DNA of 64,000 nt from an uncultured Gammaproteobacteria bacterium (GTDB lineage Bacteria > Patescibacteriota > Patescibacteriia > Veblenbacterales > UBA10138). A program made the position numbers and the translations under genes. Where the stretch lies: contig CAYGDX010000002.1 of NCBI GenBank assembly GCA_964348825.1, forward strand, positions 80,609 through 144,608, read 5' to 3'. Of this stretch, positions 1 through 64,000 are shown piece after piece. The notes under the pieces are model-generated. The model ran no database searches, was not told the origin of the DNA, and saw nothing but the letters and a program-made list of their open reading frames with translations. Each line of letters begins with the position of its first letter. Positions within the stretch are counted from its first letter, which is position 1.

Positions 1-657
1 TGGTTGTTCAGATTTTAAATTCACTATAACTTTGTCTGCCACATACTCTGGCTCCATAAAATTTTCAAAACCCTCTGGATTTTTTTCCTCATACAAGCTA
101 GTTTTAATACCACCGGGATAAATAGAATAAATATTTACTTGGTTATCTTTATTTTCATTTCTTAAAGCGTCTATATAACCTCTAAGTGCCCATTTACTGG
201 CGGCATAAAGTTTCGCATTCTTGGCGCGGGTAGCATCAAGTGCAGCGCTAGATAAAATATTTATAATTATTCCACCATTATCTTTCATATAAGTTAATGC
301 TGTTCTAGATCCTAAAACACTGCCAAAAAAATTTACATCAAATATCTCATGAGCTTTATTCATATCAATATCTTCTTCTACCGAAAAAAATTTAAAAACA
401 CCAGCATTGTTTACCCAAATGTCTAGCCGTCCAAATTTTTCAACTGTAAATTTTGATAAATTTTTCAATTGACTCTCGTCACGTACATCTGCCACATAAG
501 ATACCACACCAATATCTTGAGCTGTTTGTTCAAGAATTGTTTTGTTGTTACTTGAAATTACAACATTAGCTTTTTCACTTTTAAACGCTTGAGCCAGTGC
601 TTTTCCCAACCCTTGGCTCCCGCCAGTTATTACAATTACTTTATTCTCTAAAATCAT
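1..657 (-). CDS. short-chain dehydrogenase/reductase (SDR) family oxidoreductase, C-terminus truncated by window edge
   Basis: Minus-strand ORF starts at ATG 657 and translates to MILENKVIVITGGSQGLGKALA... with the TGGxxGxG Rossmann motif typical of SDRs. It runs off the window start and is absent from the ORF track because it has no stop. Confidence 0.6.
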   Translation of the reverse strand, partial: MILENKVIVITGGSQGLGKALAQAFKSEKANVVISSNNKTILEQTAQDIGVVSYVADVRDESQLKNLSKFTVEKFGRLDIWVNNAGVFKFFSVEEDIDMNKAHEIFDVNFFGSVLGSRTALTYMKDNGGIIINILSSAALDATRAKNAKLYAASKWALRGYIDALRNENKDNQVNIYSIYPGGIKTSLYEEKNPEGFENFMEPEYVADKVIVNLKSEQP

Positions 658-799
658 AAGTTATTTATTTAAAGATAATGTATATTTTACACCTTAATTT
701 AATCCTATACTTATATCAACCTGTTGACAAATCCTGTGAACAAATTGTGTATTCAACTGACTTGCAGAATACCTTTAGGCGCGTTACTATAAACATACT

Positions 800-2188
800 A
801 TGAATCAGTCACAAGGTAACCAAACTTTAGACAAATTACCACCCCAAAATATTGAGGCGGAAAAGTCAACTTTAGGCGCGCTTTTAATTGATAAAGACGC
901 GGTGATTAAAATTGCCGATTTGCTTAATGCGGAAGATTTTTATTTAGATAGTCATGGTTATATTTTTGAAAGCATGCTGGCGCTTTATGAAGCGCGCACG
1001 CCGATTGATATTTTGTCAGTGGCGAGTCACCTACAAGAGCAAGGTCGCTTTGAAAAAACTGGCGGACATACTTATTTAACTGAGCTCACCAATGCAGTGC
1101 CAACCGCCAGTCACGTAGTTAGTTATGCTAAAATTGTCCAACGTAAAAGTACCCTACGAAAACTGCTCCGCGCCGCTTCCGAAATTACCGCGCTTGGTTA
1201 TCAAGAGGGTGAAGATGTAGAAAATATTATGGATAGCGCCGAGAAAGAATTATATGCTGTATCGCAAAAATATTACAAACAAAATTTTATTCCTATTAAA
1301 TCAGTTTTAAATGATGCTTTTGATAGAATCGATGAATTGCATCGCGAAGGCGGAAAAATTCGTGGCCTGCCAACTGGCTATAAAGATTTAGATAATTTGC
1401 TAGCCGGATTACAAAAATCCGATTTGGTTATTTTAGCGGCTCGCCCCAGCGTAGGTAAAACCTCACTCGCCCTTGATATTGCTAGAAACGTGGCAGTTAA
1501 CCAAAAAGTGCCGGTTGGAATTTTTTCACTTGAAATGTCTAAAGAGCAATTAGTCGATAGATTGCTTTGCGCGGAAGCTGGTGTAGATTTATGGCGTATG
1601 CGTACTGGTAAACTTTCAGAACGCGAAGATGATTTTCCGCGTATTGGTCATGCCATGGGTACACTTTCCGAAGCCCAAATTTTTATTGATGATTCCGCTA
1701 CCGCCAATGTAATGGAAATTCGTACTAAAGCCCGACGCCTGCAAAGCGAGCACGGCTTGGGTCTTATTATGGTTGACTATCTTCAACTTATGGAAGGCCG
1801 TAACACTGAAAACCGTGTTCAAGAAATTGCAGAAATTACTCGCGGACTCAAAGCTTTAGCCCGTGAATTAAATGTGCCAGTACTCGCCCTTTCCCAGCTT
1901 GCGCGTGCCGTAGAAATGAGTAAACCTGCCATTCCAAAACTAGCTCACCTGCGTGAATCTGGTTCTATTGAACAAGATGCCGATGTGGTATTATTTATTT
2001 ATCGGAAATCAGCTGATAAAAACTATCATCCGGATGATATTCCAAGTGAAGAAAAACACATTGCTGAAATTCATATTGCCAAGCACCGTAATGGTCCCAC
2101 TGGCATGGTGCGATTATTCTTTGACGAAAATCGTGTATCATTTAAAAATTTGGAAAGAGGTGCCAATATTCCACCACCAGCGGAGTAA
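800..2188 (+). CDS. dnaB: replicative DNA helicase DnaB
   Basis: 462 aa. DnaB N-domain, Walker A (AARPSVGKTSLALD), and RecA-like C-domain motifs (SLEMS, IMVDYLQLM, SQLAR). Confidence 0.9.
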   Translation: MNQSQGNQTLDKLPPQNIEAEKSTLGALLIDKDAVIKIADLLNAEDFYLDSHGYIFESMLALYEARTPIDILSVASHLQEQGRFEKTGGHTYLTELTNAVPTASHVVSYAKIVQRKSTLRKLLRAASEITALGYQEGEDVENIMDSAEKELYAVSQKYYKQNFIPIKSVLNDAFDRIDELHREGGKIRGLPTGYKDLDNLLAGLQKSDLVILAARPSVGKTSLALDIARNVAVNQKVPVGIFSLEMSKEQLVDRLLCAEAGVDLWRMRTGKLSEREDDFPRIGHAMGTLSEAQIFIDDSATANVMEIRTKARRLQSEHGLGLIMVDYLQLMEGRNTENRVQEIAEITRGLKALARELNVPVLALSQLARAVEMSKPAIPKLAHLRESGSIEQDADVVLFIYRKSADKNYHPDDIPSEEKHIAEIHIAKHRNGPTGMVRLFFDENRVSFKNLERGANIPPPAE

Positions 2189-2230
2189 ACTATTAATCAC
2201 TAGAACACTTAAACATTAAAACACTATAAC

Positions 2231-2599
2231 ATGGGCAGTTTAATTGAATTTAACGATACACTGCAAATTACTTCCGAGCAGGGCTTTCCGACGGAATTAG
2301 ATTTGGCAAAACATCAAATTAAGCCATTCACCGAGCAAGATTTTGCTGATAAAATTTTTGAATTTAAAAATAAACCAGATATGCGATTATATCACCCATC
2401 TCCAATTTGGGTATTTTTGGTGCATAATATAAATGGTAAATGGCTTTATTGGGGGCACGCACAAATTATTGAACAAACTATTCATGCTAATACTAAAACT
2501 ACTTCCGGAAAATTTACCATCTCTAAAATCTATCCGCCCGATTATCAAAAACAAATTAGTATATTTGAAACTGATCCAGATAAGCAGTACTTTCAATAA
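2231..2599 (+). CDS. hypothetical protein
   Basis: 122-aa ORF in the gap between dnaB and ybaB. No recognisable motif. Confidence 0.4.
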   Translation: MGSLIEFNDTLQITSEQGFPTELDLAKHQIKPFTEQDFADKIFEFKNKPDMRLYHPSPIWVFLVHNINGKWLYWGHAQIIEQTIHANTKTTSGKFTISKIYPPDYQKQISIFETDPDKQYFQ

Positions 2600-2723
2600 T
2601 TTTAAATTTTTGGGTTTGGGATTTAGGGCTTCGGATTTCGGATTTCTATAAATTACTTAACCAATCTCACAATATTCTCAAAATAACAAACATTATTTAA
2701 TATTAACCCCTACCTAATCAATT

Positions 2724-3029
2724 ATGTCCATGTTTTCTAAACTAAAAGAAATAAAAGACCTACGCGACCAAGCTAAAAAATTACAAGATTTATTGGCCGA
2801 CGAACATGTTGAAACTACCGCCGCTTGGAGTAAAGTAAAAATAAAAATGAGTGGTAACCAAGAAATAGAAACTGTAGAAATTGATCCAGAAATGTTAGCG
2901 GTAAATAAAAAATCAGAGCTTGAATCAGCTATCAAAGAAGCAGTAAACGACGCCAACAAAAAAGTGCAAAAACTTATGGCCGAGAAAATCCGTAAAGAAG
3001 GCGGTTTTAATATCCCAGGTATGAAGTAG
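2724..3029 (+). CDS. ybaB: YbaB/EbfC family nucleoid-associated protein
   Basis: 101 aa with the characteristic YbaB pattern (MFSKLKE...AQKLQ...VEIDPE...LMAE...GGFNIPGM). Canonical neighbour of recR. Confidence 0.8.
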   Translation: MSMFSKLKEIKDLRDQAKKLQDLLADEHVETTAAWSKVKIKMSGNQEIETVEIDPEMLAVNKKSELESAIKEAVNDANKKVQKLMAEKIRKEGGFNIPGMK

Positions 3030-3039
3030 CTCTAACATT

Positions 3040-3582
3040 ATGAACGAAATTGAAATAAAAATTCTCAATGTTAATCCCCGTCAAATCGAAACTAAATTAA
3101 AAAAATTGGGGGCTAAAAAAATATTTAAAGGCCGCTTGAAAGTTAAGTGGTTTGGCTTACCGCATTTAACTAATCCAAATAAACATCCGTGGTTTTTAAG
3201 AATTCGTACCACTAATAATAAATCAGGCGAAATAACATGGAAAAGTCGTCCCATAACCGTCGGCCTTAGTCGTAAACACCGAGAAATCAATTTACCAATT
3301 CCCAATCACGATTCAGCAGCTGATTTATTTTCAGCAATTGGTTTAAAAAAATATGCTTATCAAGAAAAAGATCGCACCTCTTGGAAGTTACAGGATTGGC
3401 AATTTGATTTAGATAAATATCCTAAAATACCACCTTATTTAGAAATTGAAGGACGTAGCGCTAAACATATTAATGAAGCCATAAAACTACTAGATTTAAC
3501 CGAACACAAAACCTCAGCCGAAGGTGAACGTATTTTAATTGCCAAAAAATACAAATTAAATTGGTTTGATATGCGTTTTTAA
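3040..3582 (+). CDS. CYTH-domain protein (CyaB/thiamine-triphosphatase-like triphosphate tunnel metalloenzyme)
   Basis: N-terminal EIEIKIL motif typical of CYTH, and a beta-rich ~180-aa protein. Confidence 0.55.
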   Translation: MNEIEIKILNVNPRQIETKLKKLGAKKIFKGRLKVKWFGLPHLTNPNKHPWFLRIRTTNNKSGEITWKSRPITVGLSRKHREINLPIPNHDSAADLFSAIGLKKYAYQEKDRTSWKLQDWQFDLDKYPKIPPYLEIEGRSAKHINEAIKLLDLTEHKTSAEGERILIAKKYKLNWFDMRF

Positions 3583-3593
3583 TATTAAATAAT

Positions 3594-4331
3594 ATGCGCG
3601 ATATTCCACCCCACTATCATACCCCTGAATCAAATCAGAATCCTGATTTGATAATTGACGAAACTATTAAACTAAAATTACAAGAACAATTTAATCAACT
3701 GCGATCAACTAAAATAAAAACCCCTGACTGGCTAACATTAGCCCAGTATACAGCCGACTTGAAACATTTGGGTTTATGGGAAATGGCTGAGCTAAATAAC
3801 AATGAAAAAGAACAAATTAAAAACACCCTAACTAATTTACGCACTAAACTTCCCCATCACCCAAGTATTGGAGAAACTGTTGATCTGACTCATTTATTAT
3901 ACAATGCTTACACTCTAAATATTGAATTAGAGCCATTAAACTCTGATGAACACGATATTTTAAGCACACTGCCTCAAAAAATAAGACAAAATCCTGCACA
4001 TCACGAGCAATTAGTTTATTTACAACAAATTAGTCGTTTATTAAATTGTCCAATTCGTGAATTACAATCTGCCAGTGATAATAAATTTATCCATCGAGCT
4101 ATTATTTCCAAATTAAATAAAAATGAAATAAGCGCTCCACAAGCTGTTGGACTGGTTGGTGAATTAGCCCGCTATGAAACTGATGCGACTAAAGAATTAC
4201 TAGATGAACCAATTTTGCAATCGACTTTAAACAAAACTATGACAACTTTAAACCGAACTAGGCAATCTGGAGATTACTTAACCTACGCCCATCTACTACC
4301 CGCCTTAAAACACATATCAGAGTTAAAATAA
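3594..4331 (+). CDS. hypothetical protein (predicted helical)
   Basis: 245-aa ORF with no recognisable motif. Confidence 0.4.
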   Translation: MRDIPPHYHTPESNQNPDLIIDETIKLKLQEQFNQLRSTKIKTPDWLTLAQYTADLKHLGLWEMAELNNNEKEQIKNTLTNLRTKLPHHPSIGETVDLTHLLYNAYTLNIELEPLNSDEHDILSTLPQKIRQNPAHHEQLVYLQQISRLLNCPIRELQSASDNKFIHRAIISKLNKNEISAPQAVGLVGELARYETDATKELLDEPILQSTLNKTMTTLNRTRQSGDYLTYAHLLPALKHISELK

Positions 4332-4373
4332 TTTTTGCTATTAACTATCCTATATTTGCCATTTGCTAAATAC

Positions 4374-4973
4374 ATGCCCCCTACTCCCCACGCTTTAGAA
4401 AAATTAATTAGAGAATTTACTCGCCTACCCGGTATCGGCCCTAAAACAGCCGAACGGTTAGTTTATCATTTGTTAAAACAACCAACTGAAGTATTGGAAT
4501 CTTTTGCCGCGAGTTTGCAGGCTGTAAAAAATGAAGTAGTAAAATGCGGGCAGTGTTTTTGTTTAACTGACCAAAACCCTTGCCAAATTTGTAGTAACCC
4601 TGAGCGCGACAAAACACTACTTTGTGTAGTAGCTGAAAGTCAAAATATTCCAATTTTAGAAAAAACTAGCGCCTACACTGGCTTATATCATGTACTCGGC
4701 GGCGTAATCAGTCCGCTGGAAGGTGTATCGCCCAATGAATTAACTATCAAAGAATTACTCACGCGACTTAAAAATAATAGTGTAAAGGAAATAATTTTAG
4801 CCCTTAATCCAGATGTTGATGGCGAAACTACTTCACTATATCTCGCCCAAAATTTAAAACCACTAGGCGTAAAAATTACTCGCCTCGCCCGCGGCCTACC
4901 CGCCGGCGCCGACCTAGAATACGCCGATGAAATAACTTTGGAAAATGCTATAACCTGTCGCCGCGAAATTTAA
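4374..4973 (+). CDS. recR: recombination protein RecR
   Basis: HhH motif (LPGIGPKTAERL), C4 zinc finger (CGQCFCLTDQNPCQIC), and a Toprim domain. Start placed at the internal Met (MPPTPHALEKL). The ORF track starts at 4335. Confidence 0.85.
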   Translation: MPPTPHALEKLIREFTRLPGIGPKTAERLVYHLLKQPTEVLESFAASLQAVKNEVVKCGQCFCLTDQNPCQICSNPERDKTLLCVVAESQNIPILEKTSAYTGLYHVLGGVISPLEGVSPNELTIKELLTRLKNNSVKEIILALNPDVDGETTSLYLAQNLKPLGVKITRLARGLPAGADLEYADEITLENAITCRREI

Positions 4974-5196
4974 ATTTTCATCACCCTTATGATATTTTGT
5001 CTTCCAATTGAACAATAAAATGAAGTGGACAGTTGAGTATATCCGCCTTTGCTTTTTAGCTACGGCGGATTATCATCTTAAAGTGGCGGACACTTTAACA
5101 ACGAATTACAAATTTAATCCTAGCAGGTAGTTGACTATTACTAATCTACTAAAAATGATTTCTACTTATCATTTTTAGTAGAAGATGATAAAAACA

Positions 5197-5225
5197 AACT
5201 CAGCTCCTAATAAGAGCTGAGTTTA
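5197..5225. terminator. bidirectional rho-independent terminator hairpin
   Basis: aaactcagctc-ctaataa-gagctgagttt is a perfect 11-bp stem, flanked by an A-run upstream and a T-rich run downstream. It lies downstream of recR (+) and rplU (-). Confidence 0.5.
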
Positions 5226-5248
5226 TAGTTCTTTTAATAACCCTGAAG

Positions 5249-5320
5249 TTATTCTTGAGCTGGGGTAGCAGGGCTTGTGCAAGTGCAAGGTTCGTTACCG
5301 CACGTAGGACAGATTTCCAT
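5249..5320 (-). CDS. possible small Cys-rich peptide (23 aa, MEICPTCGNEPCTCTSPATPAQE)
   Basis: ATG is preceded by a GAAAGG RBS-like sequence 8 nt upstream. It is followed by the 5197-5225 terminator. It is GC-rich relative to its surroundings and sits where rpmA (L27) would normally follow rplU. Confidence 0.25.
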   Translation of the reverse strand: MEICPTCGNEPCTCTSPATPAQE

Positions 5321-5397
5321 AAGCTATACCTTTCATCTATTCCCCAAAACTTTCGTTTTAAGGATAGAAATTTAAGGATAAATAAACAATCGATTAA

Positions 5398-5709
5398 TTA
5401 AGCAACCGAACTAACTTTCACTTCTGTGAACGGTTGACGATGACCATATTTCTTATGGTAACGCGACTTAGCTTTATAGTGCACCACCATTATCTTTTTA
5501 GCACGACCTTGTTTGGTAATATCAGCCTTAACTGCCATGGCCAAGCGTGGCTTACCAATTTCTACCTGCTCACCCGCTTCATCGGCTAACAGTAAAACAT
5601 CTTTAAATTCCATAGCTCCTTCAGCTAACATTTTTTCTACTTTAAGTGTCTCACCATCTTTTACAATATATTGTTTACCACCGGTTTTGATTACTGCAAT
5701 TTTTGACAT
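5398..5709 (-). CDS. rplU: 50S ribosomal protein L21
   Basis: 103 aa, beginning M..IAVIKTGGKQY as L21 does. Confidence 0.9.
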   Translation of the reverse strand: MSKIAVIKTGGKQYIVKDGETLKVEKMLAEGAMEFKDVLLLADEAGEQVEIGKPRLAMAVKADITKQGRAKKIMVVHYKAKSRYHKKYGHRQPFTEVKVSSVA

Positions 5710-5838
5710 AAATGTTTAAATCCTAAATTCTAAGCACGAAATCCTAAAAACTTCGTTTAACTCCGAACATAGTCGAAGGAATAATTAATATATGCTAAAT
5801 AAATAGCAAAATCTTACTATAAAATATTAGCTTATTTT

Positions 5839-6345
5839 CTACTTATTGTCAACCCCTGTTACCACATCACCCACTTTAACCTGATTTTGGGCCACCCAAC
5901 CAGCCGGCACTTCCAAAACCATATCCACTGACTCAAGTGGACGCACCCGGGCTGGCTCAGGAGCAGATGACGAGGGTGGTGGAATATTTTCATCTATTTC
6001 CACTATTTTATTTTGATTAATCCACAAAAAATCCAAAGCAAATTTCATATCTTTCATCCAAAATTCGCGCGGAGCAGATGAAGGAAAAATAAACAGCATA
6101 GCTGGGTCAACTTCACTTAATTTTTCACGACCTGATAACCCTTGCCGCCACTCATTCACTTCATCTGATATTTCTACTTTTAATAATACCTCACCGACCT
6201 TAATCTCACTTTTAATGCTTTCATAATTAATTACTATTTGACTACTACTATTATCAAATGTAATCAAGAAAAAAACCAAACCAAGTGTAATAGCTAGGCA
6301 TAAAACAATCGATAAAAATTTACGAGTTGACAAAGTTTTAATCAT
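5839..6345 (-). CDS. DUF192 family protein (COG1430)
   Basis: N-terminal TM/signal segment. Conserved DUF192 segments (AMLFIF, FWMKDMKFALD, VLEVPAG). Confidence 0.7.
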   Translation of the reverse strand: MIKTLSTRKFLSIVLCLAITLGLVFFLITFDNSSSQIVINYESIKSEIKVGEVLLKVEISDEVNEWRQGLSGREKLSEVDPAMLFIFPSSAPREFWMKDMKFALDFLWINQNKIVEIDENIPPPSSSAPEPARVRPLESVDMVLEVPAGWVAQNQVKVGDVVTGVDNK

Positions 6346-6357
6346 AATTTTAATTTA

Positions 6358-7425
6358 TTAAGCGCTCTTCCTATAAAACCAAAATATCATAAATATTATT
6401 ACTACACCAGCTACACCCAGCGCAATAATTTTACCAATCGTATTTAAAAATAAAGCACTTAAGCCAAAAACTAAACTAAAAAAATACAATAATAAAACCA
6501 CCTGCCTAGGCGACCAACCCAAAGCCAATAAACGATGATGCAAATGATTGGTGTCGGCCTGACTAATTGGCTTGTTATCAAGTAGTAAACGCTTGGTAAT
6601 CACCCATATCATATCTAAAATTGGCAAACCCATAATTAGTAGAGCTGTGGCGATTTTAGCGCCAGAAATAATTGCCAGCACCCCAAGCATAAAACCAATA
6701 AATAAACTACCACCCTCACCTAAAAAAATTTTAGCTGGTTGGAAGTTCCACACCAAAAATCCTAAAGCTGAACCGGCTAAAATCAAAGCCAATATTCCAA
6801 CGGATGGTTGATAAAAAGGTGTGAATTGAGTTAAACCAAAAATTATTAAACTACCAATTACACCTAAGCCAGTTACCAAACCATCTAAACCATCCATCAA
6901 TTTGGTGGTATACATCATACCTAAAAGCCAAATCAAAGCTACTGCACCGGAAATTAAACTTAAAGAATAATTAAGACCCAACCAATTAATTGTTACTGAC
7001 CAAAAATCTAAATTTATCACTCCGCCCCAAGGACTAGAAATTACTTTTGGACCAAGCCCTAAAAATACTACCACTAAAACTGCCAGTAGTGGGGCAATAA
7101 TTTGTCGCGCTGGTTTTAAATTATATTTATCATCAAAATAACCACCAACCATTATAATCAAGCCGCCTAAAATAATGGCGATTAAAGCGCACCAAGAAAT
7201 ATCCTTACCAACCACCCAATCAGTCAGCCAAGCTACTGCCAATGATACTACAGTAAAAGATAAAAAAATCGCCCCACCACCTAAGAGTGGTGTAGGCCTC
7301 AAATGTATTTTTCTCTCACTATTTGGATAATCAAGTATTTGATATTTTAAAGCCAAACGACGAACTAGTGGGGTTAGTAAAAGAGAAAGTATGAAGGCAA
7401 TAATGAATACTAGGGCGGATAACAT
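6358..7425 (-). CDS. glycosyltransferase family 4 polyprenyl-phosphate sugar-1-phosphate transferase (WecA/TagO-like; MraY superfamily)
   Basis: Multi-TM protein with DDxxN motif (GGYFDDKYNL), MDGLDGL, GEGGSLFIGF, and HLHHRLL (WecA-like HIHH). Not located in a mur/fts cluster. Confidence 0.75.
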   Translation of the reverse strand: MLSALVFIIAFILSLLLTPLVRRLALKYQILDYPNSERKIHLRPTPLLGGGAIFLSFTVVSLAVAWLTDWVVGKDISWCALIAIILGGLIIMVGGYFDDKYNLKPARQIIAPLLAVLVVVFLGLGPKVISSPWGGVINLDFWSVTINWLGLNYSLSLISGAVALIWLLGMMYTTKLMDGLDGLVTGLGVIGSLIIFGLTQFTPFYQPSVGILALILAGSALGFLVWNFQPAKIFLGEGGSLFIGFMLGVLAIISGAKIATALLIMGLPILDMIWVITKRLLLDNKPISQADTNHLHHRLLALGWSPRQVVLLLYFFSLVFGLSALFLNTIGKIIALGVAGVVIIFMIFWFYRKSA

Positions 7426-7579
7426 AAATTATTTAATTTTCTAATCTCCAATAACTAATTTCTAAAAATCCTAAAATTTATAATTTAAAATTCAATCTTG
7501 TGATTTGATACTTGGAAATTTATCAGAGATTGCTTCGCTTCACCCTTTGGAGCTTCGCTCGCAATGACATCATCTACTA

Positions 7580-7978
7580 CTACACATTCTTACTTCTATC
7601 CATCCAATCCTGTAAAATAAACATCGCCGCTAGTTCATCTTTGCCACGCACCGAGCTCCCCTGCCCCAAATGCAAGGCCTGCCGACTAGTAAGTCGCTCA
7701 TCTATCATTTCAACTGGAATATTTATTTGTTTTTTAAGCAAACCTACAAAACTATCTACCACTCTAGTTTGATCTGATTTATCACCTGATAAACTCATTG
7801 GGCTGCCAATAATAATTTTGGCAATATTTTCAGTGTTAATTAATTTGATTAATTCTTTAACTAAAGTTTCGTCAGATTCACGCGCCAAAACACCATGCGG
7901 TAAAGCAAGATTGACTTCAGTATCGCTAGTTGCAAGGCCGACTCTCTTTTCTCCGTAATCAATCGCGAGGAGTTTCAT
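7580..7978 (-). CDS. ruvX: Holliday-junction resolvase-like YqgF/RuvX
   Basis: MKLLAIDYGEKRVGLA... is the RNase H-like YqgF signature. Confidence 0.85.
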   Translation of the reverse strand: MKLLAIDYGEKRVGLATSDTEVNLALPHGVLARESDETLVKELIKLINTENIAKIIIGSPMSLSGDKSDQTRVVDSFVGLLKKQINIPVEMIDERLTSRQALHLGQGSSVRGKDELAAMFILQDWMDRSKNV

Positions 7979-7993
7979 AATTAGTTTAAAGTT

Positions 7994-8081
7994 TTACATT
8001 AGAACATTAAATCACCAGAACATAAAAACAAAAAAAATTTTAATTAATGCTCTAATGTTTAAGTGTTCTAATGTTTTAATG
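7994..8081. repeat. palindromic intergenic repeat, ctagaacac/gttctag family, copy R2
   Basis: acattagaacattaaatcaccagaacat...gctctaatgtttaagtgttctaatg is an imperfect inverted repeat shared with 7 other loci. Confidence 0.6.
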
Positions 8082-8145
8082 AATAAAATTTAGGATTTTT
8101 GAGAGATTGCCGCGTCGCTCGCCTTACTCGCTTCTCGCAATGACA

Positions 8146-8907
8146 TTATTGTGTTAACACTTCACATCCGTCATCCGTCACCGCCACCGTGTGCTCAAAA
8201 TGAGCTGACAAACTGCCATCCATTGTCGCTACTGTCCAATTATCATCCAATACTTTTACTTGCCAATCTCCAATATTAACCATTGGCTCAATCGCAATCA
8301 CCATACCAGATTTAAGTTTCATTCCTGCGCCTGCCTTACCAAAATTAGGTACAGCTGGTTCTTCGTGTACTGCATAACCTACGCCGTGACCCACTAAATC
8401 ACGTACAACAGAGAAGCCATTTTTCTCAATATAGCTTTGTATGGTAAAACCAATATCGCCCAAAGTCGCACCAGCCTTTACCCGCTTAATTGCCTCTACT
8501 AAAGAATCTCGGGCCACTTGAATTAATTTCACAGCAGGATCATCAATTTTACCAACTGGCACAGTAATCGCACTGTCAGTAAATAATCCTTGATAACAAC
8601 AGCCCAAATCCAAACCAATAATTTGTCCTGTTTTTAAAATAACAGAGGATTTGGGAATGCCGTGTACCACTTCTGAATCAACTGATGTACAAAGCGTAGC
8701 GGGGTATGGCGAGCTACCGTGCGTACTATAATTTAAAAATGACGGCTCAGCACCGGCTTCCCTTAATAATTTTTCAGCTAGCGCATTAAGCTCCAGAGTA
8801 GTTACACCTGGTTTTACCGCCGCCGCTACTTGTTTTAAAGTCGCGGCTAAAATACGCCCGCCAGCGTGCAATATTTTTATTTCTTCCGGAGTTTTGATTA
8901 AGTTCAT
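8146..8907 (-). CDS. map: type I methionine aminopeptidase
   Basis: 253 aa with the conserved pita-bread fold metal ligands (D, D, H, E, E) in MAP-I context. Confidence 0.9.
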   Translation of the reverse strand: MNLIKTPEEIKILHAGGRILAATLKQVAAAVKPGVTTLELNALAEKLLREAGAEPSFLNYSTHGSSPYPATLCTSVDSEVVHGIPKSSVILKTGQIIGLDLGCCYQGLFTDSAITVPVGKIDDPAVKLIQVARDSLVEAIKRVKAGATLGDIGFTIQSYIEKNGFSVVRDLVGHGVGYAVHEEPAVPNFGKAGAGMKLKSGMVIAIEPMVNIGDWQVKVLDDNWTVATMDGSLSAHFEHTVAVTDDGCEVLTQ

Positions 8908-8941
8908 TTTTTAGAAATTAGAAGTCATAATTTATTTATTT

Positions 8942-9110
8942 GTTACTTCTTTAGTAGAAGTAACCAAGAATCGCAGGCCACAGTCTTCGGGTTTGAACAG
9001 TGCTCGTCGGACTCACTGGCTCGGGCTATGCACAGCGACCACAGCACGCCCGAGCCGTACGCTCGTCCGACTTCCGCTCTGTACAAACCCTACGACGAGG
9101 CCGCACGACG
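8942..9110. repeat. GC-rich ~170-bp element with imperfect terminal inverted repeats (MITE-like), copy A, reverse orientation
   Basis: Shares terminal sequences cgggtttgaacagtgctcgtc / cgctctgtacaaaccctacgacgagg and an internal ggctcgggc...gcccgagcc stem with copies at 39120-39395 and 56888-57056. Inserted between adk and map. Confidence 0.55.
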
Positions 9111-9178
9111 TTTTGGGAATTGGGATTTGGAATTTATTTAGGATTTAGATATTAGTGATTAGTAATTAATGATTTTTA

Positions 9179-9826
9179 TTACAACCCCAAGGCCATCACA
9201 ATACTATACGTCACCTCACTAATCCCCGGCTGCCCATCTATCGAAAGCAACGCGCCTTTACCACGATAAAATTCAAGTAAGGGTTCAGTTAGTTTGTGAT
9301 AATCATTTAAACGGGCACGAATCGCTTCAGGTGTATCATCTTTTCTAACTTCTAAACTACCACCGCAAGCACACAAACCGTTAGTGGGTGGTGGATTAAA
9401 CTGTTGATGATAAACTGTTCCACATTTTACACAAGTAAGCCGTCCGCCAATTCGCTTAATAGCTACTTCGTCAGATAATTGTAAATATATAATTTTTGTA
9501 TCAGGATAAAACTTAAATAAAAATTCCGCCTGTGATAAATTACGCGGGAAGCCATCGAGCACAAAACCATTGTCAGCGTCATTTTGTTTTAAACGTTCGG
9601 ACACCACCTGATTAGTTATTTCATCTGGCACTAAAATACCATTATCTATCAGAGATTTAACTTTACTACCAAGCTCTGTGCCGCTAGCTACAGCGGCCCT
9701 AAATATACTACCTGTGGCAATATGTGGCACACCAGTCGCCTGTGCCAATACTTTAGCCTGTGTGCCCTTGCCACTGCCTTGCGGCCCTAATAATACGTAT
9801 TGTTTAGTGTTTAACATAACAAGCAT
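9179..9826 (-). CDS. adk: adenylate kinase (zinc-lid type)
   Basis: P-loop GPQGSGKGTQ, LDGFPR, and Cys4 lid (CVKCG...CACGG). Canonical position after secY. Confidence 0.9.
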   Translation of the reverse strand: MLVMLNTKQYVLLGPQGSGKGTQAKVLAQATGVPHIATGSIFRAAVASGTELGSKVKSLIDNGILVPDEITNQVVSERLKQNDADNGFVLDGFPRNLSQAEFLFKFYPDTKIIYLQLSDEVAIKRIGGRLTCVKCGTVYHQQFNPPPTNGLCACGGSLEVRKDDTPEAIRARLNDYHKLTEPLLEFYRGKGALLSIDGQPGISEVTYSIVMALGL

Positions 9827-9871
9827 ATCTTACCTAAAATCAATAAAAAAATCTAGCCCTTGTCTTATACT

Positions 9872-9944
9872 CACTAAAACCCTAGAACACTTAAACACTA
9901 GAACACATTTTGTTTTAATGATCTAGGGTTCTAGTGTTCTAATG
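9872..9944. repeat. palindromic intergenic repeat, ctagaacac family, copy R3
   Basis: ccctagaacacttaaacactagaacac...gatctagggttctagtgttctaatg. Confidence 0.6.
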
Positions 9945-10060
9945 AAAACTATTTTAACACTATTACCTTACTTTTACTTAACACATCTATATATTCCCCC
10001 AAAAAACAAACAGTGCTATAATAAAGTTGCTCTTAAACCTAACCATTAATTTTATAGTTT

Positions 10061-11143
10061 ATGAAGCATTTTAAAATCACACTCGGCCTAGTGTTTTTAA
10101 TGGCCGCGGCTCTCTGGCTAACTGTACCAAAAATCACTTTGGCGGCCAGCGCTGATATTACTCTAAAAGGAGTAACTTTAGTCGCTCCTCCAGTTACTAA
10201 CCCTCTAACCCCAGTAGTGAACGAAGACAATAATAGTTTTGTTGTAAAAGCGGCTGATGCTACTAATATTTTAGTAAACTACACTGATCAAAATCTCACA
10301 ATTACACCACCAGTGCTAGGCACAAAAATCACCGGCACGCCTAAATCATTGGTTAAATTAACTGATTGGCTAGCTGGCGAAACCTTAAATATTAAAGGCA
10401 CTGTTACGTCCTATAGCGCCGGTCAATTAGTAATCAAGGCCTCAGAAATTGAATATAAATCAGCCGGTGTATCCACCAAAACCTTAAAAGGTACGGTAGA
10501 AAGAAAAGATGGAAATACTTTATATGTAGCAGTTAAGGATGGAAAATCATATGAGGTAGTACAAATTGACAATGTTGGTGTTGCGGGCAGTGGAACAACT
10601 ATAACTCCCGTTTCTTTAGCTGATACCGTGCCTGGCCGAAGTGTTCAAGTTACTCAATTATGGCGCGTGGTGCCACCAGCTACCCAATTTACCTATATCA
10701 AAACCTCTACAGTTAAAGTTTTACCAGTAGCAAGTGCCTCTAGTGTAAATCGTTTGGTAAAAATAGTTTACTCTGCTTCTGCAACACCACCATACTCCAA
10801 TGCGGTTACATATTCTAATACTACTGTTCCTAATACCACTGAATTAGGATTATATCCTAAAAACAAATTATCAATTTATAATAGCACTGATAATAATTTG
10901 TATTTAATAACGAAGGCTGGCGACCCATTGGCAGTGGATGATGGTAAAAAATTAAAACCAAATCTTAAACCGAATAGTTATACCTTGATCCCAGCTAAAG
11001 GCACTAAAACATTCCAAGTGCCAGATAGTATATTCGCAACCGGTAGCACTGCTGGCACAACTGTGGATTTTACTCTGTCCTTAAATTCTAGCGGTTCAGG
11101 TCCAGAAGTTCTACCAGTTTCAGTACGTGTAACCAAACCTTAA
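10061..11143 (+). CDS. secreted Thr/Ser/Val-rich hypothetical protein (signal peptide, likely cell-surface)
   Basis: N-terminal signal peptide (MKHFKITLGLVFLMAAALWLTVPKITLAASA), then a low-complexity beta-rich sequence. Opposite strand to the ribosomal operon it interrupts. Confidence 0.5.
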   Translation: MKHFKITLGLVFLMAAALWLTVPKITLAASADITLKGVTLVAPPVTNPLTPVVNEDNNSFVVKAADATNILVNYTDQNLTITPPVLGTKITGTPKSLVKLTDWLAGETLNIKGTVTSYSAGQLVIKASEIEYKSAGVSTKTLKGTVERKDGNTLYVAVKDGKSYEVVQIDNVGVAGSGTTITPVSLADTVPGRSVQVTQLWRVVPPATQFTYIKTSTVKVLPVASASSVNRLVKIVYSASATPPYSNAVTYSNTTVPNTTELGLYPKNKLSIYNSTDNNLYLITKAGDPLAVDDGKKLKPNLKPNSYTLIPAKGTKTFQVPDSIFATGSTAGTTVDFTLSLNSSGSGPEVLPVSVRVTKP

Positions 11144-11164
11144 GTAAATCTAAGGTAAGCTAAA

Positions 11165-11200
11165 AACAACCCTAAGCTACGTCGAGGGGTTGTTTTTTAT
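11165..11200 (+). terminator. rho-independent terminator of the 10061-11143 gene
   Basis: aacaaccc-N14-gggttgtt stem followed by a T-run. Confidence 0.5.
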
Positions 11201-11261
11201 TAAAAATAAAAAGGTCGTCTCAAATTTTAAAAACGACCTCCAGACACTGAATGTATTTTAC

Positions 11262-12011
11262 TTACTTAAACACAACAATCTCATTATATTTTGTTGCCGG
11301 TTCAAGCAAAGTAATAATTTTTTTAATTATTTCTTCTGGTTCTAAAAAATGACCAAACCTCATTATAAATGCTCGTTTCATTATTTCTACACTTACACCT
11401 CTTACTTTTGCTCGTTCTGAGATCTGCTTTTCGATTCTTTCACCCTTTATTGGACCAGGGCATAGAGCATATGCGCGCACGTCAATATTTCTATTTTTAT
11501 TAACACTGCCATACTCTTTTATCTCTGCATTAATAGTTTTAGATAGCCCGTTTACACCATGTTTAGTTATAGAATATCCCACCCTTTCAGCATATCCATT
11601 CAAACCAGCATTTGAGCTAATGTCTATAATTCGACCAAACCCAAATTTAAGCATATTTGGTAAGGCATACTTAGCTAGGAGTGTTGGCGCCAAAACATTA
11701 GTGTAAAACATTTGTAAAATTTCATCTGAATATATTTCACCGATTGATTTTGTTGGACCAAAATCAGCTGCAGCATTAATAAGTATCGAAGCGCTACTGG
11801 CATATTTGACAGCAAAAGACTCAACAGCTACACAATTAGACAAATCTAAACTAACCGCGGTTACTGAACATTTTTTAGAGAGCTCCTTTTGTACTAAACT
11901 TAATCTTTGAACATCGCGACCGGTAATCACCAAATTATTTTCCGCGGCCACTAAATTTTTAGCCACCATTTTTCCGATACCAGAAGAAGCACCTGTAATA
12001 ACTACATTCAT
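11262..12011 (-). CDS. SDR family oxidoreductase
   Basis: TGASSGIGK glycine motif and a YxxxK-type active-site region. Inserted between secY and adk. Confidence 0.7.
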   Translation of the reverse strand: MNVVITGASSGIGKMVAKNLVAAENNLVITGRDVQRLSLVQKELSKKCSVTAVSLDLSNCVAVESFAVKYASSASILINAAADFGPTKSIGEIYSDEILQMFYTNVLAPTLLAKYALPNMLKFGFGRIIDISSNAGLNGYAERVGYSITKHGVNGLSKTINAEIKEYGSVNKNRNIDVRAYALCPGPIKGERIEKQISERAKVRGVSVEIMKRAFIMRFGHFLEPEEIIKKIITLLEPATKYNEIVVFK

Positions 12012-12182
12012 ATTGTTAATCTCCGATTTTTGTTTAATTTACGAATTTCACTTTATCTTATCATAAAAACACATTTTGTCAATAGTATAAATTTGACTAA
12101 AATTAGCACAAAAAAGCCAGATATAATCTGGCCTTAAAAAACTAATAACTATTGGCTAGTGGCTAGTGGCTAGGAACTACAA

Positions 12183-13466
12183 TTACAATTCATCATAATC
12201 TCTCATCACTAGTTGGGCGTTGATTTGACGAATAGTTTCAATTACCACCGACACTACGATAAGCACTGAAGTACCACCAATCACGAGCAACTGCGAACCA
12301 GTGGCGTTTTGAAGTAACATTGGCATTACCGCAATCAGCGATAAAAATACCGCGCCAGGAAGTACCACCCGATTCATAGTTTGACTTAAAAATTCTACGG
12401 TCGTGCGCCCAGGCCGAATGCCTGGAATAAAACCACCTTGCTTTTGTAAATTCTCGGCAATTTGTTCGGGCTTGAAAACCACGGCGGTATAAAAATAGGT
12501 AAAACCAAATACCAATATAAAATATAAAATAGAGTAAAGTGGATGAGTTGGTTGAAAAACATTAATCACCCATTGACCAACACTTTGTAGCCAAACGGCA
12601 CCCGACTTAACTAGAAATTGAGCAATGAGTGGTGGAAAGAAAATCACGGAAATAGCAAAGATAATTGGAATCACACCGGCTTGCAACAACCTAAGTGGCA
12701 AATGAGTAGAAGCGCCACCAGAAGTGCGTGGTCCGTGAATCATTCGGGCATATTGCACTGGAATATTGCGCTGGGCCTCATTCACCACCACCACACTAAC
12801 AACTGTAATCAAAACCACCGCTACAAATAAAATTATATTAAAAATTTGTGAAGCATCTGTAGTAGTTACCGCAATTTGTTGAATTTGTTGGGGTAACCCA
12901 GCAATGATACCAGCAAAAATAAGAAGCGAAATGCCATTACCAATCTTCCGCTCCGAAATAATTTCCCCGAGCCACATTAAAAATACTGTACCAGCCGTAA
13001 TAGTAAGCAAGCTCAAAACCAAATCAAAACCACCCAAGGCCCCCACAATTTTGCCACTCCCAGCATTACGTAAAATAGCAATAAAACTATAGGCCTGCAG
13101 AACCGCGAGTGGTACAGTTAAAATACGAGTGTATTGATTTATTTTATGTTGGCCAGCTTCACCTTCTTTAGAAATTTCTTCTAAACGCGGCACAATCATC
13201 GTTAAAAGTTGAACAATGATTGAAGCGGTGATATATGGACCAACGCCAAGCATTACAATAGAAAAATTTTCAAGTCCGCCACCAGAAAGTAAATTTAAAA
13301 AACCTAAAAATTGATTCGATGAAAAAAAGTTACGTAAAGCCAAAGCGTCCACTCCTGGAATTGGAATATGGGCCGCTAAACGAAAAATACCGAGCATTAA
13401 AACCACAAAAAGCAAGCTCTTGCGTAAGTCGGGTGTTTGCCAAATTTCTCGAAGTTTATCAAACAT
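12183..13466 (-). CDS. secY: preprotein translocase subunit SecY
   Basis: 427 aa, 10-TM SecY signature. Follows rplO. Confidence 0.9.
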   Translation of the reverse strand: MFDKLREIWQTPDLRKSLLFVVLMLGIFRLAAHIPIPGVDALALRNFFSSNQFLGFLNLLSGGGLENFSIVMLGVGPYITASIIVQLLTMIVPRLEEISKEGEAGQHKINQYTRILTVPLAVLQAYSFIAILRNAGSGKIVGALGGFDLVLSLLTITAGTVFLMWLGEIISERKIGNGISLLIFAGIIAGLPQQIQQIAVTTTDASQIFNIILFVAVVLITVVSVVVVNEAQRNIPVQYARMIHGPRTSGGASTHLPLRLLQAGVIPIIFAISVIFFPPLIAQFLVKSGAVWLQSVGQWVINVFQPTHPLYSILYFILVFGFTYFYTAVVFKPEQIAENLQKQGGFIPGIRPGRTTVEFLSQTMNRVVLPGAVFLSLIAVMPMLLQNATGSQLLVIGGTSVLIVVSVVIETIRQINAQLVMRDYDEL

Positions 13467-13536
13467 AAAATTTTAAATCCGAAATCCGAAGCACTAAATC
13501 CGAAATTTTCGTATTTCGAATTTCGATATTCGAATT

Positions 13537-13983
13537 TTAACTAACTAATTCCACCTTTCCACCTGCGCTCTCAACTGCTTTAACCGCACCCTTGCTTGCC
13601 GCTTGCACCATTACGGTTAAATTAGCTGGCGCCTTACCCTGCCCAATCAATTTGACTGCTAAGTTGGCTTTATCAATTAAATCGTGCTTTTTTAATAACT
13701 TAGCATTAACTTTTACTCCAGCTGAAAACACTGCGAGATCGGCTACATACACTATTTGCATTTTATCATACTCACTCTTAAACCCGCGAACTTTTGGCAA
13801 ACGAGTAACAAAATGCTTAACTCCAAATTGAACCAAACCCTTACGCCCACCTTGACGCGCGCGCTGACCTTTAATACCACGAGTTGAATAAGCGCCATGA
13901 CCAGAACCAAGCCCTCTACCCAAACGCTTACGACGATGATGAGAACCTTTATTTGGTTTAATTGTATGGAGAGAAAGTGTCAT
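13537..13983 (-). CDS. rplO: 50S ribosomal protein L15
   Basis: Gly/Arg-rich N-terminus typical of L15. Position between rpsE and secY with no L30 gene. Confidence 0.9.
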   Translation of the reverse strand: MTLSLHTIKPNKGSHHRRKRLGRGLGSGHGAYSTRGIKGQRARQGGRKGLVQFGVKHFVTRLPKVRGFKSEYDKMQIVYVADLAVFSAGVKVNAKLLKKHDLIDKANLAVKLIGQGKAPANLTVMVQAASKGAVKAVESAGGKVELVS

Positions 13984-14114
13984 AAAAGTTTAAATCCTAA
14001 ATTCTAATTTCTAAATCCTAAATAAATTTTGAAAATTTTAAAATTGAAAATTTATTGAAAATTGTAAATTGATAATTGAAAATTTTAATTAATTTTTACT
14101 CTAAACTCTTACTC

Positions 14115-14660
14115 TTACTTAACTAACTTGAAACTAGCGAAGGCCTTAAGTACGGCGCGCACATTATTTACTTTATTGTTACTACCTAAAATTTTACTTA
14201 CCACATTTGGTACACCAGCGGCCTCCAGTACTACTCGCACCGGACCGCCCGCAATAATACCAGTACCAACTGGAGCTGGCTTAAGCATTACTTCAGCACT
14301 TTTATATTTTACTGTAATTTGATGAGGAATTGTAGCCCCGCGTAGTGGCGCAATTATCAAACTTTTGCGAGCACGAGCGGCAGCTTTATCAACTGCTAAA
14401 CTCACATCGGCACCCTTGGCAAGCCCCATACCAACCTTACCTTTATGATTACCCACAATCACAAGGGCACGAAAACGCATACGCTTACCACCCGCCATCA
14501 CGCGAGTAACTCGGGCGAGTTCCAAAACTTTTTGATCAAATTCGTCGTCAACTCGCGCACGATTGCCACCACGCCCGCCACCCCGTGAACCACCACGCCC
14601 GCCCGTACCAAAACGAGTTTGTGTCTGTGATTGTGATTTTGTACTTGCTTCCATATTCAT
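14115..14660 (-). CDS. rpsE: 30S ribosomal protein S5 (with RGG-rich N-terminal extension)
   Basis: S5 dsRBD and C-domain motifs, plus a GRGGSRGGGRGG N-terminal extension. Confidence 0.9.
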   Translation of the reverse strand: MNMEASTKSQSQTQTRFGTGGRGGSRGGGRGGNRARVDDEFDQKVLELARVTRVMAGGKRMRFRALVIVGNHKGKVGMGLAKGADVSLAVDKAAARARKSLIIAPLRGATIPHQITVKYKSAEVMLKPAPVGTGIIAGGPVRVVLEAAGVPNVVSKILGSNNKVNNVRAVLKAFASFKLVK

Positions 14661-14682
14661 AGTTTTAGTTATTAGTTCAAAG

Positions 14683-14763
14683 TTTCATTAGAACACTAGA
14701 GCATTAGAACACTTTATCAATTTTTTGTTTTTATGTTCTAGTGATTTAATGTTCTAATGAAAT
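14683..14763. repeat. palindromic intergenic repeat, ctagaacac family, copy R4 (between rpsE and rplR)
   Basis: Nearly identical to copy R6 at 19682-19760. Confidence 0.6.
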
Positions 14764-14767
14764 TAAC

Positions 14768-15127
14768 TTAAAATATTAAACCTGCTTCGCGAGCCGACTC
14801 AGCCAAAGCTTTCACCCGACCGTGATAAGCTACTCCACCACGATCAAATACTACTTCTTTAACTCCCTTACTTTGTGCTTTATCACCAATTAACTTACCA
14901 ACCTTACTTGCTATTTCTACTGGAGTTTTACCTTTTTTATCACCCGCAACTAATTCTTTATCGCAAGCTCCCACCAGTGTTTTACCAATTTCATCATTAA
15001 TCACTTGGGCGGTAATGTGTTTTAAACTACGAAAAACCACCAAACGCGGACGTAAAGTTGTACCAGTCAAACGAGACCGAATTCGGCCTTTTCTTTTTTC
15101 TCTTGAACTGCGAATATCTTTTGACAT
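14768..15127 (-). CDS. rplR: 50S ribosomal protein L18
   Basis: Homology pattern and operon position. Confidence 0.9.
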
Positions 15128-15154
15128 ATAATTAAAATCCTAAATCCTAAAAAA

Positions 15155-15712
15155 TTATTTAGCGCCGGCTGATTTTACAACCTTACCAGCTTTACGACGA
15201 ATAATTTCATCGGCATATTTAATACCCTTACCTTTGTATGGCTCTGGTTCTTTAAGTAGTCTAATTTCAGCCGCCACCTGACCAACTTGTTCTTTGGAAG
15301 CGCCAGAAATTGCGATAAACATATTTTTTTCAACCACCGCCTTAACTCCAACTGGTAAATTATAACGAACAGGATGAGAAAATCCTAAATTAAGCACCAA
15401 AGTATTACCTTCTAACGCAACCTTAAAGCCAATACCAGATAATTCTAATTTTTTAGTAAACCCCTCACTTACACCTTTAATGGCGTTGGCTACCAATTGA
15501 CGAGCCAACCCCCAAGCCGCCCGTGCCTTACTACTATCCAACTCACTAATAGTTATTTTAATTACAGAATCAGCCTGCTCAACTTTAACAAATTTTGGTA
15601 AAGTCACTCGCACTTTACCTTGTGGACCTTGCGCCAAAAAAACACGAGCTGCTTCTTCAGCTAAAGATGTACCGGTTGGAATATTAATTGGTAGTTTACC
15701 TAAACGAGACAT
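15155..15712 (-). CDS. rplF: 50S ribosomal protein L6
   Basis: Homology pattern and operon position. Confidence 0.9.
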   Translation of the reverse strand: MSRLGKLPINIPTGTSLAEEAARVFLAQGPQGKVRVTLPKFVKVEQADSVIKITISELDSSKARAAWGLARQLVANAIKGVSEGFTKKLELSGIGFKVALEGNTLVLNLGFSHPVRYNLPVGVKAVVEKNMFIAISGASKEQVGQVAAEIRLLKEPEPYKGKGIKYADEIIRRKAGKVVKSAGAK

Positions 15713-15753
15713 AATATTTAAAATCTTAATATCTAAATCCGAAATCCTAAAAA

Positions 15754-16140
15754 TTAAAAAATTTCACAAAGCACTTCACCACCTAAAGATTTTTTCTTAG
15801 CTTCTTTGTTAGTCATTAACCCTTGTGAAGTAGAAACCACTGCTATTCCCAAACCTGACAAAACATTAGGCAGTTCCGCCGCCTTAACATAAAGTCTGCG
15901 CCCTGGCTTACTAATTCTTTTGATTCCCTTAATCTTTGATTGACCATTTTGATATGACAATTCCAAAACTAAATTACGATATGGATCAGCGGCTTCTGAC
16001 ACTTTGGCTACATAACCTTCGCGCGCCAAAACATCAGCTAATTTAGCCTTAAGGGTAGAGTATGGTACTGAAACTTGCACTTTGCGAGCTAAAGCACCAT
16101 TTCTGATACGTGTAAGCATGTCACTAATTGGATCGGTCAT
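15754..16140 (-). CDS. rpsH: 30S ribosomal protein S8
   Basis: Homology pattern and operon position. Confidence 0.9.
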   Translation of the reverse strand: MTDPISDMLTRIRNGALARKVQVSVPYSTLKAKLADVLAREGYVAKVSEAADPYRNLVLELSYQNGQSKIKGIKRISKPGRRLYVKAAELPNVLSGLGIAVVSTSQGLMTNKEAKKKSLGGEVLCEIF

Positions 16141-16243
16141 AATATAAATTTATAACTATTAGTTCTTAGTTCCTAGCCACTAGTTCCTAATCATCAGTTC
16201 TACTCAACTCAAGAACTAGGAACTATTGGCTAGTGGCTTAATA

Positions 16244-16438
16244 TTACCAACTGGCCTTTCTAATACCAGGAATTTCTCCATTGTTAGCCAGTTCCCTAAA
16301 GCAAATACGACACATATTAAAATCTCTCATATAACCATGTTTGCGACCACAACGCCAACAACGTCTAACTATCCGTGTTGAATACTTGGCATTAGTAAGT
16401 GAGTTAAAACTTTTTATTTCTTGAACTTTGGTAGACAT
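16244..16438 (-). CDS. rpsZ: 30S ribosomal protein S14 type Z (zinc-binding)
   Basis: 64 aa with CWRCGRK...CRIC zinc motif. Located between rplE and rpsH. Confidence 0.9.
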
Positions 16439-16485
16439 AAGTATTTAAATTCTAAATCCGAAATCCTAAAAAAATAATTTAAAAA

Positions 16486-17037
16486 TTAATTAGCAAAAGG
16501 AAAACCTAATAATTCAAACAAACGACGACCTAATTTCTGTGAACGAGCATTGGTGGTAATAACCACCTCCAAACCATGTAAACTTTCAATTTCATCTGAT
16601 TTAATTTCTGGAAAAACTGTATGCTCACGAAAACCAAGTGATAAATTACCTTGTTTATCAACTGACTTAATTGATAACCCACGAAAATCACGCACTCGCG
16701 GGAAAGTAACACGTAGTAATTTAGTTAGGAATTCGTTCATCCGTGCGCCGCGCATTGTTACTACCACACCAACTGCCATACCTTCACGAATTTTAAAATT
16801 CGAAATTGATTTACGAGCCAATGCGAGTACTGGTTTTTGACCAGTAATACGTTCTAAAGTTTTTACCACTACTTCTTGTGCTTTGGTATCTTTTTTAGAA
16901 GCATTGAGGCCAACATTTATTACTACTTTCATTAAGCGAGGCACGGCTAAACTATTAGTTAAACCAAACTCTGACTTAAGGCTCGGTACTACCACCTGCT
17001 TATAAACTTCCATTAAATTTTTAGATGTTTGATTCAT
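16486..17037 (-). CDS. rplE: 50S ribosomal protein L5
   Basis: Homology pattern and operon position. Confidence 0.9.
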   Translation of the reverse strand: MNQTSKNLMEVYKQVVVPSLKSEFGLTNSLAVPRLMKVVINVGLNASKKDTKAQEVVVKTLERITGQKPVLALARKSISNFKIREGMAVGVVVTMRGARMNEFLTKLLRVTFPRVRDFRGLSIKSVDKQGNLSLGFREHTVFPEIKSDEIESLHGLEVVITTNARSQKLGRRLFELLGFPFAN

Positions 17038-17093
17038 AAATAGTTATTAGTTTGAAATTTTCGAATTTCGATATTAGAATTTCGAATTTTTAA

Positions 17094-17408
17094 TTATAAT
17101 ACCCCGCCACACTTATGACAAGTACGAGATTTAATTCCTTCGCTATTAATTTTAAAACGTGGACGACAATTTTTTCCGCATTGTGGACAAACAATCGCTA
17201 ACTTACTAAGTTTAAGTGGCGCTGCAAATTGCACACGATTACCAGTACGACCCGCCTGCCCAGTACGCAAATGTTTGAAACGTAAATTAATACCTTCCAC
17301 TACTGCGAGATCAAGGGCAGGAAAAACTTGTGTCACTTTCCCCTGCTTACCCAAATCACGGCCAGCCAACACTTTTACCAAATCATTTTTTTTAATTTTA
17401 AGTGCCAT
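17094..17408 (-). CDS. rplX: 50S ribosomal protein L24 with C-terminal Cys4 zinc-ribbon-like tail
   Basis: KOW motif N-terminus. The C-terminus carries CPQCGKNC...CHKCGG. Confidence 0.85.
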   Translation of the reverse strand: MALKIKKNDLVKVLAGRDLGKQGKVTQVFPALDLAVVEGINLRFKHLRTGQAGRTGNRVQFAAPLKLSKLAIVCPQCGKNCRPRFKINSEGIKSRTCHKCGGVL

Positions 17409-17444
17409 ATAATATAAAATTCGAAATCAGAAATCCTAAAAAAA

Positions 17445-17816
17445 TTATAAAACCTCAGGAGCTAAAGAAATAATCTTTTGAAAACCACCAGCCCGTAGTT
17501 CACGAGCCACTGGTCCAAATACACGAGTACCTTTTGGTTCTTTGGTTTTTTTATCAATCAACACTACCGCATTATCATCAAATCTGATATAAGAGCCGTC
17601 AACTCTGCGAGTTTCTTTATGAGTTCGTACGAGCACCGCATGCAGAACTTCACTTTTTTTAACCATACCATGTGGCTCAGCCTCTTTCACTACTACAGTA
17701 ATAATATCACCTAAGTAGCCATAACGTTTTTGATAACCACCTAAAACTCTAATACACTGCACCTTTTTGGCACCGGTATTATCAGCTACTTTTAACATTG
17801 ATCTAAGTTGAACCAT
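17445..17816 (-). CDS. rplN: 50S ribosomal protein L14
   Basis: Homology pattern. First gene of the spc unit. Confidence 0.9.
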
Positions 17817-17857
17817 AAAATCTTCAGATTTTACCCCGAGCCAAGTCGAGGGGTGAT
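17817..17857 (-). promoter_or_regulatory. conserved structured 5' leader motif immediately upstream of rplN
   Basis: On the mRNA strand: ACCCCUCGACUUGGCUCGGGGUAAAAUCUGAAGAUUUUAUG. A near-identical motif lies upstream of rpsC (19587-19630). Confidence 0.45.
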
Positions 17858-17867
17858 TAAAAAACTG

Positions 17868-18125
17868 TTAAACCTTATTTAAAATACGAAAACGCTTAGT
17901 ACGTGAACGCGGAGCGCAAGCTTCAATTTCAACTTTATCACCTAATTTAGAAATATTTTTTGCATCATCGACTGCAAAACGCTTGGAAACTACAAAACGC
18001 TTTTTGTATTTAGGATGAACTTTCACAATTTCAACCCGAACCACGCGGGTTTGTGGCATTTTATCTGACACTACCACACCGGTTAAGCGTCTATATTGTG
18101 GCTCAGTTTTAACAGGTTGAATCAT
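17868..18125 (-). CDS. rpsQ: 30S ribosomal protein S17
   Basis: Homology pattern and position. Confidence 0.9.
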   Translation of the reverse strand: MIQPVKTEPQYRRLTGVVVSDKMPQTRVVRVEIVKVHPKYKKRFVVSKRFAVDDAKNISKLGDKVEIEACAPRSRTKRFRILNKV

Positions 18126-18149
18126 AAAAATTAATTCTAAATTCTAAAA

Positions 18150-18344
18150 TTATTTATTTTTGGAAATTAAAGTCAAAAGTTGCGCGACTTGTTGTCTAAC
18201 TTTTCGTATTGCCCTAACATCTTTTAAATCTTGTCGTGCGATTCTTGATTTAAGTGTAGCTAATTCTTGTCGCGCTTCACTTAATTTATTAGTCAATTCT
18301 GTTTTATTTAAATTTAGTAAATCTTTAAACTTTGGAGTTGGCAT
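18150..18344 (-). CDS. rpmC: 50S ribosomal protein L29
   Basis: Homology pattern and position. Confidence 0.85.
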   Translation of the reverse strand: MPTPKFKDLLNLNKTELTNKLSEARQELATLKSRIARQDLKDVRAIRKVRQQVAQLLTLISKNK

Positions 18345-18360
18345 AAATTTGATTATTAGA

Positions 18361-18450
18361 TTACATTAGAACATTAGATCACTAGAACATAAAAGCAAAA
18401 TTTTATAAGTTGTTTCAATGTTCTAGTGTTCTAGTGTTTAAATGTTCTTA
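18361..18450. repeat. palindromic intergenic repeat, ctagaacac family, copy R5 (between rpmC and rplP)
   Basis: ttacattagaacattagatcactagaacat...caatgttctagtgttctagtg. Confidence 0.6.
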
Positions 18451-18459
18451 CTGAATAAT

Positions 18460-18870
18460 TTACTGTTTAGTTATAAAAATAGTAGCGACTGGTAATTTAT
18501 GTTTGGCAAGCCTAAGGGCTGAAGCAGCTAACGCTTGTGGTACACCATCTATTTCAAATAAAATCGTACCTGGTTTAACTGGAGCAACATAATGATCCAC
18601 AGCACCCTTACCACCACCCATACGAATTTCATTACCTTTTACCGATACTGATTTATCAGGGAATACTCGAATCCAAACTTTACCCCTGCGTTGTAAATGA
18701 CCGGTAATAGCCCGACGTGAAGCTTCTAACTGACGTGATGTTAGCCAACCAGCCTCAGTCGCTTTTAATCCAAAACCACCAAAATTAAGTTCGGTTTTAC
18801 GAGTCGCCCGACCCTTAATTTGGTCACCGCGTTGCTGTTTTCGATATTTTACTTTTTTAGGTAACAACAT
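18460..18870 (-). CDS. rplP: 50S ribosomal protein L16
   Basis: Homology pattern and position. Confidence 0.9.
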   Translation of the reverse strand: MLLPKKVKYRKQQRGDQIKGRATRKTELNFGGFGLKATEAGWLTSRQLEASRRAITGHLQRRGKVWIRVFPDKSVSVKGNEIRMGGGKGAVDHYVAPVKPGTILFEIDGVPQALAASALRLAKHKLPVATIFITKQ

Positions 18871-18905
18871 AAAGTTTAAAATCCTAAATCTTACAAAACA
18901 ATGAA

Positions 18906-19586
18906 TTAATTCTTACCCGAATTACTTGATTGGCTAGCGGTATCATGCGGTGAACCAAAGAATTCTCCTTTATTAATCCAAACTTTTATTCCTAAACCAC
19001 CATAGGTCATTTGCGCTTTTGTTCTAGCATAATCTACCTCAGCTCTAATAGTATGAAGTGGCACTGTGCCAACCGTTAATTTTTCACTCCGCGCAATTTC
19101 TGAGCCATTCAAACGACCACCAATCATTACTTTTACTCCGAGTGCTCCCGCCTTCATTACTTGATCAATCGCTTGTTTCATCACCCTACGGAAAGGCAAT
19201 CTTTTTTCAAGTTCCAGCGCCATTGCCTCTGCTACTACTTCAGCTGATAACATTGGGTTAGCTATTTCTTGAATGTTAAGTTTGACATTTTTCTCGCCAG
19301 TTGAAAAATCAGCTTTAATTTTCTTTTTTAATTCTTCAGCCTGAGCACCACTGCGACCAATCACGAGCCCTGGCTTAGCAGTAAAAATTGTTACTGTTAA
19401 ACTAGAAGCGCCACGCTCTACTTCAATTCGTGATACGGAAGCACCGCGTAATTGTTTTTTTAAAAAACGACGTAATTTTACATCTTGCTCAAGTAATTTA
19501 GCGTATGATTTACGCGCAAACCATTTGGAGCGCCAGCTGTAAACTGTGCCGAGGCGAAAACTTGTTGGATGAACTTTCTGTCCCAT
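18906..19586 (-). CDS. rpsC: 30S ribosomal protein S3
   Basis: KH domain plus S3 C-domain. Confidence 0.9.
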   Translation of the reverse strand: MGQKVHPTSFRLGTVYSWRSKWFARKSYAKLLEQDVKLRRFLKKQLRGASVSRIEVERGASSLTVTIFTAKPGLVIGRSGAQAEELKKKIKADFSTGEKNVKLNIQEIANPMLSAEVVAEAMALELEKRLPFRRVMKQAIDQVMKAGALGVKVMIGGRLNGSEIARSEKLTVGTVPLHTIRAEVDYARTKAQMTYGGLGIKVWINKGEFFGSPHDTASQSSNSGKN

Positions 19587-19630
19587 AAAATCTTTAGATT
19601 TTACCCCGAGCTAAAGTCGAGGGGTTACTT
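19587..19630 (-). promoter_or_regulatory. conserved structured 5' leader motif immediately upstream of rpsC (second copy)
   Basis: mRNA strand: ACCCCUCGACUUUAGCUCGGGGUAAAAUCUAAAGAUUUUAUG. Same motif as upstream of rplN. Confidence 0.45.
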
Positions 19631-19681
19631 GTAAAATTTAACTTGAAACTCTAAATTTAATTGTTAGTTCTTAGTTCTATG

Positions 19682-19760
19682 TTTCACTAGAACACTAGAG
19701 CATTAGAACACTTTATCAATTTTTTGTTTTTATGTTCTAGTGATTTAATGTTCTAGTGAA
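19682..19760. repeat. palindromic intergenic repeat, ctagaacac family, copy R6 (between rpsC and rplV)
   Basis: Nearly identical to R4. Confidence 0.6.
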
Positions 19761-19761
19761 C

Positions 19762-20118
19762 TTAATTTTTAGGCGTTTTTTTAGGAGCTTCATTGCTTAA
19801 AACCACATTAATATGGCAAGTTGGTTTACGTATTGGTGTCGCTCGTCCTTGCGCTCGTGGTGTAAATCTTTTAAGCACTGGGCCTTGTCCAACTGTAATA
19901 GTTTTTATCCACCACTCACCTTCTTTGCTTTGACTTTTAACCTCAGCATTGGCTTGAGCTGATTTAATTAATTTAAAAACTGCTCGAGCCGAAGTTTTTG
20001 GTAAATAACTAAGCTTAAGTAAGGCGGTAGACACTTTATGTCCGCGCACAGTATCAATCACCAACTTAACTTTATTGGGTGATTGCCGTAAGTAACTTAA
20101 TTTGGCTGTACTTTCCAT
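19762..20118 (-). CDS. rplV: 50S ribosomal protein L22
   Basis: Homology pattern and position. Confidence 0.9.
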   Translation of the reverse strand: MESTAKLSYLRQSPNKVKLVIDTVRGHKVSTALLKLSYLPKTSARAVFKLIKSAQANAEVKSQSKEGEWWIKTITVGQGPVLKRFTPRAQGRATPIRKPTCHINVVLSNEAPKKTPKN

Positions 20119-20126
20119 AAAATAAA

Positions 20127-20474
20127 TTATTTAGCTTTAGGTTTTTCAGGTGCGGCTTGAGTAGCTTTAGCTTTATCAGCTTCAGCACTAGCCGCAGCCG
20201 CAGCTTGTTCACGCGCCATTTTGCCGCCATGACCAGTAAATTTACGAGTTGGTGAAAATTCTCCAAGTTTGTGCCCAACCATATTTTCTACCACTATAAC
20301 AGGTAAATGATTTTTACCATTATGCACACCAAATGTAAATCCAATCATTTCAGGTGTAATAGTTGAATCACGCGACCAAGTTTTAATTGGTGTTTTGTCA
20401 CCAACTTTAACTTTACTCATTTTTTTGAGTAACGATGGGTCAACAAATGGTCCTTTTTTCAAACTACGTGACAT
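20127..20474 (-). CDS. rpsS: 30S ribosomal protein S19 (Ala/Lys-rich C-terminal extension)
   Basis: S19 core plus a ~25-aa AK-rich tail. Confidence 0.9.
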
Positions 20475-20528
20475 AAAATTTTAAATCCTAAATTCTAAAT
20501 TCGAAATCCTAAATAATTAAAAATAAAC

Positions 20529-21365
20529 TTAAACTCGTTTCGGACGACGGGAAACTATAAATTTGTTCGAAGATTTATTAACAGAACGTGTTGGCACACC
20601 TAAAGCTGGTTTACCCCACGGTGTTTTTGGATGTTTCATACCAATTGGATTGTGACCTTCACCGCCACCATGTGGGTGATCAACCGGATTCATTGCTTTA
20701 CCGCGAACACTGGGGCGAAAGCCTTGGTGACGTCTCCGACCGGCTGTACCTAAACGTACATTTAAATGGTCTATATTACAAACTTGACCAATGGTAGCCG
20801 AACAATTATCTGACACTAATCTAATTTCACCTGAAGGCATTTTAAGACGAGCAAAACCTGCTTCGACTGACATCACTAAAATTTGACTACCCGCTGATTT
20901 GGCGATCATTCCGCCATCACCCGGTGTAAGTTCTACATCATGTACTGCAAGTCCAGCTGGCACGTGTTTCAATAATAAACGATTACCACAAGTTGCCGTA
21001 ATTACTTCACGACTTGATAAAACTTCCATACCCACCTTTAACCCTTCGGGTGCAATAATATAGGTTTTAACACCATCTCTATACTGAAGTAAGGCTAAAT
21101 TAGCTGTACGTTGTGGATCATAACTTATGGCAATAACCGAAGCCTTCATATCATACTTATTACGCTTTGAATCCACAATACGCAATAACCGTTTAGCCCC
21201 ACCACCACGATGTCGCACTGTAATTTTACCTTGATTGTTGCGTCCGGCTGATTTACTTTGGCCTTTTACCAAACTTTTAACCACAGCATTCTTTGAAATA
21301 CCGCGCACCAAAACACTGGCGTGACGCCGTCCGGGAGTTGTAGGTTGGTATAATTTAATCGCCAT
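20529..21365 (-). CDS. rplB: 50S ribosomal protein L2
   Basis: Homology pattern and position. Confidence 0.95.
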
Positions 21366-21383
21366 AGAATTTAAATCCTAAAA

Positions 21384-21749
21384 TTATTTACTGATTGCAT
21401 TTAAAGCTAAAGTTTGACCAGGAGCAAGTCGAGCAATAATGTGCACTCGTCTCGCACGCCGACCAGATTGTCTACCACGTCGTACAATTTTACCTGGCAA
21501 ATTAATTCTATTCAAACCAACCACTCGTACTCCAAAACGTGATTCAATTGCTTTTTTAACTGTTAATTTATTAATATTAGGTCTAACTGCAAACATATAT
21601 TGCCCTTGCGCCTCAAGTTGACTAGCTTTTTCGGACAGCACAGGTGTAAGCAATAAAGTCATATCGGTTTTAATACTTTTAACCGCTGGGCTGACTTTAG
21701 TATTAACCGCCTTTGTATTGTCGGTTGATTTTTTAGGAAATAGTGACAT
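21384..21749 (-). CDS. rplW: 50S ribosomal protein L23 (N-terminal extension)
   Basis: Homology pattern and position. Confidence 0.85.
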   Translation of the reverse strand: MSLFPKKSTDNTKAVNTKVSPAVKSIKTDMTLLLTPVLSEKASQLEAQGQYMFAVRPNINKLTVKKAIESRFGVRVVGLNRINLPGKIVRRGRQSGRRARRVHIIARLAPGQTLALNAISK

Positions 21750-21770
21750 AATATTTAAAAATCCGAAATT

Positions 21771-22439
21771 CTAAAGTTTATTTTTTCCAACTTTTAAATT
21801 TTTTAAGCAATTGGTAACCAATTCAGTTAAAGAACTTTCAGAAATTAACAAACTTTGATTTTGTAAACCAGAATAAGCTGTAAAAGCAGTTAAAGGAGCG
21901 CAAGTTAATTTTGGTAAATTACGAAAAGCTAGTGCGGTATTTTTTTCTTGACTCGATAGTAAAAGTAAAGCTGACTTACCGGCGCGCACTTTTAAATTTT
22001 TAAGCCATGAAGACGCTACTTTTGTCTTTGATACCTCTGGCCAAACTTCCACGGCGGTAACTTTACCTGATTTCAAATAATCAGCCAGCACCATAGCGCG
22101 AGCTTGGCTACGCAAACTTTCTGGCGTGCGTTTTACATAATTACGATCTTTTCGTGGACCAAATACCACACCACCACCCACCCAAATCGGTGAACGAGTA
22201 GAACCATGGCGAGCGCGGCCTGTACCTTTTTGTTTCCATGGTTTTCTACCACCGCCCGATACTTCACCACGAGTTTTAGTATGAGCAGTGCCGGCCCTAG
22301 CGCCTGAAGCATCACCTACTACCACTTGATGAACTAAGCTTTTATTAATTTTTAAAGACAATAACGCTTCCGGCAAAGGTATTTCTTTAACTACCTCGCC
22401 TTGAATATTATAAATTGATAAAACCTTTACTTCACTCAT
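21771..22439 (-). CDS. rplD: 50S ribosomal protein L4
   Basis: Homology pattern and position. Confidence 0.9.
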
Positions 22440-22443
22440 AAAA

Positions 22444-23064
22444 TTATTTACCTATTTCGTTTTGTAAATAAATTAAACCATTACGTGCACCAGGTACAGC
22501 ACCTTTTACCATTATTTCATTTAATTCTGGATTAACTCCCATAATTTCCAAATTATGAACTGTTACTTTATCAACACCCATATGACCAGCCATTCTTTTG
22601 CCTTTCATCACATGTTGTTTACCACCAGCACCGATACTTCCTGGCATACGTAATTGATCTTTATGGCCATGAGTGGAAGGATGACCATGGAAACCGTGAC
22701 GCTTAACTACACCTTGAAAACCACGCCCTTTGGAAATACCTTGCACCAAAACCTTATCACCCACTTTAAACTGAGTAACATCAAATTTCTGACCAATTGT
22801 TAAATCTTTAATTTCAATTTTAAATTCACGCAAATAACGAACGGAAGTTACCCCAGCTGATTTAATATGTCCTAAAATTGCTTGCTTAGTATGACGAAGT
22901 TTACCAAAACCAAGTTGTACTGATTCATACCCATCGCGCTCAACAGTTTTTATTTGTGTCACCACAGAAGGCTCAGCTTTCAAAACTGTTACTGGCACCA
23001 CTGTGCCATCAGCCAAGAAAACTTGCGTCATATTTTGTTTTATAGCTAGTAAAATCTGAGACAT
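22444..23064 (-). CDS. rplC: 50S ribosomal protein L3
   Basis: Homology pattern and position. Confidence 0.9.
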   Translation of the reverse strand: MSQILLAIKQNMTQVFLADGTVVPVTVLKAEPSVVTQIKTVERDGYESVQLGFGKLRHTKQAILGHIKSAGVTSVRYLREFKIEIKDLTIGQKFDVTQFKVGDKVLVQGISKGRGFQGVVKRHGFHGHPSTHGHKDQLRMPGSIGAGGKQHVMKGKRMAGHMGVDKVTVHNLEIMGVNPELNEIMVKGAVPGARNGLIYLQNEIGK

Positions 23065-23317
23065 ATAATCTTAAATCCTAAATCCGAATATCTAAATCCT
23101 AAAAATTAAAATGAAACAAAAAACCGCTTTACCAAACCCTAAACTACAATACAACTAAGGTAAAACGGTTTCATAATAATGTTAGTATAGTTTAGAAATA
23201 GTGAAATAAATATCCTTAAAACAATTTAACCGGTTTTATTGGTCTAGCTCTAAAGCTACCGACATAAGCCCAAATTAAGTTGTTTTTATAGGCGTTTTTA
23301 AGCGCTTGTATACCTTA

Positions 23318-23686
23318 CTACATTTTAATTTCCACGTCAACCCCAGCTGGTAAATTAAGATTAGTAAGGGCTTCGATGGTTTTAGCTTGCGGATCTAGAA
23401 TATCTAATAATCTTTTGTGGATTCTCATTTCATATTGTTCACGCGAATTCTTATCAATGAATGAGGATCGATTCACTGTGTAACGAGTTTTTTCAGTTGG
23501 GAGTGGAATTGGTCCCACCACCCGAGCACCACTACGGAGCGCGGTTTCCAAAATCGTACGCATAGCCTGATCAATAATTCTATGATCATAAGCTCGAATG
23601 CGAATACGCAATTTAGCCTTACCCTCTTCTTCTTTGGTGACTACTTTAACATCTGTTGTAGCGGCGCTACTTTTTCTCGTTGCCAT
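23318..23686 (-). CDS. rpsJ: 30S ribosomal protein S10 (N-terminal extension)
   Basis: S10 core ([15 protein letters not shown]...). Confidence 0.9.
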
Positions 23687-23707
23687 AGTAGAATAATTTG
23701 TTAAAAA

Positions 23708-24928
23708 TTATTTAATAATCTTACTAACCACACCAGCTCCCACGGTGCGTCCGCCTTCGCGAATCGCAAAGCGTTGCTTTTCTTCCAAAGCCACTGGAGA
23801 AATCAATTTAACTTGGAAATTAACTTTGTCACCAGGCATTACCATTTCTACACCTTCAGCCAAAATCACTTCGCCAGTTACATCGGTAGTACGGATATAA
23901 AATTGTGGTTTATAACCCTTAAGAAATGGGGTATGACGGCCGCCTTCTTCTTTGGTCAAAACATAAGCCTCAGCTTCAAATTCGGTATGAGGTGTAACTG
24001 ATCCTGGTTTAGCCACCACTTGACCACGCTCAACATCATCTTTTTTAAGTCCACGAAGCAAGAGTCCAGCATTATCGCCTGCTCGACCTTCATCAAGTTG
24101 TTTGTTAAACATTTCAATACCTGTAATAACAGTTTTTTGGGTTGGTTTTAAGCCAACAATTTCTACTTCTTCGTTGATTTTAATAATACCTCTTTCAATA
24201 CGTCCAGTAATCACTGTACCACGACCTTCAATTGAGAAAATATCTTCAATTGGCATTAAGAATGGCTTTTCGGTTTCACGTACTGGCTCAGGAATATATT
24301 CATCTAAGGCCTTTACCAAATCAAGTACTGGTTGCAAAGCTGGATCATCTTTTTTACCAGCAGCAGCTGCTTCTAAAGCTTTAAGAGCCGACCCACGGAT
24401 AATAGGTGTTTTATCGCCTGGGAAATCATATTTCTTTAATAAATCGCGAACTTCTTCTTCCACCAAATCAACCAAATCTTTGTCATCTACCATATCTACT
24501 TTATTCAAAAAGACCACAATGTAAGGCACACCAACTTGGCGAGCGAGCAAAATGTGTTCACGAGTTTGAGGCATTGGACCATCAGCGGCCGAAACAACCA
24601 AAATAGCACCGTCCATTTGCGCGGCACCAGTAATCATGTTTTTTACATAATCAGCGTGACCTGGACAATCCACGTGGGCATAATGACGATTAGCTGATTC
24701 ATATTCCACGTGAGCGGTATTGATAGTGATACCACGAGCTTTTTCTTCTGGCGCGTTGTCAATTTGGTCAATTGACTTGTTTTGGGCTGTAAAACCAGAT
24801 ACGCTAAGCACTTGTAAAAGCGCGGCGGTCAAAGTGGTTTTGCCATGGTCAACGTGGCCAATTGTGCCGACATTGATGTGCGGCTTATTACGTTCAAACT
24901 TGTCTGCCATATGATTATTATTCTCCAT
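23708..24928 (-). CDS. tuf: elongation factor Tu
   Basis: [15 protein letters not shown], and NKVD G-motifs. 406 aa. Confidence 0.95.
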
Positions 24929-25109
24929 TACCCGACAGTCCTAAAATGGACTTGCTCGGGCTAACGCTTTAACTAATAATAGCCAATTAGTTAAGCAGAT
25001 TAATTAGATAAATATTAAAAAATTTAATGTTAATTATGTGTTAATTATGTGCGAAATTTATTTTAGCACGATACTGAATTCTTGGCAAGTGCTACCCCTA
25101 AAACTACCT

Positions 25110-25403
25110 TTATTCAATCGGCTCGGGGAAAAATTGGTCGTCATCGGAGAGGCCGGAAGGCATTGGATCAACCGCCTCCACTATTTGATTAGCTTTTGTC
25201 ATTTGACCAAACGGTAAACTTTGTTCGGTTGAATTTTTAACAACTTTTTGGTTATTTACTACTCCGCCTGATTTTTCACTAGTTAATTTTTCGTATTCTT
25301 GAAGTGGCACTAATACCACTGCCTCACCCGAAGGCAGGATGACCACAAACTTTTCAGGACGAGAGGATAGGCGGGAAATTGTGGTAAGTAGTGTGTCGGA
25401 CAT
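25110..25403 (-). CDS. Phd/YefM antitoxin-fold protein (orphan, no adjacent toxin)
   Basis: TISRLSSRPEKFVVILPSGEAVVLVPLQEYEKL matches the Phd/YefM N-terminal signature. Inserted between fusA and tuf. Confidence 0.5.
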   Translation of the reverse strand: MSDTLLTTISRLSSRPEKFVVILPSGEAVVLVPLQEYEKLTSEKSGGVVNNQKVVKNSTEQSLPFGQMTKANQIVEAVDPMPSGLSDDDQFFPEPIE

Positions 25404-25673
25404 AAATGTAATTTAAAATTTCTAATCTCTAATCACTAATTTCTAAAAATGACTAAAGTATTTAATTCACAAATCCCAAAATCCAATCCCCAAAACTCTT
25501 ACTCCATACTCTTACTAAAATATTAGGATTTGGGTCTTGGGGATTTTTTAATAATTACCTGCCTGCCGGTAGGCAGGGAAATTAGTCATTAGTGATTTTG
25601 AAAGATTACTTCGTCCCCCTCGACTCGGCTCGGCTCGGGATCATCGCAATGACAACCATTGTTTAATTAAATA

Positions 25674-27758
25674 TTATTCCTTCTTCTCTTTCTGTCCCAT
25701 AATTGTTTCCGCCACGTGACGCGGTACTTCAGAATAACGTTCAAATTCCATAGTATAGCTCGCTCGGCCTTGGGTCATTGAACGAAGCGCCGTAGCATAG
25801 CCAAACATTTCACCAAGTGGTACTGAAGCCTCAATCACCCTGAGTCCAATTCTTTCGCGTACTTCTTTAATCTGACCACGCTTAGAATTCATATCACCAA
25901 TTACATCACCCATATAATTTTCTGGCGTAACTACTTCCACTTTCATAATTGGCTCTAAGATAACTGGACCAGCTTGCTTACAGGCCGCTTGGAAAGCCAT
26001 TGAACCCGCAATTTTAAAGGCCTGTTCCGAAGAGTCAACATCGTGATATGAACCATCGTATACTGTGGCCACCACATCAACTACCGGATAACCAGCTAGC
26101 ACCCCATTATCAAGTGAGGCCTTAATACCTTTTTCAATTGCCGGAATAAATTCGCGAGGGATACTACCGCCCTTTACTTCATCTAAGAATTCAAAGCCTT
26201 TAGCACTTTCCGTTTGTGGTGATACTTTTATCCAACAATGGCCGTATTGACCATGGCCACCAGTTTGCCTAATATATTTACCTTCGGCTTTAGCTTCACG
26301 AGTAATAGTTTCTTTATAAGCCACTTGTGGTTGACCAACATTAGCTTCCACTTTAAATTCACGACGCATACGATCAACAATAATATCTAAATGCAATTCC
26401 CCCATCCCCCAAATAATAAGCTGTCCAGTTTCTTCGTTAGAACGCACGCGGAAAGTTGGGTCTTCTTCGGCCAATTTTTGCAAAGCCACGCCCATTTTTT
26501 CTTGATCAACTTTAGTTTTTGGTTCAATCGCGAGCGAAATAACTGGTTCAGGGAAAACAATTGATTCAAGTAGTACTGGGTGATCAGGATCACATAATGT
26601 ATTACCAGTGGTGGTAACTTTTAATCCCACTGCCGCGGCAATTTCACCAGCATAAACTTCTGACACATCTTCGCGAGTGTTGGCATGAAGTCGCACAATT
26701 CTACTAATGCGTTCTTTTTCACCATTGGAAGCATTCAAAACATAAGAACCGGCTTGCAAAGTTCCTGAATAAACTCGAAAGAAAGCAAGTTTACCTACAA
26801 AAGGATCTGAAGTAATTTTAAAAGCTAGGGCCGTAAAAGGCGCGGTATCAGAGGGTGGTCGTTCGAGCACTGCACCGGTTTTTACGTCATTGGCTTTTAC
26901 TGGCGGCACATCGAGTGGTGATGGTAAATAATCCACAATCGCATCTAGTAAAAATTGCAAACCTTTATTTTTTAAAGCTGAGCCACAAAATACTGGCACA
27001 ATTTTATTGGCGATTACTGCTTTTCTAAGTACCCGCTTTAAATCAGGAATCGGAATTTCTTTACCTTCCAAATAATTCTGAAGCATAGTGTCATCGTGCT
27101 CAGCAATCGCTTCAATTAATTTATGGCGATACTCTTCCACTTTCTCTTTCATATCAGCTGGTACATCGGTTTCTTCCCATTCTTTACCTAAATCATCTTT
27201 ATAAATAATAGCGCGACGAGTAAATAAATCAACCAAACCAGTGAATGTTTCGGCCGCGCCAATTGGTAATTGTAAAGGATGAGCATTTTTAGTCAGTCGT
27301 TCGTAAATTGAATCCATGTCGGCATAAAAATTTGCGCCCATACGATCCATTTTATTTATAAAAGCTAAGCGTGGTACACCGTAATCATCAGCGTAACGCC
27401 AATTAGTTTCTGATTGTGGTTCTACTCCAGCTACGCCATCAAAAATCACGGCCGCACCATCGAGTACGCGCAGTGACCTTTTAACTTCCACTGTAAAATC
27501 AATATGGCCTGGGGTATCAATCAAATTCATGCGCGTATCTTTCCAAAAACAAGTAGTAGCGGCGGCAGTAATGGTGATACCGCGTTCTTTTTCTTGTTCC
27601 ATCCAATCCATAGTGGCTTCACCTTCGTGCACTTCGCCAATCTTATGTTTTTTGCCAGTATAAAAAAGAATGCGCTCGGAAACTGTAGTTTTTCCAGCGT
27701 CAATGTGAGCAATAATACCGAAATTACGAGTGTGTTCTAAAGAATATTCACGAGGCAT
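25674..27758 (-). CDS. fusA: elongation factor G
   Basis: G-domain [14 protein letters not shown], and NKMD. True start at the internal Met (MPREYSLEH). The ORF track's upstream extension to 27878 looks spurious. Confidence 0.9.
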
Positions 27759-28006
27759 AGTTTGAAATCCTAAATCCGAATATCGAAATTCTAAATAAAA
27801 AATAAAACTTATTTTATAAAAAATCCAAAATGTTCTGAATCTAGAAGCTAGAATTTCGAAGTTAGATAAGTACAGCACTAATTCTAGATTCTAACTTCCC
27901 TGCCTGCCGGCAGGCAGGTATATTCTAGATTCGAGACAAATATTATTCATCTAACATTAAATCACGACGTTAAAATCATCAGTGAGTGATCACCTTGGTG
28001 AATAAC

Positions 28007-28474
28007 TTACGCAAAATGAGCAAAAGCCCGATTCGCTTCCGCCATACGATGCACATCTTGTTTCTTACGAATCGCTTCACCTTCGTTTTGTGAAGCCAGC
28101 ACTAATTCATCAGCCAACTTTTGATGCATTGGACGGCCTTTTTTGGCTTGTGCCGCTTCAATTAACCAGCGTGAAGCCAAAGCCTGTTTACGTTCACCAC
28201 GCACTTCCATTGGCACTTGATAATTAGCACCACCTACCCGGCGGCCTTTTACTTCCACCTGTGGGGCGGCATTTTTCATAGCCAAATCAAATACATCGCG
28301 TGGATCTTGCTTGGTTTTTTCAGCAATCAAATCAAAGGCCTGATAAACAATTTTTCGGGCCACGGTTTTCTTACCGCGTTGCATAATGCGGTTAATAAAT
28401 TTAGCCACCACCACGCTTTGGTAGCGTGGGTCGGGTAAAATTTCATGTTTGGGAGTTTTTTTCTTACCGCGCAT
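28007..28474 (-). CDS. rpsG: 30S ribosomal protein S7
   Basis: Homology pattern and position in the str operon. Confidence 0.9.
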
Positions 28475-28647
28475 AAGTTTACTTAGATTATTACTTAAAT
28501 ATCATTCTTAGCTGTCATTCCCGCGCAGGCGGGAATCTAGAAAATAATGTTTAAAATCCGAATATCGAAATCCAAAATTTTCGAATTTAGTGCTTTCGGT
28601 CTTCGTAGTCGTGACTACTACGACGAAGTAGACTCGAATTTCGGATT

Positions 28648-29067
28648 TTAACTGGTCGGTTTCTTCATACCGTACTTAGAACGACTCTTTTTTCGTTTAT
28701 CTACCCCACTAGTATCAAACACACCTCTCACAATATGATAACGCACACCTGGTAAATCTTTTACCCGACCACCACGGATTAAAACAATCGAGTGTTCTTG
28801 TAAATTATGACCAATCCCCGGAATATAAGCGGTAACTTCCATACCATTTGATAAACGCACCCGAGCAATTTTTCTGAGAGCTGAGTTTGGTTTTTTAGGA
28901 GTGGTGGTAGTAACTTTTACACACACGCCACGCTTAAAAGAACTACCTTGTGGTAGCATGGTTCGTTTTCTGATTAAAGTATTAAAAACCGGCTGAAGGG
29001 CTGGTGTTTTTGACTTTACTTTTTCAGAGGAACGACCTTTTCTCATTAATTGGCTAATTGTTGGCAT
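28648..29067 (-). CDS. rpsL: 30S ribosomal protein S12
   Basis: Conserved [10 protein letters not shown] motif. Confidence 0.95.
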
Positions 29068-29228
29068 AAAACTTTAAATCCTAAATTCAAAACTCTAAAT
29101 TCTAAAAAAATTAATTATTTAAAACCCTTGGCTACTAAAACCAAGGACTAGGAACTAGTGGCTAGTTACTAGTGGCTTAAACATTTCGCCACTTGATAGT
29201 AACAGTTGAACTTACTTTCGTCAAGACC

Positions 29229-29879
29229 TTAAGTTCCAAACAATAAATATGGCCCAGCTGGCCCAGTTGCCCAAAGTAAAAGAGTGGTTATTACCGGTAC
29301 CAACCAAGATGATAAAAATAGTAAAAAGAATAACAAAATAAGCCAACCATACTGATCAAACAAAACCTTAACTTTATAAAATCTATCAGGTAAAATAGTA
29401 TAAAATATATGAGAACCATCCAGCGGTGGAATTGGCACTAAATTAAATACCGCTAGCGCTAAATTAGCATAAACTACTACCGTCAAAAGCTGAGAAAATC
29501 CACTAAGCGGCATAAAACGAACTACGGTTCCTAAGGCAAAAGCTAAAATTAAATTTGCTAGTGGCCCCGCCGCACCAACCGCCGCGCTCCCCCACTTTGG
29601 CCATTTTAGAGCCAATGGGTTAAATGGCACGGGCTTTGCATAAGCAAATAAAAAAGCACCATGAGTAGCAATCGAAAGAAAAATCGGCAAAATCAAAGTG
29701 CCCATTAAATCAATATGGGGAATGGGGTTTAAAGTTAATCGACCCATTCTCTCAGGTGTTGGGTCGCCTAATCTATCTGCCGCCCAAGCATGAGCAAATT
29801 CATGTAGAACCGCCGAAGGGATAATAACTAAAATAAAAAATATAAGTTGAAAAAATGGCATACTCTTGACTTTAAACAC
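29229..29879 (-). CDS. site-2 protease family (peptidase M50) membrane metalloprotease
   Basis: HEFAHA (HExxH) in TM1 and a multi-TM topology typical of small SpoIVFB-like M50 proteins. Confidence 0.7.
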   Translation of the reverse strand: MFKVKSMPFFQLIFFILVIIPSAVLHEFAHAWAADRLGDPTPERMGRLTLNPIPHIDLMGTLILPIFLSIATHGAFLFAYAKPVPFNPLALKWPKWGSAAVGAAGPLANLILAFALGTVVRFMPLSGFSQLLTVVVYANLALAVFNLVPIPPLDGSHIFYTILPDRFYKVKVLFDQYGWLILLFFLLFLSSWLVPVITTLLLWATGPAGPYLLFGT

Positions 29880-30109
29880 TATTATGATACTATTAAAAAG
29901 CTGATTTGGCTAGTTTTGTATTACAGAACGTCATTCTCGCGGAGGCGGGAATCCAAAGACAAATTGCCACGAATCTAGAAGCTAGAATATAGAATCTCGA
30001 TAAGTACAGTACTAATTCTAGATTCTAACTTCTATATTCTAAATTCGAGACACAACCTATTTATATTTAACCACTAAATTGATTTAAAATCTTATCACTT
30101 CTCAAACTT

Positions 30110-30283
30110 ATGTCTAGATTATGCGATAAATGCGACCGTGGCTACAACAAAGCCCTGTCTCGCTCCCACTCCAATATCAAAACCCTCAAGCGTCAGTACG
30201 TGAACTTGCAAACCAAAGTGGTAGCTGGCAAACGTTTGCGTATTTGTACTAATTGTATCAAAACCTTAGCCAAAGCTGTTTAA
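30110..30283 (+). CDS. rpmB: 50S ribosomal protein L28 (zinc-binding form)
   Basis: 57 aa, MSRLCDKCDRGYNKALSRSHSNIKTLKRQYVNLQTKVVAGKRLRICTNCIKTLAKAV. Below the ORF-track size cutoff. Confidence 0.8.
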   Translation: MSRLCDKCDRGYNKALSRSHSNIKTLKRQYVNLQTKVVAGKRLRICTNCIKTLAKAV

Positions 30284-30424
30284 TGTTTATTAACAAGATA
30301 AACTAAAAATCGACCTGAGATATATTAGGTTGATTTTTTGTTTGACAAAATATCAACAAGTAGTAAACTATATTAAATTATAAATAAAAAACAATTCAAT
30401 AAAAATCAACAATGAGAGTACAAA

Positions 30425-31282
30425 ATGAAATTTTCTTTAACAATATTACTATTAAGCCTTGGGAAAATACTATTAATATTTGGATTTATTTTATCCTTCG
30501 CTTACGTATTTAACCACGAATATTATCCACAAGACCTTAATCCTTGGCTTATACCTATAAGCTCAACTTTAATATTTTGGTTAGGGGCATTGCTTTTGAA
30601 CTATCATATCAACAGCATCTTACCAAATACAAAAACTCCGGGCGGTCTTTTTATTAAAGTACTTGACTGGGGCATGGGTTTAATTCTACTGCTAATAGGA
30701 TTCATTAATAACATGACATTCTCATCGAGTATCACACATGAATTAATTCAGATGTTTGATGGTCTTTACTTAACTGCACTAGCAACAGCAACAACCTATT
30801 CTATTGTCCGTGTATTCTTCTTGTCACGCTGGCTAAACTATCGTGAAGTGCCTAATGAAAAAATAATCCAATATGGAGTCTCGTATGCGGAATTTCTCAT
30901 TCTACCAGGACAAAAATTTTTCTTTATGCCCACTATGCTATGGTGGAGTAAACTAAAAATCATTTCCAGCACACAAAGCACAAACACTGTTAAAATAAGA
31001 AAAATTCCCTGTGGAAGTGGAAAAATATCTTTTGATATTAGTGCCGAATTTCAAATTAAAAATGCTAATCAAAGTAATGTACCTCCAAAAGTTGTAAGAA
31101 CTGAAAATTTAGATGATTTTATAGATGCAACTAGTAATTTCTTATCGTCAATAATTTATACCGCAAAATTTTCTTCCGAAGAACATTTGATGGGGGTAGT
31201 AAAAAATAGACTATCAGAATATGGCCAGGGTGGTTATATACCACTTGAGATTAAAAAAATTATTTTTGAAAAAATATTCTAA
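30425..31282 (+). CDS. hypothetical membrane protein
   Basis: Several N-terminal TM helices. No recognisable motif. Confidence 0.45.
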   Translation: MKFSLTILLLSLGKILLIFGFILSFAYVFNHEYYPQDLNPWLIPISSTLIFWLGALLLNYHINSILPNTKTPGGLFIKVLDWGMGLILLLIGFINNMTFSSSITHELIQMFDGLYLTALATATTYSIVRVFFLSRWLNYREVPNEKIIQYGVSYAEFLILPGQKFFFMPTMLWWSKLKIISSTQSTNTVKIRKIPCGSGKISFDISAEFQIKNANQSNVPPKVVRTENLDDFIDATSNFLSSIIYTAKFSSEEHLMGVVKNRLSEYGQGGYIPLEIKKIIFEKIF

Positions 31283-31406
31283 AAATACAATTTTAAAACC
31301 TACTACACCAAGGTAGTAGGTTTTTTATTATTAATAATAATCATGATGACACTGGTCAGGAATAAAAAATGATGCTAAAATCTTGTAGTAATAAAACCAC
31401 TTTGGT

Positions 31407-31481
31407 CGGGGTGTAGTGTACCGGTAACATGCACCCTTGGGGTGGGTGTGATAGAGGGTTCGACTCCCTCCACCCCGACCA
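31407..31481 (+). tRNA. tRNA-Pro (anticodon GGG), CCA encoded
   Basis: Cloverleaf folds by hand: C1:G72 acceptor pair (Pro-specific in bacteria), anticodon loop UUGGGGU with G37, T-loop GGGTTCGACTCCC, discriminator A, 3' CCA. Confidence 0.75.
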
Positions 31482-31984
31482 AAGTGGTTTTTATTTATAG
31501 TACAATATTGTCTGCTATAAATTGCAAGTTGTTGGTTGTGACAACTAAAAAGCCCCATCCGAGCTTGATACAAATTGGAATCCCTGCTTATCAAGTGGGC
31601 AAGCCGCGGGTAGCGCTATAAAAAGCCAATTTATTTTTTGCCTTTTATTCGCTAACCTCGCGCTCGCGAGCCGCTGGGTATGTTCTCCGTTTGCATCCTA
31701 AAACGCAAACTATCTGAACTCCCAAAACAACAAGGTTGTAGAAATCAATTGGGTATCAAGCTAATTGGATAGAGCTATTTTCATTATACACCTAAAAATA
31801 TCCTATATAAACCTTAAAAAATATTAATTTAGCTAATTTTAGCCAAATTTTTATCCACAATCCCATATCTTAGCCAAAAATACCACCCACCAAAACTATA
31901 AATAATTTTTTAATAAATACTAATTTATGAAGTTGATTAAAAATTTTATAATTCCAATCAACCTCATGATAAATATTTATTAAT

Positions 31985-33196
31985 TTACAAAGACAATTTT
32001 TCTGCTATATAATCAACGTCTTTATCTCCCCGACCCGACAAGTTAACTATTACTACTTCACTATTTAACAAAGTCGGGGCCATTTTAATAATATATGCAA
32101 CAGCGTGGGAACTTTCTAACGCTGGAATTATTCCTTCTACTTTAGATAATTGCTGAAAAGCATCAATTGCTTCTTGATCGCTGACTGTAACATATTTTAC
32201 TCTTCCATTTTCTAATAAATCAGCGTGAATAGGCCCAACACCTGGATAATCTAAACCAGAAGCTATTGAATGAACCGGTAGTGGCTCTCCTTTATCATTT
32301 TGTAATAAATAAGTATACATGCCATGAATTGTGCCGGGCTTGCCTTTTGTTAAAGTGGCGGCATGTTCACCAGGTTTAAAACTACGCCCACTTGGCTCTA
32401 CTCCGATCATTTTTACATCATCATCTAAAAATTCGTTAAACAAACCAATTGCATTTGACCCGCCGCCCACACAAGCAACTAAATAATCGGGCAAACGATT
32501 TATTAATTCTAATATCTGTTTTCTGGCTTCACGGCCAACTATTGATTGAAAATCTCTTATCATCATAGGATAAGGGTGCGGCCCTACTACAGAACCAATA
32601 GCAAAAAACGTATCCTTATAATTCTGCAAGTAAGAAGCAAAAGCACTATCCACTGCGTCTTTTAAAGATCTCCCACCTTGATCAACCGGAACCACCTTAG
32701 CACCTAAAAGTTTCATACGAATAACATTGGGGTGCTGTTTGGCGATATCAATTGTTCCCATGTGAATTTCACAATCTAATCCCATAATTGCCGCAGCAGT
32801 AGCCACAGCTACACCATGTTGGCCAGCGCCAGTTTCAGCTAAAAGTTTTTTCTTTCCCATACGTTTAGCCAATAACGCTTCGCCTAAAGTATGATTTATT
32901 TTATGCGCACCAGTATGATTTAAATCTTCACGCTTAAAATAAATCTTCGCTCCCCCCAATTGCTCACTTAAACGCTTAGCAAAATATAGTGGCGAAGGTC
33001 TACCCACATAAGTACTCAAAAGTAATTTGAATTCATTTTGAAGACTTAAATCATTTTTAAACTCTTGATATGCTTCGGTTACTTCATCTAGAGCTAGTTT
33101 TAATTCTGGTGGAATAAATTGCCCGCCATATTTACCAAAGTATCCTTGACTATTAGGTAAAAATTTAAGTGATTCTTTTTTTTGATTGTTAAACAT
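31985..33196 (-). CDS. trpB: tryptophan synthase beta chain, stand-alone TrpB2-type
   Basis: PLP-enzyme motifs ([16 protein letters not shown]). 403 aa with a TrpB2-like N-extension. No other trp genes nearby. Confidence 0.8.
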
Positions 33197-33249
33197 AAAA
33201 TAAAATTAATAATAAAAAACTATAACCAAAGCCGCCAACAATAAGTGGC

Positions 33250-33345
33250 TTTATTTAAAAAACTGTAACGACGAAAAAATAAATTATTCATAATAAAACA
33301 CCTTCCACTTAAAAGTAAAAGGTGTGAATTTAAGATTTATTAATA
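33250..33345 (-). promoter_or_regulatory. attenuator-like leader upstream of trpB with mutually exclusive hairpins
   Basis: On the mRNA: AAAGGUGUG...CACACCUUU...AAGGUGUU followed by a U-run. The middle segment can pair either upstream (antiterminator-like) or downstream (terminator). Confidence 0.4.
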
Positions 33346-33404
33346 ATAAAACTACCCACACCTTTCGATTGGGTACCACCAATTTAATTTTAATTGATAA
33401 ATAA

Positions 33405-33725
33405 TCATACCTTAATTTTACTTAAAACTTTTTTAAACCCACCTGATTTACTATATTTCAATTCCCGCGCACCGCGACTTATGGTAGCTACTGCCACACC
33501 TAATCGATCACTCACTTCACGTATCGATAAACCTTTACAAAGTAATTTTACGATTTGCCAACGCAACGATAATTCGTTGTACTCTTTTGGCGTTAATAAA
33601 TCAGACAAAAAACTTTCTAGTTCCACTGTCGAAGAAAAATTACTTAACAAATTAGTAATTTCTCGACGAAATAACTCTTGTTTATATGATTGATTTTTAA
33701 CTAATTCTCTTCTACTCATACACAA
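33405..33725 (-). CDS. TrpR-like YerC/YecD family DNA-binding protein
   Basis: LTPKEYNELSLRWQIVKLL...GLSIREVSDRLGVAVATISRGAREL fits the Trp_repressor/YerC family. Immediately upstream of trpB on the same strand. Confidence 0.7.
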   Translation of the reverse strand: MCMSRRELVKNQSYKQELFRREITNLLSNFSSTVELESFLSDLLTPKEYNELSLRWQIVKLLCKGLSIREVSDRLGVAVATISRGARELKYSKSGGFKKVLSKIKV

Positions 33726-33761
33726 ACTTTAAATAATACATAGTTAATTATATTATTATCA

Positions 33762-33777
33762 CTGTACTAGTACAGTA
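33762..33777. promoter_or_regulatory. perfect 16-bp palindrome ACTGTACTAGTACAGT (trp-operator-like ACTAGT half-sites) upstream of the yerC-like gene
   Basis: Lies about 40 bp upstream of the regulator start. Contains GTACTAGTAC, resembling TrpR operator half-sites. Confidence 0.45.
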
Positions 33778-33939
33778 GCATGGGAACTTTAATAAGTCAA
33801 ACAATAATTGTGGATAATACTAATACCTAACTTAATTAAACAATTCTATCAACCAATAAGTTATAATCCACTTAAATAAAAACAACGGCCAATACATTTT
33901 TACCAGAAGTGATATTTTATTAAATTTACTAAACAAAAT

Positions 33940-33970
33940 AAAAAAGGCAATCAGAGATCAATTGCCTTAA
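33940..33970 (-). terminator. rho-independent terminator after the small-ORF cluster
   Basis: aaggcaat-N9-attgcctt stem followed on the minus strand by a U-run. Confidence 0.45.
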
Positions 33971-34003
33971 AAGATTATGTTAATTATTTTTGTTTTAAAA
34001 ATA

Positions 34004-34192
34004 TTACTCAATGTAGGGTCGAAATTGTTCCAGATAATATTCATCATCAAGTAAATCATTTGCATTAACGATCAACGCGCGGCTTGGGTTACAACAGATA
34101 CAAAAATTTCCCAATTGTTGTCGATCGTTACTACTGTATCCCCTTCCACTTTCCGGACATTTCCATTCTTCATTTGGAGATTTAATGCTCAT
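34004..34192 (-). CDS. small Cys-containing hypothetical protein (62 aa; CPESG...CICC)
   Basis: ORF, last of three tightly packed minus-strand small ORFs. Confidence 0.4.
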   Translation of the reverse strand: MSIKSPNEEWKCPESGRGYSSNDRQQLGNFCICCNPSRALIVNANDLLDDEYYLEQFRPYIE

Positions 34193-34208
34193 TACTTTCT
34201 CCTTTTTA

Positions 34209-34520
34209 TTACATATGAATTGTTAACTCTTCGCGGTGTACTTGCGGTTGTAATAATACAGGTGATTTTAATGACGATAAATTAAACAAATCTTCACTCG
34301 TTCTTATTGTTTGTTCGTCTATTTCATCATCTTCTGCAATTAGTGGCTGGTGTTTGTGGGTGCAAGCCGATCCAAAAATACCACCCAACCTACTCGTATC
34401 AAAACCTTGAAAGAAAAAACTACACCCTTGATGTAAACATAAAGTAATATTTTTTTCTTTATCAAAGGCAACCGAATGGCCTAAAATTCCACCTATTTTT
34501 TGATATCTCTTTTCTTCCAT
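34209..34520 (-). CDS. hypothetical protein with Cys/His cluster (103 aa)
   Basis: ORF. The stop abuts the upstream ORF (34522). Confidence 0.4.
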   Translation of the reverse strand: MEEKRYQKIGGILGHSVAFDKEKNITLCLHQGCSFFFQGFDTSRLGGIFGSACTHKHQPLIAEDDEIDEQTIRTSEDLFNLSSLKSPVLLQPQVHREELTIHM

Positions 34521-34521
34521 A

Positions 34522-34710
34522 CTATTCTGCCCCCTCCTGATCAGAATCAGGAAAAGTTTGTTTTGGTGGTTGAGGTGGTAATTCAGATTTTAGATCTAAA
34601 TCATCACCTGATGTATTGTTATAATGTTTCATAAAGTTTTCCTTTTGTTTTTTTTGGTTTTTAATTTTACTAATTAAATTGTTAAAAAACTGTTTTGGTA
34701 AAAAATTCAA
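34522..34710 (-). CDS. small hypothetical protein with acidic Pro-rich tail (62 aa, or 36 aa from internal Met)
   Basis: ORF, preceded by a hairpin at 34716-34746. Confidence 0.35.
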   Translation of the reverse strand: MNFLPKQFFNNLISKIKNQKKQKENFMKHYNNTSGDDLDLKSELPPQPPKQTFPDSDQEGAE

Positions 34711-34974
34711 CCACTCTTAGACAAGAGCGGTTGAAGGTAATTTTGAATTTATAATTATGCTTAATTTATACCTCGTCGCTCATTTTTGTGAATATCAAGA
34801 ATCAAACCATAAATCATGGCTTGCTTGACTACGAGCGGATTGATATTAAAACTTTGCATATCTAAAATAGAGATTAACATAAATAAAAAAATATGTAAAG
34901 CTCAAACTTATCCACAGAATAAAATAAAAAAGAGATGATACGCACCACCTCTTTTTAAAAATTATTTTTATTCC

Positions 34975-36048
34975 TTACCCAAGCCCGAGCACCTTTACCA
35001 TTTGCTTCACTAGCGAAACTACAATCGGTGGTGGTAGCAAACTATAACTATCTACTCCCGCATCATCTTTAATAGTCCAACGCGATTCTTTCACTATTAC
35101 TTTACCGCCCTCGCCCATTTCATAATCATAGCCCGGTGTAATTTCATAATCATTCACGCTTGCCTCACCTTCCTCAACTGGAATAGCATTGCGCAAATAA
35201 ATTTTCGGAATACCATGAAGCCCTAAAAGCTGTTGCATAATTTTATCATCCATTTCCAAACGCTCACGAATTGGATCAATACCTAAATTATCACCTTCTT
35301 TAGGCACCATTCGCGCACCGGCGCAAACCGGATTATCACATTTCAAGTAAAATTCCTTAGTTGCTTCATCGTACCCAGCATCTTTGGTCGCCATTAATTT
35401 TAAGTTGCGTGGTGTTTTACAAAGTGGACAAATCACGCGGTACTTAATGCGCTCGTTAATTACCGTATTAGGTAAGCTAATAAAAACCAGAAAATCTGGA
35501 TCCTCGCGGTAGCCAATTATTTCTTTAAGGAATAAAGCGTAGCTCACTTGATCCATAGCGCGTGGAAAACCATCAATAAAAATGGCTTGCTTAGGGCGCT
35601 TGGAAATTTCGTATTTAATTAAAGTTAAAATAAGTTCAGATGATACGAGTTTAGATTGACTGCGACCTAAAATAAGATCAATGGTTTCTTCTGGTGAATG
35701 AAAGCCACGATAATTATTTTTAATAAACTCTACCAACTCTTTCTGACCCTCAGGTGTTTCTACTAAATGATGTGCGTCGCGCACGATATCGCCCACTGAC
35801 AAATGACCGACATTACTTGCGCCCACCGCTTCCATAAATAATTTAGAATATGTACCCTTGCCGGAATTTTTTTTACCCAAGAGGAAAGCGACAAAAGTTT
35901 TACCTTCATCTAAATATTTTTTGATAAGCTTAAGCTCGGCACCCATTTTCAAATCAAAATAATCCCGTCGGCTTTTCGGATCATTCAAATCAAATCGCGG
36001 ACTACCTTCTAACTTCGTCTTAAAAACTGGAAAATTATTCAAATCCAT
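34975..36048 (-). CDS. long adenylate-kinase-fold NMP kinase paralog with N- and C-terminal extensions
   Basis: P-loop GKKNSGKGT, NMP-binding VGDIVRDA, IDGFPR, and Cys4 lid (CPLCK...CDNPVCAG), plus ~55-aa N-terminal and ~100-aa C-terminal extra regions. Confidence 0.65.
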   Translation of the reverse strand: MDLNNFPVFKTKLEGSPRFDLNDPKSRRDYFDLKMGAELKLIKKYLDEGKTFVAFLLGKKNSGKGTYSKLFMEAVGASNVGHLSVGDIVRDAHHLVETPEGQKELVEFIKNNYRGFHSPEETIDLILGRSQSKLVSSELILTLIKYEISKRPKQAIFIDGFPRAMDQVSYALFLKEIIGYREDPDFLVFISLPNTVINERIKYRVICPLCKTPRNLKLMATKDAGYDEATKEFYLKCDNPVCAGARMVPKEGDNLGIDPIRERLEMDDKIMQQLLGLHGIPKIYLRNAIPVEEGEASVNDYEITPGYDYEMGEGGKVIVKESRWTIKDDAGVDSYSLLPPPIVVSLVKQMVKVLGLG

Positions 36049-36154
36049 AAATATTAGTTAAAAATAAAAATACTTAGCGTTTATATGTTAACATAAAATA
36101 AATAAAAAGCAAGCGGTGAATTTTCACCGCTTGAATATTGTTTAGAATGTTTAT

Positions 36155-36514
36155 TCACCCCTTACGTATGGCAAGAACTTTATTAAGAGCTTCTCTTACT
36201 GTTTGTTCATTAAAATTACCACGTTGTAAATATGGCATAGCCCCGGGCGGATTACTATCCACATCCATAAAAATAACTTGCGCTCTTTCTTCATTCAAAC
36301 GTAAAGCGTATTCGGTAATCCATTCCGGTTGACCTTCTCTAGTAGAACAAATAACAACATCGAACTCTTGTTTAGTGTGAATAACCGATTCTACTTTAAA
36401 AGGATCATCACAAAATGTTACCGCGTGCCCTAATTTTTTATTTAATACCGTTTGAGCTGTTTCTCGCCATTGTTGTTTTTCTTCAAGAAATAATATTTTT
36501 AAACTTTTATTCAT
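36155..36514 (-). CDS. degenerate CheY-like receiver (pseudo-receiver) domain protein
   Basis: Receiver-like beta-alpha pattern (KILFLEE, DVVICS), but the phospho-acceptor Asp positions are substituted. Confidence 0.4.
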   Translation of the reverse strand: MNKSLKILFLEEKQQWRETAQTVLNKKLGHAVTFCDDPFKVESVIHTKQEFDVVICSTREGQPEWITEYALRLNEERAQVIFMDVDSNPPGAMPYLQRGNFNEQTVREALNKVLAIRKG

Positions 36515-36591
36515 TATTTTACCTTTGTTGTTTATTTTGATTATTTTTGATTTTGTTATTTTTTAAAGTTTATCTAACAATTAAACTAAAG

Positions 36592-37452
36592 TCAACGCCT
36601 CACCCATACCTCCCCATTACTCTTAAACCTAATATCCCCTTCTTCATCTGTCCGCAAAACATTTGGGATTAAGTTTTTCAAACGCTCCACAACTTCTTGA
36701 TGTGGATGGCCATAGCGATTACCACTACCCACTGGAATTATGGCGTAGTCCGGTGCCACCGCTTTTAAAAATTCTGGGCTAGATGACGTGCGGCTACCTT
36801 GATGCGCTACTTTTAAAATTTGAGATTTAACATTATAACCCGCGGCTAAAATTGCGCCTTCATTTTTTACTGGCGTATCGCCCGTAAATAAAACTGAAGT
36901 TTTGCCATAATTCACGCGATTCATAATTGACGTATCATTCAGCTCCCCTACTTTTTGCCCTTCATAAGAAAATGGTGGCCAAAATACATCCATTGTTACG
37001 CCACCAGCAAATTTTATCAGCTGACCTTGCTGTGGGCTAATCACGGAAATTTTTTTATCTTTTATAATTCGTAAAAATTCCAAATACTCCGGCGTAGTGT
37101 GTAGTGCGCCAGTCAGCATTACTTGCTTCACTTCATAGCGATTTAGTATATGAACGAGCCCAGTTACGTGGTCGGCGTGCGGATGCGATAAAATCATTAA
37201 ATCAATCGTACGCTCGTACCAAGGTAAAATTTGCCCTAATTTTCTAAGTATACCCCGATCCGGCCCACCATCTATTAAAATTACTTGCCCCGCCGGCGTA
37301 CGCACTACATGAGCATCACCTTGACCAACATCAATAAAAGTGAGCTGGAGATATTTGTTTTGTGATTGTTGGTAGAAAAATATAGATAACAAAACAATAA
37401 CGATTGCTATGGCGAGATATAAAAATCTTCTTGAAATTATAAATTTTATCAT
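36592..37452 (-). CDS. ComEC C-terminal metallo-beta-lactamase domain protein (split from ComEC), N-terminal TM anchor
   Basis: HPHADHVTG (HxHxDH) MBL motif. Lies directly downstream of the ComEC membrane-domain gene. Confidence 0.7.
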   Translation of the reverse strand: MIKFIISRRFLYLAIAIVIVLLSIFFYQQSQNKYLQLTFIDVGQGDAHVVRTPAGQVILIDGGPDRGILRKLGQILPWYERTIDLMILSHPHADHVTGLVHILNRYEVKQVMLTGALHTTPEYLEFLRIIKDKKISVISPQQGQLIKFAGGVTMDVFWPPFSYEGQKVGELNDTSIMNRVNYGKTSVLFTGDTPVKNEGAILAAGYNVKSQILKVAHQGSRTSSSPEFLKAVAPDYAIIPVGSGNRYGHPHQEVVERLKNLIPNVLRTDEEGDIRFKSNGEVWVRR

Positions 37453-37672
37453 GATAATTTTTGCAAATATCTAATTTCTAATCACTAATTTCTAAAAATG
37501 ACTAATATCTAATAACTAAATTTTGGGGATTGGGTTTTGGGATTTTTTAGAAATTAGTCCGCCAGCTGGTGGATTAGTCATTAGTGATTTATTATTTCTG
37601 GATTCCCGCCTACGCGGGAATGACAACTACTATAACTCTTACCTGCCTCGCCGGCAGGCAGGATCTCCACTC

Positions 37673-39091
37673 TTATTTATCCGCCGATGAGGCGCGACTC
37701 TTACTTAATATCCACTTCCCTCCTATTATATAGATTATTATCACCACCAGCCACACCCAAATTGATCCGCCAACTTGTGCATTAGGTAACTGCCCAAACC
37801 ATTCCACAATAAAAACAATATAAGCTAGGGCGAAAGTTGAAAGCCAAATTGCCATAGCGCCCAAAAGTGGCCACGTTGCTACTACCGTTGTAATTAAACC
37901 TAAAATAAATACGGTGGCAACTACCGGCCCCACTAATAAATTTACCACCACACTAACGAGCGACACTTGATCTAAGCGTAATAAAATAATGGGCAAAGTA
38001 ACAAGTGTAGCCGAAATAGTTTGTAAAAAAATTTCTTTTAAATTTATTAGGTCAGGTAATTTTTTAAAAATATTTTCAAGTTTTGGTGCCAGTACTGTTA
38101 AGCCAATCATAGCGGCAAAGGAAAGTTCAAATCCTAAATCTAAAATCAAACGTGGATCAAATAAAAGCATCGTGGCTGCCGCACCAAGTAAAATATTCCA
38201 CGGTTCACTTTTCCGACCTACTAAATGCCCAAATTGAATTAACGATGCCATAATACCAGCGCGCAGTACCGCTGGCTCTGCGCCAGTAAAAACCACAAAC
38301 AAAGCAATTAAACTAATTACCACTATACTTGCTTGCCTGCGCCATAAACCTATTCCTAAAAATAAATAAAATAAAATTTGACTAAGCACCATTACATTAA
38401 AGCCCGACACTGCTAAAATATGTGAGGTGCCAGTGGTGCGGAAACTTTGCAATAAATCTTTGGGTAATCCAGCATCGTCACCCCACAGCATTCCAGTGAG
38501 TAAAGAAGCGTATGGTTCAGCTAAATTTGATTTGATAGTTACCCCAGCTAAATCACGAGCTTGAAGTAAAGTACGTTTTAAACTCCATTTGCCATCACTT
38601 AGGAAAGATAAATCAGGAAAAGCACATTCGCGATAAATATTTTTTAAACGATAATAATCAGCGGTAATTTCGGTTACATTTTTACAACGCACTTTTATCT
38701 CTTGCCCAAAATAAAATTCAGGAAATGGTTTAGTAGTCAATTGAATTTTACCAACACTAAAACCAGGTGACGATACCACATAACGAATTATTTTATCACC
38801 CGCTCGCGGCGCCGCTATAATTTCCGCTGTAAATTCACGTGGACCAACAAAAATATCAGCTGGCGGAGCAATAGGTAAATATAAAGCCCGCCACCAAAGT
38901 ATAGTTGCGGCCAGTAATCCTAAAATAAAAAGCTGGCGTGGTGCCAGCTTTAAACTCATAAAAATTATAGCGGTGATTATTAGCAATACCCACCACCAAC
39001 TTAAATTATAAAACGACCACCAGTTGAATAATAACGCGCCGACTATAATTCCTATGGCTGCAGTGCGGAATATAATAGAAGGATGATGCAT
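37673..39091 (-). CDS. comEC: ComEC/Rec2 DNA internalisation channel, membrane portion (DUF4131 + competence domain)
   Basis: 472 aa polytopic membrane protein with the ComEC competence-domain pattern. Lacks the C-terminal MBL domain, which is encoded separately. Confidence 0.7.
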   Translation of the reverse strand: MHHPSIIFRTAAIGIIVGALLFNWWSFYNLSWWWVLLIITAIIFMSLKLAPRQLFILGLLAATILWWRALYLPIAPPADIFVGPREFTAEIIAAPRAGDKIIRYVVSSPGFSVGKIQLTTKPFPEFYFGQEIKVRCKNVTEITADYYRLKNIYRECAFPDLSFLSDGKWSLKRTLLQARDLAGVTIKSNLAEPYASLLTGMLWGDDAGLPKDLLQSFRTTGTSHILAVSGFNVMVLSQILFYLFLGIGLWRRQASIVVISLIALFVVFTGAEPAVLRAGIMASLIQFGHLVGRKSEPWNILLGAAATMLLFDPRLILDLGFELSFAAMIGLTVLAPKLENIFKKLPDLINLKEIFLQTISATLVTLPIILLRLDQVSLVSVVVNLLVGPVVATVFILGLITTVVATWPLLGAMAIWLSTFALAYIVFIVEWFGQLPNAQVGGSIWVWLVVIIIYIIGGKWILSKSRASSADK

Positions 39092-39119
39092 AATGTTTAA
39101 ATCCCAATTTTAGACGTTG

Positions 39120-39395
39120 TGCCGCCCTGTCGTAGGGTTTGTACAGAGCGCAAGGCAAACGAGCTTTAGGTCAGGCCGTGTTTGTGGTCGCTTGGCACCC
39201 GCCTGCCGAAGCTGTTTCCCCAAGTTAACGTACGATGATTAGTATACTTTAGTTAATTATTAGAAATACTGAAACCAAGTTGGGCTAGCGGCGGGCAGGT
39301 AGCCCAAGCCAGCTTGTTTGACGAGCACTGTTCAAACCCGGAGACCGAAGCGGCGATTTTGTGTTACTTTATAAAAAGTAACAAAATAAAAACTA
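39120..39395. repeat. GC-rich TIR element (MITE-like), copy B (longer, with internal insert)
   Basis: Shares cgtcgtagggtttgtacagagcg...gacgagcactgttcaaacccggagaccgaagcggcgattttgtgttactttataaaaagtaac with copies A and C. Confidence 0.55.
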
Positions 39396-39448
39396 ATCTT
39401 AATTTACTAGATTCCCGCCTCCGCGGGAATGACAACCTATTATGACTC

Positions 39449-40553
39449 TTACTTACCAGCCACTTGCCTCAACCTCGCCTCAATAAACTCTATCAACTTA
39501 CCCTCAAGCACACTGTCGGGATCATTTGATTCAAATCCCGTGCGATGATCTTTCACCAACTTATATGGATGTAAAACATACGAACGCGCTTGATTGCCCC
39601 ACTCAGCACTTTTAAATTCACCACGCAACTTTTTCTTATCACTTTGTAATTTATCTTCAGCCAATTGCCAAAGTTTAGCGCGTAGATATTTCATAGCTTG
39701 TTCTTTATTTTGCATTTGTGAACGCTCATTTTGACATTGTACTGTGATACCAGTAGGAATGTGCACAATGCGCACGGCAGAATAAGTTGTGTTCACCGAC
39801 TGCCCGCCATGCCCACCCGACATAAAAGTATCAACCCGTAAATCTTTAGGATCAATTTCCACTGCCGCTGTATCAGGTAATTCTGGTAAAACTTCTACCA
39901 GAACAAATGAAGTATGACGCATTTTTTCGGCATCAAATGGAGAAATGCGCACCAACCGATGCACACCCGCTTCGCATTTTAAATATCCATAAGCCAGTCG
40001 CCCTGAAATTTTCAGTAAACAACTTTTTATACCAGCTTCCTGCCCACGAGATTCATCTAAAATCTCTACGTGCCACTTCTGCTCGTCACAAAAACGTAAA
40101 TACATTCGCCGCAGCATTTCAGCCCAATCTTGCGCGTCGGTACCACCAGCCCCAGCATGAATGGAAAGCAAAGCACTGACTTCGTCATATTCCCCGCCTA
40201 GAAGTTTTTTAAATTCCAACACTTCTAAACGCTTAAGTAAATCGGTATAAACTTTTTCAATTTCCTCGCGCAAAGAAACTAAACCATCGGTTTGGTCAGC
40301 ACTAGCCAATTCTAAAACTTCGGCCACCTCTTTAGTGAGTGACTCAAAAGATATTAAATCTTTTTGCAACGAATCGTGGGTACTAGAAATTTCCCGCGCC
40401 TGATTTTGATCCGCCCAAAAATCAGAAGCCGACATAGCTATTTCCAGCGCCGCAATTTTAGCTTTAAGACCGTTTGGGTCAAAGCCACCTCCCCGCCTCA
40501 AGGACACGGGATTCAAGCGCCTTAAGGTTACGAACTAAATCTGCTTCATGCAT
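39449..40553 (-). CDS. prfB: peptide chain release factor 2, with programmed +1 ribosomal frameshift
   Basis: GGQ and SPF motifs. ORF0 (MHEADLVRNLKALESRVLEAGRWL) ends at CUU UGA C at 40478-40484, preceded by an SD-like GGGAGGUGG. The +1 frame continues as LDPNGLKAKIAALE... Confidence 0.9.
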
Positions 40554-40779
40554 ACCCAGAATATCAACTTGGCTACGCCAAAATAAAGCGTAGAAAAGTT
40601 AGTAGTTAATGATTAAATAATAATTTAAGATGAATAACATATTCTCAAGCCAGTTTGGCGAAAGCTTTAAGCCAAGTTGTATTACTGAGCATATAGTTTG
40701 ATGATAATGGAAAAATGTAAAAAAATAAAGGATCGCCTGTTTTCACAAACGACCCTTCTAAAATTTACGTTAACGACAA

Positions 40780-41484
40780 TTAGTCGTCACTTGAACTACC
40801 TTTATTCCCCATAATCCTGAGTAGAGTGATAAACAAGTTTATCACATCTAAGTAGATAGCAAGCGCACAATCAACCGCATTATCCATTGTGTGCGGTAAT
40901 CGTACTGCACGATTCCAATCATATATAATGTACAGTGAAAATAATATAGCCGCACCGTACTCAATGTAAGGCATGTACCATATTGATTCACTAACACCAA
41001 TCGCGGCCATAACAGCTTGCCCAAAACGAACAAACACTAAAGCCAGCAACGCTCCAAACAAATATATACCCCAACTTTCGAGGGATTTTGGTACCATTAT
41101 ACCTATGATTGACGTAACAAGTGTTACGCCCATTGTGGCCATCAAAGCAGTGATTACGACACCGGTTTGGTGCATAGCCACAGTTGGACCGGTAATAATT
41201 CCTAGACCGACCACTACCATGGTGTATCCGAGAAGTGATACAAACCAATTATTACTTTTCAATGTTATGAATATACCAATAATTGGAATGCCCAAACCAA
41301 TAATTAATACTGGCCAAATACTTTCCGGATGCCATGACATAGTAAACCATGCCAATATACCGGAAACCACTAAACCGTAAACTGTGAAGCCACACACCGC
41401 CGCTACATATACTCCAAGTGACATGGTGTTTTGACCGCCCTTGTCAGCGCGATCCCAAACCGAACTTCCTAAACTACTACCCAT
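40780..41484 (-). CDS. Bax inhibitor-1/YccA family membrane protein
   Basis: 7-TM protein with the C-terminal signature ...AIYLDVINLFITLLRIMG. Confidence 0.7.
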   Translation of the reverse strand: MGSSLGSSVWDRADKGGQNTMSLGVYVAAVCGFTVYGLVVSGILAWFTMSWHPESIWPVLIIGLGIPIIGIFITLKSNNWFVSLLGYTMVVVGLGIITGPTVAMHQTGVVITALMATMGVTLVTSIIGIMVPKSLESWGIYLFGALLALVFVRFGQAVMAAIGVSESIWYMPYIEYGAAILFSLYIIYDWNRAVRLPHTMDNAVDCALAIYLDVINLFITLLRIMGNKGSSSDD

Positions 41485-41542
41485 TGTATTTCCTCATTAT
41501 ATTATTTTTTTAATTTGTGAATTGTGTTTGATTATTTAAAAT

Positions 41543-41917
41543 TTAATGACTTTTTCTTTTTCCAAACTTAAAACCACCAAGCATAAACCGCAAAGCGACT
41601 AATAATATTCCGATTGATAGAAGTGGTGCTATTGCACTTTGATCTACGAATAATGCGTAAGCAACTATTCCTAAACCCAGAGTAATTAGAATATTTTTTG
41701 GTTTTTTTATAAATGCTTTTAAAGCTTCCCAAATTTCGGGAAGTAAAAAACCAATTACTGAAACGCCAACTACCCATTCCCATCCGACTACAAAACCTGT
41801 TAGTAAACTTAACGGCCAAGGAATAAGAAGTAACCATTTGCGCGGTCGGGCTGGAATTTTGTTATACATTCGGCATAAGAATGCCGTGCCAAGTGGCAAC
41901 AACAACAATATCTCCAT
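41543..41917 (-). CDS. hypothetical membrane protein
   Basis: 124-aa ORF with 3-4 TM helices. Confidence 0.4.
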   Translation of the reverse strand: MEILLLLPLGTAFLCRMYNKIPARPRKWLLLIPWPLSLLTGFVVGWEWVVGVSVIGFLLPEIWEALKAFIKKPKNILITLGLGIVAYALFVDQSAIAPLLSIGILLVALRFMLGGFKFGKRKSH

Positions 41918-42126
41918 TATTTTCTCTTTCTATATGTGTGATTCAAATTGTTAAAGAACATAATATAATAGCGTATTTTGATAGCTTTGTCAATGGTTAT
42001 GTAACAAAAATACATCAAATTTGGCTAACATTTGAGTAAATAAACTACAAAATTGATATTTTTGAGAGATTGCTTCGCTTCGCCCTTTTGGGCTTCGCTC
42101 GCAATGACATTTTGCTCGCCTACTCA

Positions 42127-42822
42127 CTACTTGCTACTAGCTATTTGCTCCGTGCTAACTTCAGTGGAAGTTTTAAGCCACCGCACTCCCAAATAAGCCA
42201 GTGGAGTTTCAATAATTGAAAAAAATATTTTAAGTAACCAGTACGGCAAAATCAGCGCCACCATTTTACTTAAATCATAAGCGGGTGTGACTAAATAAAA
42301 TGCCACAAAAATAAATACCGTGGTATCAACCAGCTGACTAATAAAATTAGATAAATTGGTGCGTAGCCAAAATAATTTATTAGCCCACATCTGCCGCATT
42401 TTATTAAACACTAAAACATCGAGAAATTCACTTAAAGCAAAAGCGGTTAAACTAGCTAAAATAATCCGCAGTGAATTGCCAAACACACTTTGATAGGCCT
42501 CATTGTTATGATAAAAACTAGCCGATGGTAAAATTCTCGCCACATATACCATTACAAATAAAAAAATTAAAACATAAAGTCCACTGCGCACAAAATTACG
42601 CGCCCGTTCCTTACCTACTACTTCACTCACTACATCATTTATCACAAAAGTTATTGGGAGGGCCAAAATCCCCACTGAAGTTGCTACACCAAAAATAGTA
42701 ATTAATTTACTACCCAATAACTCAGCGGCCACTACCGCCGCAATATATATGGCCAGTAAATAATCCAAACGCTGATCAAGTTTTAACATAAGATTTTTTG
42801 TAATTAAGAAGTAAGGTACCAC
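42127..42822 (-). CDS. VUT-family transporter (YhhQ / queuosine-precursor transporter family, DUF165)
   Basis: Matches YhhQ across the conserved C-half (ASLTAFALSEFLDVLVFNKMRQ...LRTNLSNFISQLVDTTVFIFVAF). The start probably lies at a downstream Met, as the track's start overlaps the upstream gene. Confidence 0.7.
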   Translation of the reverse strand: MVPYFLITKNLMLKLDQRLDYLLAIYIAAVVAAELLGSKLITIFGVATSVGILALPITFVINDVVSEVVGKERARNFVRSGLYVLIFLFVMVYVARILPSASFYHNNEAYQSVFGNSLRIILASLTAFALSEFLDVLVFNKMRQMWANKLFWLRTNLSNFISQLVDTTVFIFVAFYLVTPAYDLSKMVALILPYWLLKIFFSIIETPLAYLGVRWLKTSTEVSTEQIASSK

Positions 42823-43303
42823 GCTTATTTAAACGCTTCACACTCAAGAGCACAAAACTACGCGTGGGTATGAGTTTATTAAACAATGGTAAACCATTAC
42901 CAAAAATCAATGGTTCAATGGTTAATTGAATTTCATCGATTTTATTTTTTAGTAAGAACCAATTATAAACTTCGGTGCCACCTAGCACGGCTATTTTAAA
43001 ATATTTATATTTTTTTAACACGCTAAATAAATTAACCTTAGCTGGATTAACATAAATCACATTGCCGCGCTCTACTAAAATATCGTACCGGCGCGTAAAC
43101 ACAATACAATTTCTATTTACCAGTCGATCCTTAACTAACTTAAAAGTATTAGCACCAATAATTATAACATCGCACTTATCCATTTCAGCGTGCAAATAAT
43201 CTTTGTCTTCCGGGCTTCCCCAATCGCTAATATGATTTTTACGCTTAGCAATTTTACCATCAATCGTAACGACCGCGAGAAGAGTAAAATATAGTTGTTT
43301 CAT
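42776..43303 (-). CDS. dihydrofolate-reductase-family protein (RibD C-terminal domain-like reductase)
   Basis: TIDGKIA...SDWGSPEDKDYLH...CDVIIIGANTF...AVLGGTEVYNWFL...IEPLIFGNGLPLF...LLNYK fits RibD_C/DHFR-like proteins. Confidence 0.65.
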   Translation of the reverse strand: MKQLYFTLLAVVTIDGKIAKRKNHISDWGSPEDKDYLHAEMDKCDVIIIGANTFKLVKDRLVNRNCIVFTRRYDILVERGNVIYVNPAKVNLFSVLKKYKYFKIAVLGGTEVYNWFLLKNKIDEIQLTIEPLIFGNGLPLFNKLIPTRSFVLLSVKRLNKRGTLLLNYKKSYVKT

Positions 43304-44022
43304 AATTTTTTTTCAAAAACTTTAAGAAGTGATGCATAAATATCATCACCATCTGGAATTATTAAATCGGCCGCGAAATTTTCATCACTAAAAACAATAC
43401 TAGGCACATTTTTTATAATGGCGAGTGGTGTTTGCTCATTGCCCTCACCCATTACAAGAACTGCGGCGGCGGCTAAAGCATCGGGTATATTTACGGTGGT
43501 CATTTTTAATTTCCGTCCAAAAATATCAGGGCTACCCCGATAATCATAGAGTGGTTTAAAACCAGAAAATGCAATTGATATGCCAATCACACCCCAGCGC
43601 ATTGGTATAGTATGACTATCAGAAATTATAACGCCTAAATTTTTCAAGTGATCTCGCTTTTTTAAATACTGACCAATCTCGCGGGCCGCCGCTGTTGGAT
43701 TATTGGGCCACAAAATATAATAACCATCGGCATTGCTTTCATCAATACCAGCATTTGGTATTAGAGTATTTAATTTTATGGTAATAGCTACACCCGCTGT
43801 ATTACAACTGGGTGGTAAATATTTTTCGGCTTCACTTTTAACTAAATCTTCTTTCACTGCTTCACTTATTAAAACACAACGACCTTGGTGAATACTAACA
43901 ACTTTTGAAGTAACTACTACAATATCACCCTCGGCAAGTTCCGGTAAAGCTGAATCTAAAACTTCATATAAATTATCTTGAGGTGGTTTTAAAACACGAG
44001 TTTTAATAGGATAAATATTCAT
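43300..44022 (-). CDS. CofE-like gamma-glutamyl ligase (F420-0:glutamyl ligase family; FolC2-type)
   Basis: GDIVVVTSKVVSIHQGRCV and IISDSHTIPMRWGVIGISIAFSGFKPLYDYRG match CofE-family motifs. A 4-nt overlap with the downstream DHFR-like gene suggests an operon. Confidence 0.6.
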   Translation of the reverse strand: MNIYPIKTRVLKPPQDNLYEVLDSALPELAEGDIVVVTSKVVSIHQGRCVLISEAVKEDLVKSEAEKYLPPSCNTAGVAITIKLNTLIPNAGIDESNADGYYILWPNNPTAAAREIGQYLKKRDHLKNLGVIISDSHTIPMRWGVIGISIAFSGFKPLYDYRGSPDIFGRKLKMTTVNIPDALAAAAVLVMGEGNEQTPLAIIKNVPSIVFSDENFAADLIIPDGDDIYASLLKVFEKKL

Positions 44023-44267
44023 AAAATAAAACTAGCCAATTAAAGTCGGCTAGTTTTTAAAATTGAAAATAAAAAATAGCCGTTAATCACAAACGGCAGA
44101 ACCCGTACTTAAAACTACTAAGAAATATAATTTACCATTAACGTGTATCATGGCTTTATATTAGTTGGTTAAGTCAATATCGTCAATAGTTGACAAAATC
44201 ACCCCTCAAGCGTAAGTTAATGACGTAATAAATAAAATAAATAATTCGCAAAATCGTAACTTAATAA

Positions 44268-45548
<1,281 letters not shown>

Positions 45549-45579
45549 TCAAAAGTCAAATAAAAATAACGAACTGCCT

Positions 45580-45610
45580 AACGGATTAACATCAGTTAAT
45601 CCGTTTTTTA
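45580..45610 (+). terminator. rho-independent terminator of purA
   Basis: aacggattaac-atcag-ttaatccgtt perfect stem followed by TTTTTT. Confidence 0.6.
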
Positions 45611-45670
45611 TATATCAATAAAATAAAAAACGTCTGATTGCTAACCAGACGCTTCAAGATAAAGATTATT

Positions 45671-46240
45671 TTAATTATTTTTTACCACTTGAATAAACGG
45701 TAATTTTATTTGATCAATAATATCTTCAGATTTTATAGAATTATCAATTTTTTTACCAATTACCCGCCACAATTCCTCTGCTATCTTTTTTAAATTAACA
45801 CTATCAACGACAACCAGTGACGCTCCTGATATTTTAGGTAAATAATGAAGTTTAGCTTCAGCACTGTTATCATTATAAAGTAACACCGTCCATTTAGTTT
45901 TATCCACCTGATCCAACTCGTCTTGCTGAATAATAAATTTAACATCTACTAAATGGCAAGCATAATTTCCACCCAATACCGTAGATATTACTCTAACATC
46001 ATTACTACTGTAATTAGCCATCGCTGATTTTTGAAAAGGTAACAACTGGTTGTCATTCATATCATTACAACAAAGCGTCATACCAATATTACTATCAAAA
46101 AGATAAATATTGATGCCGTACTTTAAAAAAACCAAATGCCGAGTAATTTCTACTGGCGGATTATTTTTTACACCTAAAAACACTATGGAAATTTTATCTA
46201 ACAAATTAAAGAGCACTGTGGATGTCATTTTGTTGTTCAT
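45671..46240 (-). CDS. hypothetical protein
   Basis: 189-aa ORF with no recognisable motif. A terminator-like hairpin lies downstream at ~45620-45650. Confidence 0.4.
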   Translation of the reverse strand: MNNKMTSTVLFNLLDKISIVFLGVKNNPPVEITRHLVFLKYGINIYLFDSNIGMTLCCNDMNDNQLLPFQKSAMANYSSNDVRVISTVLGGNYACHLVDVKFIIQQDELDQVDKTKWTVLLYNDNSAEAKLHYLPKISGASLVVVDSVNLKKIAEELWRVIGKKIDNSIKSEDIIDQIKLPFIQVVKNN

Positions 46241-46451
46241 TAATATTTTCCTTTTATTTTAATTACTTGTTGAACAATTTTTTGATTTTATTTTCCTTAC
46301 TGTACCAAGTCCGCCCCAATCGGTCAAATAGCCAACGGCTTGATTTTATTCTATAATGAGAGTAAATTACATGGCACACTGCTTTTAATAATCAACCAAC
46401 CAATATACTTAATAACCCCACTTCGCCCTCGGGGCTTCGCGGGGCAAGCAT

Positions 46452-48959
46452 ATGGAAAACATTTTATCTAAATTCACCACTCACTATCAAAAAGTTTTAG
46501 GCACGGCTTTTAAACAAGCGGCGCTAAGTCGCCGCGTAAGTATTGAAGCGGCTGATTTGTTGGTGGCTCTAATATGTGAAAAAGGATCTTTGGCCTGCGA
46601 AATTTTGGAAAAACATCATATTACTTTATCTACCTTGCAAGAAAAGTTAGGCCTAGTTGCGGGCGATTTACCAAATACTCATTTGGAAACAGATGTACTA
46701 CAAGATCTTTTAGCCGAGCGATTAACTCCAACTGTTAAAAATATTATTGAAAAATCAGTGCTGACCGCTTGGCAACACCAGCATCATTATATTGGTTCCG
46801 AACATTTGCTATTTGCCTTAGTAAATTCCGATGAAGTAGAAGTGCGTGCGCTGTGGACCAGCTTGGGCACGGAATTAAAAAATATAAAATCTCAATTATC
46901 ATCGTTGCTTAAAAGCACTTCAAAATTTCCTGATCTGACTGAGGCCTTTATGGTTGATGAATTAGGTCGCGAAGAAAAACAATTAAAAGAAAAAACTCCA
47001 GCGCTTGATTTTTTCTGTACTGACCTAACGAGTCGTGAAATGCAAAATAAAATTGATCCGGTGGTGGGGCGCGAGCGAGAAATCGGCCGCTTAATAAATA
47101 TTCTAGCGCGGCGTACTAAAAATAATCCCCTACTCTTAGGCGATCCAGGGGTTGGTAAAACTGCAATTGTAGAAGGACTAGCTAAAAGAATTGCCGAAGG
47201 CGTAGTGCCAGAATTTTTGCAAGATAAAAAAATATTCGCCCTTGATTTAGGGTTGGTAGTGGCTGGCACAATGTACCGCGGTGAATTTGAAGGCCGACTT
47301 AAACAAATTTTAGATGAGTTAAAAGCTAATCCAGAAATTATTTTATTTATTGATGAAATTCATACTATCATTGGTACGGGTAGTGCTCCTGGCACGCTAG
47401 ATCTCGCTAATATGCTAAAACCAGCTCTGGCCAAAGGTTTAATTCGTTGTATTGGCGCGACTACTCAAGAAGAATATAAAAAATCCATTGAATCCGATGC
47501 GGCGTTGGAGCGACGTTTCCAAGTGGTACAAGTATTAGAACCAAGCCCTGAAGAAACGATTGAAGTACTAAAAGGTTTACGACACGCTTACGAAACTTTT
47601 CATCAAGTACAAATTACCGACGAAGCAATTATTGCCGCTGTGCAAATGTCGGAACGGTATTTACCAGAAAAATTTTTACCTGACAAGGCCATTGATTTAT
47701 TAGATGAAGCCGCTTCGTTTTTAAAAACTAAAAATAATATCGGTGGCACCGCGCGTCTTGAGAGAGAATTAAAAGAGCAATTAAAAAAATTAATGGCCGA
47801 CAAGGAAATAGCCATCAAGCAAGAAAATTTTGATTTAGCTACCACTCACCAATTGAACGAAAAAAATATTTTACACGAACTAAAAACCTTAAATCAAGCT
47901 AAATTGATGAATGTTAAAGAAATATTTGGTACAATCGCCCGAGCTGATGTCGCTCAAATTATCAATCAAATTACTGGCGTACCGGCCTCTGAACTTGAGG
48001 CCGAAGGTAAAACCAAGCTAGTTAATTTAGAATCAATTTTAAACAGTCGAGTGATTGGACAAAACCAAGCGGTAGCACAAATAACACAAGTAGTAAAACG
48101 CGCCCGGCTAGGCCTTGGCAACACCAACAAACCAATCGGCTCATTTTTGTTTCTTGGCCCCTCTGGTGTTGGTAAAACAGAACTAGCCAAACTCATTGCT
48201 GAAATTGCGTTTGAAGATAAAGAGGCTTTAGTGCGCCTTGATATGTCGGAATTTGCCGAAAGTTTTAATATCTCCAAAATGATTGGCGCGCCCGCTGGCT
48301 ACGTGGGCTACAAAGAATCAAACAAGTTAACTGATCAAGTGCGCCGTAAACCAAGCACGGTAGTTTTATTTGATGAAATTGAAAAAGCTCATCCTGATAT
48401 TTTTAATCTGCTTCTCCAAATTTTAGATGAGGGACATTTAACTGATGCGGCTGGTAAAAAAGTAAATTTTAAAAATACTTTAATAATAATGACTTCTAAT
48501 TTGGGGCTGGCTGAAACTCAAAACCAAGGCCGACTTGGTTTTGGTGGTAGTAGTCAAACTTCTGGCAACGACACTGATAACTGGGCTGAAACAAAAGTAC
48601 GATTGCTTAGTGAAGTTAAAAAATTCTTTAAGCCCGAATTTCTAAATCGCTTAGAAGGCACTATAATTTTTAATCCACTGGGAATTAATGAACTTGCTAA
48701 AATAGTAGAATTGCAAGTGGCGGAAATAAATGACCGCTTACTCAAACAAAAAATTAATTGTAAATTAACTTTGGCGCGTGGGGTGGCTATAGCCGCAGCC
48801 AAACTCACTTACTCGCCCGACGAAGGCGCCCGCGCTCTAAAACGCTTCTTACAAACTGAAGTGGAAGATAGACTGAGCGAAAAGTTATTAGTTAGTGATA
48901 AATTACCGAGCAAAATTACAATTAAAGTTAAAAACGGGAAAGTGGAACTGGGTAGTTAA
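46452..48959 (+). CDS. clpC: Clp/Hsp100 family AAA+ ATPase (ClpC-like, two nucleotide-binding domains)
   Basis: Clp N-domain repeats. D1 Walker A (GDPGVGKTAIVEGLA) and D2 Walker A (GPSGVGKTELAK), plus sensor motifs. The middle domain is short. Confidence 0.8.
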   Translation: MENILSKFTTHYQKVLGTAFKQAALSRRVSIEAADLLVALICEKGSLACEILEKHHITLSTLQEKLGLVAGDLPNTHLETDVLQDLLAERLTPTVKNIIEKSVLTAWQHQHHYIGSEHLLFALVNSDEVEVRALWTSLGTELKNIKSQLSSLLKSTSKFPDLTEAFMVDELGREEKQLKEKTPALDFFCTDLTSREMQNKIDPVVGREREIGRLINILARRTKNNPLLLGDPGVGKTAIVEGLAKRIAEGVVPEFLQDKKIFALDLGLVVAGTMYRGEFEGRLKQILDELKANPEIILFIDEIHTIIGTGSAPGTLDLANMLKPALAKGLIRCIGATTQEEYKKSIESDAALERRFQVVQVLEPSPEETIEVLKGLRHAYETFHQVQITDEAIIAAVQMSERYLPEKFLPDKAIDLLDEAASFLKTKNNIGGTARLERELKEQLKKLMADKEIAIKQENFDLATTHQLNEKNILHELKTLNQAKLMNVKEIFGTIARADVAQIINQITGVPASELEAEGKTKLVNLESILNSRVIGQNQAVAQITQVVKRARLGLGNTNKPIGSFLFLGPSGVGKTELAKLIAEIAFEDKEALVRLDMSEFAESFNISKMIGAPAGYVGYKESNKLTDQVRRKPSTVVLFDEIEKAHPDIFNLLLQILDEGHLTDAAGKKVNFKNTLIIMTSNLGLAETQNQGRLGFGGSSQTSGNDTDNWAETKVRLLSEVKKFFKPEFLNRLEGTIIFNPLGINELAKIVELQVAEINDRLLKQKINCKLTLARGVAIAAAKLTYSPDEGARALKRFLQTEVEDRLSEKLLVSDKLPSKITIKVKNGKVELGS

Positions 48960-48969
48960 GTAAGACTCT

Positions 48970-49052
48970 TCACTAGAACATTAGATCACTAGATCATAAG
49001 AACAAAAAGTTTTTTATTAATAATGTTCTAATGTTTAAATGTTTTAGTGTTC
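48970..49052. repeat. palindromic intergenic repeat, ctagaacac family, copy R7
   Basis: Near-exact reverse complement of copy R8 (57640-57727). Confidence 0.6.
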
Positions 49053-49136
49053 AATAAATAATACTTGGGATTTAAACAATTTGGATTTATTTAGGATTTA
49101 GATATTCGGATTTAGAATTTTAAATAAAACGCCCTT

Positions 49137-49883
49137 GTGTCTACCCTTGATTCAGAAATCAAACCATCAAAATTAAAATCCACTTTAAATTGGCTCACCG
49201 ACGCTCTTTTTCCCCGCCGTTGCCTCAAATGTGGCTACTTTGACACTTGGTTGTGTTTCAAATGTTTATCTGAACTGCAATTTAAACGCCAACTCCACTG
49301 TCCAGCTTGTACTATAGCTACGACGATTGGTGAATTTTGTAATAATTGTAAAACAAGTCATTTTTTAAATGGTGTGTGGAGCGCTCAACCTTATGGCAAT
49401 AAATTAATCAAACAGTTAATCCACGATTTAAAATTTGAATACATTTCCGAAATTGCGGATCACTTAGGACATTTAATGGTGGTAGCCTTGCAAACCTTTA
49501 CTCTACCACCCGCTTGGCACGCTATTCCAAAAGATAAATGGCAACTAGTACCCATTCCACTGGCAAATAATCGCCTGCGTAAGCGTGGTTATAATCAGGC
49601 ACTGAAACTTTCAGAAAAAGTAAGTGCAGAAATGAATTTAGAAATAATAGAAATTTTAGAGCGTACACGCGACACTTTACAACAAAGCAAGCTAGCGCCA
49701 GAATTAAAAAATACCAATCTTAAAAATGCTTTTCAAATTAAATCCGGAATAAATTTGAATGGCGGCGCTTTTATATTAGTCGATGATGTGTATACTTCCG
49801 GCGCTACTTTAGAAGAAGCGGCGCGAATTCTAAAACAAGCGGGAGCGAGCGAAGTATGGGGCCTAACCGCGGCGTATGGATAA
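49137..49883 (+). CDS. comFC: ComF family protein (ComFC, phosphoribosyltransferase domain plus N-terminal zinc finger)
   Basis: CxxC...CxxC N-terminus and the PRTase motif FILVDDVYTSGATLEEA. Apparent GTG start. Confidence 0.75.
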   Translation: MSTLDSEIKPSKLKSTLNWLTDALFPRRCLKCGYFDTWLCFKCLSELQFKRQLHCPACTIATTIGEFCNNCKTSHFLNGVWSAQPYGNKLIKQLIHDLKFEYISEIADHLGHLMVVALQTFTLPPAWHAIPKDKWQLVPIPLANNRLRKRGYNQALKLSEKVSAEMNLEIIEILERTRDTLQQSKLAPELKNTNLKNAFQIKSGINLNGGAFILVDDVYTSGATLEEAARILKQAGASEVWGLTAAYG

Positions 49884-49894
49884 AATTATTTATT

Positions 49895-49932
49895 AAAAAA
49901 TATCTCAATGGTTTATCATTGAGATATTTTTT
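49895..49932 (+). terminator. rho-independent terminator of comFC
   Basis: 16-bp perfect inverted repeat aaaaaatatctcaatg/cattgagatatttttt. Confidence 0.55.
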
Positions 49933-49934
49933 AA

Positions 49935-50040
49935 TTCGGAGAGAGTGGGATTTTCTTTCAGACCTGGGTTGTCTGGCGCTTCGCGCATCAGACAACCCTT
50001 CAAATCCCACCGCGAGTCAAGCAATTGACTCGCTTATTAA
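49935..50040. repeat. structured region carrying a 20-nt duplicate of the tRNA-Ser(GCU) 3' end plus internal long hairpins (tRNA-fragment/att-like remnant)
   Basis: ttcggagagagtgggatttt (49935-49954) matches the 50051-50070 end of the genuine tRNA. Internal gtgggattt/aaatcccac and gggttgtctg/cagacaaccc stems. Confidence 0.45.
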
Positions 50041-50052
50041 ATTAAATTAATT

Positions 50053-50139
50053 CGGAGAGAGTGGGATTTGAACCCACGGGACCTCTTACGAGGTCACAGG
50101 TTAGCAACCTGTTGCCTTAGACCGCTCGGCCACCTCTCC
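50053..50139 (-). tRNA. tRNA-Ser (anticodon GCU), no encoded CCA
   Basis: Hand-folded: acceptor GGAGAGG/TCTCTCC, anticodon loop UUGCUAA, long variable arm, T-loop GGTTCAAATCC, discriminator G. Confidence 0.8.
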
Positions 50140-50157
50140 ACGATTTATTTTTATAAC

Positions 50158-50248
50158 TGGCGGAGGCGGGAGGATTCGAACCCCCGATACCCTTTTGGGG
50201 TATAGCAGTTTTCAAGACTGCCGCCATCAACCACTCGGCCACGCCTCC
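50158..50248 (-). tRNA. tRNA-Ser (anticodon UGA), CCA encoded
   Basis: Acceptor GGAGGCG/CGCCTCC, anticodon loop CUUGAAA, long variable arm, T-loop GGTTCGAATCC, discriminator G, plus CCA. Confidence 0.8.
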
Positions 50249-50377
50249 AATATGATATAAAATTGCTACCTCAGTATAGCCAGCAAATAACAAAATGTCA
50301 ATTATATAAATAAAAAAGCCAAAGCGGTAAATTGCCTTGGCATTATTCTTATTTTTTAATTTACTGAACAGAAGGTA

Positions 50378-51958
50378 TTACGCTTCAGAATCAGACAATG
50401 CTCCGATGTTTTTGAGCAACTCCAGGAGGTAGTTCCAGAATTTTTCAACCGAAGCGATATCAACATTTTCGTCAGGTGTATGTACCTTTACCATAGTTGG
50501 ACCGAAGGAAATAATATCTGCGCCCGGGAACATTTTATAGAACACTGCGCACGCGAGACCAGCGTGAATTGTTTTCACAGGAGGTTCAACCCCGTAGAGA
50601 TCTTGGTACGTCTTCACTGCGGTTTGGAGCAGTGGGGTATCATAATGAGGTTCCCATGCCGGGTATCGGTTGCCAATTTCTGCAATCGCGCCTACTCCTT
50701 CAATCATCTCAATGATCTTGAACTGAATATCGTCCATATCCGATTCTACTGAACTCCGGAACATGCAAGTAACTAAGAACTTGCCATCACCCACATTCAG
50801 AATGCCGACATTATTTGATGTTTGGACTAAGTCTTGATTGTTGGGATCCATAGCGATAACCCCATTTGGAAGTGCTTCAATTAATTCCAGCACTGCAGTT
50901 TGACCGGCTTCGTCAATTACCTGTTCATTGGAGCTTAAACCCAGGTCTTCTAAAGTGATCTGCATATCCGGTTCAATCTGCTGGTACAACGTATTGATTG
51001 TAGCTATCAACTCTTCCAATCGTGTCTTAGCATTGTTGAGCTGATCAATCGGAATTAGCAGTAGAACTTCAGCTTCACGGGGAATGGCGTTCATTTTGTT
51101 GCCGGCTTTGATGGTAATGATTTGGAAGTTGAATTCACTTAACGCTGACAAAATTTCACTGAGCAATTTGATAGCGTTGGCGTGACCAAGATGAATTTCC
51201 AAACCGGAATGACCACCTTTAAGACTCTGAATCGTTAAACGACATTTCTGCATATCAGAGTTCGAGGGGACGTATATTATAGTGCCGGTACCATTTATCC
51301 TGCCACCGCCAGCGCAGCCAAAATAAAGCTCACCCTCCTCTTCTGAATCAAGGTTGATGAAAGTCTTACTCTTGAACATGTTGGGATCCAAGGCTGATGC
51401 ACCATCAAAACCAACTTCCTCTTTTGTCGTAAAGAGCAACTCCAGGGGACCGTGTTCAATTTCTTTACTCGTCATGATTGCCAGCATGGTTGCGACACCA
51501 ATACCGTTATCAGCACCCAGGGTGGTACCGTTTGCACTTAACTTACCGCCATCAATTACGAGTTGAATTGGTTCGGTCATAAAATCATGTCTGCTATCTT
51601 TCAACTTTTCGCATACCATGTCGAGGTGTCCCTGCAGACAGACCGAAGGTCTGTTTTCAAAGCCCGGTGTAGCAGGTACATATACTACTACATTGTTATT
51701 TTTATCGCGAACAGCTATGAATCCTTCTTTTTTGGCGAGCTTGTACACAAAATTGGCAACCTCGTCTTCGTCTCCGGATCCACGTGGAATATTGCTGATT
51801 TCTGCAAAATATTCCCATAGTCTTTCGGGTTTTAGACCGATAACTAAATCATGGTTATTCTGTAATGTATTCAAGGTAAATCTCCTTAATTTATTGTTTT
51901 TATAATTTATTAATTGGTAAAGAATTATTTTTATTTTAGAGCTTTTATTATACGCCAC
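50378..51958 (-). CDS. pepD: aminoacyl-histidine (Xaa-His) dipeptidase, peptidase M20C
   Basis: PepD-like pattern (HLDMV, GTTLGADNGIG, EEVG) at ~485-aa core length. The track's N-terminal extension is probably not translated. Visibly higher GC than neighbouring genes. Confidence 0.75.
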   Translation of the reverse strand: MAYNKSSKIKIILYQLINYKNNKLRRFTLNTLQNNHDLVIGLKPERLWEYFAEISNIPRGSGDEDEVANFVYKLAKKEGFIAVRDKNNNVVVYVPATPGFENRPSVCLQGHLDMVCEKLKDSRHDFMTEPIQLVIDGGKLSANGTTLGADNGIGVATMLAIMTSKEIEHGPLELLFTTKEEVGFDGASALDPNMFKSKTFINLDSEEEGELYFGCAGGGRINGTGTIIYVPSNSDMQKCRLTIQSLKGGHSGLEIHLGHANAIKLLSEILSALSEFNFQIITIKAGNKMNAIPREAEVLLLIPIDQLNNAKTRLEELIATINTLYQQIEPDMQITLEDLGLSSNEQVIDEAGQTAVLELIEALPNGVIAMDPNNQDLVQTSNNVGILNVGDGKFLVTCMFRSSVESDMDDIQFKIIEMIEGVGAIAEIGNRYPAWEPHYDTPLLQTAVKTYQDLYGVEPPVKTIHAGLACAVFYKMFPGADIISFGPTMVKVHTPDENVDIASVEKFWNYLLELLKNIGALSDSEA

Positions 51959-52118
51959 CTTACCATAATATCTTTAGCAAGTCAACTAACTAATTACTTT
52001 ATAACTTCGTATTACATAACTCAATCATACTGTCCAAAATCACCTATCTTCTATGATAGGTGATTTTGTTATATGATGACAATGGATGCAATAAACTTTA
52101 TTTTCTAATAATAAATCT

Positions 52119-52856
52119 ATGTCTATTAAAAATAAAGTCGCCATTGTTACTGGCGCGGGACGAGGTATTGGTAAGGGTATTGCCTTGGCTATGGCCAAAG
52201 AGGGTTATAGCGTAGTGGTATCGGATATTAATCAAACTGATGCCGAAGCTGTTACCAATGAAATAAAAGAATTGAGAGTGAAAGCTATTAGTATAATTTG
52301 CGATGTATCAAAAAAATTAGAGGTTGAAGAATTATTTAAACAAACTGTGGAACAATTTGGTGGTGTTGATGTACTAGTAAACAATGCCGGCATTTATCCT
52401 TTTATTTCTTTTGCTAATATGACCGAGGCCGATTGGGATAAAGTTTTAGACGTAAATTTAAAAAGTATTTTCTTAACTTCGCAAATCGCCACTAAAATCA
52501 TGCCCGCAGGTGGCCGAATAATTAATATTTCCTCTATCGCCTCCTTAGTTGGTTTTGAAGGATTGGTTCACTACTGCGCTTCTAAAGGCGGAATTAATGG
52601 ATTAACCCGAGCTTTAGCTTTGGAGCTCGCACCTAAAAAAATTACAGTTAATGTAGTAGCACCGGGCGCGATTAATACCCCGGGCGCCAACCAAACTGAC
52701 CAAACAATTTTAAAACAAACTATTGCCATGGTTCCTTTGGCCAGAATGGGTGAACCAGAAGATATTGCCAACGCTGTGGTATTTTTAGCTGATCAAAAAT
52801 CAAGCTACATTACCGGCCAAGTACTAGTAGTGGATGGCGGCTGGACATTAAGATAA
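52119..52856 (+). CDS. SDR family oxidoreductase (FabG-like 3-oxoacyl-ACP reductase family)
   Basis: TGAGRGIGKGIA, NNAG, and YxxxK (YCASKGG) motifs. Confidence 0.75.
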   Translation: MSIKNKVAIVTGAGRGIGKGIALAMAKEGYSVVVSDINQTDAEAVTNEIKELRVKAISIICDVSKKLEVEELFKQTVEQFGGVDVLVNNAGIYPFISFANMTEADWDKVLDVNLKSIFLTSQIATKIMPAGGRIINISSIASLVGFEGLVHYCASKGGINGLTRALALELAPKKITVNVVAPGAINTPGANQTDQTILKQTIAMVPLARMGEPEDIANAVVFLADQKSSYITGQVLVVDGGWTLR

Positions 52857-52929
52857 TTAATAATCAAAAATAAAAACACCCTGAGATTATGGAAGGGTGT
52901 TTTTATTTTTGATAAATTGTTCCTTAAAA

Positions 52930-53409
52930 TTACCATCCCCAACCCATCATTCCCCCGTGACCACGACCACCCATCATCTTCATCATCCCCTTACCTTTTT
53001 TACCATTAAACTTTGTGCTATCAATTTGCTTTTGCATAATTTGCAAACGCTTATCAGCTTGGCTTTGAGTAATTACACCCTTATCTACTAAAGTTTGAAT
53101 TTGCGTTTTCATTTGTGCTAATTTAACTTCTTTCATTTTGGCTTGTAGTTGCTCGGCAGTAATACCCTTTTCTTTTATTAACTCTGGTATAGTTTTACCT
53201 TGCGCCCACGCCTCTTTAACATCAACTACGCTCATACCCAGTAAATCAGCTTGCTGTTGAAACATAGCTTGATGACTCGTAACAATTTGTTCAGGTGTAG
53301 CACCTCTAAATCCACCACCAAAACCGGCTTGAGCTATGCCACCAAATCCTAAATACAAACTAAGCGCCACTACTGGCAAAGCCACATAAATTACTGATTT
53401 ATACTTCAT
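52930..53409 (-). CDS. periplasmic LTXXQ-motif (CpxP/Spy/ZraP-like) protein with Met/Gly/His-rich C-terminus
   Basis: Signal peptide, helical Q-rich body with ITAEQ / VITQSQ (LTXXQ-like) motifs, and a GKGMMKMMGGRGHGGMMGWGW tail. Confidence 0.5.
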   Translation of the reverse strand: MKYKSVIYVALPVVALSLYLGFGGIAQAGFGGGFRGATPEQIVTSHQAMFQQQADLLGMSVVDVKEAWAQGKTIPELIKEKGITAEQLQAKMKEVKLAQMKTQIQTLVDKGVITQSQADKRLQIMQKQIDSTKFNGKKGKGMMKMMGGRGHGGMMGWGW

Positions 53410-53560
53410 ATTTTATATCATTAATATTAAAATACTGTCATTTGTACTTCATAACAGTAGTCAGACAAAGTGATGGGCAGAGCCGAAAATTATTAATTAT
53501 TAACAACTTCCGGCTCTGTATGCTTGTCATCACATTTATTAATACGTTAAAAGATAAAAT

Positions 53561-54379
53561 TTATTTCATTTCGCCAAATGGTGGCGGCGGACGCAAACCC
53601 CGACGACCTGGCCCAACACCGGGCATCATTGGCGGTGGCATCATATCAAATTCGCCATTTATAATATGCACACCCAGCGCTTTAATTTCTTCTTCATTCT
53701 TTTTACCCATCACTACCACCATATCGCCAACTTTAAATTCAGCTATTTCCGGACGATTGGTTTGCCCATCAACAATCACTTTAATCAAATCGTCAGCTGA
53801 TTCATCTTTAAGATAAAAACCGTCTTGAGTAATTTCATAAATTACACCTCGCTCAATATTAGGCCGATGCGGTCGACCAAACTGACGATAAAATCCACCG
53901 GCTGGCGCTGACAAACGATTGGTCCGTGACTCACGCCATAAATTATTATGAAACGAAGTGCGTGCCACCAAACTACCACCTACCAAAGCTAGTAAAACTA
54001 CACCAAAAAGTGAATAAACTACTGGCCGACGATAAGCAAACGAATAACGCCTGACTAAAATTTCTAAAATTATAAAACAAATTAAAGCCAGAATAATAAG
54101 CACCCAAGGCAGGGCAAATAAAAATTCAAACCAACCGCGAGCGCCAAAAGCTGGTGTAAACCAAGCCCCACTTTGCCGTAATATAAAAATAATAAAACTA
54201 ATAAAATATACGAGTGCGAGTAAAATTACAGCTACCCCCAGCGCCCCTAAAGTCGCTTCTAAAATAAATTGCCACTTCGGACGCATTAATACTCGACCAT
54301 TTTTAATGGCTGACATTACTTTTTCGGATATATTTATATTTTCTGATTGGTGATTAAGTTGGGACATAAGTTTTATCAA
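53561..54379 (-). CDS. putative anti-sigma factor (3-TM membrane protein with Met/Pro-rich C-terminal tail)
   Basis: Overlaps the 3' end of the ECF sigma gene by 26 nt. Short cytoplasmic N-terminus, TM helices, extracytoplasmic domain. Assignment is by context only. Confidence 0.4.
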   Translation of the reverse strand: MIKLMSQLNHQSENINISEKVMSAIKNGRVLMRPKWQFILEATLGALGVAVILLALVYFISFIIFILRQSGAWFTPAFGARGWFEFLFALPWVLIILALICFIILEILVRRYSFAYRRPVVYSLFGVVLLALVGGSLVARTSFHNNLWRESRTNRLSAPAGGFYRQFGRPHRPNIERGVIYEITQDGFYLKDESADDLIKVIVDGQTNRPEIAEFKVGDMVVVMGKKNEEEIKALGVHIINGEFDMMPPPMMPGVGPGRRGLRPPPPFGEMK

Positions 54380-54947
54380 TTTTATTAATTATTTTTTTTA
54401 ATATCTCCTTACCGCGCCTAAGTCGTATACCAACAGTGGAAGTCGGTAATTGTAAAATTTCAGCAATAGTTTTGTAATCTAATTCTTCATAAAAATAAAG
54501 CAACATTGGTTCACGATATTTTGGATCAAGCGCGCCAAGTGATTTATCCATCATACTTTTTAATTCTTGTTGATTTATACTATCATCAGTTTTACCACGA
54601 GCGGATAAAAATGGTAGCAGTACATCAAGCTCAAACGGCAGTATTACTTGCCGCCATTTTTGCCGCAGTTCATTAACAAATTCATTGTGCGCAATGCGAT
54701 ACAACCAAGGAGAAAAGCGACGCGTAGCATCAAAACTTTTTAAATTAGTGTAGGCCTTAATAAAAACTTCCTGTACCAAATCCTCAATATCCGCCTGACT
54801 ATTTAAAAATTTATGACCATAACGAAGTAGCTTGGCTTGATATCTTTCCATAAGCAGGCGAAATAGCTCCACTTCGCCCTGTTGCACGCGAATAGCTACA
54901 TCCTCGTCAGTTAATTGGGTATTATCCATACATCTATTATTATACAA
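54354..54947 (-). CDS. ECF-type sigma-70 family RNA polymerase sigma factor
   Basis: Region 2 (DLVQEVFIKAY...PWLYRIAHNE) and region 4 HTH (YKTIAEILQLPTSTVGIRLRRGKE). Confidence 0.8.
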   Translation of the reverse strand: MYNNRCMDNTQLTDEDVAIRVQQGEVELFRLLMERYQAKLLRYGHKFLNSQADIEDLVQEVFIKAYTNLKSFDATRRFSPWLYRIAHNEFVNELRQKWRQVILPFELDVLLPFLSARGKTDDSINQQELKSMMDKSLGALDPKYREPMLLYFYEELDYKTIAEILQLPTSTVGIRLRRGKEILKKIINKIDKTYVPT

Positions 54948-55058
54948 CTAAACTGGCTTTTTATTTCATCTAGGTTGACAAAAATACTGTTTGGAGTTAA
55001 AGTATTAAAAAATAAATCAAAATTAAAAAACAAAATTATTCACTATTCTGGAGTTAAA

Positions 55059-55517
55059 ATGAAACTCTCTATAATTGTACCTTCAAAAAAATGGCCCAAT
55101 AAAAATCGCTATGACATCTGCCAGATTATTTCCCTCTTGTTAAATAAACCAGTGATATTTTTAAGGCATGAATTAATGGAAGTGGTTAAAGATGAAAAAA
55201 AAGAACAACAAAAAAAAATTACCTTCTTGATTATGAAGGGCAATGAAACTGACAAACAAACCATAATCACTCAAAGTGGGTTAGAAGTATCGCCGGTTGA
55301 TGGACAGATGATTTTGATTACAGCCAAACACACTCATCCATCAATTCCACCTTTTCGAGAATACATTGAACAAATCAGAGGAATAGTTAATTTATTGGTT
55401 TTCCCGATTGCACAAACCAACCTGCAATGCGATGAACCATCTTATCTCGGTTGTTTTGGTGGATCAACTGAATTTGACCTTTTATCTAAGAACGGTTTTA
55501 TTGCTGAAATCGTTTGA
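55059..55517 (+). CDS. hypothetical protein
   Basis: ORF with a GGAG RBS 5 nt upstream of the internal Met (MKLSIIV). The track start at 54915 is probably an artefact. Divergent from the sigma operon. Confidence 0.4.
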   Translation: MKLSIIVPSKKWPNKNRYDICQIISLLLNKPVIFLRHELMEVVKDEKKEQQKKITFLIMKGNETDKQTIITQSGLEVSPVDGQMILITAKHTHPSIPPFREYIEQIRGIVNLLVFPIAQTNLQCDEPSYLGCFGGSTEFDLLSKNGFIAEIV

Positions 55518-55593
55518 AATTCTAAATAGACCTAAATGTTCACAAAGTCGCGCACCAATCAATTCGGACGCGACTTTTTTATTTTCTTAAAAT

Positions 55594-56787
55594 TTACCGA
55601 CGACCACGAAAGGGGCGTCTTGGCGCACTGCCACGTGGGACATCTCTTTCCACATAAGCACTAGCTCGCGCGGGTGGCAAAACTGGCAATTTAGAAAGTG
55701 GTAAAGCCAAACGAATTAACCTTTCAATGCCTTGCACATCACTTTTTTGGTCAGGCGTGGCAAAAGAAATCGCATGACCAATTTGCCCAGCCCGGCCAGT
55801 ACGACCAATGCGGTGGACATAATCTTCTGGACTCTCTGGTAGATCATAATTCAAAACTAGTTCAATACCTTTGACATCTATCCCCCGCGCCGCAATATCA
55901 GTGGCTACCAAAATTCTATATTTACCATTACGAAAACCATTCATCGCTTCTATTCTTTGACCAAGTGAACGATTAGAATGTATTTCTACTGCACTGTGCC
56001 CGAGCGCGCGTATAATTACAGCAATTTTTTTAGCGCCAAATTTAGTACGCGAGAAAATTAAAATTGAACCACGATATTCATTTAATATTTTCTCAAGTAA
56101 TCGCGGCTTATCATTTTTCTGCACACAATAAAGCTCTTGCGTAACCTTATCAATAGTGGTGCCGGGCGGAGCAATTTCCACCCGCAGTGGTAATTTCATA
56201 TGTGATTGTGCCAGTGCTACAATATCGCGCGGCATAGTAGCAGAAAAAAGCAGTGTTTGCCTGTCTTTGGGCACGGCTTGAACTATTTTTTTAAGTTGCG
56301 GTGCAAACCCCATATCAAGCATTCGATCAGCTTCATCGAGCACCAATATTCCCACACTACTAAGTGAAATAGATTTTTGTTCTAAATGATCAATAATTCG
56401 CCCCGGTGTACCAATAATAATATAAGGATTTTTTTGCAAAGCGTAAATTTGACGATTGATTGATTCGCCACCAATTATTACTTCGGCCCGAATTTTAAGT
56501 GGCCAACCAATTTTTTGCAGTGTTTCGTGCACTTGAAAAGCCAATTCACGAGTAGGCAAAACTACCAAGCCGTATTTACCATTTAAAGCCGCTTGGATTA
56601 AAGGGATGCCAAAAGCTAAGGTTTTTCCGGTACCAGTTTGAGCAATACCAATAAGATCCTTACCATCTAAGGCTGGTGGAATAGATTTTTCCTGAATTGG
56701 AGTCGGAACTGTGAAATTAAGCTTATCAAGTATGGCCAAAATGTTTGGCGCGATTCCAAGATTATAAAAACCAGATGTTGTATTCAT
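55594..56787 (-). CDS. DEAD-box ATP-dependent RNA helicase (RG-rich C-tail)
   Basis: Q-motif, AQTGTGKT, PTRELA, DEAD, SAT, and HRIGRTGRAG. Confidence 0.9.
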   Translation of the reverse strand: MNTTSGFYNLGIAPNILAILDKLNFTVPTPIQEKSIPPALDGKDLIGIAQTGTGKTLAFGIPLIQAALNGKYGLVVLPTRELAFQVHETLQKIGWPLKIRAEVIIGGESINRQIYALQKNPYIIIGTPGRIIDHLEQKSISLSSVGILVLDEADRMLDMGFAPQLKKIVQAVPKDRQTLLFSATMPRDIVALAQSHMKLPLRVEIAPPGTTIDKVTQELYCVQKNDKPRLLEKILNEYRGSILIFSRTKFGAKKIAVIIRALGHSAVEIHSNRSLGQRIEAMNGFRNGKYRILVATDIAARGIDVKGIELVLNYDLPESPEDYVHRIGRTGRAGQIGHAISFATPDQKSDVQGIERLIRLALPLSKLPVLPPARASAYVERDVPRGSAPRRPFRGRR

Positions 56788-56887
56788 GCCGCCACTATAA
56801 CACAGTTAGTGAAAATAAGATAGTGACGTTTAAATCCGAAATACGAATATCGAAATCCGAAATAAATCCCAATGACAAAAATCCAAA

Positions 56888-57056
56888 AGTTGTGCGGCCT
56901 CGTCGTAGGGTTTGTACAGAGCGGAAGTTCCGCGAATGTCCGGCTCGGGCGTGTTTGTGGTCGCTTGGCATAGCTTGAGCCAGATCGTTTGACGAGCACT
57001 GTTCAAACCCGGAGACCGAGGCGGCGATTTTGTGTTACTTTATAAAAAGTAACAAA
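56888..57056. repeat. GC-rich TIR element (MITE-like), copy C
   Basis: cctcgtcgtagggtttgtacagagcgg...gacgagcactgttcaaacccggagaccgaggcggcgattttgtgttactttataaaaagtaac. Confidence 0.55.
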
Positions 57057-57080
57057 GAAAAAAATGGAGGGTAATAAATT

Positions 57081-57527
57081 TTAATTTCCAAAAATATTCT
57101 TCACCCAATCTTGCCAACCACCACCTTGTTCAGCCTCCCACCATTGCCAAAAAACTACCGGCTTAATTACCTTCACACCGTCCCATTCCCCCACTTCTAA
57201 TAAATGCCTGTCTTCCGTAATTAAAAATTGCGCTCTACCCCCGACCGCCGCGTCTAATAATTTGTGATCTTCGGGATCTTCGAGCATCGCCGGCACCAGC
57301 TCGGGCTCTACCTTCTCCGCTGAATTTAAAAATGCTAAAATTTCTTGCTTAAAAATTTGATCTTTAACTAAACGCTTTACTATTAATTCATTTTCCCGTC
57401 GCACTTGATGAGAAATCAGGGCTTTAATTTTTCCGAGTTTTACCAAATCTAAAATCCGCTGGGGGTAACTGCCTGCACCCTTTTGCGCATTTATTAAAAC
57501 ATTGGTATCTAAAACTACTCGAAGCAT
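57081..57527 (-). CDS. PIN-domain protein (VapC-like nuclease fold) with Trp-rich C-terminal extension
   Basis: VVLDTNVLI start. Acidic catalytic residues (D, E, D) appear in PIN spacing. No adjacent antitoxin ORF. Confidence 0.6.
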   Translation of the reverse strand: MLRVVLDTNVLINAQKGAGSYPQRILDLVKLGKIKALISHQVRRENELIVKRLVKDQIFKQEILAFLNSAEKVEPELVPAMLEDPEDHKLLDAAVGGRAQFLITEDRHLLEVGEWDGVKVIKPVVFWQWWEAEQGGGWQDWVKNIFGN

Positions 57528-57639
57528 ATAAAAAGTATAGTAAATTTCTACTATTTGCGAAAGTCCTAAAATAAGCTAAAGTAAAGGCGGGATGGTGGTT
57601 AAATCCGAAGCCCTAAATCCGAAATCCTAAAAAACTGAC

Positions 57640-57727
57640 ATTAAAACACTAGAACATTTAAACATTAGAACATTATTAATAAAAAACTTTTTGTTCTTAT
57701 GATCTAGTGATTTAATGTTCTAGTGAA
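57640..57727. repeat. palindromic intergenic repeat, ctagaacac family, copy R8
   Basis: Reverse complement of R7. Confidence 0.6.
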
Positions 57728-57756
57728 AACCTATTACAATTAATACAATACAATCT

Positions 57757-58818
57757 ATGTCTCTTCAAGTCGGTATTGTTGGCCTACCTAATGTAGGTAA
57801 ATCAACCTTGTTTAAAGCTCTTACTCGTAAGCAAGTAGTGATTGAAAATTATCCTTTTGCCACCATTGATCCCAATGTTGGTGTGGTGGAAGTGCCTGAT
57901 CCACGCTTACAAAAATTATCGGATATTTCAAAATCCGCTAAAATTGTACCAACCTCCATTGAATTTGTAGATATTGCTGGCTTAGTTAAAAACGCCCACC
58001 AAGGTGAAGGTTTGGGCAATCAATTCCTCGCCAACATCCGTGAGGTAGATGCAATTGTACAAGTAGTACGTTCATTTGCTGACCCTAATATTATTCATGT
58101 ACACGGCACGGTTGACCCACAAAGTGACGCTGAAGTAATAAATCTGGAACTGGTGATGGCCGATTTATCTATGGTGCAAAAAAAATTATCTGGCCTCAGA
58201 CCAAAACTTAAAACCGGTCAAGATAAATCAGCCGCTAAGCAAATTGTTATTTTAGAAAAAGTTGAAGCCCATTTAAAAACCGGTGAACCAGCTCGTACAC
58301 TCACTTGGCACGAAGATGAATTACCACTTGTTCGTGAACAACAACTTTTAACCGCCAAACCGTTGTTATATGTAATTAACTCGGATGAAAATCTACCCGC
58401 TACACCCTACCCACTACACCCTAATATTGCAATCTCTGCCAAACTAGAGGCCGAACTGGCTGACCTTCCGCCAGCCGAAGCTAATAATCTTTTACTGGAG
58501 CTTGGCCTTAAAGAAAGTGGACTTGATAAATTAATTCACGCTAGTTATAAACTTTTAAATTTAGTTACATTTTTTACCACCGGCCCCGAGGAATCACGAG
58601 CTTGGACTATTCACAGTGGAGATAAGGCACCACGAGCGGCCGGCGTAATTCACACTGATTTTGAACATGGCTTTATCCGCGCTGAAGTAATTTCTTACGA
58701 TGATTTTGTAAATTTTGCTGGCGAAGCTGGCGCCCGCGAACACGGCAAACTTCGAGTGGAGGGCAAGGAATATGTAATGCATGATGGCGATATTTGTCAT
58801 TTTAGATTTAGCGTCTAA
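57757..58818 (+). CDS. ychF: ribosome-binding ATPase YchF (Obg-like)
   Basis: GIVGLPNVGKSTLF P-loop, and a TGS domain C-terminus. Confidence 0.9.
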   Translation: MSLQVGIVGLPNVGKSTLFKALTRKQVVIENYPFATIDPNVGVVEVPDPRLQKLSDISKSAKIVPTSIEFVDIAGLVKNAHQGEGLGNQFLANIREVDAIVQVVRSFADPNIIHVHGTVDPQSDAEVINLELVMADLSMVQKKLSGLRPKLKTGQDKSAAKQIVILEKVEAHLKTGEPARTLTWHEDELPLVREQQLLTAKPLLYVINSDENLPATPYPLHPNIAISAKLEAELADLPPAEANNLLLELGLKESGLDKLIHASYKLLNLVTFFTTGPEESRAWTIHSGDKAPRAAGVIHTDFEHGFIRAEVISYDDFVNFAGEAGAREHGKLRVEGKEYVMHDGDICHFRFSV

Positions 58819-58946
58819 TTTAAATCCGAAATCCGAGTCTACTTCGTCGTAGTAGTCACGACTACGAAGACCGAAAGCACTAAATCCGAAAAATTTTCGA
58901 ATTTCGGATTTCGATATTCGAATTTTATAAAATTACTATTACTCAA

Positions 58947-59696
58947 ATGCCTTATCATCTTCCCGAACTATTAGATTACCCAATCACTCATGCTTTTTCC
59001 ACTAAGGAAGATGGTAATATGTCCTTCAAATGGGGTGAAGAGAAAATAGTTAAACAAAATCGTGCTAATTTTTTTACTGAACTTAAAATCAATCCCCTAT
59101 TTTGTGTCACGAGTGAACTTATACACGGTGATAAAATTATCCGCGTAACTAAAAAAGATGCCGGGCACGGCGTACTAAATAATGATTATCAAATCCAAGC
59201 TGATGGATTAATCACCAATGAGTTAGGCTTAAATTTATTTCAGGTAGTAGCCGATTGCTTACCAATACTTTTTTACGATCCGGCAAATAAAGCAATTGGA
59301 CTAGCCCACGCGGGTTGGCGCGGAACATCACAAAATATTGCTGGAAAAACCATTGCGGCCTTAGTCCACGAATTTAAAACTAAACCCGCTGATTTAATTG
59401 TGGGCCTGGGGCCAAGTATTCACAAATGCTGTTTTTCTTACCCCGAAGCCAAACAAGAATCAATGCCTGATTGGCAACCGTTTATTAATAAACAAGTAGA
59501 TAAACAAACTCATGTTAACAATGTGGGTTATAATTTATGGCAACTAACTTCAGCTGGTGTAGAACAAGAAAATATTTTTATGAGTGAATTTTGCACCGCG
59601 CATTCTGGAAAATTCTTTTCACATTATGTAGATATAAAAAACAAAACTCCCGAAACGCGCTTTGTGGCCTTAATCGGCCTACCCCCAGACAACTAA
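58947..59696 (+). CDS. pgeF: YfiH/PgeF family purine nucleoside phosphorylase / polyphenol oxidase (DUF152)
   Basis: ADCLPILFYDP...GLAHAGWRG signature. Confidence 0.8.
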   Translation: MPYHLPELLDYPITHAFSTKEDGNMSFKWGEEKIVKQNRANFFTELKINPLFCVTSELIHGDKIIRVTKKDAGHGVLNNDYQIQADGLITNELGLNLFQVVADCLPILFYDPANKAIGLAHAGWRGTSQNIAGKTIAALVHEFKTKPADLIVGLGPSIHKCCFSYPEAKQESMPDWQPFINKQVDKQTHVNNVGYNLWQLTSAGVEQENIFMSEFCTAHSGKFFSHYVDIKNKTPETRFVALIGLPPDN

Positions 59697-59791
59697 ACGT
59701 TTCTATTACCTAGCACCAATGTGTTAACACATTGGTACAGAGAGTATTAAAAATAAAAGGTGCCGGATTTTTGACACCTTTATAACTATGA

Positions 59792-60088
59792 TTACTCCAA
59801 GATTATTCTACGGTCGAATTTTCCTTTTTCCGTCGCTTTTTTTTCTTTGATAATTTTGACTGTTTGATTATCAAATTTCTTATAGCTGATAATTGTTTCT
59901 ACAACTTCAATTATATCAGCTAATTCTTCTATAGTTTCATCTTTTACAAATTCATTACACTCCTCCAGTAATTTATCTTTTAGTTTTTGCCAATATTCAT
60001 CCTCACTAGCAATATGTGTTAGTGGTTGACCACCTTTTTGAAGAATCAATTCTGGAATTTTATCTCTCACTAATTTATTATATATCAT
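59792..60088 (-). CDS. MazG-like nucleotide pyrophosphohydrolase domain protein
   Basis: KLVRDKIPE...EExxE...ELADIIE pattern of the MazG/HisE all-alpha NTP-PPase. Confidence 0.55.
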   Translation of the reverse strand: MIYNKLVRDKIPELILQKGGQPLTHIASEDEYWQKLKDKLLEECNEFVKDETIEELADIIEVVETIISYKKFDNQTVKIIKEKKATEKGKFDRRIILE

Positions 60089-60107
60089 ATTCTTTCCTAC
60101 GTTATAA

Positions 60108-60575
60108 TCATTCCAACAACCAACTAAAATAATTTCCTAATAATTCCGGAAATAGCCTTGGTAAGCCAGTAGCCAAGGTAGCCACATAAAAAGCCATACA
60201 AACGTAAGCAATTTTTTTATGTCGCCCTTGTTTTGCCTTAAGTCCACTATATTTGGTTAGCAGTAAAGTTAATAAAATAACATAACCAACTGCCACGCTG
60301 ATATGTAACCAAAAAAACCAATTATGTGACGAACGTCCGATATTCATAGCATAAGCCTCAGTAACCAGCACTGACATAAATGTAGCAGTTGCCACCCAAC
60401 GAGCTAATGAACGATGGATTTTTATAATTTTTTCTTCATCTACTCCTTTTTCAGATAACCGATTGTGACGAATTTGGCGTATTCTTTTGCCATAACCAGC
60501 GGTTAATGACAAAAGCACTAGAGTAATGAAAAAAGATACTGCCACTAGTAAGCGCATAAAAAATGCATTTTCCAT
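60108..60575 (-). CDS. hypothetical membrane protein (4 TM)
   Basis: 155-aa ORF with four TM helices. Confidence 0.4.
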   Translation of the reverse strand: MENAFFMRLLVAVSFFITLVLLSLTAGYGKRIRQIRHNRLSEKGVDEEKIIKIHRSLARWVATATFMSVLVTEAYAMNIGRSSHNWFFWLHISVAVGYVILLTLLLTKYSGLKAKQGRHKKIAYVCMAFYVATLATGLPRLFPELLGNYFSWLLE

Positions 60576-60726
60576 ATATTTTCCTTTTAAAAGTTCAATG
60601 TTTGTGTAATTTATCTGTTGGTTACACCTTATTAAAAAAATACACGTTTGTCAAACGTGCAAGGTAAAATATGTTTTATAATCTTCTGGATTCCCCTTTT
60701 CAGGGGAATGACAACGGCTAGAATCC

Positions 60727-61776
60727 TCACTTTATAAAGCTCGCTTCCCGCGCTACTTGCATCGCTTGTTTAATTTCATCTAAACTTAGTACATTATTTT
60801 CAAGTAATAACTCTATTTCTTTTTTCATATTGGTACGCAATAAAAATGGACCGTCGGTATTTATTGTATAGCGTACGCCAAACTTCTTAAATTTAGCTAA
60901 AATTTCTCGCAAGTGATCCCAACTATTCACGGCATTGGTTTGAATATTGGAAGATGGGCAAATTTCAAGCACTGTACCAGCGGCTGCTAACTCTGTCATC
61001 AGACCTTCATCTTTCGCGGCTTGCACGCCATGGCCGATTCGCTCTGGATTAATATCTCGCAACACCTGCCTTAAACTTTCCGGCCCTGTGGCATCGGTTT
61101 CGCCAGTATGTACTGTAATGCCAAGCCCCCGCTCGCGCGCTTCGGCAAATAATTTTACGTAACGACCAAAATCTTTATCATTTTCAAAAGTATGCTTTTC
61201 TGGCCCCGCAATATCTATACCTACTACCCCCCATTTAAAATAATGCATGGCTTTGCGCACAATAATTTCATTAAGCTCAAAAGGAAATTCTCGCGCCAAA
61301 CAAAAAATAAGTCCAGCTTTCACACTATAATCTAAAATCGCCTTATCCATACCATGCACCGCCGCCTGTATAATATGATCCAAATCCATTTCGCCACCCT
61401 TATTACGCTTCATTGGGTTAAACCTAAGTTCAATTTTTGAAACATTAGACGAACGATATTCTTTGGAGATAATTTCGTAAATACAACGTTCAATCGCTTC
61501 GGGTGATGATTGAATTTTTTCCGTCCACTGGTGCATAATTTCCACATAGTCATTTAAATTTTTTACATTTTCTGAACTAGCAGTAATTAATTTCCAAAAA
61601 TCCCAATAAGTTTTGGCCGGCAATTTCATACCATGTTTATGCGCAATTTCCCACATAATATGCGGCGCCACCGCACCACCGACGTGAATATGTAAATCAA
61701 CTAATTCTTCCTGTAAACGATTTTTAAAATGAATCATACTAAGTAAGAGTATAAAATATAAACAAACAAGAGCCAA
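60727..61776 (-). CDS. add: adenosine deaminase family protein
   Basis: HIHVGG (HxH), HTGE, and TINTDGP (SLNTDDP-like) metal/catalytic motifs. True start probably at the internal Met. Confidence 0.8.
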   Translation of the reverse strand: MALVCLYFILLLSMIHFKNRLQEELVDLHIHVGGAVAPHIMWEIAHKHGMKLPAKTYWDFWKLITASSENVKNLNDYVEIMHQWTEKIQSSPEAIERCIYEIISKEYRSSNVSKIELRFNPMKRNKGGEMDLDHIIQAAVHGMDKAILDYSVKAGLIFCLAREFPFELNEIIVRKAMHYFKWGVVGIDIAGPEKHTFENDKDFGRYVKLFAEARERGLGITVHTGETDATGPESLRQVLRDINPERIGHGVQAAKDEGLMTELAAAGTVLEICPSSNIQTNAVNSWDHLREILAKFKKFGVRYTINTDGPFLLRTNMKKEIELLLENNVLSLDEIKQAMQVAREASFIK

Positions 61777-61869
61777 AGTGGCTCCTTATCACTTTTATGT
61801 AGTTTAACAAAAAAATAAAATTGGGGCAAACTGAAGGTCTTGCGGAGATCATTAGGTCTCTCTACGAGA

Positions 61870-63102
61870 TTAAATCTTCTCCAGCGCCACAATCTCCCGC
61901 ACCACATGTTGATTGGGGCGAGAGTAAGTTAAAATATTATTTGACATAAGCCAACTGGCTGGCGCTGTTTCTGGTAAAATATTTTTTAACTTAAAACTAT
62001 ATTTAGTAAGTTCTGATTCTAAATTTAATCTAATTACTTCATTACCTAATCGGAAGCTTGGCCAAACCATCACCACCCGACCACTTGATACAAGTAAATC
62101 TGAAAAAACTTTTAAAACTCGGATATAAAATTCTGTTAATTCTTTTTGAATTTTAATAATATCAGCTTTAGTTTCACGACCACGAAGAGCCGGGCCTAAA
62201 TACGGCTCAGTAACTATCACATCAAACGAACCCGTACCAAACTTACTTGGTAAATCAAAAATATCTGATTGCAAAATTCTTACAGTCGTGGTTAATAACG
62301 GATTATTTTTTTTCAACCACTGCCAATTTGTTTCAGAATCTTTTATGGCTTGAACGCTTATATCTGAGCCAGTTAAATTTTTGTAGCCCAAAATCGCAGC
62401 TTCTTGCAAAACTGTGCCTGAACCACAAAAAGAGTCCAAAATTTTATCGGTTTCAGAAGCGCCTGATAAATTTATCATCATGCGTGCCAGTTTAGGCGGC
62501 AACATACCTGATTTAGAATCACGACTGGGACGACCAAAATCTCTCGCCCCCCACTCTTCAAACGATTGCACCCAAATCGTTCGACCGACCAATAATTTTC
62601 CACGTGCAGGAATAATAATAAATTCAAAGCCACTGGTAATTAATAATTTGTTTTTTGCCACTACCACCGAAGATAACTGCGGTTCACGCGAAACCACCAA
62701 ACGTGCACGACGACCACTTTCTTTAATTAAATACTTTAAATGCAAGCCAACTTTATTAAGCCACGGCAATTTAACATCATAAGTGCTAAAACCTAGATAA
62801 CACGGTCCATCAGTTCGCTTTAAATGTTCTAAAATAAAATCGCCAAAAACTTCTTGATTAGAATCAACCTCACCTAAAACCTCCGCCACCTTGACCGTAC
62901 CAGCTAGTTTATCTATTATTCCCTTACTTAAATCCGCCTCAACTACGGCATATAATTGAGTAATATTCAACCAATTGTGATTTATTTTAAAAGAATATAG
63001 AACCAAGGAAATTTCTGCTACCGACAAAATTGGCTCTCGACCTAAAATAAAAATGTATTTCATAATTACATTATACCTATTAATCAACTTAAACTGAAAC
63101 AA
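61870..63102 (-). CDS. THUMP-domain RNA (guanine-N2) methyltransferase, Trm11/Trm14/TrmN-like
   Basis: THUMP-like N-half. MTase motif I DSFCGSGTVLQEA, motif IV VTEPY, and GMLPPKLARMMINLS. Confidence 0.55.
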   Translation of the reverse strand: MFQFKLINRYNVIMKYIFILGREPILSVAEISLVLYSFKINHNWLNITQLYAVVEADLSKGIIDKLAGTVKVAEVLGEVDSNQEVFGDFILEHLKRTDGPCYLGFSTYDVKLPWLNKVGLHLKYLIKESGRRARLVVSREPQLSSVVVAKNKLLITSGFEFIIIPARGKLLVGRTIWVQSFEEWGARDFGRPSRDSKSGMLPPKLARMMINLSGASETDKILDSFCGSGTVLQEAAILGYKNLTGSDISVQAIKDSETNWQWLKKNNPLLTTTVRILQSDIFDLPSKFGTGSFDVIVTEPYLGPALRGRETKADIIKIQKELTEFYIRVLKVFSDLLVSSGRVVMVWPSFRLGNEVIRLNLESELTKYSFKLKNILPETAPASWLMSNNILTYSRPNQHVVREIVALEKI

Positions 63103-63217
63103 TAATCCTACTTTACCTAAAAAACCACTAAAATGCTACAATACATCTAACGTTGATACAATCAATTCAACTAAATTAAATCGTTCTTTTACATCACAAA
63201 AAATATAAAGGTAATTT

Positions 63218-64000
63218 ATGTTCTTATATAAAAATCAAATAGAAGTGCTTAAAACTATAGATCCAAGAATTAAAGCGATGATACAAAAACACGTAGCTCA
63301 AAAAAAAATATGGGGACCTAGTAATTTACTCCCAATTGAAGATCTCCCCAATACACTCGAAAAACTAAGGCTCTATGCCGCTAGTTTGCCAAACGAACTT
63401 AAAATTGTATTGTTTATGAATTTACTAACCGAAGAGGGTCTGCCCATGTTTGTAAGGGTTCTTGGTCTTAGCTTAGAACAAACATTGTCAGTATTAAGTG
63501 AGTGGCTTGCATTGTGGACAGCTGAAGAAGAATGCCACGGAGCTATACTTACTCGTTATGCTACTCTAACTAACATCTTTAATATGGAAAAACTTGAAAA
63601 TCACTTGTTTGAATATTTAAAAACTGGTTACAATCCTAAATGGGCCTATCAACCATTTGCTACAGTAGCTTACACAATTATGCAAGAAAGAGCTACACAA
63701 GTATCACATGCTAGTGTAGCAAAGCAAGTTGGAGAATATGATCCACTACTCCAAAAAATTCTAGGCACTATAGCGCGTGATGAACAATTACACTATAATT
63801 TCTATCTTGATTTATACAAAGAAATTATTAAGTTAGAACCCAATGAGGCCTTACTTGTCGCAAGTCAAATGTGGCAATTTATTGAAATGCCAGGAGCTTC
63901 GCAAGCTAATTTTAAAAATTTTGCTCAAGTCGCTAGCCAATTAAGAATTTATAGTTTAATACAATATAAGGAAATTGTAGAAAAGGTTATACAAGAGTTA
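63218..64000 (+). CDS. acyl-ACP desaturase-like diiron (ferritin-like) protein, C-terminus beyond window
   Basis: ATG with AAAGG RBS. The two diiron motifs EEECHG and ARDEQLHY resemble the EENRHG / DExRH of soluble acyl-ACP desaturases. The open frame runs to the window end. Confidence 0.5.
   Translation, partial: MFLYKNQIEVLKTIDPRIKAMIQKHVAQKKIWGPSNLLPIEDLPNTLEKLRLYAASLPNELKIVLFMNLLTEEGLPMFVRVLGLSLEQTLSVLSEWLALWTAEEECHGAILTRYATLTNIFNMEKLENHLFEYLKTGYNPKWAYQPFATVAYTIMQERATQVSHASVAKQVGEYDPLLQKILGTIARDEQLHYNFYLDLYKEIIKLEPNEALLVASQMWQFIEMPGASQANFKNFAQVASQLRIYSLIQYKEIVEKVIQEL

What the first reader, a model, noticed from the sequence alone, without database searches (positions are those of the whole stretch)
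34975..36048. Second, extended adenylate-kinase-fold kinase in addition to canonical adk
Seen: all Adk hallmarks are present (P-loop GKKNSGKGT, NMP-binding VGDIVRDA, IDGFPR, Cys4 zinc lid CPLCK...CDNPVCAG) but with a ~55-aa N-terminal extension and a ~100-aa C-terminal domain (GIPKIYLRN...VKVLGLG) that have no counterpart in bacterial Adk. Established knowledge: bacteria normally use structurally unrelated CMP (Cmk) and UMP (PyrH) kinases, whereas eukaryotic UMP-CMP kinases are Adk-fold. Inference: this could be an Adk-fold pyrimidine or deoxynucleotide monophosphate kinase filling a gap in a reduced genome.
Basis: partly seen in the sequence, partly recalled or inferred. Interest (0 to 1): 0.55.

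Follow-up and report, generated by a model that had tools for sequence, protein, structure and literature searches.

The report
Extended second nucleotide kinase of Patescibacteria
Next to its ordinary adenylate kinase, this tiny-genome (Patescibacteria/CPR) bacterium has a larger, unusually conserved and apparently uncharacterised adenylate-kinase-fold enzyme that usually sits beside the DNA-uptake genes. It is a good candidate for the nucleotide kinases these bacteria are reported to lack.

Summary
Window 34975..36048 (-) is an intact 357-aa ORF ("K2") with an adenylate-kinase (Adk) fold. A canonical adk lies at 9179..9826.

K2 looks catalytically competent. In 157 unique homologues the P-loop Lys, the equivalents of E. 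coli R36, R88, R119, R123, R167, D84 and Q92, and three zinc-lid Cys are invariant; the fourth Cys is present in 155.

K2 is not an orthodox Adk:
- It fails every NCBIfam adk cut-off.
- Its P-loop reads GKKNSGKGT instead of GxPGxGKGT.
- The adenine-reading Thr31 is always replaced, by Val or Ile in 151 of 157.
- The NMP domain carries about 25-30 extra residues and the lid about 13.
- An N-terminal extension of about 50 aa precedes the core.

The family was found only in Patescibacteria: at least 452 GTDB species, with divergent members down to 21% identity. It is about as conserved as ribosomal protein S7 and more conserved than canonical Adk.

Its genes sit just downstream of ComEC and its metallo-beta-lactamase partner in about half of the loci. 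NUDIX, Ndk or Tmk genes are often adjacent.

Best reading: a (d)NMP salvage kinase with altered or relaxed base specificity. The substrate is unproven, and the genome-wide kinase complement could not be checked.

Verdict: a new variant of a known kind, of moderate interest.

The parts
34975..36048 (-). K2: a 357-aa extended adenylate-kinase-fold nucleoside-monophosphate kinase paralogue (whole ORF, including the stop codon)
   Evidence: ORF list. Pfam ADK 50 bits. AF2 model pLDDT 87.6. Foldseek matches to Adks. 100% identical protein P0001 found on a 353-kb contig.
35899..36048 (-). N-terminal extension, aa 1-50: an extended tail carrying a conserved FPxFKTK motif, then a long helix at 24-47
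   Evidence: AF2 secondary structure, pLDDT 84-95. Conserved in alignment A1 (R27, Y30, F31, K34 invariant). The helix with Y30 is kept in divergent members, which lack the tail 1-23.
35851..35877 (-). P-loop GKKNSGKGT, aa 58-66: a valid Walker A motif, but Lys-Asn replaces the Pro-Gly of the Adk signature GxPGxGKGT
   Evidence: Sequence. K60, G63 and K64 are invariant in 157 of 157. Alignment to E. coli Adk.
35638..35805 (-). Enlarged NMP-binding domain, aa 82-137: the HLSVGDIVR motif (R90 = E. coli R36; V85 in place of Thr31) and the KLV segment
   Evidence: hhalign to Adk. R90 in 157 of 157; position 85 is Val or Ile in 151 of 157 and never Thr.
35659..35754 (-). Family-specific insertion inside the NMP-binding domain, aa 99-130, with the near-invariant NYRG motif (Y113, R114, G115)
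   Evidence: Gap relative to Adk. Y113 152/157, R114 152/157, G115 154/157. pLDDT dips to 63-72 here.
35548..35574 (-). DGFPRAMDQ, aa 159-167: D159 = E. coli D84, R163 = R88, Q167 = Q92
   Evidence: All three are invariant in 157 of 157. Alignment. Roles of these residues in Adk from PMC3369945.
35260..35451 (-). Enlarged Cys4 zinc lid with catalytic residues, aa 200-263: R200, R204, C207/C210/C237/C242, K250, D253, R263
   Evidence: R200, R204, C207, C210, C237, K250 and R263 in 157 of 157; C242 in 155 of 157. A CxxC...Cx(2-4)C pattern in 32 of 32 family members, including the most divergent. About 13 aa longer than the lid of the window's own Adk.
35038..35187 (-). Beta-rich insertion of about 50 aa (aa 288-337) between the last core strand (282-286, KIYLRN) and the terminal helix. 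This is where canonical Adk has the short loop that reads ATP's adenine.
   Evidence: AF2 strands 305-311, 317-323, 325-327 and 333-337; the same strand pattern when this piece is modelled alone. Conserved R286, N287, Y301, E302, W324, D328, S336. No fold match in PDB.
34978..35037 (-). C-terminal helix, aa 338-357, equivalent to the terminal helix of the Adk core
   Evidence: AF2 helix 339-353. Equivalence rests on the order of elements and; it is an inference.
36110..36133 (-). Terminator-like hairpin upstream of K2, after the 119-aa ORF
   Evidence: Terminator scan: 10-bp stem with 6 GC pairs and a T-run.
34927..34956 (-). Terminator-like hairpin immediately downstream of the K2 stop codon. 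Together with the upstream hairpin, it suggests K2 is its own transcription unit in this genome.
   Evidence: Terminator scan; sequence.
36592..37452 (-). Stand-alone metallo-beta-lactamase protein, corresponding to the ComEC C-terminal nuclease-type domain. It is the most frequent upstream neighbour of K2 across the family.
   Evidence: Pfam Lactamase_B 1.7e-14. Immediately upstream of K2 on the same strand in 36 of 67 metagenome loci and 12 of 77 GTDB loci.
37673..39091 (-). ComEC channel protein (DUF4131 + Competence domains in its orthologues), upstream of the MBL gene
   Evidence: Orthologues in related loci carry PF13567 + PF03772. ComEC or MBL lies within three upstream genes in 38 of 77 and 40 of 67 loci.
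9179..9826 (-). Canonical adenylate kinase (adk), 215 aa, with a Cys4 lid, near secY and map
   Evidence: Pfam ADK 150 bits and ADK_lid 39.7 bits. tblastn 40% identity to E. coli Adk.

Best explanation
K2 is a catalytically competent nucleoside-monophosphate kinase of the adenylate-kinase fold. It is a Patescibacteria-specific paralogue derived from long, zinc-lid bacterial Adk.

**Inferred mechanism, by homology.** The P-loop (K64, T66) and D159 hold Mg-NTP. A (d)NMP binds in the NMP domain (R90, R163, Q167). The Cys4-zinc lid closes and brings in R200, R204, K250/R246 and R263. The gamma-phosphate passes in-line from NTP to NMP, giving two NDPs, and the reaction is reversible.

**How it differs from Adk.** Every element that surrounds the two bases has been rebuilt:
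- Thr31 is replaced by Val or Ile.
- The NMP domain is enlarged and carries an NYRG motif.
- The lid is longer.
- The P-loop has an invariant extra Lys.
- A beta subdomain of about 50 aa replaces the loop that reads ATP's adenine.

**Proposed role (inferred, not shown).** K2 has an altered or relaxed base specificity. It probably acts on (d)NMPs other than AMP, or in addition to it. In cells that make no nucleotides de novo, it would feed salvaged nucleotides to Ndk and the polymerases. Those nucleotides would come from DNA taken up through ComEC, or from RNA breakdown.
For: **Fold and family**
- Pfam ADK is above its cut-off.
- The closest solved relatives are Zn-lid Adks, at E 6e-21 with a family profile.
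- The AF2 model is confident, and Foldseek returns Adks as its top 50 hits.

**Catalytic competence**
- K64, R90, D159, R163, Q167, R200, R204, K250, R263 and three lid Cys are invariant in 157 of 157 sequences. This holds down to 21% overall identity.

**Departure from Adk**
- The best NCBIfam adk model scores 69.8 bits against a cut-off of 168. None of 21 adk models passes.
- The Thr31 position is never Thr. In Adk, Thr31 OG1 binds adenine N7 (PMC3369945).
- The insertions are described.

**Strong selection over the whole length**
- K2 is 77% identical to the window copy on the 876-kb contig, where canonical Adk is 60%.
- It is about as conserved as S7, and more conserved than RF2, ComEC and the M50 protease in the same loci.
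- The insertions are conserved at 54-65%, against 66% overall.

**Genomic context**
- ComEC or MBL lies within three upstream genes on the same strand in 38 of 77 GTDB loci and 40 of 67 metagenome loci.
- NUDIX occurs in 24 of 80 loci, usually adjacent.
- In members only 27-42% identical, Ndk is adjacent or close, with ComEA-ComEC-MBL and once Tmk (L092, L093, L094, L096, L097).

**Coexistence with adk**
- Shown by the window and by 6 metagenome loci.

**Physiological gap**
- cmk, gmk and tmk are poorly represented in Parcubacteria (PMC4508563).
- Gmk is absent from the cultivated strain OT8, and 93% of Patescibacteria genomes lack de novo nucleotide synthesis (preprint).
- ComEC has been proposed as a nucleotide source in CPR (PMC9166423).
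Against: - There are no biochemical data. No substrate can be read from sequence.
- Gln167 (E. coli Gln92, which helps select AMP over GMP in Adk) is invariant, so the acceptor could still be AMP or dAMP.
- Conserved gene order with ComEC, AspRS and RF2 may reflect inherited synteny of housekeeping genes rather than shared function. In this window K2 is bracketed by terminator-like hairpins, so it is not co-transcribed with ComEC here.
- The NUDIX neighbours are heterogeneous, and none passes a specific NCBIfam cut-off.
- The kinase complement of this genome could not be examined.
- The placement of the beta insertion at the ATP-adenine loop rests on an AF2 model whose coordinates I could not inspect.
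- The role of that loop in Adk (Lys200; Rogne et al. 2018, PNAS) is recalled from memory. The paper could not be opened.
Confidence: 0.55

Rival explanations
1. K2 is simply a second, AMP-specific adenylate kinase isozyme. It would have a regulatory or structural specialisation, such as different kinetics, stability or oligomerisation, and no new substrate.
For: - Gln167 (E. coli Gln92) and Gly160 (Gly85), two of the three AMP-adenine contacts listed in PMC3369945, are invariant.
- The best sequence and structure matches are all adenylate kinases.
- Many organisms carry several Adk isozymes (general knowledge).
Against: - Thr31 is never retained.
- The ATP-adenine loop is replaced by a conserved 50-aa subdomain, and the NMP domain is nearly doubled.
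- K2 fails all adk equivalog cut-offs.
- A redundant isozyme would not be expected to be more conserved than the canonical enzyme in genomes under strong reduction.
Confidence: 0.2
2. K2 uses the Adk fold as an ATPase or kinase acting on, or regulated by, a macromolecule, not on free NMPs. Candidates are a ribosome or translation factor (as with Fap7/AK6 in ribosome maturation) or the DNA-uptake machinery. The N-terminal helix and beta subdomain would be docking surfaces.
For: - Whole-length conservation is similar to ribosomal protein S7 and above RF2.
- Three surface elaborations have no known fold match.
- K2 is persistently close to aaRS genes (AspRS 36 of 77 immediately upstream, often overlapping by 4 bp), RF2 and the S12-S7-EF-G operon.
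Against: - The complete NMP-acceptor site (GD..R90, R163, Q167) is invariant. This is unexpected if no NMP is bound.
- Divergent members associate with Ndk and Tmk, which are small-molecule nucleotide enzymes.
- Nothing directly indicates a partner.
Confidence: 0.12
3. K2 works mainly in the reverse or NDP-level direction: as an NDP dismutase (2 NDP -> NTP + NMP) or as a substitute NDP kinase. It would extract NTPs from NDPs released by polynucleotide phosphorylase from host RNA. This is the energy route proposed for Patescibacteria.
For: - It is the same chemistry as an NMP kinase run backwards.
- The preprint 10.64898/2026.06.21.733656 proposes PNPase plus Adk or Cmk as the route to NTPs.
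- The invariant extra Lys60 in the P-loop adds positive charge near the phosphates.
- Neither a CPR-type nor an E. coli-type ndk was found in the window or in any core-subfamily locus.
Against: - Ndk sits next to K2 in divergent members, which argues for complementary roles rather than substitution there.
- No PNPase was seen near K2 in about 160 loci.
- Direction of flux cannot be read from sequence.
Confidence: 0.13

Closest known systems
Long-type bacterial adenylate kinase with a Cys4 zinc lid (e.g. Bacillus subtilis 1P3J, Geobacillus 1ZIN, reconstructed ancestors 5G3Y/5G3Z)
   Same: - Same fold.
- Walker A Lys, the GD..R and DGFPR...Q motifs, the ER..R lid entry, a CxxC...C..C zinc lid and the lid-exit Arg are all shared.
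- These are the best sequence and structure matches.
   Different: - K2 is 357 aa against about 215.
- It has an N-terminal extension of about 50 aa, about 25-30 extra aa in the NMP domain, about 13 in the lid, and a 50-aa beta subdomain in place of the ATP-adenine loop.
- The P-loop Pro-Gly is Lys-Asn, and Thr31 is Val or Ile.
- The R156 equivalent is ambiguous (R246 in 85%; K250 invariant).
- It fails the NCBIfam adk cut-offs and Pfam ADK_lid.
Eukaryote-type UMP-CMP kinases (yeast Ura6 1UKY, Dictyostelium 1QF9, human CMPK1 1TEV; TIGR01359)
   Same: - Adk fold.
- An 'HLS-x-GD..R' start to the NMP motif, with a non-Thr residue at the Thr31 position.
- From memory: yeast Ura6 also has 'GFPRKMDQ', close to K2's 'GFPRAMDQ'.
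- They show that the Adk fold can serve pyrimidine NMPs.
   Different: - They have a short lid without zinc. K2 has a long zinc lid.
- The matches are weaker than to Adk: 1e-13 against 6e-21 with the profile, and 40.9 bits against the TIGR01359 cut-off of 207.6.
- K2 is not a member of this family.
Bacterial CMP kinase (Cmk, PF02224)
   Same: A P-loop NMP kinase in which, from memory of the E. coli structure, a sizeable insertion in the NMP-binding domain accompanies a change of base specificity. This parallels K2's enlarged NMP domain.
   Different: K2 has no detectable sequence match to PF02224. Cmk has a short lid and no zinc. The insertions are not shown to be homologous.
Phage T4 gp1 deoxynucleotide monophosphate kinase (a broad-specificity dNMP kinase)
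   Same: It works like the role proposed for K2: one P-loop kinase phosphorylating several dNMPs to supply DNA synthesis. This is from general knowledge.
   Different: A different subfamily. K2 matches no PHROG family, and no K2 gene was found in 2.9 million viral contigs. The resemblance is functional and hypothetical only.
AK3/AK4-type GTP:AMP phosphotransferases (1ZD8, 2AK3)
   Same: Adk-fold enzymes whose phosphate-donor base specificity differs from ATP. They appear among K2's PDB matches.
   Different: They change donor specificity with point differences in a normal-length loop. K2 replaces the loop with a whole subdomain.

Membership tests
Adenylate kinase (Adk, EC 2.7.4.3; Pfam PF00406, TIGR01351, NCBIfam adk equivalogs) | Match to the Pfam ADK domain above the gathering score | tested here: met
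   50 bits against a cut-off of 26.8, in two stretches.
Adenylate kinase (Adk, EC 2.7.4.3; Pfam PF00406, TIGR01351, NCBIfam adk equivalogs) | Score above the curated cut-off of an NCBIfam/TIGRFAM adk model | tested here: not met
   The best is TIGR01351 at 69.8 bits against 168. All 21 adk models (TIGR01351 plus 20 equivalogs) fall far below their cut-offs. The window's own adk is the canonical one.
Adenylate kinase (Adk, EC 2.7.4.3; Pfam PF00406, TIGR01351, NCBIfam adk equivalogs) | P-loop signature GxPGxGKGT | tested here: not met
   K2 reads GKKNSGKGT. The Walker A pattern GxxxxGKGT is kept, but Pro-Gly is replaced by Lys-Asn, with K60 invariant in 157 of 157.
Adenylate kinase (Adk, EC 2.7.4.3; Pfam PF00406, TIGR01351, NCBIfam adk equivalogs) | Catalytic residues K13, R36, D84, R88, R119, R123, R156, R167 (E. 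coli numbering) | tested here: met
   K64, R90, D159, R163, R200, R204 and R263 are invariant in 157 of 157. The R156 equivalent is ambiguous: R246 in 133 of 157, or the invariant K250.
Adenylate kinase (Adk, EC 2.7.4.3; Pfam PF00406, TIGR01351, NCBIfam adk equivalogs) | AMP-adenine contacts Thr31 and Gln92 | tested here: inconclusive
   Gln167 (= Q92) is invariant. The Thr31 position is Val or Ile in 151 of 157 and never Thr. Roles of these residues are from PMC3369945.
Adenylate kinase (Adk, EC 2.7.4.3; Pfam PF00406, TIGR01351, NCBIfam adk equivalogs) | Short loop between the last core strand and the terminal helix that reads ATP's adenine (the Lys200 region) | tested here: not met
   The AF2 model places a conserved beta insertion of about 50 aa (288-337) there. 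The role of this loop in Adk is recalled from Rogne et al. 2018 and was not re-read.
Adenylate kinase (Adk, EC 2.7.4.3; Pfam PF00406, TIGR01351, NCBIfam adk equivalogs) | ATP:AMP phosphotransferase activity | not testable with these tools
   This needs an enzyme assay.
Zinc-lid ('long') subtype of Adk (Pfam ADK_lid PF05191) | Four zinc ligands in the lid, and a match to the ADK_lid model | tested here: inconclusive
   Cys207/210/237/242 are present. A CxxC...Cx(2-4)C pattern occurs in 32 of 32 diverse members. PF05191 is not matched, and the lid is about 13 aa longer than in the window's Adk.
Eukaryote-type UMP-CMP kinase family (TIGR01359) | Score above the family cut-off, and a short lid | tested here: not met
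   40.9 bits against 207.6. K2 has a long zinc lid.
Bacterial Cmk (PF02224), Tmk (PF02223), Gmk, PyrH | Sequence match to the family model | tested here: not met
   None of these models appears among K2's Pfam or NCBIfam hits at E <= 1.
Unnamed Patescibacteria 'extended Adk-like' family (PGAP: 'nucleoside monophosphate kinase'; IMG: 'adenylate kinase family enzyme') | Full-length architecture of about 320-370 aa: N-terminal helix, xxKxxGK P-loop, enlarged NMP domain, DGFPR...Q, Cys4 lid with invariant K250, and a beta insertion before the C-terminal helix | tested here: met
   - The top 120 homologues are 62-100% identical over 90-100% of the length.
- 452 GTDB species encode a relative.
- Divergent full-length members down to 21% identity share the layout.
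Anti-phage defence or phage-encoded kinases | Match to PADLOC or PHROGs models, or presence on viral contigs | tested here: not met
   No PADLOC hit, no PHROG hit, and no relative in IMG/VR.

The most novel reading that the evidence does not exclude
K2 is the long-sought 'missing' NMP kinase of Parcubacteria-type Patescibacteria. It would be a single, broad-specificity (d)NMP kinase in which a new beta subdomain and an enlarged NMP domain replace Adk's adenine-reading elements. One enzyme would then phosphorylate several (d)NMPs, perhaps with several NTP donors, or dismutate NDPs. This would substitute for Cmk, Gmk or Tmk. It would also couple ComEC-mediated DNA uptake or RNA scavenging directly to the cell's NTP and dNTP pools.
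Probability: 0.3. Interest if true: 0.75.

Novelty: new variant of a known kind. Interest (0 to 1): 0.57.

Why it matters
Patescibacteria/CPR form a large share of bacterial diversity. They mostly cannot make nucleotides, and how they turn scavenged nucleotides into NTPs and dNTPs is still debated. A 2015 genome survey called it 'puzzling' that cmk, gmk and tmk are poorly represented in Parcubacteria while adk is well represented (PMC4508563).

K2 is a concrete, testable candidate for that gap:
- It is widespread, in at least 452 species.
- It is under selection as strong as for a ribosomal protein.
- It keeps a complete phosphotransfer machinery.
- It has rebuilt base-binding elements.
- It lies next to the DNA-uptake genes.

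If K2 is a multi-substrate (d)NMP kinase, it would revise metabolic reconstructions of CPR genomes. It would also supply a marker gene for this lifestyle and show a new way to re-engineer specificity on the much-studied Adk scaffold. If it is only an AMP kinase isozyme, the interest is modest.

Tried and rejected
**Searches that could not run or found nothing**
- I modelled the C-terminal piece alone (aa 276-357, pLDDT 79) and searched PDB with Foldseek. The best hit was E = 1.2, so no fold assignment was possible.
- PHROGs and PADLOC gave no hits. The IMG/VR scan found no relatives. I rejected a phage or defence origin.
The class-level distribution of the divergent subfamily is therefore unresolved.
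- Literature searches for this protein in CPR or Patescibacteria found no description. A search for the Thr39 mutagenesis work on AK1 found nothing. Rogne et al. 2018 could not be opened.

**Search for other nucleotide kinases**
- A second tblastn with CPR Ndk and Tmk taken from L092-L097 covered the window and the 98 loci fetched by then. It matched only the divergent-member loci those queries came from.
- The 10-kb flanks beyond both window ends hold no NMP kinase.
- This does not settle the genome-wide question.

**Interpretations rejected**
- Pseudo-kinase: rejected because the catalytic residues are invariant.
- N-terminal extension as a start-codon artefact: rejected because residues 5-50 are conserved at the protein level in 28 homologues.
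- Membership of the eukaryotic UMP-CMP kinase family: rejected.
- Assigning the NUDIX neighbours to MutT, NudG or a similar type: not possible, because all scores are far below the cut-offs.
Full report
**1. What is there**

The ORF list shows one intact ORF at 34975..36048 on the minus strand: ATG start, 357 aa. I call it K2.
- Pfam ADK matches above its gathering score: 50 bits against 26.8, E 4.5e-13.
- The best solved relatives are Bacillus-type zinc-lid adenylate kinases. They score E about 1e-8 with the single sequence and 6e-21 with a family profile.
- An AlphaFold2 model built on 29 homologues is confident: mean pLDDT 87.6, pTM 0.85. Its top 50 Foldseek matches in the PDB are all adenylate kinases, E about 1e-9, with TM-score up to 0.67 normalised to the target.
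- A canonical 215-aa adk lies at 9179..9826 (-), near secY and map. It scores 150 bits on Pfam ADK plus ADK_lid.

**2. Anatomy, corrected**

Profile alignment to the window's own Adk and to E. coli Adk, read with the model's secondary structure, gives this layout:
- **N-terminal extension, aa 1-50.** A confident extended tail carries a conserved FPxFKTK motif. A long helix follows at 24-47.
- **P-loop, aa 58-66.** It reads GKKNSGKGT.
- **NMP-binding domain, aa 82-137.** It is about twice the usual size. The extra part is roughly 99-130 and holds a near-invariant Y113-R114-G115.
- **DGFPRAMDQ, aa 159-167.**
- **Lid, aa 200-263.** It has four Cys (207, 210, 237, 242) and is about 13 aa longer than in the window's Adk.
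- **Post-lid helix, aa 258-275.**
- **Last core strand, aa 282-286 (KIYLRN).**
- **Beta-rich insertion, aa 288-337.**
- **Terminal helix, aa 339-353.**

The C-terminal piece modelled alone keeps the strand pattern of the insertion (pLDDT 79), though residues 282-285 are modelled as helix rather than strand. It has no significant fold match in the PDB: the best Foldseek hit is E = 1.2.

The equivalence of the flanking strand and helix with the Adk core rests on the order of elements. I could not inspect coordinates, so it is an inference.

**3. Is it an active enzyme?**

I collected 157 unique family sequences from GTDB genomes, JGI metagenomes and the divergent representatives, and aligned them.

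| K2 residue(s) | E. coli equivalent | Conservation |
|---|---|---|
| K64 | K13 | 157/157 |
| R90 | R36 | 157/157 |
| D159 | D84 | 157/157 |
| R163 | R88 | 157/157 |
| Q167 | Q92 | 157/157 |
| R200 | R119 | 157/157 |
| R204 | R123 | 157/157 |
| R263 | R167 | 157/157 |
| K250 | none assigned | 157/157 |
| C207, C210, C237 | lid zinc ligands | 157/157 |
| C242 | lid zinc ligand | 155/157 |

- All 32 diverse members of alignment A2 have a CxxC...Cx(2-4)C pattern.
- The R156 equivalent is ambiguous. R246 is present in 133 of 157, or the invariant K250 one turn later may fill the role.

The 'catalytically dead' refutation fails. K2 almost certainly binds Mg-NTP and a phosphate acceptor and transfers a phosphoryl group.

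**4. Why it is not an ordinary Adk**

- No NCBIfam adk model accepts it. The best is TIGR01351 at 69.8 bits against a cut-off of 168. Pfam ADK_lid is not matched.
- The Adk P-loop signature GxPGxGKGT is replaced by GKKNSGKGT. K60 is invariant in all 157 sequences.
- In E. coli Adk, Thr31 OG1 binds N7 of AMP's adenine. Gly85 O and Gln92 OE1 bind N6, which selects AMP over GMP (PMC3369945). In K2, Gln167 and Gly160 are kept. The Thr31 position is Val or Ile in 151 of 157 and never Thr.
- From memory, eukaryotic UMP-CMP kinases carry Ala at this position, and a Thr-to-Ala change in AK1 raised activity on pyrimidine NMPs. I could not retrieve that paper. It is a lead, not a test.
- The 50-aa insertion occupies the loop that, from my memory of Rogne et al. 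2018 (PNAS 115:3012; not readable here), reads ATP's adenine through the Lys200 backbone. The residues that open the insertion, R286 and N287, are nearly invariant (145 and 153 of 157).

Every element around both bases has therefore been rebuilt while the phosphate chemistry is frozen. This is the pattern expected for a change of nucleotide specificity. It does not say what the new specificity is.

**5. Distribution and conservation**

- The exact protein is on a 353-kb contig. The top 120 database homologues are 354-367 aa (one truncated at 323 aa), 62-100% identical over 90-100% of the length. Where named, they are 'nucleoside monophosphate kinase [Patescibacteria ...]' or 'adenylate kinase family enzyme'.
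- A scan of one genome per GTDB species found 452 species with a relative. The records whose titles carry a specific lineage name are Patescibacteria lineages: Doudna-, Lipton-, Komeili-, Wolfe-, Jorgensen-, Giovannoni-, Buchanan- and Colwellbacteria, and Paceibacterota. A 99%-identical copy is in 'Patescibacteria group bacterium H52-bin160_1'. Some TPA assemblies carry titles such as 'uncultured Gammaproteobacteria bacterium', which look like submission defaults.
- A search of 1.84 billion 50%-identity representatives found only 393 hits at E <= 1e-3. Among them are full-length members of 320-372 aa at 21-43% identity with the same layout. The two of these that carry an organism name are Patescibacteria.
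- No relatives occur in 2.9 million viral contigs.
- K2 is strikingly conserved. On the same 876-kb contig, K2 is 77% identical to the window copy and canonical Adk only 60%. In loci that hold both proteins, K2 (median 56.5%) is about as conserved as ribosomal protein S7 (58.4%). It is more conserved than RF2, ComEC, the MBL protein and the M50 protease.
- The insertions are conserved almost as well as the core: 54-65% against 66% overall.

**6. Genomic context**

In this window the order on the minus strand is RF2 (39449..40516), ComEC (37673..39091), a stand-alone metallo-beta-lactamase protein (MBL, 36592..37452), a 119-aa receiver-like ORF, and then K2. K2 is bracketed by terminator-like hairpins at 36133..36110 and 34956..34927.

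Across 80 GTDB loci a common order emerges: RF2 - ComEC - MBL - (AspRS, a cyclophilin or a response regulator) - K2 - (NUDIX) ... M50 - S12 - S7 - EF-G.

| Neighbour of K2 | Frequency |
|---|---|
| AspRS immediately upstream, often overlapping K2 by 4 bp | 36 of 77 GTDB loci |
| NUDIX anywhere in the locus | 24 of 80 GTDB loci (20 adjacent) |
| ComEC or MBL within three upstream genes, same strand | 38 of 77 GTDB loci |
| ComEC or MBL within three upstream genes, same strand | 40 of 67 JGI metagenome loci |
| MBL immediately upstream, same strand | 36 of 67 JGI metagenome loci |

The link survives deep divergence:

| Locus | Member | Identity to window K2 | Arrangement |
|---|---|---|---|
| L094 | P0133 | 37% | PPIase - ComEA - ComEC - MBL - K2 |
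| L092 | P0123 | 42% | Ndk directly precedes K2 |
| L093 | P0235 | 27% | ComEA - ComEC - MBL - ArgRS - phosphoesterase - Ndk, converging on K2 |
| L096 | P0169 | 30% | ComEA - ComEC - MBL - ArgRS - Tmk - Ndk, converging on K2 with a 6-bp gap |
| L097 | P0180 | 29% | ComEA - ComEC - ArgRS ... Ndk, two genes from K2 |

ComEC-mediated DNA uptake has been proposed as a nucleotide source for CPR bacteria (PMC9166423). Ndk, Tmk and NUDIX are nucleotide-pool enzymes. The context therefore points to nucleotide salvage.

There are caveats:
- These are compact genomes with conserved housekeeping order.
- The aaRS, RF2 and ribosomal neighbours are equally persistent.
- In this window K2 is not co-transcribed with ComEC.

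**7. The physiological gap**

[quoted passage not shown] They speculated about relaxed Adk specificity. In the portion of their core-gene table that is held as text, adk and pgk are the only kinases listed.
- A 2026 preprint reports that 93% of Patescibacteria genomes lack de novo nucleotide synthesis. It reports that the cultivated strain OT8 lacks Gmk. It also proposes that NTPs are regenerated from RNA-derived NDPs by Adk or Cmk.

K2 is an obvious candidate for these missing activities. I found no paper that mentions it.

I could not test the gap in this genome. The window, 20 kb of flanks and about 1.1 Mb of related loci contain no Cmk, Gmk, Tmk, PyrH or Ndk homologue, apart from those next to divergent K2 members. 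That sample is confined to regions around K2 and covers only a fraction of any genome.

**8. Verdict**

- **Shown:** a real, intact second Adk-fold kinase, specific to Patescibacteria and very strongly conserved. It has a complete catalytic apparatus and rebuilt base-binding elements, and it coexists with canonical adk.
- **Inferred:** it is an NMP kinase with altered or relaxed specificity that serves (d)NMP salvage. I put confidence at about 0.55 for this combined statement, and higher for 'active phosphotransferase' alone.
- **Rivals:** an AMP-specific isozyme (0.2); an NDP-level dismutase or Ndk substitute (0.13); a macromolecule-directed ATPase or kinase (0.12).
- **Classification:** it works like an Adk but fails several membership tests for Adk proper and for UMP-CMP kinases. 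I file it as a new variant of a known kind.
partly supported. The direction is right. The substrate and the genome-level gap are unproven. The eukaryote-like UMP-CMP kinase analogy and the 'appended C-terminal domain' are not correct as stated.

Noticed in passing
window 36592..39091 (-): ComEC is split. The channel part (DUF4131 + Competence in its orthologues) is one gene at 37673..39091. The metallo-beta-lactamase part is a separate 286-aa protein with its own N-terminal membrane helix, at 36592..37452. The same split recurs in most related loci.
   Followed up: partly
window 36155..36514 (-): A 119-aa ORF between the MBL gene and K2 has no Pfam or PADLOC hit. It occupies the slot where several related genomes have a bona fide Response_reg receiver. 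By eye it looks like a degenerate receiver domain, for example 'ILFLEE' where DD is expected.
   Followed up: partly
window 34004..34710 (-): Three small ORFs (62, 103 and 62 aa) lie downstream of K2 with no family hits. They fill the position where many relatives have a NUDIX hydrolase. The last one is Cys-rich (CPESG...CICCNPS). Several terminator-like hairpins are interspersed. There are 12 terminator-like sites in 33300..37600, against 2.9 expected.
   Followed up: partly
window 31985..33725 (-): A lone trpB-like gene (403 aa) sits next to a Trp-repressor-family (PF01371) small protein. The TrpR-like gene recurs downstream of K2 in several other Patescibacteria loci.
   Followed up: no
window 25674..27878 (-): The mechanical EF-G ORF starts at a GTG and carries about 40 odd, hydrophobic N-terminal residues before 'MPREYSLEH...'. 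The true start is probably the internal Met, so the long form is an ORF-calling artefact.
   Followed up: no
window 44280..45548 (+) and 60727..61776 (-): Two purine interconversion genes lie in the same window: an adenylosuccinate synthetase (classic [12 protein letters not shown]-terminus) and an adenosine/AMP-deaminase-family protein (Pfam A_deaminase). This genome therefore keeps some purine salvage steps.
   Followed up: no
L092 6399..6999; L093 7991..8611; L096 1107..1700; L097 10607..11191: The Ndk genes next to divergent K2 members are unusually long (194-206 aa against about 143 aa in E. coli). In L092 the Ndk is split into two ORFs (148 + 59 aa), which suggests a frameshift or a sequencing error.
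   Followed up: partly
window 9826..13466: The usual secY-adk-map order is interrupted. A short-chain dehydrogenase (11262..12011, -) and a 360-aa, signal-peptide-bearing, Thr/Val-rich protein on the opposite strand (10061..11143) lie between secY and adk.
   Followed up: no
window 42776..44022 (-): An F420-0:gamma-glutamyl-ligase-family gene (PF01996, 142 bits) is followed by, and overlaps by 4 bp, a RibD_C/DHFR-like gene. These are unexpected cofactor-type genes for a genome of this kind.
   Followed up: no

What the first reader, a model, noticed from the sequence alone, without database searches (positions are those of the whole stretch)
42127..44022. CofE/FolC2-like glutamyl ligase - DHFR-family reductase - YhhQ/VUT transporter operon: minimal folate (or 7-deazapurine) salvage module
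Seen: three minus-strand genes with 4-nt and short overlaps (43300-44022, 42776-43303, 42127-42822). Motifs seen: a CofE-family ligase signature, a RibD-C/DHFR-family reductase, and a clear YhhQ-family (VUT) transporter. Established knowledge: in Chlamydia a CofE-like protein (FolC2) replaces folylpolyglutamate synthase; YhhQ-type VUT transporters import queuosine precursors (preQ0/preQ1) and other vitamins. Inference: transporter plus reductase plus gamma-glutamyl ligase is exactly what is needed to import a folate, reduce it to THF and polyglutamylate it for retention. If so, the YhhQ homolog here would be a folate transporter, an unreported specificity for this family. The alternative is a 7-deazapurine/pterin salvage route.
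Basis: partly seen in the sequence, partly recalled or inferred. Interest (0 to 1): 0.72.

Follow-up and report, generated by a model that had tools for sequence, protein, structure and literature searches.

The report
Folate salvage operon with candidate folate transporter
A tiny-genome (Patescibacteria) bacterium carries a three-gene operon for reducing and glutamylating folate, plus a membrane protein annotated as a queuosine-precursor transporter that gene neighbourhoods in about 160 other genomes and metagenome contigs point to being an unrecognised folate importer.

Summary
Three co-directional, overlapping minus-strand genes encode a CofE-family gamma-glutamyl ligase of the FolC2 type (43300-44022), a dihydrofolate reductase (42776-43303) and a PF02592/VUT membrane protein (42127-42789; ATG start preferred over the GTG at 42822).

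The reductase is a credible DHFR. Its best solved relative is Thermotoga maritima DHFR (E=1.5e-20), and the E. coli FolA W22/D27/G43/T46/G95-G96/T113 equivalents are invariant.

The key result concerns the VUT. In 80 metagenome loci holding relatives of it (41-77% identity), 49 of 63 assessable loci have a folate gene within 3 kb. These genes are the FolC2-like ligase, canonical FolC, three different DHFR forms, SHMT and ThyA. One contig reads ThyA-VUT-FolA-SHMT. No locus has TGT.

So both partner roles, FPGS and DHFR, are filled by interchangeable non-orthologous genes while the VUT stays. E. coli YhhQ is only 28% identical.

The folate-salvage reading is supported by comparative genomics. 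Transport itself is untested. I found no paper in the held library linking this family to folate.

I could not test genome-wide absence of folP/folK, folC or tgt.

Verdict: new variant of a known kind, and a directly testable candidate for a missing bacterial folate carrier.

The parts
43300..44022 (-). FolC2-like CofE-family gamma-glutamyl ligase (240 aa); proposed folylpolyglutamate synthase
   Evidence: PF01996 E=2e-41. TIGR04132 scores 258.8 bits (cutoff 350), against CofE TIGR01916 at 135.9. Best PDB relative is A. fulgidus CofE 2G9I/7ULD, E=8e-22. 5971 homologues at E<=1e-10, the best-listed ones mostly from Patescibacteria, some named 'putative folate metabolism gamma-glutamate ligase' or 'dihydrofolate synthase / folylpolyglutamate synthase' by their sources.
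42776..43303 (-). Short dihydrofolate reductase of the Thermotoga maritima type (175 aa)
   Evidence: RibD_C 61.8 bits and DHFR_1 29.8 bits, both above GA. T. maritima DHFR 1CZ3/1D1G at E=1.5e-20 over residues 11-169. W28, D33, G50, T53, G108-G109 and T128 are invariant and align with E. coli FolA W22, D27, G43, T46, G95-G96 and T113. The start overlaps the ligase stop by ATGA.
42127..42789 (-). PF02592 (Vut_1 / YhhQ-QPTR family) membrane protein, 220 aa from the ATG at 42789 (the ORF extends to a GTG at 42822); proposed folate importer
44023..44190 (-). 5' leader and promoter region of the operon, divergent from purA: promoter-like TTGACG-17-TAATAT (44186-44158) and two hairpins, each followed by a T-run (44097-44079; 44057-44028, the second ending 5 nt before the ATG)
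   Evidence: The leader folds at -30.5 kcal/mol, z=-3.0 against shuffles. No Rfam family matches, even at E<=5. Function not established.
41965..41993 (-). Promoter-like site (11 of 12 matches) for the next gene (41917): marks the 3' boundary of the three-gene unit

Best explanation
The locus is a three-gene folate salvage operon of a Patescibacteria (CPR) bacterium. The VUT protein is a solitary membrane protein with the fold of an ECF-transporter S component. It takes up a monoglutamyl folate from the surroundings or the host. The DHFR reduces folate or dihydrofolate to tetrahydrofolate with NADPH, and also recycles any DHF made by thymidylate synthase. The CofE-family FolC2-like ligase adds gamma-linked glutamates, which traps the cofactor in the cell and makes it a good substrate for folate enzymes.

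Shown: the gene structure, the family memberships, the conserved DHFR catalytic residues, the S-component-like predicted fold, and the recurrent linkage of this VUT clade to folate genes.

Inferred: the transported substrate, its redox form and its energy coupling; the FPGS activity of the ligase (by analogy with Chlamydia CT611); and that the organism cannot make folate de novo.
For: (a) Gene structure. The ORFs overlap and point the same way, with their own promoter-like site and the next gene's promoter downstream.

(b) Ligase. TIGR04132 is the best model, at about twice the CofE score. CT611/FolC2 complements E. coli folC (PMC1971073).

(c) DHFR. The best solved relative is T. maritima DHFR, and the catalytic and NADPH-binding residues are invariant across the family and E. 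coli FolA.

(d) VUT-anchored survey of 80 metagenome loci. 63 are assessable, and 49 have at least one folate gene within 3 kb: FolC2-like 18, DHFR-like 27, canonical FolC 12 (TIGR01499, 295 bits), SHMT 7 (559 bits), ThyA 2 (232 bits). TGT: 0.

(e) The reductase partner occurs in three forms: the short T. maritima type, canonical FolA (PF00186, 126-135 bits) and a 240-aa RibD_C type. The ligase partner occurs in two non-homologous forms, FolC2-like and FolC. L142 reads ThyA-VUT-FolA-SHMT.

(f) At least ten different gene orders occur, spread over several VUT clades (tree). This argues against inherited synteny.

(g) FolC2-anchored survey of 80 species genomes. VUT is adjacent in 12-13. In another 12 an unrelated membrane protein occupies the same position, as expected for alternative transporters.

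(i) The clade includes Methanosarcina proteins. M. barkeri needs folic acid or pABA, according to the title of Buchenau & Thauer 2004, seen as a reference in PMC3087415.
Against: There is no transport, binding or enzyme assay. The VUT passes NCBIfam's equivalog cutoff for 'queuosine precursor transporter' (TIGR00697), and the only characterised members of PF02592 (E. coli, C. trachomatis, B. henselae) carry preQ0/preQ1/queuine. The ligase scores below the TIGR04132 cutoff (258.8 < 350). TGT lies directly upstream of the FolC2-like gene in 3-4 CPR species, an unexplained folate/queuosine adjacency. About a fifth of assessable VUT loci show no folate gene nearby, and the Methanosarcina context is uninformative. 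No THF riboswitch was found. Whether this genome lacks folP/folK or has tgt is unknown.
Confidence: 0.7

Rival explanations
1. The VUT is what it is annotated as: a queuosine-precursor (preQ0/preQ1/queuine) importer. It sits beside the folate genes only because small genomes pack salvage genes together or co-regulate them. The folate enzymes get their substrate through another carrier.
For: TIGR00697 equivalog hit above cutoff. All experimentally characterised PF02592 members carry Q precursors. Some CPR genomes do have TGT, and in 3-4 species it lies next to the FolC2-like gene.
Against: There was no TGT hit within 6 kb of any of 80 VUT loci. None of the recurrent neighbour families is Q-related. 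Linkage to five kinds of folate gene persists through non-orthologous replacement of both enzyme partners and through many gene orders. There is no preQ1 riboswitch. Identity to E. coli YhhQ is 28%, and the protein is far below the E. coli-type model cutoff.
Confidence: 0.12
2. The module is folate-related, but the VUT carries something other than an intact folate: for example a pterin, p-aminobenzoyl-glutamate, pteroate/dihydropteroate or a folate breakdown product. Alternatively it exports folate.
For: Gene neighbourhood identifies the pathway, not the exact ligand. FolC-type enzymes can also add the first glutamate to dihydropteroate. Characterised members of the family accept small bicyclic guanine-like bases (preQ0, preQ1, queuine) that are pterin-sized.
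Against: No folP, folK or folB-like genes recur among the neighbours, although these would be needed to use pterins or pABA-Glu. The constant partners are the two enzymes needed after uptake of an intact monoglutamyl folate: DHFR and FPGS.
Confidence: 0.13
3. The cluster serves a deazaflavin/flavin-type cofactor: a true CofE (F420-0:glutamate ligase) with a RibD-type pyrimidine reductase and a transporter for a flavin or deazaflavin precursor.
For: PF01996 and RibD_C are the families of CofE and of the riboflavin pathway reductase. Many database entries call the ligase 'coenzyme F420-0:L-glutamate ligase'.
Against: The CofE models score about half the FolC2 model and are below their cutoffs. 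The reductase matches a characterised DHFR and keeps the DHFR catalytic Asp/Trp/Thr. The VUT also pairs with canonical FolC, FolA, ThyA and SHMT. No other cof or rib genes were seen in any neighbourhood.
Confidence: 0.03

Closest known systems
Chlamydia folC2-folA cluster (CT611 FolC2, a CofE homologue with FolC function; de Crecy-Lagard et al. 2007, PMC1971073)
   Same: A CofE-family ligase sits next to a DHFR in an organism expected to lack F420. TIGR04132 is the best-matching model.
   Different: The window protein scores below the TIGR04132 cutoff, so it belongs to a CPR sister group. In Chlamydia the cluster holds de novo genes (folKP, folX/B), whereas here it holds a transporter and no de novo genes. 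The DHFR is the short T. maritima type.
YhhQ / QPTR queuosine-precursor transporters (COG1738, PF02592; Zallot et al. 2017, PMC5372724; Yuan et al. 2019)
   Same: Same Pfam family, similar size and predicted topology. Solitary, with no ECF module genes nearby.
   Different: 28% identity to E. coli YhhQ. No Q genes or preQ1 riboswitch nearby. Instead there is consistent linkage to DHFR, FPGS, SHMT and ThyA. The predicted substrate is folate rather than 7-deazaguanines.
FolT, the folate-specific S component of ECF transporters (PDB 4Z7F, 5D0Y; Eudes et al. 2008)
   Different: No detectable sequence relationship (no PF12822 hit). No EcfA/EcfT genes were seen nearby, so the energy coupling probably differs.
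Thermotoga maritima dihydrofolate reductase (PDB 1CZ3/1D1G)
   Same: Best solved relative of the 175-aa reductase, aligned end to end, with a shared C-terminal 'EP.IFG.G...LN..GT.LL.Y' region that E. coli FolA lacks.
   Different: Moderate similarity only (76.8 bits). Activity and oligomeric state of the CPR enzyme are untested.

Membership tests
FolC2 / TIGR04132 (putative folate metabolism gamma-glutamate ligase) | CofE-family (PF01996) domain over the whole protein | tested here: met
   PF01996 E=2e-41, residues 6-205; A. fulgidus CofE E=8e-22.
FolC2 / TIGR04132 (putative folate metabolism gamma-glutamate ligase) | Score at or above the curated model cutoff (350 bits) | tested here: not met
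   258.8 bits. It is still the best model by about 120 bits over CofE. Other CPR homologues are named with this model by NCBI.
FolC2 / TIGR04132 (putative folate metabolism gamma-glutamate ligase) | Physical clustering with folate genes | tested here: met
   DHFR overlaps it here. DHFR-like is adjacent in 21-24 of 80 species loci, and SHMT/ThyA in a few.
FolC2 / TIGR04132 (putative folate metabolism gamma-glutamate ligase) | Organism lacks F420 biosynthesis and canonical folC; protein has FPGS/DHFS activity | not testable with these tools
   Only about 85 kb of the genome was seen. No enzyme assay.
Dihydrofolate reductase (DHFR superfamily) | Pfam DHFR_1 at or above the gathering score | tested here: met
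   29.8 bits against 25. RibD_C scores higher at 61.8 bits.
Dihydrofolate reductase (DHFR superfamily) | Catalytic and NADPH-binding residues (E. coli W22, D27, G43, T46, G95-G96, T113) | tested here: met
   All invariant in alignment A4 of 14 family members, the window protein and E. coli FolA.
Dihydrofolate reductase (DHFR superfamily) | Closest characterised relative is a DHFR rather than a RibD pyrimidine reductase | tested here: met
   T. maritima DHFR at E=1.5e-20, against the best riboflavin-type entries at 3e-6 to 4e-5.
Dihydrofolate reductase (DHFR superfamily) | NADPH-dependent reduction of DHF/folate | not testable with these tools
   Needs an enzyme assay or folA complementation.
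QPTR / YhhQ queuosine-precursor transporter | PF02592 domain; TIGR00697 at or above cutoff | tested here: met
   Vut_1 150.4 bits; TIGR00697 145.6 bits against 50.95.
QPTR / YhhQ queuosine-precursor transporter | Membership of the E. coli-type equivalog (NF008406, cutoff 252) | tested here: not met
   73.5 bits; 28% identity to YhhQ; long branch in the tree.
QPTR / YhhQ queuosine-precursor transporter | Association with Q genes (tgt, que genes) or a preQ1 riboswitch, the basis of the original assignment | tested here: not met
   No Rfam hit. 0 of 80 VUT loci have TGT within 6 kb, and the recurrent neighbours are folate genes.
QPTR / YhhQ queuosine-precursor transporter | Transport of preQ0/preQ1/queuine | not testable with these tools
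   Needs the queD yhhQ complementation assay of PMC5372724.
ECF-type S component (e.g. FolT) | S-component fold | tested here: met
ECF-type S component (e.g. FolT) | Sequence membership (PF12822) and partnership with an EcfA/A'/T module | tested here: not met
   No PF12822 hit. No ECF module genes in the window plus flanks or among the recurrent neighbours. The rest of the genome was not seen.

The most novel reading that the evidence does not exclude
A large clade of PF02592 proteins is a previously unrecognised family of solitary folate transporters. It is widespread in Patescibacteria and also present in some Alphaproteobacteria, a Chloroflexota-labelled MAG and Methanosarcina. These proteins would be the 'missing' folate carrier of many folate-requiring prokaryotes. 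They are at present annotated as 'queuosine precursor transporter'. A second, family-less membrane protein ('MEMB') would be an alternative carrier in other CPR lineages.
Probability: 0.6. Interest if true: 0.75.

Novelty: new variant of a known kind. Interest (0 to 1): 0.66.

Why it matters
Folate carriers are known for only some prokaryotes (ECF-FolT, FBT family). [quoted passage not shown]

Patescibacteria are thought to live on metabolites taken from hosts, and how they obtain cofactors is central to cultivating them.

If this VUT clade imports folate, three things follow. It gives a concrete uptake-reduction-retention route for a very large part of bacterial diversity. It shows that the YhhQ/QPTR family has more than one substrate class. 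It also flags a systematic misannotation that propagates through an over-broad equivalog model.

The prediction can be tested directly with existing E. coli complementation systems.

Tried and rejected
(1) Riboswitch control. No THF or preQ1 riboswitch appeared at gathering scores over the window, or at E<=5 over 41400-44400. The hits that did appear are chance-level snoRNA or sRNA models.

(2) Solved structure of a VUT by sequence: none.

(3) MEMB as a divergent VUT: rejected (hhalign probability 0.8%). It has no PDB or Pfam family. One member has a weak PF12822 hit at E=0.053.

(4) Genome-wide search for folC, folA, folP, folK, tgt and queA. This was not possible. Only the window and 10 kb on either side of the 196-kb contig could be read. 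My HMMs for FolC, SHMT, ThyA, TGT, MEMB and the ATP-grasp protein found nothing else there. Absence in 85 kb says nothing about the genome.

(5) Methanosarcina VUT neighbourhood: uninformative.

(6) Representative-library search. It gave only family size: 3695 representatives at E<=1e-3, 1385 at 1e-10 and 38 at 1e-30. It gave no context.

(7) Leader hairpins. They fold significantly better than shuffles. The closest species locus (L003) is too diverged to test conservation, so I did not pursue this.

(8) The F420/riboflavin reading of the CofE and RibD_C domains was considered and rejected on the DHFR residues and the FolC/FolA/ThyA/SHMT partners.

(9) The tree is a neighbour-joining tree on BLOSUM distances without support values. 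I used it only to show that the folate-linked VUTs are spread over several clades and that E. coli YhhQ is remote.
Full report
**1. Observation**

The window (about 37% G+C) is part of a 196-kb metagenomic contig (ENA ERZ27247837 k141_595692). The ORF listing returns three minus-strand ORFs at the coordinates given: 43300-44022 (240 aa), 42776-43303 (175 aa) and 42127-42822 (231 aa from a GTG).

The first pair overlaps by ATGA. For the third gene, gene callers and alignments with homologues favour the ATG at 42789 (220 aa, MLKLDQRLD...). This overlaps the reductase stop by 14 nt.

Upstream lies a divergent purA (44280-45548). Downstream, the next gene (start 41917) has its own near-consensus promoter-like site. 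The three genes therefore form a compact unit.

Pfam assigns F420_ligase (E=2e-41), RibD_C (1e-16) plus DHFR_1 (6e-7), and Vut_1 (7e-44).

**2. Organism**

The closest homologues of all three proteins come from Patescibacteria/CPR: Kerfeldbacteria, Uhrbacteria, Parcubacteria and others. The rest of the window holds ribosomal protein operons, SecY, DnaB, RF2, ComEC and similar genes. No tgt, que, fol, thyA or glyA gene lies in the window or in the 10 kb on either side. That is only about 85 kb of a genome known to exceed 353 kb, so nothing can be said about the genome as a whole.

**3. The ligase**

NCBIfam's best model is TIGR04132, 'putative folate metabolism gamma-glutamate ligase' (258.8 bits over 235 of 241 positions). 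CofE models reach 114-136 bits. All are below their curated cutoffs. The best solved relative is Archaeoglobus CofE (E=8e-22).

The CofE homologue CT611 of Chlamydia clusters with folate genes and complements an E. coli folC mutant (PMC1971073). The family is very large in CPR, with 5971 hits at E<=1e-10.

I treat the protein as a FolC2-like enzyme, not as a certified member of the TIGR04132 equivalog.

**4. The reductase**

Its best solved relative is the characterised Thermotoga maritima DHFR (1CZ3/1D1G; E=1.5e-20; residues 11-169 aligned with 8-162). This is far ahead of riboflavin-pathway reductases.

I aligned the window protein, 14 family members and E. coli FolA. The invariant columns are W28, D33, G50, T53, G108-G109 and T128. 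These align with FolA W22, D27 (catalytic acid), G43, T46, G95-G96 and T113.

This is a DHFR of the short T. maritima type. The higher RibD_C score reflects the shared superfamily and the C-terminal region.

**5. The VUT protein and the decisive comparison**

By annotation rules this protein is a 'queuosine precursor transporter': TIGR00697 scores 145.6 bits against a cutoff of 50.95. But it reaches only 73.5 bits on the E. coli-type model (cutoff 252), and it is 28% identical to E. coli YhhQ.

I made two neighbourhood surveys.

*(i) FolC2-anchored survey: 80 species genomes (analysis).*
- A DHFR-like gene is adjacent in 21-24 loci.
- A VUT is adjacent in 12-13 loci, in at least four arrangements: FolC2-DHFR-VUT; VUT-FolC2(-DHFR); FolC2-VUT; and FolC2, VUT on the opposite strand, DHFR.
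- An unrelated multi-pass membrane protein with no Pfam or NCBIfam family ('MEMB') occupies the same position in another 12.
- A RimK-like ATP-grasp protein is adjacent in 6-7, and TGT in 4.

*(ii) VUT-anchored survey: 80 metagenome loci, 41-77% identical to the window VUT (analysis).*
- 63 loci have enough flank to judge, and 49 of these carry at least one folate gene within 3 kb.
- Counts are FolC2-like 18, DHFR-like 27, canonical FolC 12, SHMT 7 and ThyA 2.
- The identities were confirmed with curated models: TIGR01499 at 295 bits, SHMT at 559 bits and TIGR03284 at 232 bits.
- No TGT was found within 6 kb of any of the 80 loci.
- All neighbour families seen in three or more loci that I ran against curated models, or could name from their sequence, are either folate genes or housekeeping genes: DprA and, by my reading of the representative sequences, TopA, RelA/SpoT, a penicillin-binding protein and TyrRS. 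20 of the 34 unlabelled immediate neighbours in the loci I had scored as lacking DHFR or FolC2 were scanned, and none is Q-related.

The reductase next to the VUT comes in three forms: the short T. maritima type, canonical FolA (PF00186, 126-135 bits) and a 240-aa RibD_C type. The glutamyl ligase comes in two non-homologous forms.

Contig L142 reads ThyA-VUT-FolA-SHMT, which is the thymidylate cycle with the VUT inside it. L171 reads RibD_C, HAD, VUT, FolC2-like, followed by purF/N, purD and purL.

A neighbour-joining tree spreads the folate-linked VUTs over several clades and puts E. coli YhhQ on a long separate branch.

When both enzymatic partners are replaced by non-orthologous genes of the same function and the membrane protein stays, the simplest reading is that the membrane protein supplies their common substrate.

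**6. Mechanism**

The family is thought to work alone, and E. coli has YhhQ but no ECF module (PMC5372724).

The proposed route has three steps:
1. The VUT takes up a monoglutamyl folate.
2. DHFR reduces it to THF.
3. The FolC2-like ligase polyglutamylates it for retention and use.

The ligand's redox form, affinity and driving force are inferred, not shown.

An indirect point in favour: the clade includes Methanosarcina proteins (44-47% identity), and M. barkeri grows only with folic acid or pABA (title of Buchenau & Thauer 2004, cited in PMC3087415).

**7. Rivals**

- *The annotated function, Q-precursor uptake.* This rests on family membership and on TGT lying next to FolC2-like in a few CPR species. 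It is contradicted by the neighbourhood statistics and by the absence of a preQ1 riboswitch.
- *A different folate-related ligand (pterin, pABA-Glu, pteroate).* This cannot be excluded by sequence. It would need folP/folK, which never recur nearby.
- *An F420/flavin reading.* The DHFR residues and the FolC/FolA/ThyA/SHMT partners contradict it.

**8. Novelty**

FolC2 next to DHFR is known. Pairing the VUT with them is what is new.

Full-text searches that combined YhhQ, COG1738, PF02592, QPTR or 'queuosine precursor transporter' with folate terms found no paper proposing folate transport for this family. The papers that built similarity networks of PF02592 interpret all subgroups in terms of Q precursors. 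The library covers only open-access papers and preprints, so an earlier report elsewhere cannot be excluded.

I rate this a new variant of a known kind: a strongly supported, easily testable prediction of a new substrate class for the YhhQ/QPTR family, and a candidate for a long-missing prokaryotic folate carrier.

**9. Limits**

- All functional statements rest on homology, a predicted structure and gene context.
- The metagenome loci are of unknown taxonomy and are not phylogenetically independent samples. The variety of gene orders and partner types mitigates this but does not remove it.
- My gene calls in the loci are simple longest-ORF calls.
- HMMs for the neighbour families were built from the loci themselves, and identities were checked with curated models only for representatives.

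Noticed in passing
L069:5302-5997 (also L014, L016, L017, L019, L022, L028, L044, L071, L072, L077, L081): A membrane protein of about 230 aa with several predicted transmembrane segments and no Pfam or NCBIfam family ('MEMB', alignment A5). It lies directly beside the FolC2-like gene on the same strand in 12 of 80 Patescibacteria species, in the position the VUT occupies elsewhere. It is unrelated to the VUT by profile comparison. One member has a weak ECF S-component hit (E=0.053). It is a candidate alternative folate carrier.
   Followed up: partly
L004:4913-5920, L005:717-1739, L041:4929-5945, L048:4919-5938, L060:3764-4768: A RimK-like ATP-grasp protein (PF08443, E=1.7e-13) lies directly upstream of FolC2-like plus DHFR in several species. 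This recalls the CofF/MptN alpha-glutamate ligases that cap glutamyl tails of archaeal cofactors, and may indicate alpha-glutamylation of folylpolyglutamates.
   Followed up: no
L025:4805-5989, L026:2582-3763, L049:4773-5990, L064:4361-5512: tRNA-guanine transglycosylase (PF01702, 390 bits) lies immediately upstream of the FolC2-like gene (followed by DHFR in two loci) in three CPR species, and two genes upstream in a fourth. This is a folate/queuosine adjacency that the folate-salvage model does not explain. Two of the loci share wider synteny.
   Followed up: partly
window 44028-44097 (minus strand): Two hairpins, each followed by a T-run, lie in the roughly 130-nt leader between a promoter-like site and the ligase start codon. 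The second is a 12-bp stem ending 5 nt before the ATG. The leader folds with z=-3.0 against shuffles and matches no Rfam family. It may be an attenuator or translational operator.
   Followed up: partly
L142:2-2538: A metagenome contig reads ThyA, VUT, canonical FolA, SHMT, all on one strand: the complete thymidylate cycle with the VUT embedded in it.
   Followed up: yes
window 44280-45548 and 60727-61776; L038, L053, L055, L076 (PurB three genes upstream of FolC2-like); L171:9308-15334: Purine-nucleotide genes recur near the folate cluster: purA diverges from the operon in the window, purB is nearby in four species, and purF/N-purD-purL follow VUT-FolC2 in L171. The window also carries an adenosine deaminase-family gene (PF00962).
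   Followed up: no
window 39449-40516: The release factor 2-like ORF (PCRF plus RF-1 domains) begins at a TTG in the mechanical ORF list. I did not examine whether it uses the usual programmed +1 frameshift.
   Followed up: no
P0157 / L091:5989-7142: A VUT 58% identical to the window's lies on a 1.4-Mb contig labelled Vitreimonas (Alphaproteobacteria), and its stop overlaps the start of a DHFR-like gene. The VUT-DHFR pair is therefore not confined to reduced CPR genomes.
   Followed up: partly

What the first reader, a model, noticed from the sequence alone, without database searches (positions are those of the whole stretch)
52930..54947. ECF sigma / membrane anti-sigma / ZraP-Spy-like Met-Gly-His-rich periplasmic protein: putative envelope or metal-stress module
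Seen: an ECF sigma factor (54354-54947) whose 3' end overlaps by 26 nt a 3-TM protein whose extracytoplasmic tail is Met/Pro-rich (MMPPPMMPGVGPGRRGLRPPPP). It is followed on the same strand by a secreted helical protein with LTXXQ-like motifs (ITAEQ, VITQSQ) and a C-terminal GKGMMKMMGGRGHGGMMGWGW tail. Established knowledge: LTXXQ proteins (CpxP, Spy, ZraP) are periplasmic stress chaperones, ZraP binds zinc via a Gly/His-rich tail, and Met-rich motifs bind Cu(I)/Ag(I). Inference: a sigma-controlled periplasmic metal- or envelope-stress response, unusual in being ECF-regulated rather than two-component regulated, and notable in a minimal genome.
Basis: partly seen in the sequence, partly recalled or inferred. 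Interest (0 to 1): 0.55.

Follow-up and report, generated by a model that had tools for sequence, protein, structure and literature searches.

The report
Conserved ECF sigma envelope-stress module
A small regulatory unit found in many ultra-small (CPR/Patescibacteria) bacteria: an alternative sigma factor, a membrane protein that probably holds it in check, and an exported helical protein that the sigma factor appears to switch on. It is a real regulatory circuit, but the exported protein is not a Spy/ZraP relative as first proposed.

Summary
The three minus-strand genes are real. They are an ECF sigma factor (54929-54354), a 3-TM membrane protein (54367-53561, 14-nt overlap) and a signal-peptide protein (53409-52930).

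Eighty related loci came from species-representative genomes, mostly labelled as CPR/Patescibacteria. In 68 of them the same three genes sit in the same order and orientation, and sigma and membrane genes usually overlap.

A bipartite motif, TGAAATAA-N14-(T/C)GTAnTA, has the geometry of Bacillus sigma-W promoters. It lies upstream of sigma in 60 of 68 loci and upstream of the exported-protein gene in 66 of 68. In the 64-kb window the only two strong matches are at exactly these two positions. ECF control of the exported protein is therefore well supported.

Spy/CpxP/ZraP homology is not supported:
- there is no LTXXQ or Metal_resist Pfam hit;
- hhalign probability is 23% or less, and that match covers only the signal peptide;
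- Foldseek finds no matching fold.

The protein is a distant, sub-threshold relative of DUF2680 (YckD). Its Gly/Met/His-rich tail is conserved in composition. The Met/Pro tail of the membrane protein is not conserved.

In relatives the same promoter also drives YknXYZ/MacAB-like exporters and DedA, which points to a sigma-W-like envelope-stress regulon. A metal role is untested.

The parts
54354..54929 (-). ECF (group 4) sigma factor, 191 aa, sigma2 + sigma4 only
   Evidence: Pfam Sigma70_r2 and Sigma70_r4_2. NCBIfam sigma70-ECF superfamily 105.5 bits, above the 42.9 cut-off. The best equivalog, SigW, scores 122 bits, below its 209 cut-off. The closest solved chain is B. subtilis SigW 5WUQ, E 4.7e-25. 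The gene is called as 191 aa.
54937..54972 (-). P1: ECF-type autoregulatory promoter, -35 TGAAATAA (54968-54961) and -10 TGTATAA (54946-54940). It ends about 10 nt before the sigma ATG, so the mRNA is near-leaderless.
   Evidence: PWM built without the window scores it 22.8 bits, the best hit in 64 kb on both strands. The same motif lies upstream of sigma in 60 of 68 related loci.
53561..54367 (-). Putative membrane-bound anti-sigma factor / sensor, 268 aa. It has a short cytoplasmic N-terminal helix, 3 TM helices, two juxtamembrane helices, an OB-fold-like beta domain (res 171-235) and a disordered Pro/Met tail.
   Evidence: No Pfam or NCBIfam family. 97 homologues, those with source names labelled Parcubacteria, Paceibacterota or Sungbacteria. 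It directly follows and usually overlaps the sigma gene in 68 of 80 loci, and in 6 of 6 loci chosen by this protein. AF2 pLDDT 76. OB-fold matches have Foldseek prob ~0.99 and E 0.01-0.1. Conservation peaks in TM2 and cytoplasmic loop 2.
53537..53572 (-). P2: ECF-type promoter for the exported-protein gene, -35 TGAAATAA (53568-53561, overlapping the stop codon of the membrane gene) and -10 CGTATTA (53546-53540).
   Evidence: PWM 15.2 bits, the second-best hit in the window; the next best is 11.1 bits. An equivalent site occurs in 66 of 68 related loci. It also occurs upstream of exported-protein genes that are not next to sigma.
53478..53518 (-). 19-bp hairpin in the ~120-nt leader of the exported-protein mRNA
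   Evidence: Leader MFE -36.5 kcal/mol, z -5.4. No U-run follows it. No Rfam match.
52930..53409 (-). Exported 159-aa protein: signal peptide, Gly/Phe-rich N-segment, five-helix core with three G-h-[ST]-x-x-[EQ] capping boxes, and a Gly/Met/His-rich tail ending in Trp.
   Evidence: Family alignment. 6571 cluster representatives at E<=1e-3. AF2 core pLDDT 80-90. DUF2680 match is sub-threshold at 16.3 bits, below the 25-bit cut-off. 68 of 134 relatives match DUF2680 at E<=0.01. Tail composition.
52866..52904 (-). Intrinsic terminator ending the unit; it is shared with the convergent SDR gene.
   Evidence: Stem AAAACACCC/GGGTGTTTT followed by a U-run. The 53-nt test sequence folds at -22.9 kcal/mol, z -7.8.

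Best explanation
This is a self-contained ECF sigma-factor circuit that is conserved across many CPR/Patescibacteria lineages.

Proposed mechanism:
1. The 191-aa sigma factor is most similar to Bacillus sigma-W. It is made together with a 3-TM membrane protein whose gene overlaps it. That protein most likely holds sigma inactive at the membrane. Its cytoplasmic face is a short N-terminal helix plus the highly conserved loop RRYSFAYRRP (inferred).
2. An envelope or membrane signal is sensed through the conserved TM core and/or the external OB-fold domain, and sigma is released (inferred).
3. RNA polymerase carrying this sigma then initiates at two promoters of the form TGAAAT-N16-(T/C)GTA. P1 re-expresses the sigma/anti-sigma pair. 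P2 expresses a Sec-exported five-helix protein with Gly/Met/His-rich ends. The motif and its positions are shown here; use by this sigma is inferred.
4. The exported protein is an envelope effector of unknown chemistry and is distantly DUF2680-like. In relatives the same promoter drives YknXYZ/MacAB-type ABC exporters, DedA and other envelope proteins. The regulon therefore looks like a sigma-W-type envelope or antimicrobial stress response rather than a metal-specific one.
For: - Domain content of sigma. Closest solved relative is SigW.
- Order sigma, then membrane protein, then exported protein on one strand in 68 of 80 loci from different species.
- Sigma and membrane genes overlap by 4-17 nt in most loci. 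Sigma lies upstream in 6 of 6 loci chosen through the membrane protein.
- The bipartite motif was found de novo in both upstream regions.
- PWM hits of >=12 bits over 1.6 Mb (both strands): 60 at P1, 81 at P2, only 32 elsewhere. Nine of those 32 lie upstream of exported-protein genes that are not linked to sigma.
- In the window the two best hits in 128 kb of scanned strand are P1 and P2. The strict pattern has 3 matches against 0.67 expected. All matches in related loci are on the module strand.
- The geometry equals Bacillus ECF promoters, tgaAAC and CGTA (PMC5758882).
- In loci where the exported gene is missing, P2 drives a YknX-like adaptor/ABC/MacB operon or PGA_cap plus DedA. Exporter genes directly follow the exported gene in 13-20 of 80 loci.
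Against: - No binding of sigma by the membrane protein is shown. The protein lacks any recognised anti-sigma domain, and its N-terminal cytoplasmic segment is only about 30 residues.
- No transcription start sites or expression data are available.
- P2 in the window is weaker than typical (15.2 bits, CGTA instead of TGTA).
- The function of the exported protein is not established. The window has no exporter, DedA or other regulon candidates.
- The AF2 model of the exported protein is only moderate overall (pLDDT 68.6).
Confidence: 0.78

Rival explanations
1. One reading: the exported protein is a Spy/CpxP/ZraP-type (LTXXQ) periplasmic chaperone or metal-binding protein, and the module is a metal-stress response.
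For: - It is exported and helical, with [IV]TxxQ strings.
- The Gly/Met/His tail is conserved in composition. Gly is 29%, Met 12% and His 6% of tail residues, and 104 of 133 tails contain His.
- The tail resembles the E. coli ZraP tail GAGMGMGYGGCGGGGHMGMGHW (L084).
- Many relatives start the mature protein with His-Gly, as ZraP does.
- A few related loci have Fur plus ZIP, a P-type ATPase or a cupredoxin nearby.
Against: - No LTXXQ or Metal_resist hit at E<=1, while both models detect Spy, CpxP and ZraP at E 1e-22 to 1e-23. Neither family is among the 25 most frequent hits in 20 or 134 relatives.
- hhalign probabilities are 23% (signal peptide only), 2-4% and 0.1%.
- Foldseek finds no Spy, CpxP or ZraP chain at E<=10.
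- The window protein lacks the N-terminal His.
- The commonest functional neighbours are MacAB/YknXYZ-type exporters, not metal systems.
Confidence: 0.07
2. The membrane protein is not an anti-sigma factor. It is a co-transcribed sigma-dependent envelope effector or sensor, and sigma activity is set only by its own transcription or by another factor.
For: - No known anti-sigma domain, no zinc motif, and no sequence relative in the PDB.
- The N-terminal cytoplasmic part is very short.
- The best-conserved parts are the TM core and an intracellular loop, as expected for a membrane machine.
Against: - Near-universal tight coupling, with overlap directly downstream of sigma. This is the signature arrangement of ECF/anti-sigma pairs.
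- N-in topology puts a conserved helix and a conserved basic loop on the cytoplasmic side.
- An autoregulated ECF sigma without a brake would be a runaway positive loop.
Confidence: 0.15
3. The exported protein is an accessory or feedback partner. It either works with a YknXYZ/MacAB-type exporter in defence against membrane-active peptides, or binds the OB-fold domain of the membrane protein to reset the pathway, following CpxP-like logic without homology.
For: - Its gene sits between the membrane gene and the adaptor/ABC/MacB genes in 13-20 of 80 loci, and in 2 of the 6 loci chosen through the membrane protein.
- In L087 the exporter takes its place behind P2.
- It is the most constant regulon member.
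- C-termini often end in an aromatic residue: 58 of 133 end in F or W.
Against: - The window and most loci have no exporter next to it.
- No interaction data exist.
- hhalign gives no link between the sensor's beta domain and the DUF5666-like protein of the exporter operons (4%).
Confidence: 0.25

Closest known systems
Bacillus subtilis sigma-W / RsiW and its regulon (ECF30-type)
   Same: - It is the closest solved sigma (5WUQ, E 4.7e-25) and the best NCBIfam model.
- The promoter geometry is the same: TGAAAC-N16-CGTA against TGAAAT-N16-(T/C)GTA.
- The sigma/anti-sigma operon is autoregulated.
- Relatives' regulons include YknX-type adaptor/ABC/MacB exporters (Pfam Beta-barrel_YknX). From established knowledge, yknWXYZ is sigma-W dependent in B. 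subtilis.
   Different: - The SigW equivalog score of 122 is below the 209 cut-off, so this is not an orthologue.
- The partner protein has 3 TM helices, only about 30 cytoplasmic N-terminal residues and no zinc-binding anti-sigma domain.
- The -10 element is mostly TGTA rather than CGTA.
- The main target is a DUF2680-like exported protein.
E. coli ZraP / Spy / CpxP (LTXXQ, Metal_resist families)
   Same: Small exported helical proteins induced by the envelope-stress pathway they belong to. ZraP also has Gly/Met/His-rich ends.
   Different: - No sequence, profile or fold similarity.
- Regulation is by an ECF sigma rather than a two-component system.
- Metal binding and chaperone activity are untested.
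DUF2680 (PF10925; B. subtilis YckD)
   Same: It is the most frequent Pfam match in the family: 17 of 20 at E<=1 and 68 of 134 at E<=0.01, best E 1.5e-6. The match covers the last two helices, including the GVITQAQAD motif. Both are exported proteins.
   Different: The window protein scores 16.3 bits against a 25-bit cut-off. DUF2680 itself has no known function. The CPR proteins have an extra N-terminal helical half.
CnrH / CnrY / CnrX of Cupriavidus (short, class II anti-sigma with a periplasmic metal sensor)
   Same: An ECF sigma is held by a membrane protein with a very short cytoplasmic sigma-binding segment, and a third envelope protein belongs to the module (established knowledge). CnrH is a detectable relative of the sigma (4CXF, E 1.3e-9).
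   Different: The membrane protein here has three TM helices and its own OB-fold domain. The exported protein is a target gene with its own promoter, not a demonstrated sensor. No sequence similarity to CnrY or CnrX was found.

Membership tests
ECF (group 4) sigma-70 factors | Only sigma2 and sigma4 domains, about 190 aa | tested here: met
   Sigma70_r2 and Sigma70_r4_2 are the only domains above their cut-offs. TIGR02937 sigma70-ECF scores 105.5 bits against a 42.9 cut-off.
ECF (group 4) sigma-70 factors | Co-transcribed cognate regulator directly downstream | tested here: met
   The membrane gene overlaps sigma by 14 nt in the window. The arrangement is conserved in 68 of 80 and 6 of 6 loci. 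Regulator activity itself was not tested.
ECF (group 4) sigma-70 factors | Autoregulatory bipartite promoter with an AAC-like -35 and a CGT-like -10 | tested here: met
   TGAAATAA-N14-TGTATAA lies at 54968-54940. The motif is upstream of sigma in 60 of 68 loci. Use by this sigma is inferred.
SigW equivalog (NF007223 / TIGR02948) | Score at or above the NCBIfam equivalog cut-off | tested here: not met
   122.2 bits against 209, and 111.3 bits against 243.1.
Class I anti-sigma factors (ASD / zf-HC2, RsiW-like) | N-terminal ~80-90-aa helical anti-sigma domain, often with HxxxCxxC | tested here: not met
   At most ~34 residues precede TM1, and there is no Cys/His motif. No Pfam or NCBIfam hit. No PDB sequence relative.
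Anti-sigma factors in general | Binds and inhibits its sigma factor | not testable with these tools
   This needs two-hybrid, co-purification or complex prediction.
CpxP/Spy/ZraP (Pfam LTXXQ PF07813, Metal_resist PF13801) | Significant match to the family HMMs | tested here: not met
   No hit at E<=1 for the window protein. Neither family is among the 25 most frequent hits in 20 or 134 relatives. The positive controls Spy, CpxP and ZraP match at E 1e-22 to 1e-23.
CpxP/Spy/ZraP (Pfam LTXXQ PF07813, Metal_resist PF13801) | Profile-level similarity to authentic members | tested here: not met
   hhalign probabilities are 23% and 21% for ZraP (signal peptide only), 2% and 4% for Spy, and 0.1% for CpxP.
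CpxP/Spy/ZraP (Pfam LTXXQ PF07813, Metal_resist PF13801) | Spy/CpxP-like helical cradle fold | tested here: not met
CpxP/Spy/ZraP (Pfam LTXXQ PF07813, Metal_resist PF13801) | Exported to the extracytoplasmic space | tested here: met
   An n-h-c signal peptide with AxA, conserved across the family, was read from the alignments. No dedicated predictor was available.
ZraP specifically | Zinc binding through Gly/His-rich termini | not testable with these tools
   Only composition can be shown. Tails are enriched in Gly, Met, Arg, Phe and His, and 104 of 133 contain His.
DUF2680 (PF10925) | Score at or above the Pfam gathering cut-off (25 bits) | tested here: not met
   The window protein scores 16.3 bits, E 0.011. 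Relatives: 68 of 134 match at E<=0.01, best 1.5e-6. This indicates distant relatedness, not membership of the curated family.

The most novel reading that the evidence does not exclude
The 3-TM protein would be a new structural class of anti-sigma factor. It would hold sigma with a ~30-residue N-terminal helix plus a conserved intracellular loop, and sense through its membrane core (invariant Glu102, His140) and an external OB-fold. The DUF2680-like exported protein, with its Gly/Met/His ends, would be its extracytoplasmic feedback ligand or a metal/peptide-binding chaperone. That would make it an independently evolved functional analogue of CpxP/ZraP, forming one of the few stress circuits kept in CPR bacteria.
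Probability: 0.2. Interest if true: 0.65.

Novelty: new variant of a known kind. Interest (0 to 1): 0.45.

Why it matters
Gene regulation in CPR/Patescibacteria is almost unknown because very few of them are cultured. This analysis gives four things for lineages with very small genomes:
- a widely conserved sigma/regulator pair;
- its promoter motif, which can be used to predict regulons in any CPR genome;
- its most constant target;
- its recurrent link to YknXYZ/MacAB-type exporters.

It also defines two uncharacterised protein families that can be tested in heterologous hosts: the 3-TM/OB-fold partner and the DUF2680-like exported protein. Finally, it corrects a tempting but unsupported Spy/ZraP annotation.

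Tried and rejected
- Spy/CpxP/ZraP homology was rejected after HMM, profile-profile and fold tests with positive controls.
- A sigma-70 -10 reading of TATAAT at 54944-54939 was dropped. The consensus scan found no more sites than shuffles (8 against 8.6), and the ECF motif explains the sequence.
- A conserved Met/Pro metal-binding tail on the membrane protein was rejected. The tail is absent or unrelated in most homologues.
- The leader hairpin as an intrinsic terminator was rejected. No U-run follows it, and it lies downstream of P2.
- A known riboswitch in the leaders was not found: no Rfam hit in the window region or in 12 related loci. RNAalifold found no consensus structure for the recurrent CCTCTC...AAAGGTCG blocks.
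- Homology between the sensor's beta domain and the DUF5666-like protein of the exporter operons is not supported (hhalign 4%).
- Literature searches found no description of this module. DUF2680 and YckD are uncharacterised.
Full report
**The observation**

The three minus-strand ORFs are present as described. Public gene callers also predict them on a 196-kb ENA contig and on shorter contigs.

- **Sigma factor.** It has only Sigma70_r2 (E 1.1e-20) and Sigma70_r4_2 (E 6.5e-12). It passes the NCBIfam ECF superfamily model. It fails every equivalog cut-off; the best is SigW at 122 bits against 209. The likely start is ATG 54929, giving 191 aa, rather than TTG 54947.
- **Membrane protein.** It most likely starts at ATG 54367, giving 268 aa. 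The overlap with sigma is then 14 nt, not 26.
- **Exported protein.** It has a classical n-h-c signal peptide ending AQA and the reported C-terminal GKGMMKMMGGRGHGGMMGWGW.

**Source organism**

Homologues of the membrane protein that carry names come from Parcubacteria, Paceibacterota and Sungbacteria. Relatives of the exported protein in species-representative genomes are labelled Liptonbacteria, Uhrbacteria, Doudnabacteria, Ryanbacteria, Vogelbacteria, Komeilibacteria, Magasanikbacteria, Harrisonbacteria, Nomurabacteria and Paceibacteria. The window therefore comes from a CPR/Patescibacteria bacterium.

**The three genes form a conserved unit**

A scan of one genome per species found at least 228 relatives of the exported protein, and 80 loci were fetched.

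- In 68 of these loci an ECF sigma, a homologue of the membrane protein and the exported protein lie in that order on one strand.
- Sigma and membrane genes usually overlap, most often by 4, 17, 8 or 11 nt. A spacer with a median of 130 nt always separates the membrane gene from the exported-protein gene.
- Six further loci were chosen through the membrane protein, so they are unbiased with respect to the third gene. All six have sigma directly upstream. Three have the exported protein downstream (two confirmed by HMM). Three have a YknX-like adaptor/ABC/MacB exporter downstream.

**The promoter**

De novo dyad counting on the 150 nt upstream of sigma, and on the spacer upstream of the exported gene, gave the same bipartite motif in both sets. 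TGAAA-N17-TGTA occurred in 27 and 26 sequences, against at most 5 in shuffles. The aligned sites read TGAAATAA-N14-TGTA(G/T/A)TA.

A PWM was built without the window's own sites and used to scan the 80 related loci from the genome scan on both strands (1.6 Mb). At 12 bits or more it gave:

| Position | Hits | Loci |
|---|---|---|
| Upstream of sigma (P1) | 60 | 60 of 68 |
| Upstream of the exported gene (P2) | 81 | 66 of 68 |
| Elsewhere | 32 | – |

Nine of the 32 other hits lie directly upstream of exported-protein genes that have no sigma next to them.

In the 64-kb window the two best hits on either strand are:
- 54972-54937 (22.8 bits), ending about 10 nt before the sigma ATG;
- 53572-53537 (15.2 bits, TGAAATAA-N14-CGTATTA), overlapping the membrane gene's stop codon.

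The next best hit scores 11.1 bits. The strict pattern TGAAAT-N16-YGTA occurs 3 times in the window against 0.67 expected. In related loci it occurs only on the module's strand.

The geometry and sequence match Bacillus ECF promoters, with -35 tgaAAC and -10 CGTA for sigma-W (PMC5758882). SigW is also the closest solved relative of this sigma (5WUQ, E 4.7e-25). Taken together this is strong indirect evidence for autoregulation and for sigma-dependent expression of the exported protein.

At P1 the -10 box lies so close to the ATG that the sigma mRNA should be leaderless or nearly so. The distance from the end of the -10 block to the ATG is 2-17 nt in most loci.

**The membrane protein**

It has no Pfam or NCBIfam family and no PDB sequence relative. 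The AF2 model (pLDDT 76) shows:
- a short N-terminal helix (13-22);
- three TM helices (31-66, 88-108, 116-135);
- two juxtamembrane helices;
- a five-stranded beta domain (171-235);
- a disordered tail.

The beta domain matches OB-folds such as S1 domains, YgiW and CusF. Foldseek probability is about 0.99 but E is only 0.01-0.1.

The positive-inside rule places the N-terminus and the loop RRYSFAYRRP in the cytoplasm and the OB domain outside. Conservation is highest in that loop (0.80) and in TM2, which has an invariant Glu102. It is lowest in the tail (0.16, with 55% gaps).

The anti-sigma role is inferred from gene coupling and topology. The protein lacks the class I anti-sigma domain.

**The exported protein**

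The family is large: 6571 cluster representatives at E<=1e-3 and 208 at E<=1e-30. It includes proteins with 2-5 tandem copies of the domain. The most conserved stretch is LVDKGVITQAQADxRL.

The AF2 model has a core pLDDT of 80-90. It shows helices at 39-57, 61-69, 74-81, 85-109 and 115-131. Three of these helices begin immediately after the Ser/Thr of G-h-[ST]-x-x-[EQ] motifs. The 'LTXXQ-like' strings are therefore N-capping boxes.

*Spy/CpxP/ZraP membership fails every test.* Authentic E. coli sequences were taken from NC_000913.3.
- Pfam LTXXQ and Metal_resist detect those three proteins but not this one.
- hhalign gives 23%/21% for ZraP (signal peptide only), 2%/4% for Spy and 0.1% for CpxP.
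- Foldseek against the PDB returns nothing better than E 2.4.

The only recurrent family signal is DUF2680 (YckD). It is sub-threshold for the window protein (16.3 bits against 25). It is present in 68 of 134 relatives at E<=0.01. DUF2680 has no known function.

*What is conserved about the tail is its composition.* Gly is 29% (10.6% in the whole protein), Met 12% (5.5%), Arg 11%, Phe 8% and His 6% (2.1%). Of 133 tails, 104 contain His and 58 end in Phe or Trp. Similar Gly/Phe/Met segments follow the signal peptide and link the repeats in multi-domain relatives. This resembles the ZraP termini in composition only. Metal binding remains possible but untested.

**What the regulon suggests**

- In 13-20 of 80 loci the exported-protein gene is directly followed, on the same strand, by three genes. 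These are a HlyD/YknX-type adaptor, an ABC ATPase and a MacB_PCD/FtsX permease.
- In L087 that operon sits directly behind P2 with no exported-protein gene.
- The same promoter precedes a HlyD adaptor (L063), DedA/VTT proteins (L019; L091 behind PGA_cap), exported Cyt-b5 proteins (L019, L025) and a cupredoxin/ferric-reductase pair (L089).
- A Fur-family gene and a ZIP-like gene lie upstream of sigma in 6-7 loci. A P-type ATPase lies downstream in 5 loci.

Overall this resembles a sigma-W-type envelope or antimicrobial stress regulon, with some redox and metal-related members, rather than a dedicated metal response. None of these extra genes is in the window. There the visible regulon is the module itself, closed by a strong bidirectional terminator at 52904-52866.

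**Verdict**

- The regulatory interpretation (ECF sigma, membrane partner, sigma-dependent exported protein) is well supported by comparative evidence. I hold it at about 0.78.
- The Spy/ZraP family assignment is not supported.
- The module is a new variant of a known kind. The ECF circuit is ordinary in logic. It has an unclassified 3-TM/OB-fold partner, a DUF2680-like target, a defined promoter and an unusually broad distribution in CPR bacteria.
- The paper searches I ran found no description of it.

Noticed in passing
L008, L019, L023, L024, L034, L035, L041, L050, L059, L066, L067 leaders (between P2 and the exported-protein ATG): Recurrent sequence blocks CCTCTC(a/t)AAGG and (A)AAGGTCGA lie 21-55 nt upstream of the ATG in about 15-20 related loci. 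45% of leaders fold with z<-2. There is no Rfam family and no RNAalifold consensus. This may be a new cis-regulatory element or a protein-binding site. The window's own leader lacks the blocks.
   Followed up: partly
window 53478-53518 (-): A 19-bp hairpin with G-U pairs lies in the ~120-nt leader downstream of P2. Leader MFE is -36.5 kcal/mol, z -5.4. No U-run follows, so it is not a terminator. Its role (mRNA stabiliser or attenuator) is unknown.
   Followed up: partly
window 54929-54946 (-), and P1 sites in L004-L083: The -10 box of P1 ends only ~10 nt before the sigma ATG, and 2-17 nt from block end to ATG in most loci. The sigma/anti-sigma mRNA is therefore predicted to be leaderless or nearly so, without a Shine-Dalgarno sequence.
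   Followed up: partly
L019:6712-7074(-), L025:3908-4360(+), L089:68-678(+), L063:284-2141(+), L019:3577-4264(+), L091:2381-4518(+): The same ECF promoter (15-26 bits) precedes other genes in related genomes. These are exported Cyt-b5 domain proteins, a cupredoxin followed by a ferric-reductase-like protein, a HlyD adaptor, DedA/VTT proteins and a PGA_cap/DUF192 protein. They are candidate regulon members.
   Followed up: partly
L031, L038, L053, L057, L078, L079 (about 1-3 kb upstream of sigma): A Fur-family regulator (PF01475, above cut-off) and a His-rich ZIP-like membrane protein (sub-threshold) lie just upstream of sigma in one clade. That clade also has a shorter membrane partner.
   Followed up: no
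P0119 (552 aa), P0125 (375 aa), P0244 (405 aa), P0122 (227 aa): Some relatives carry 2-5 tandem copies of the ~90-aa helical domain, separated by Gly/Phe/Met/Arg/His-rich linkers. The core is therefore an autonomous repeatable domain, and the low-complexity ends are its natural flanks.
   Followed up: partly
L012:5027-5064, L044:5137-5174, L056:3618-3655, L067:4685-4722, L074:4923-4960: PWM hits with a 14-nt spacer (GATnTGAAATAT...GCTGTATTATTT) lie inside the 3' part of the sigma genes. They could be internal promoters for the membrane gene or a coding-sequence coincidence.
   Followed up: no
window 52866-52904: A perfect 9-bp G+C-containing stem is flanked by an A-run and a U-run. The 53-nt test sequence folds at -22.9 kcal/mol, z -7.8. 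It acts as a bidirectional terminator for the exported-protein gene and the convergent SDR gene (52119-52856). It also explains a weak sub-threshold Rfam ohsC hit.
   Followed up: yes
window 55059-55517 (+): A divergent ORF upstream of sigma is called as 113-152 aa by public gene callers. It has no Pfam or NCBIfam match and is not among the recurrent neighbours of the module.
   Followed up: no
L004, L005, L016, L018, L022, L032 and others (record titles): Many TPA assemblies that carry this CPR-type module are titled 'uncultured Gammaproteobacteria bacterium' or 'Saccharibacteria'. These labels look like placeholders or mis-assignments and should not be read as a wider taxonomic distribution.
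   Followed up: no
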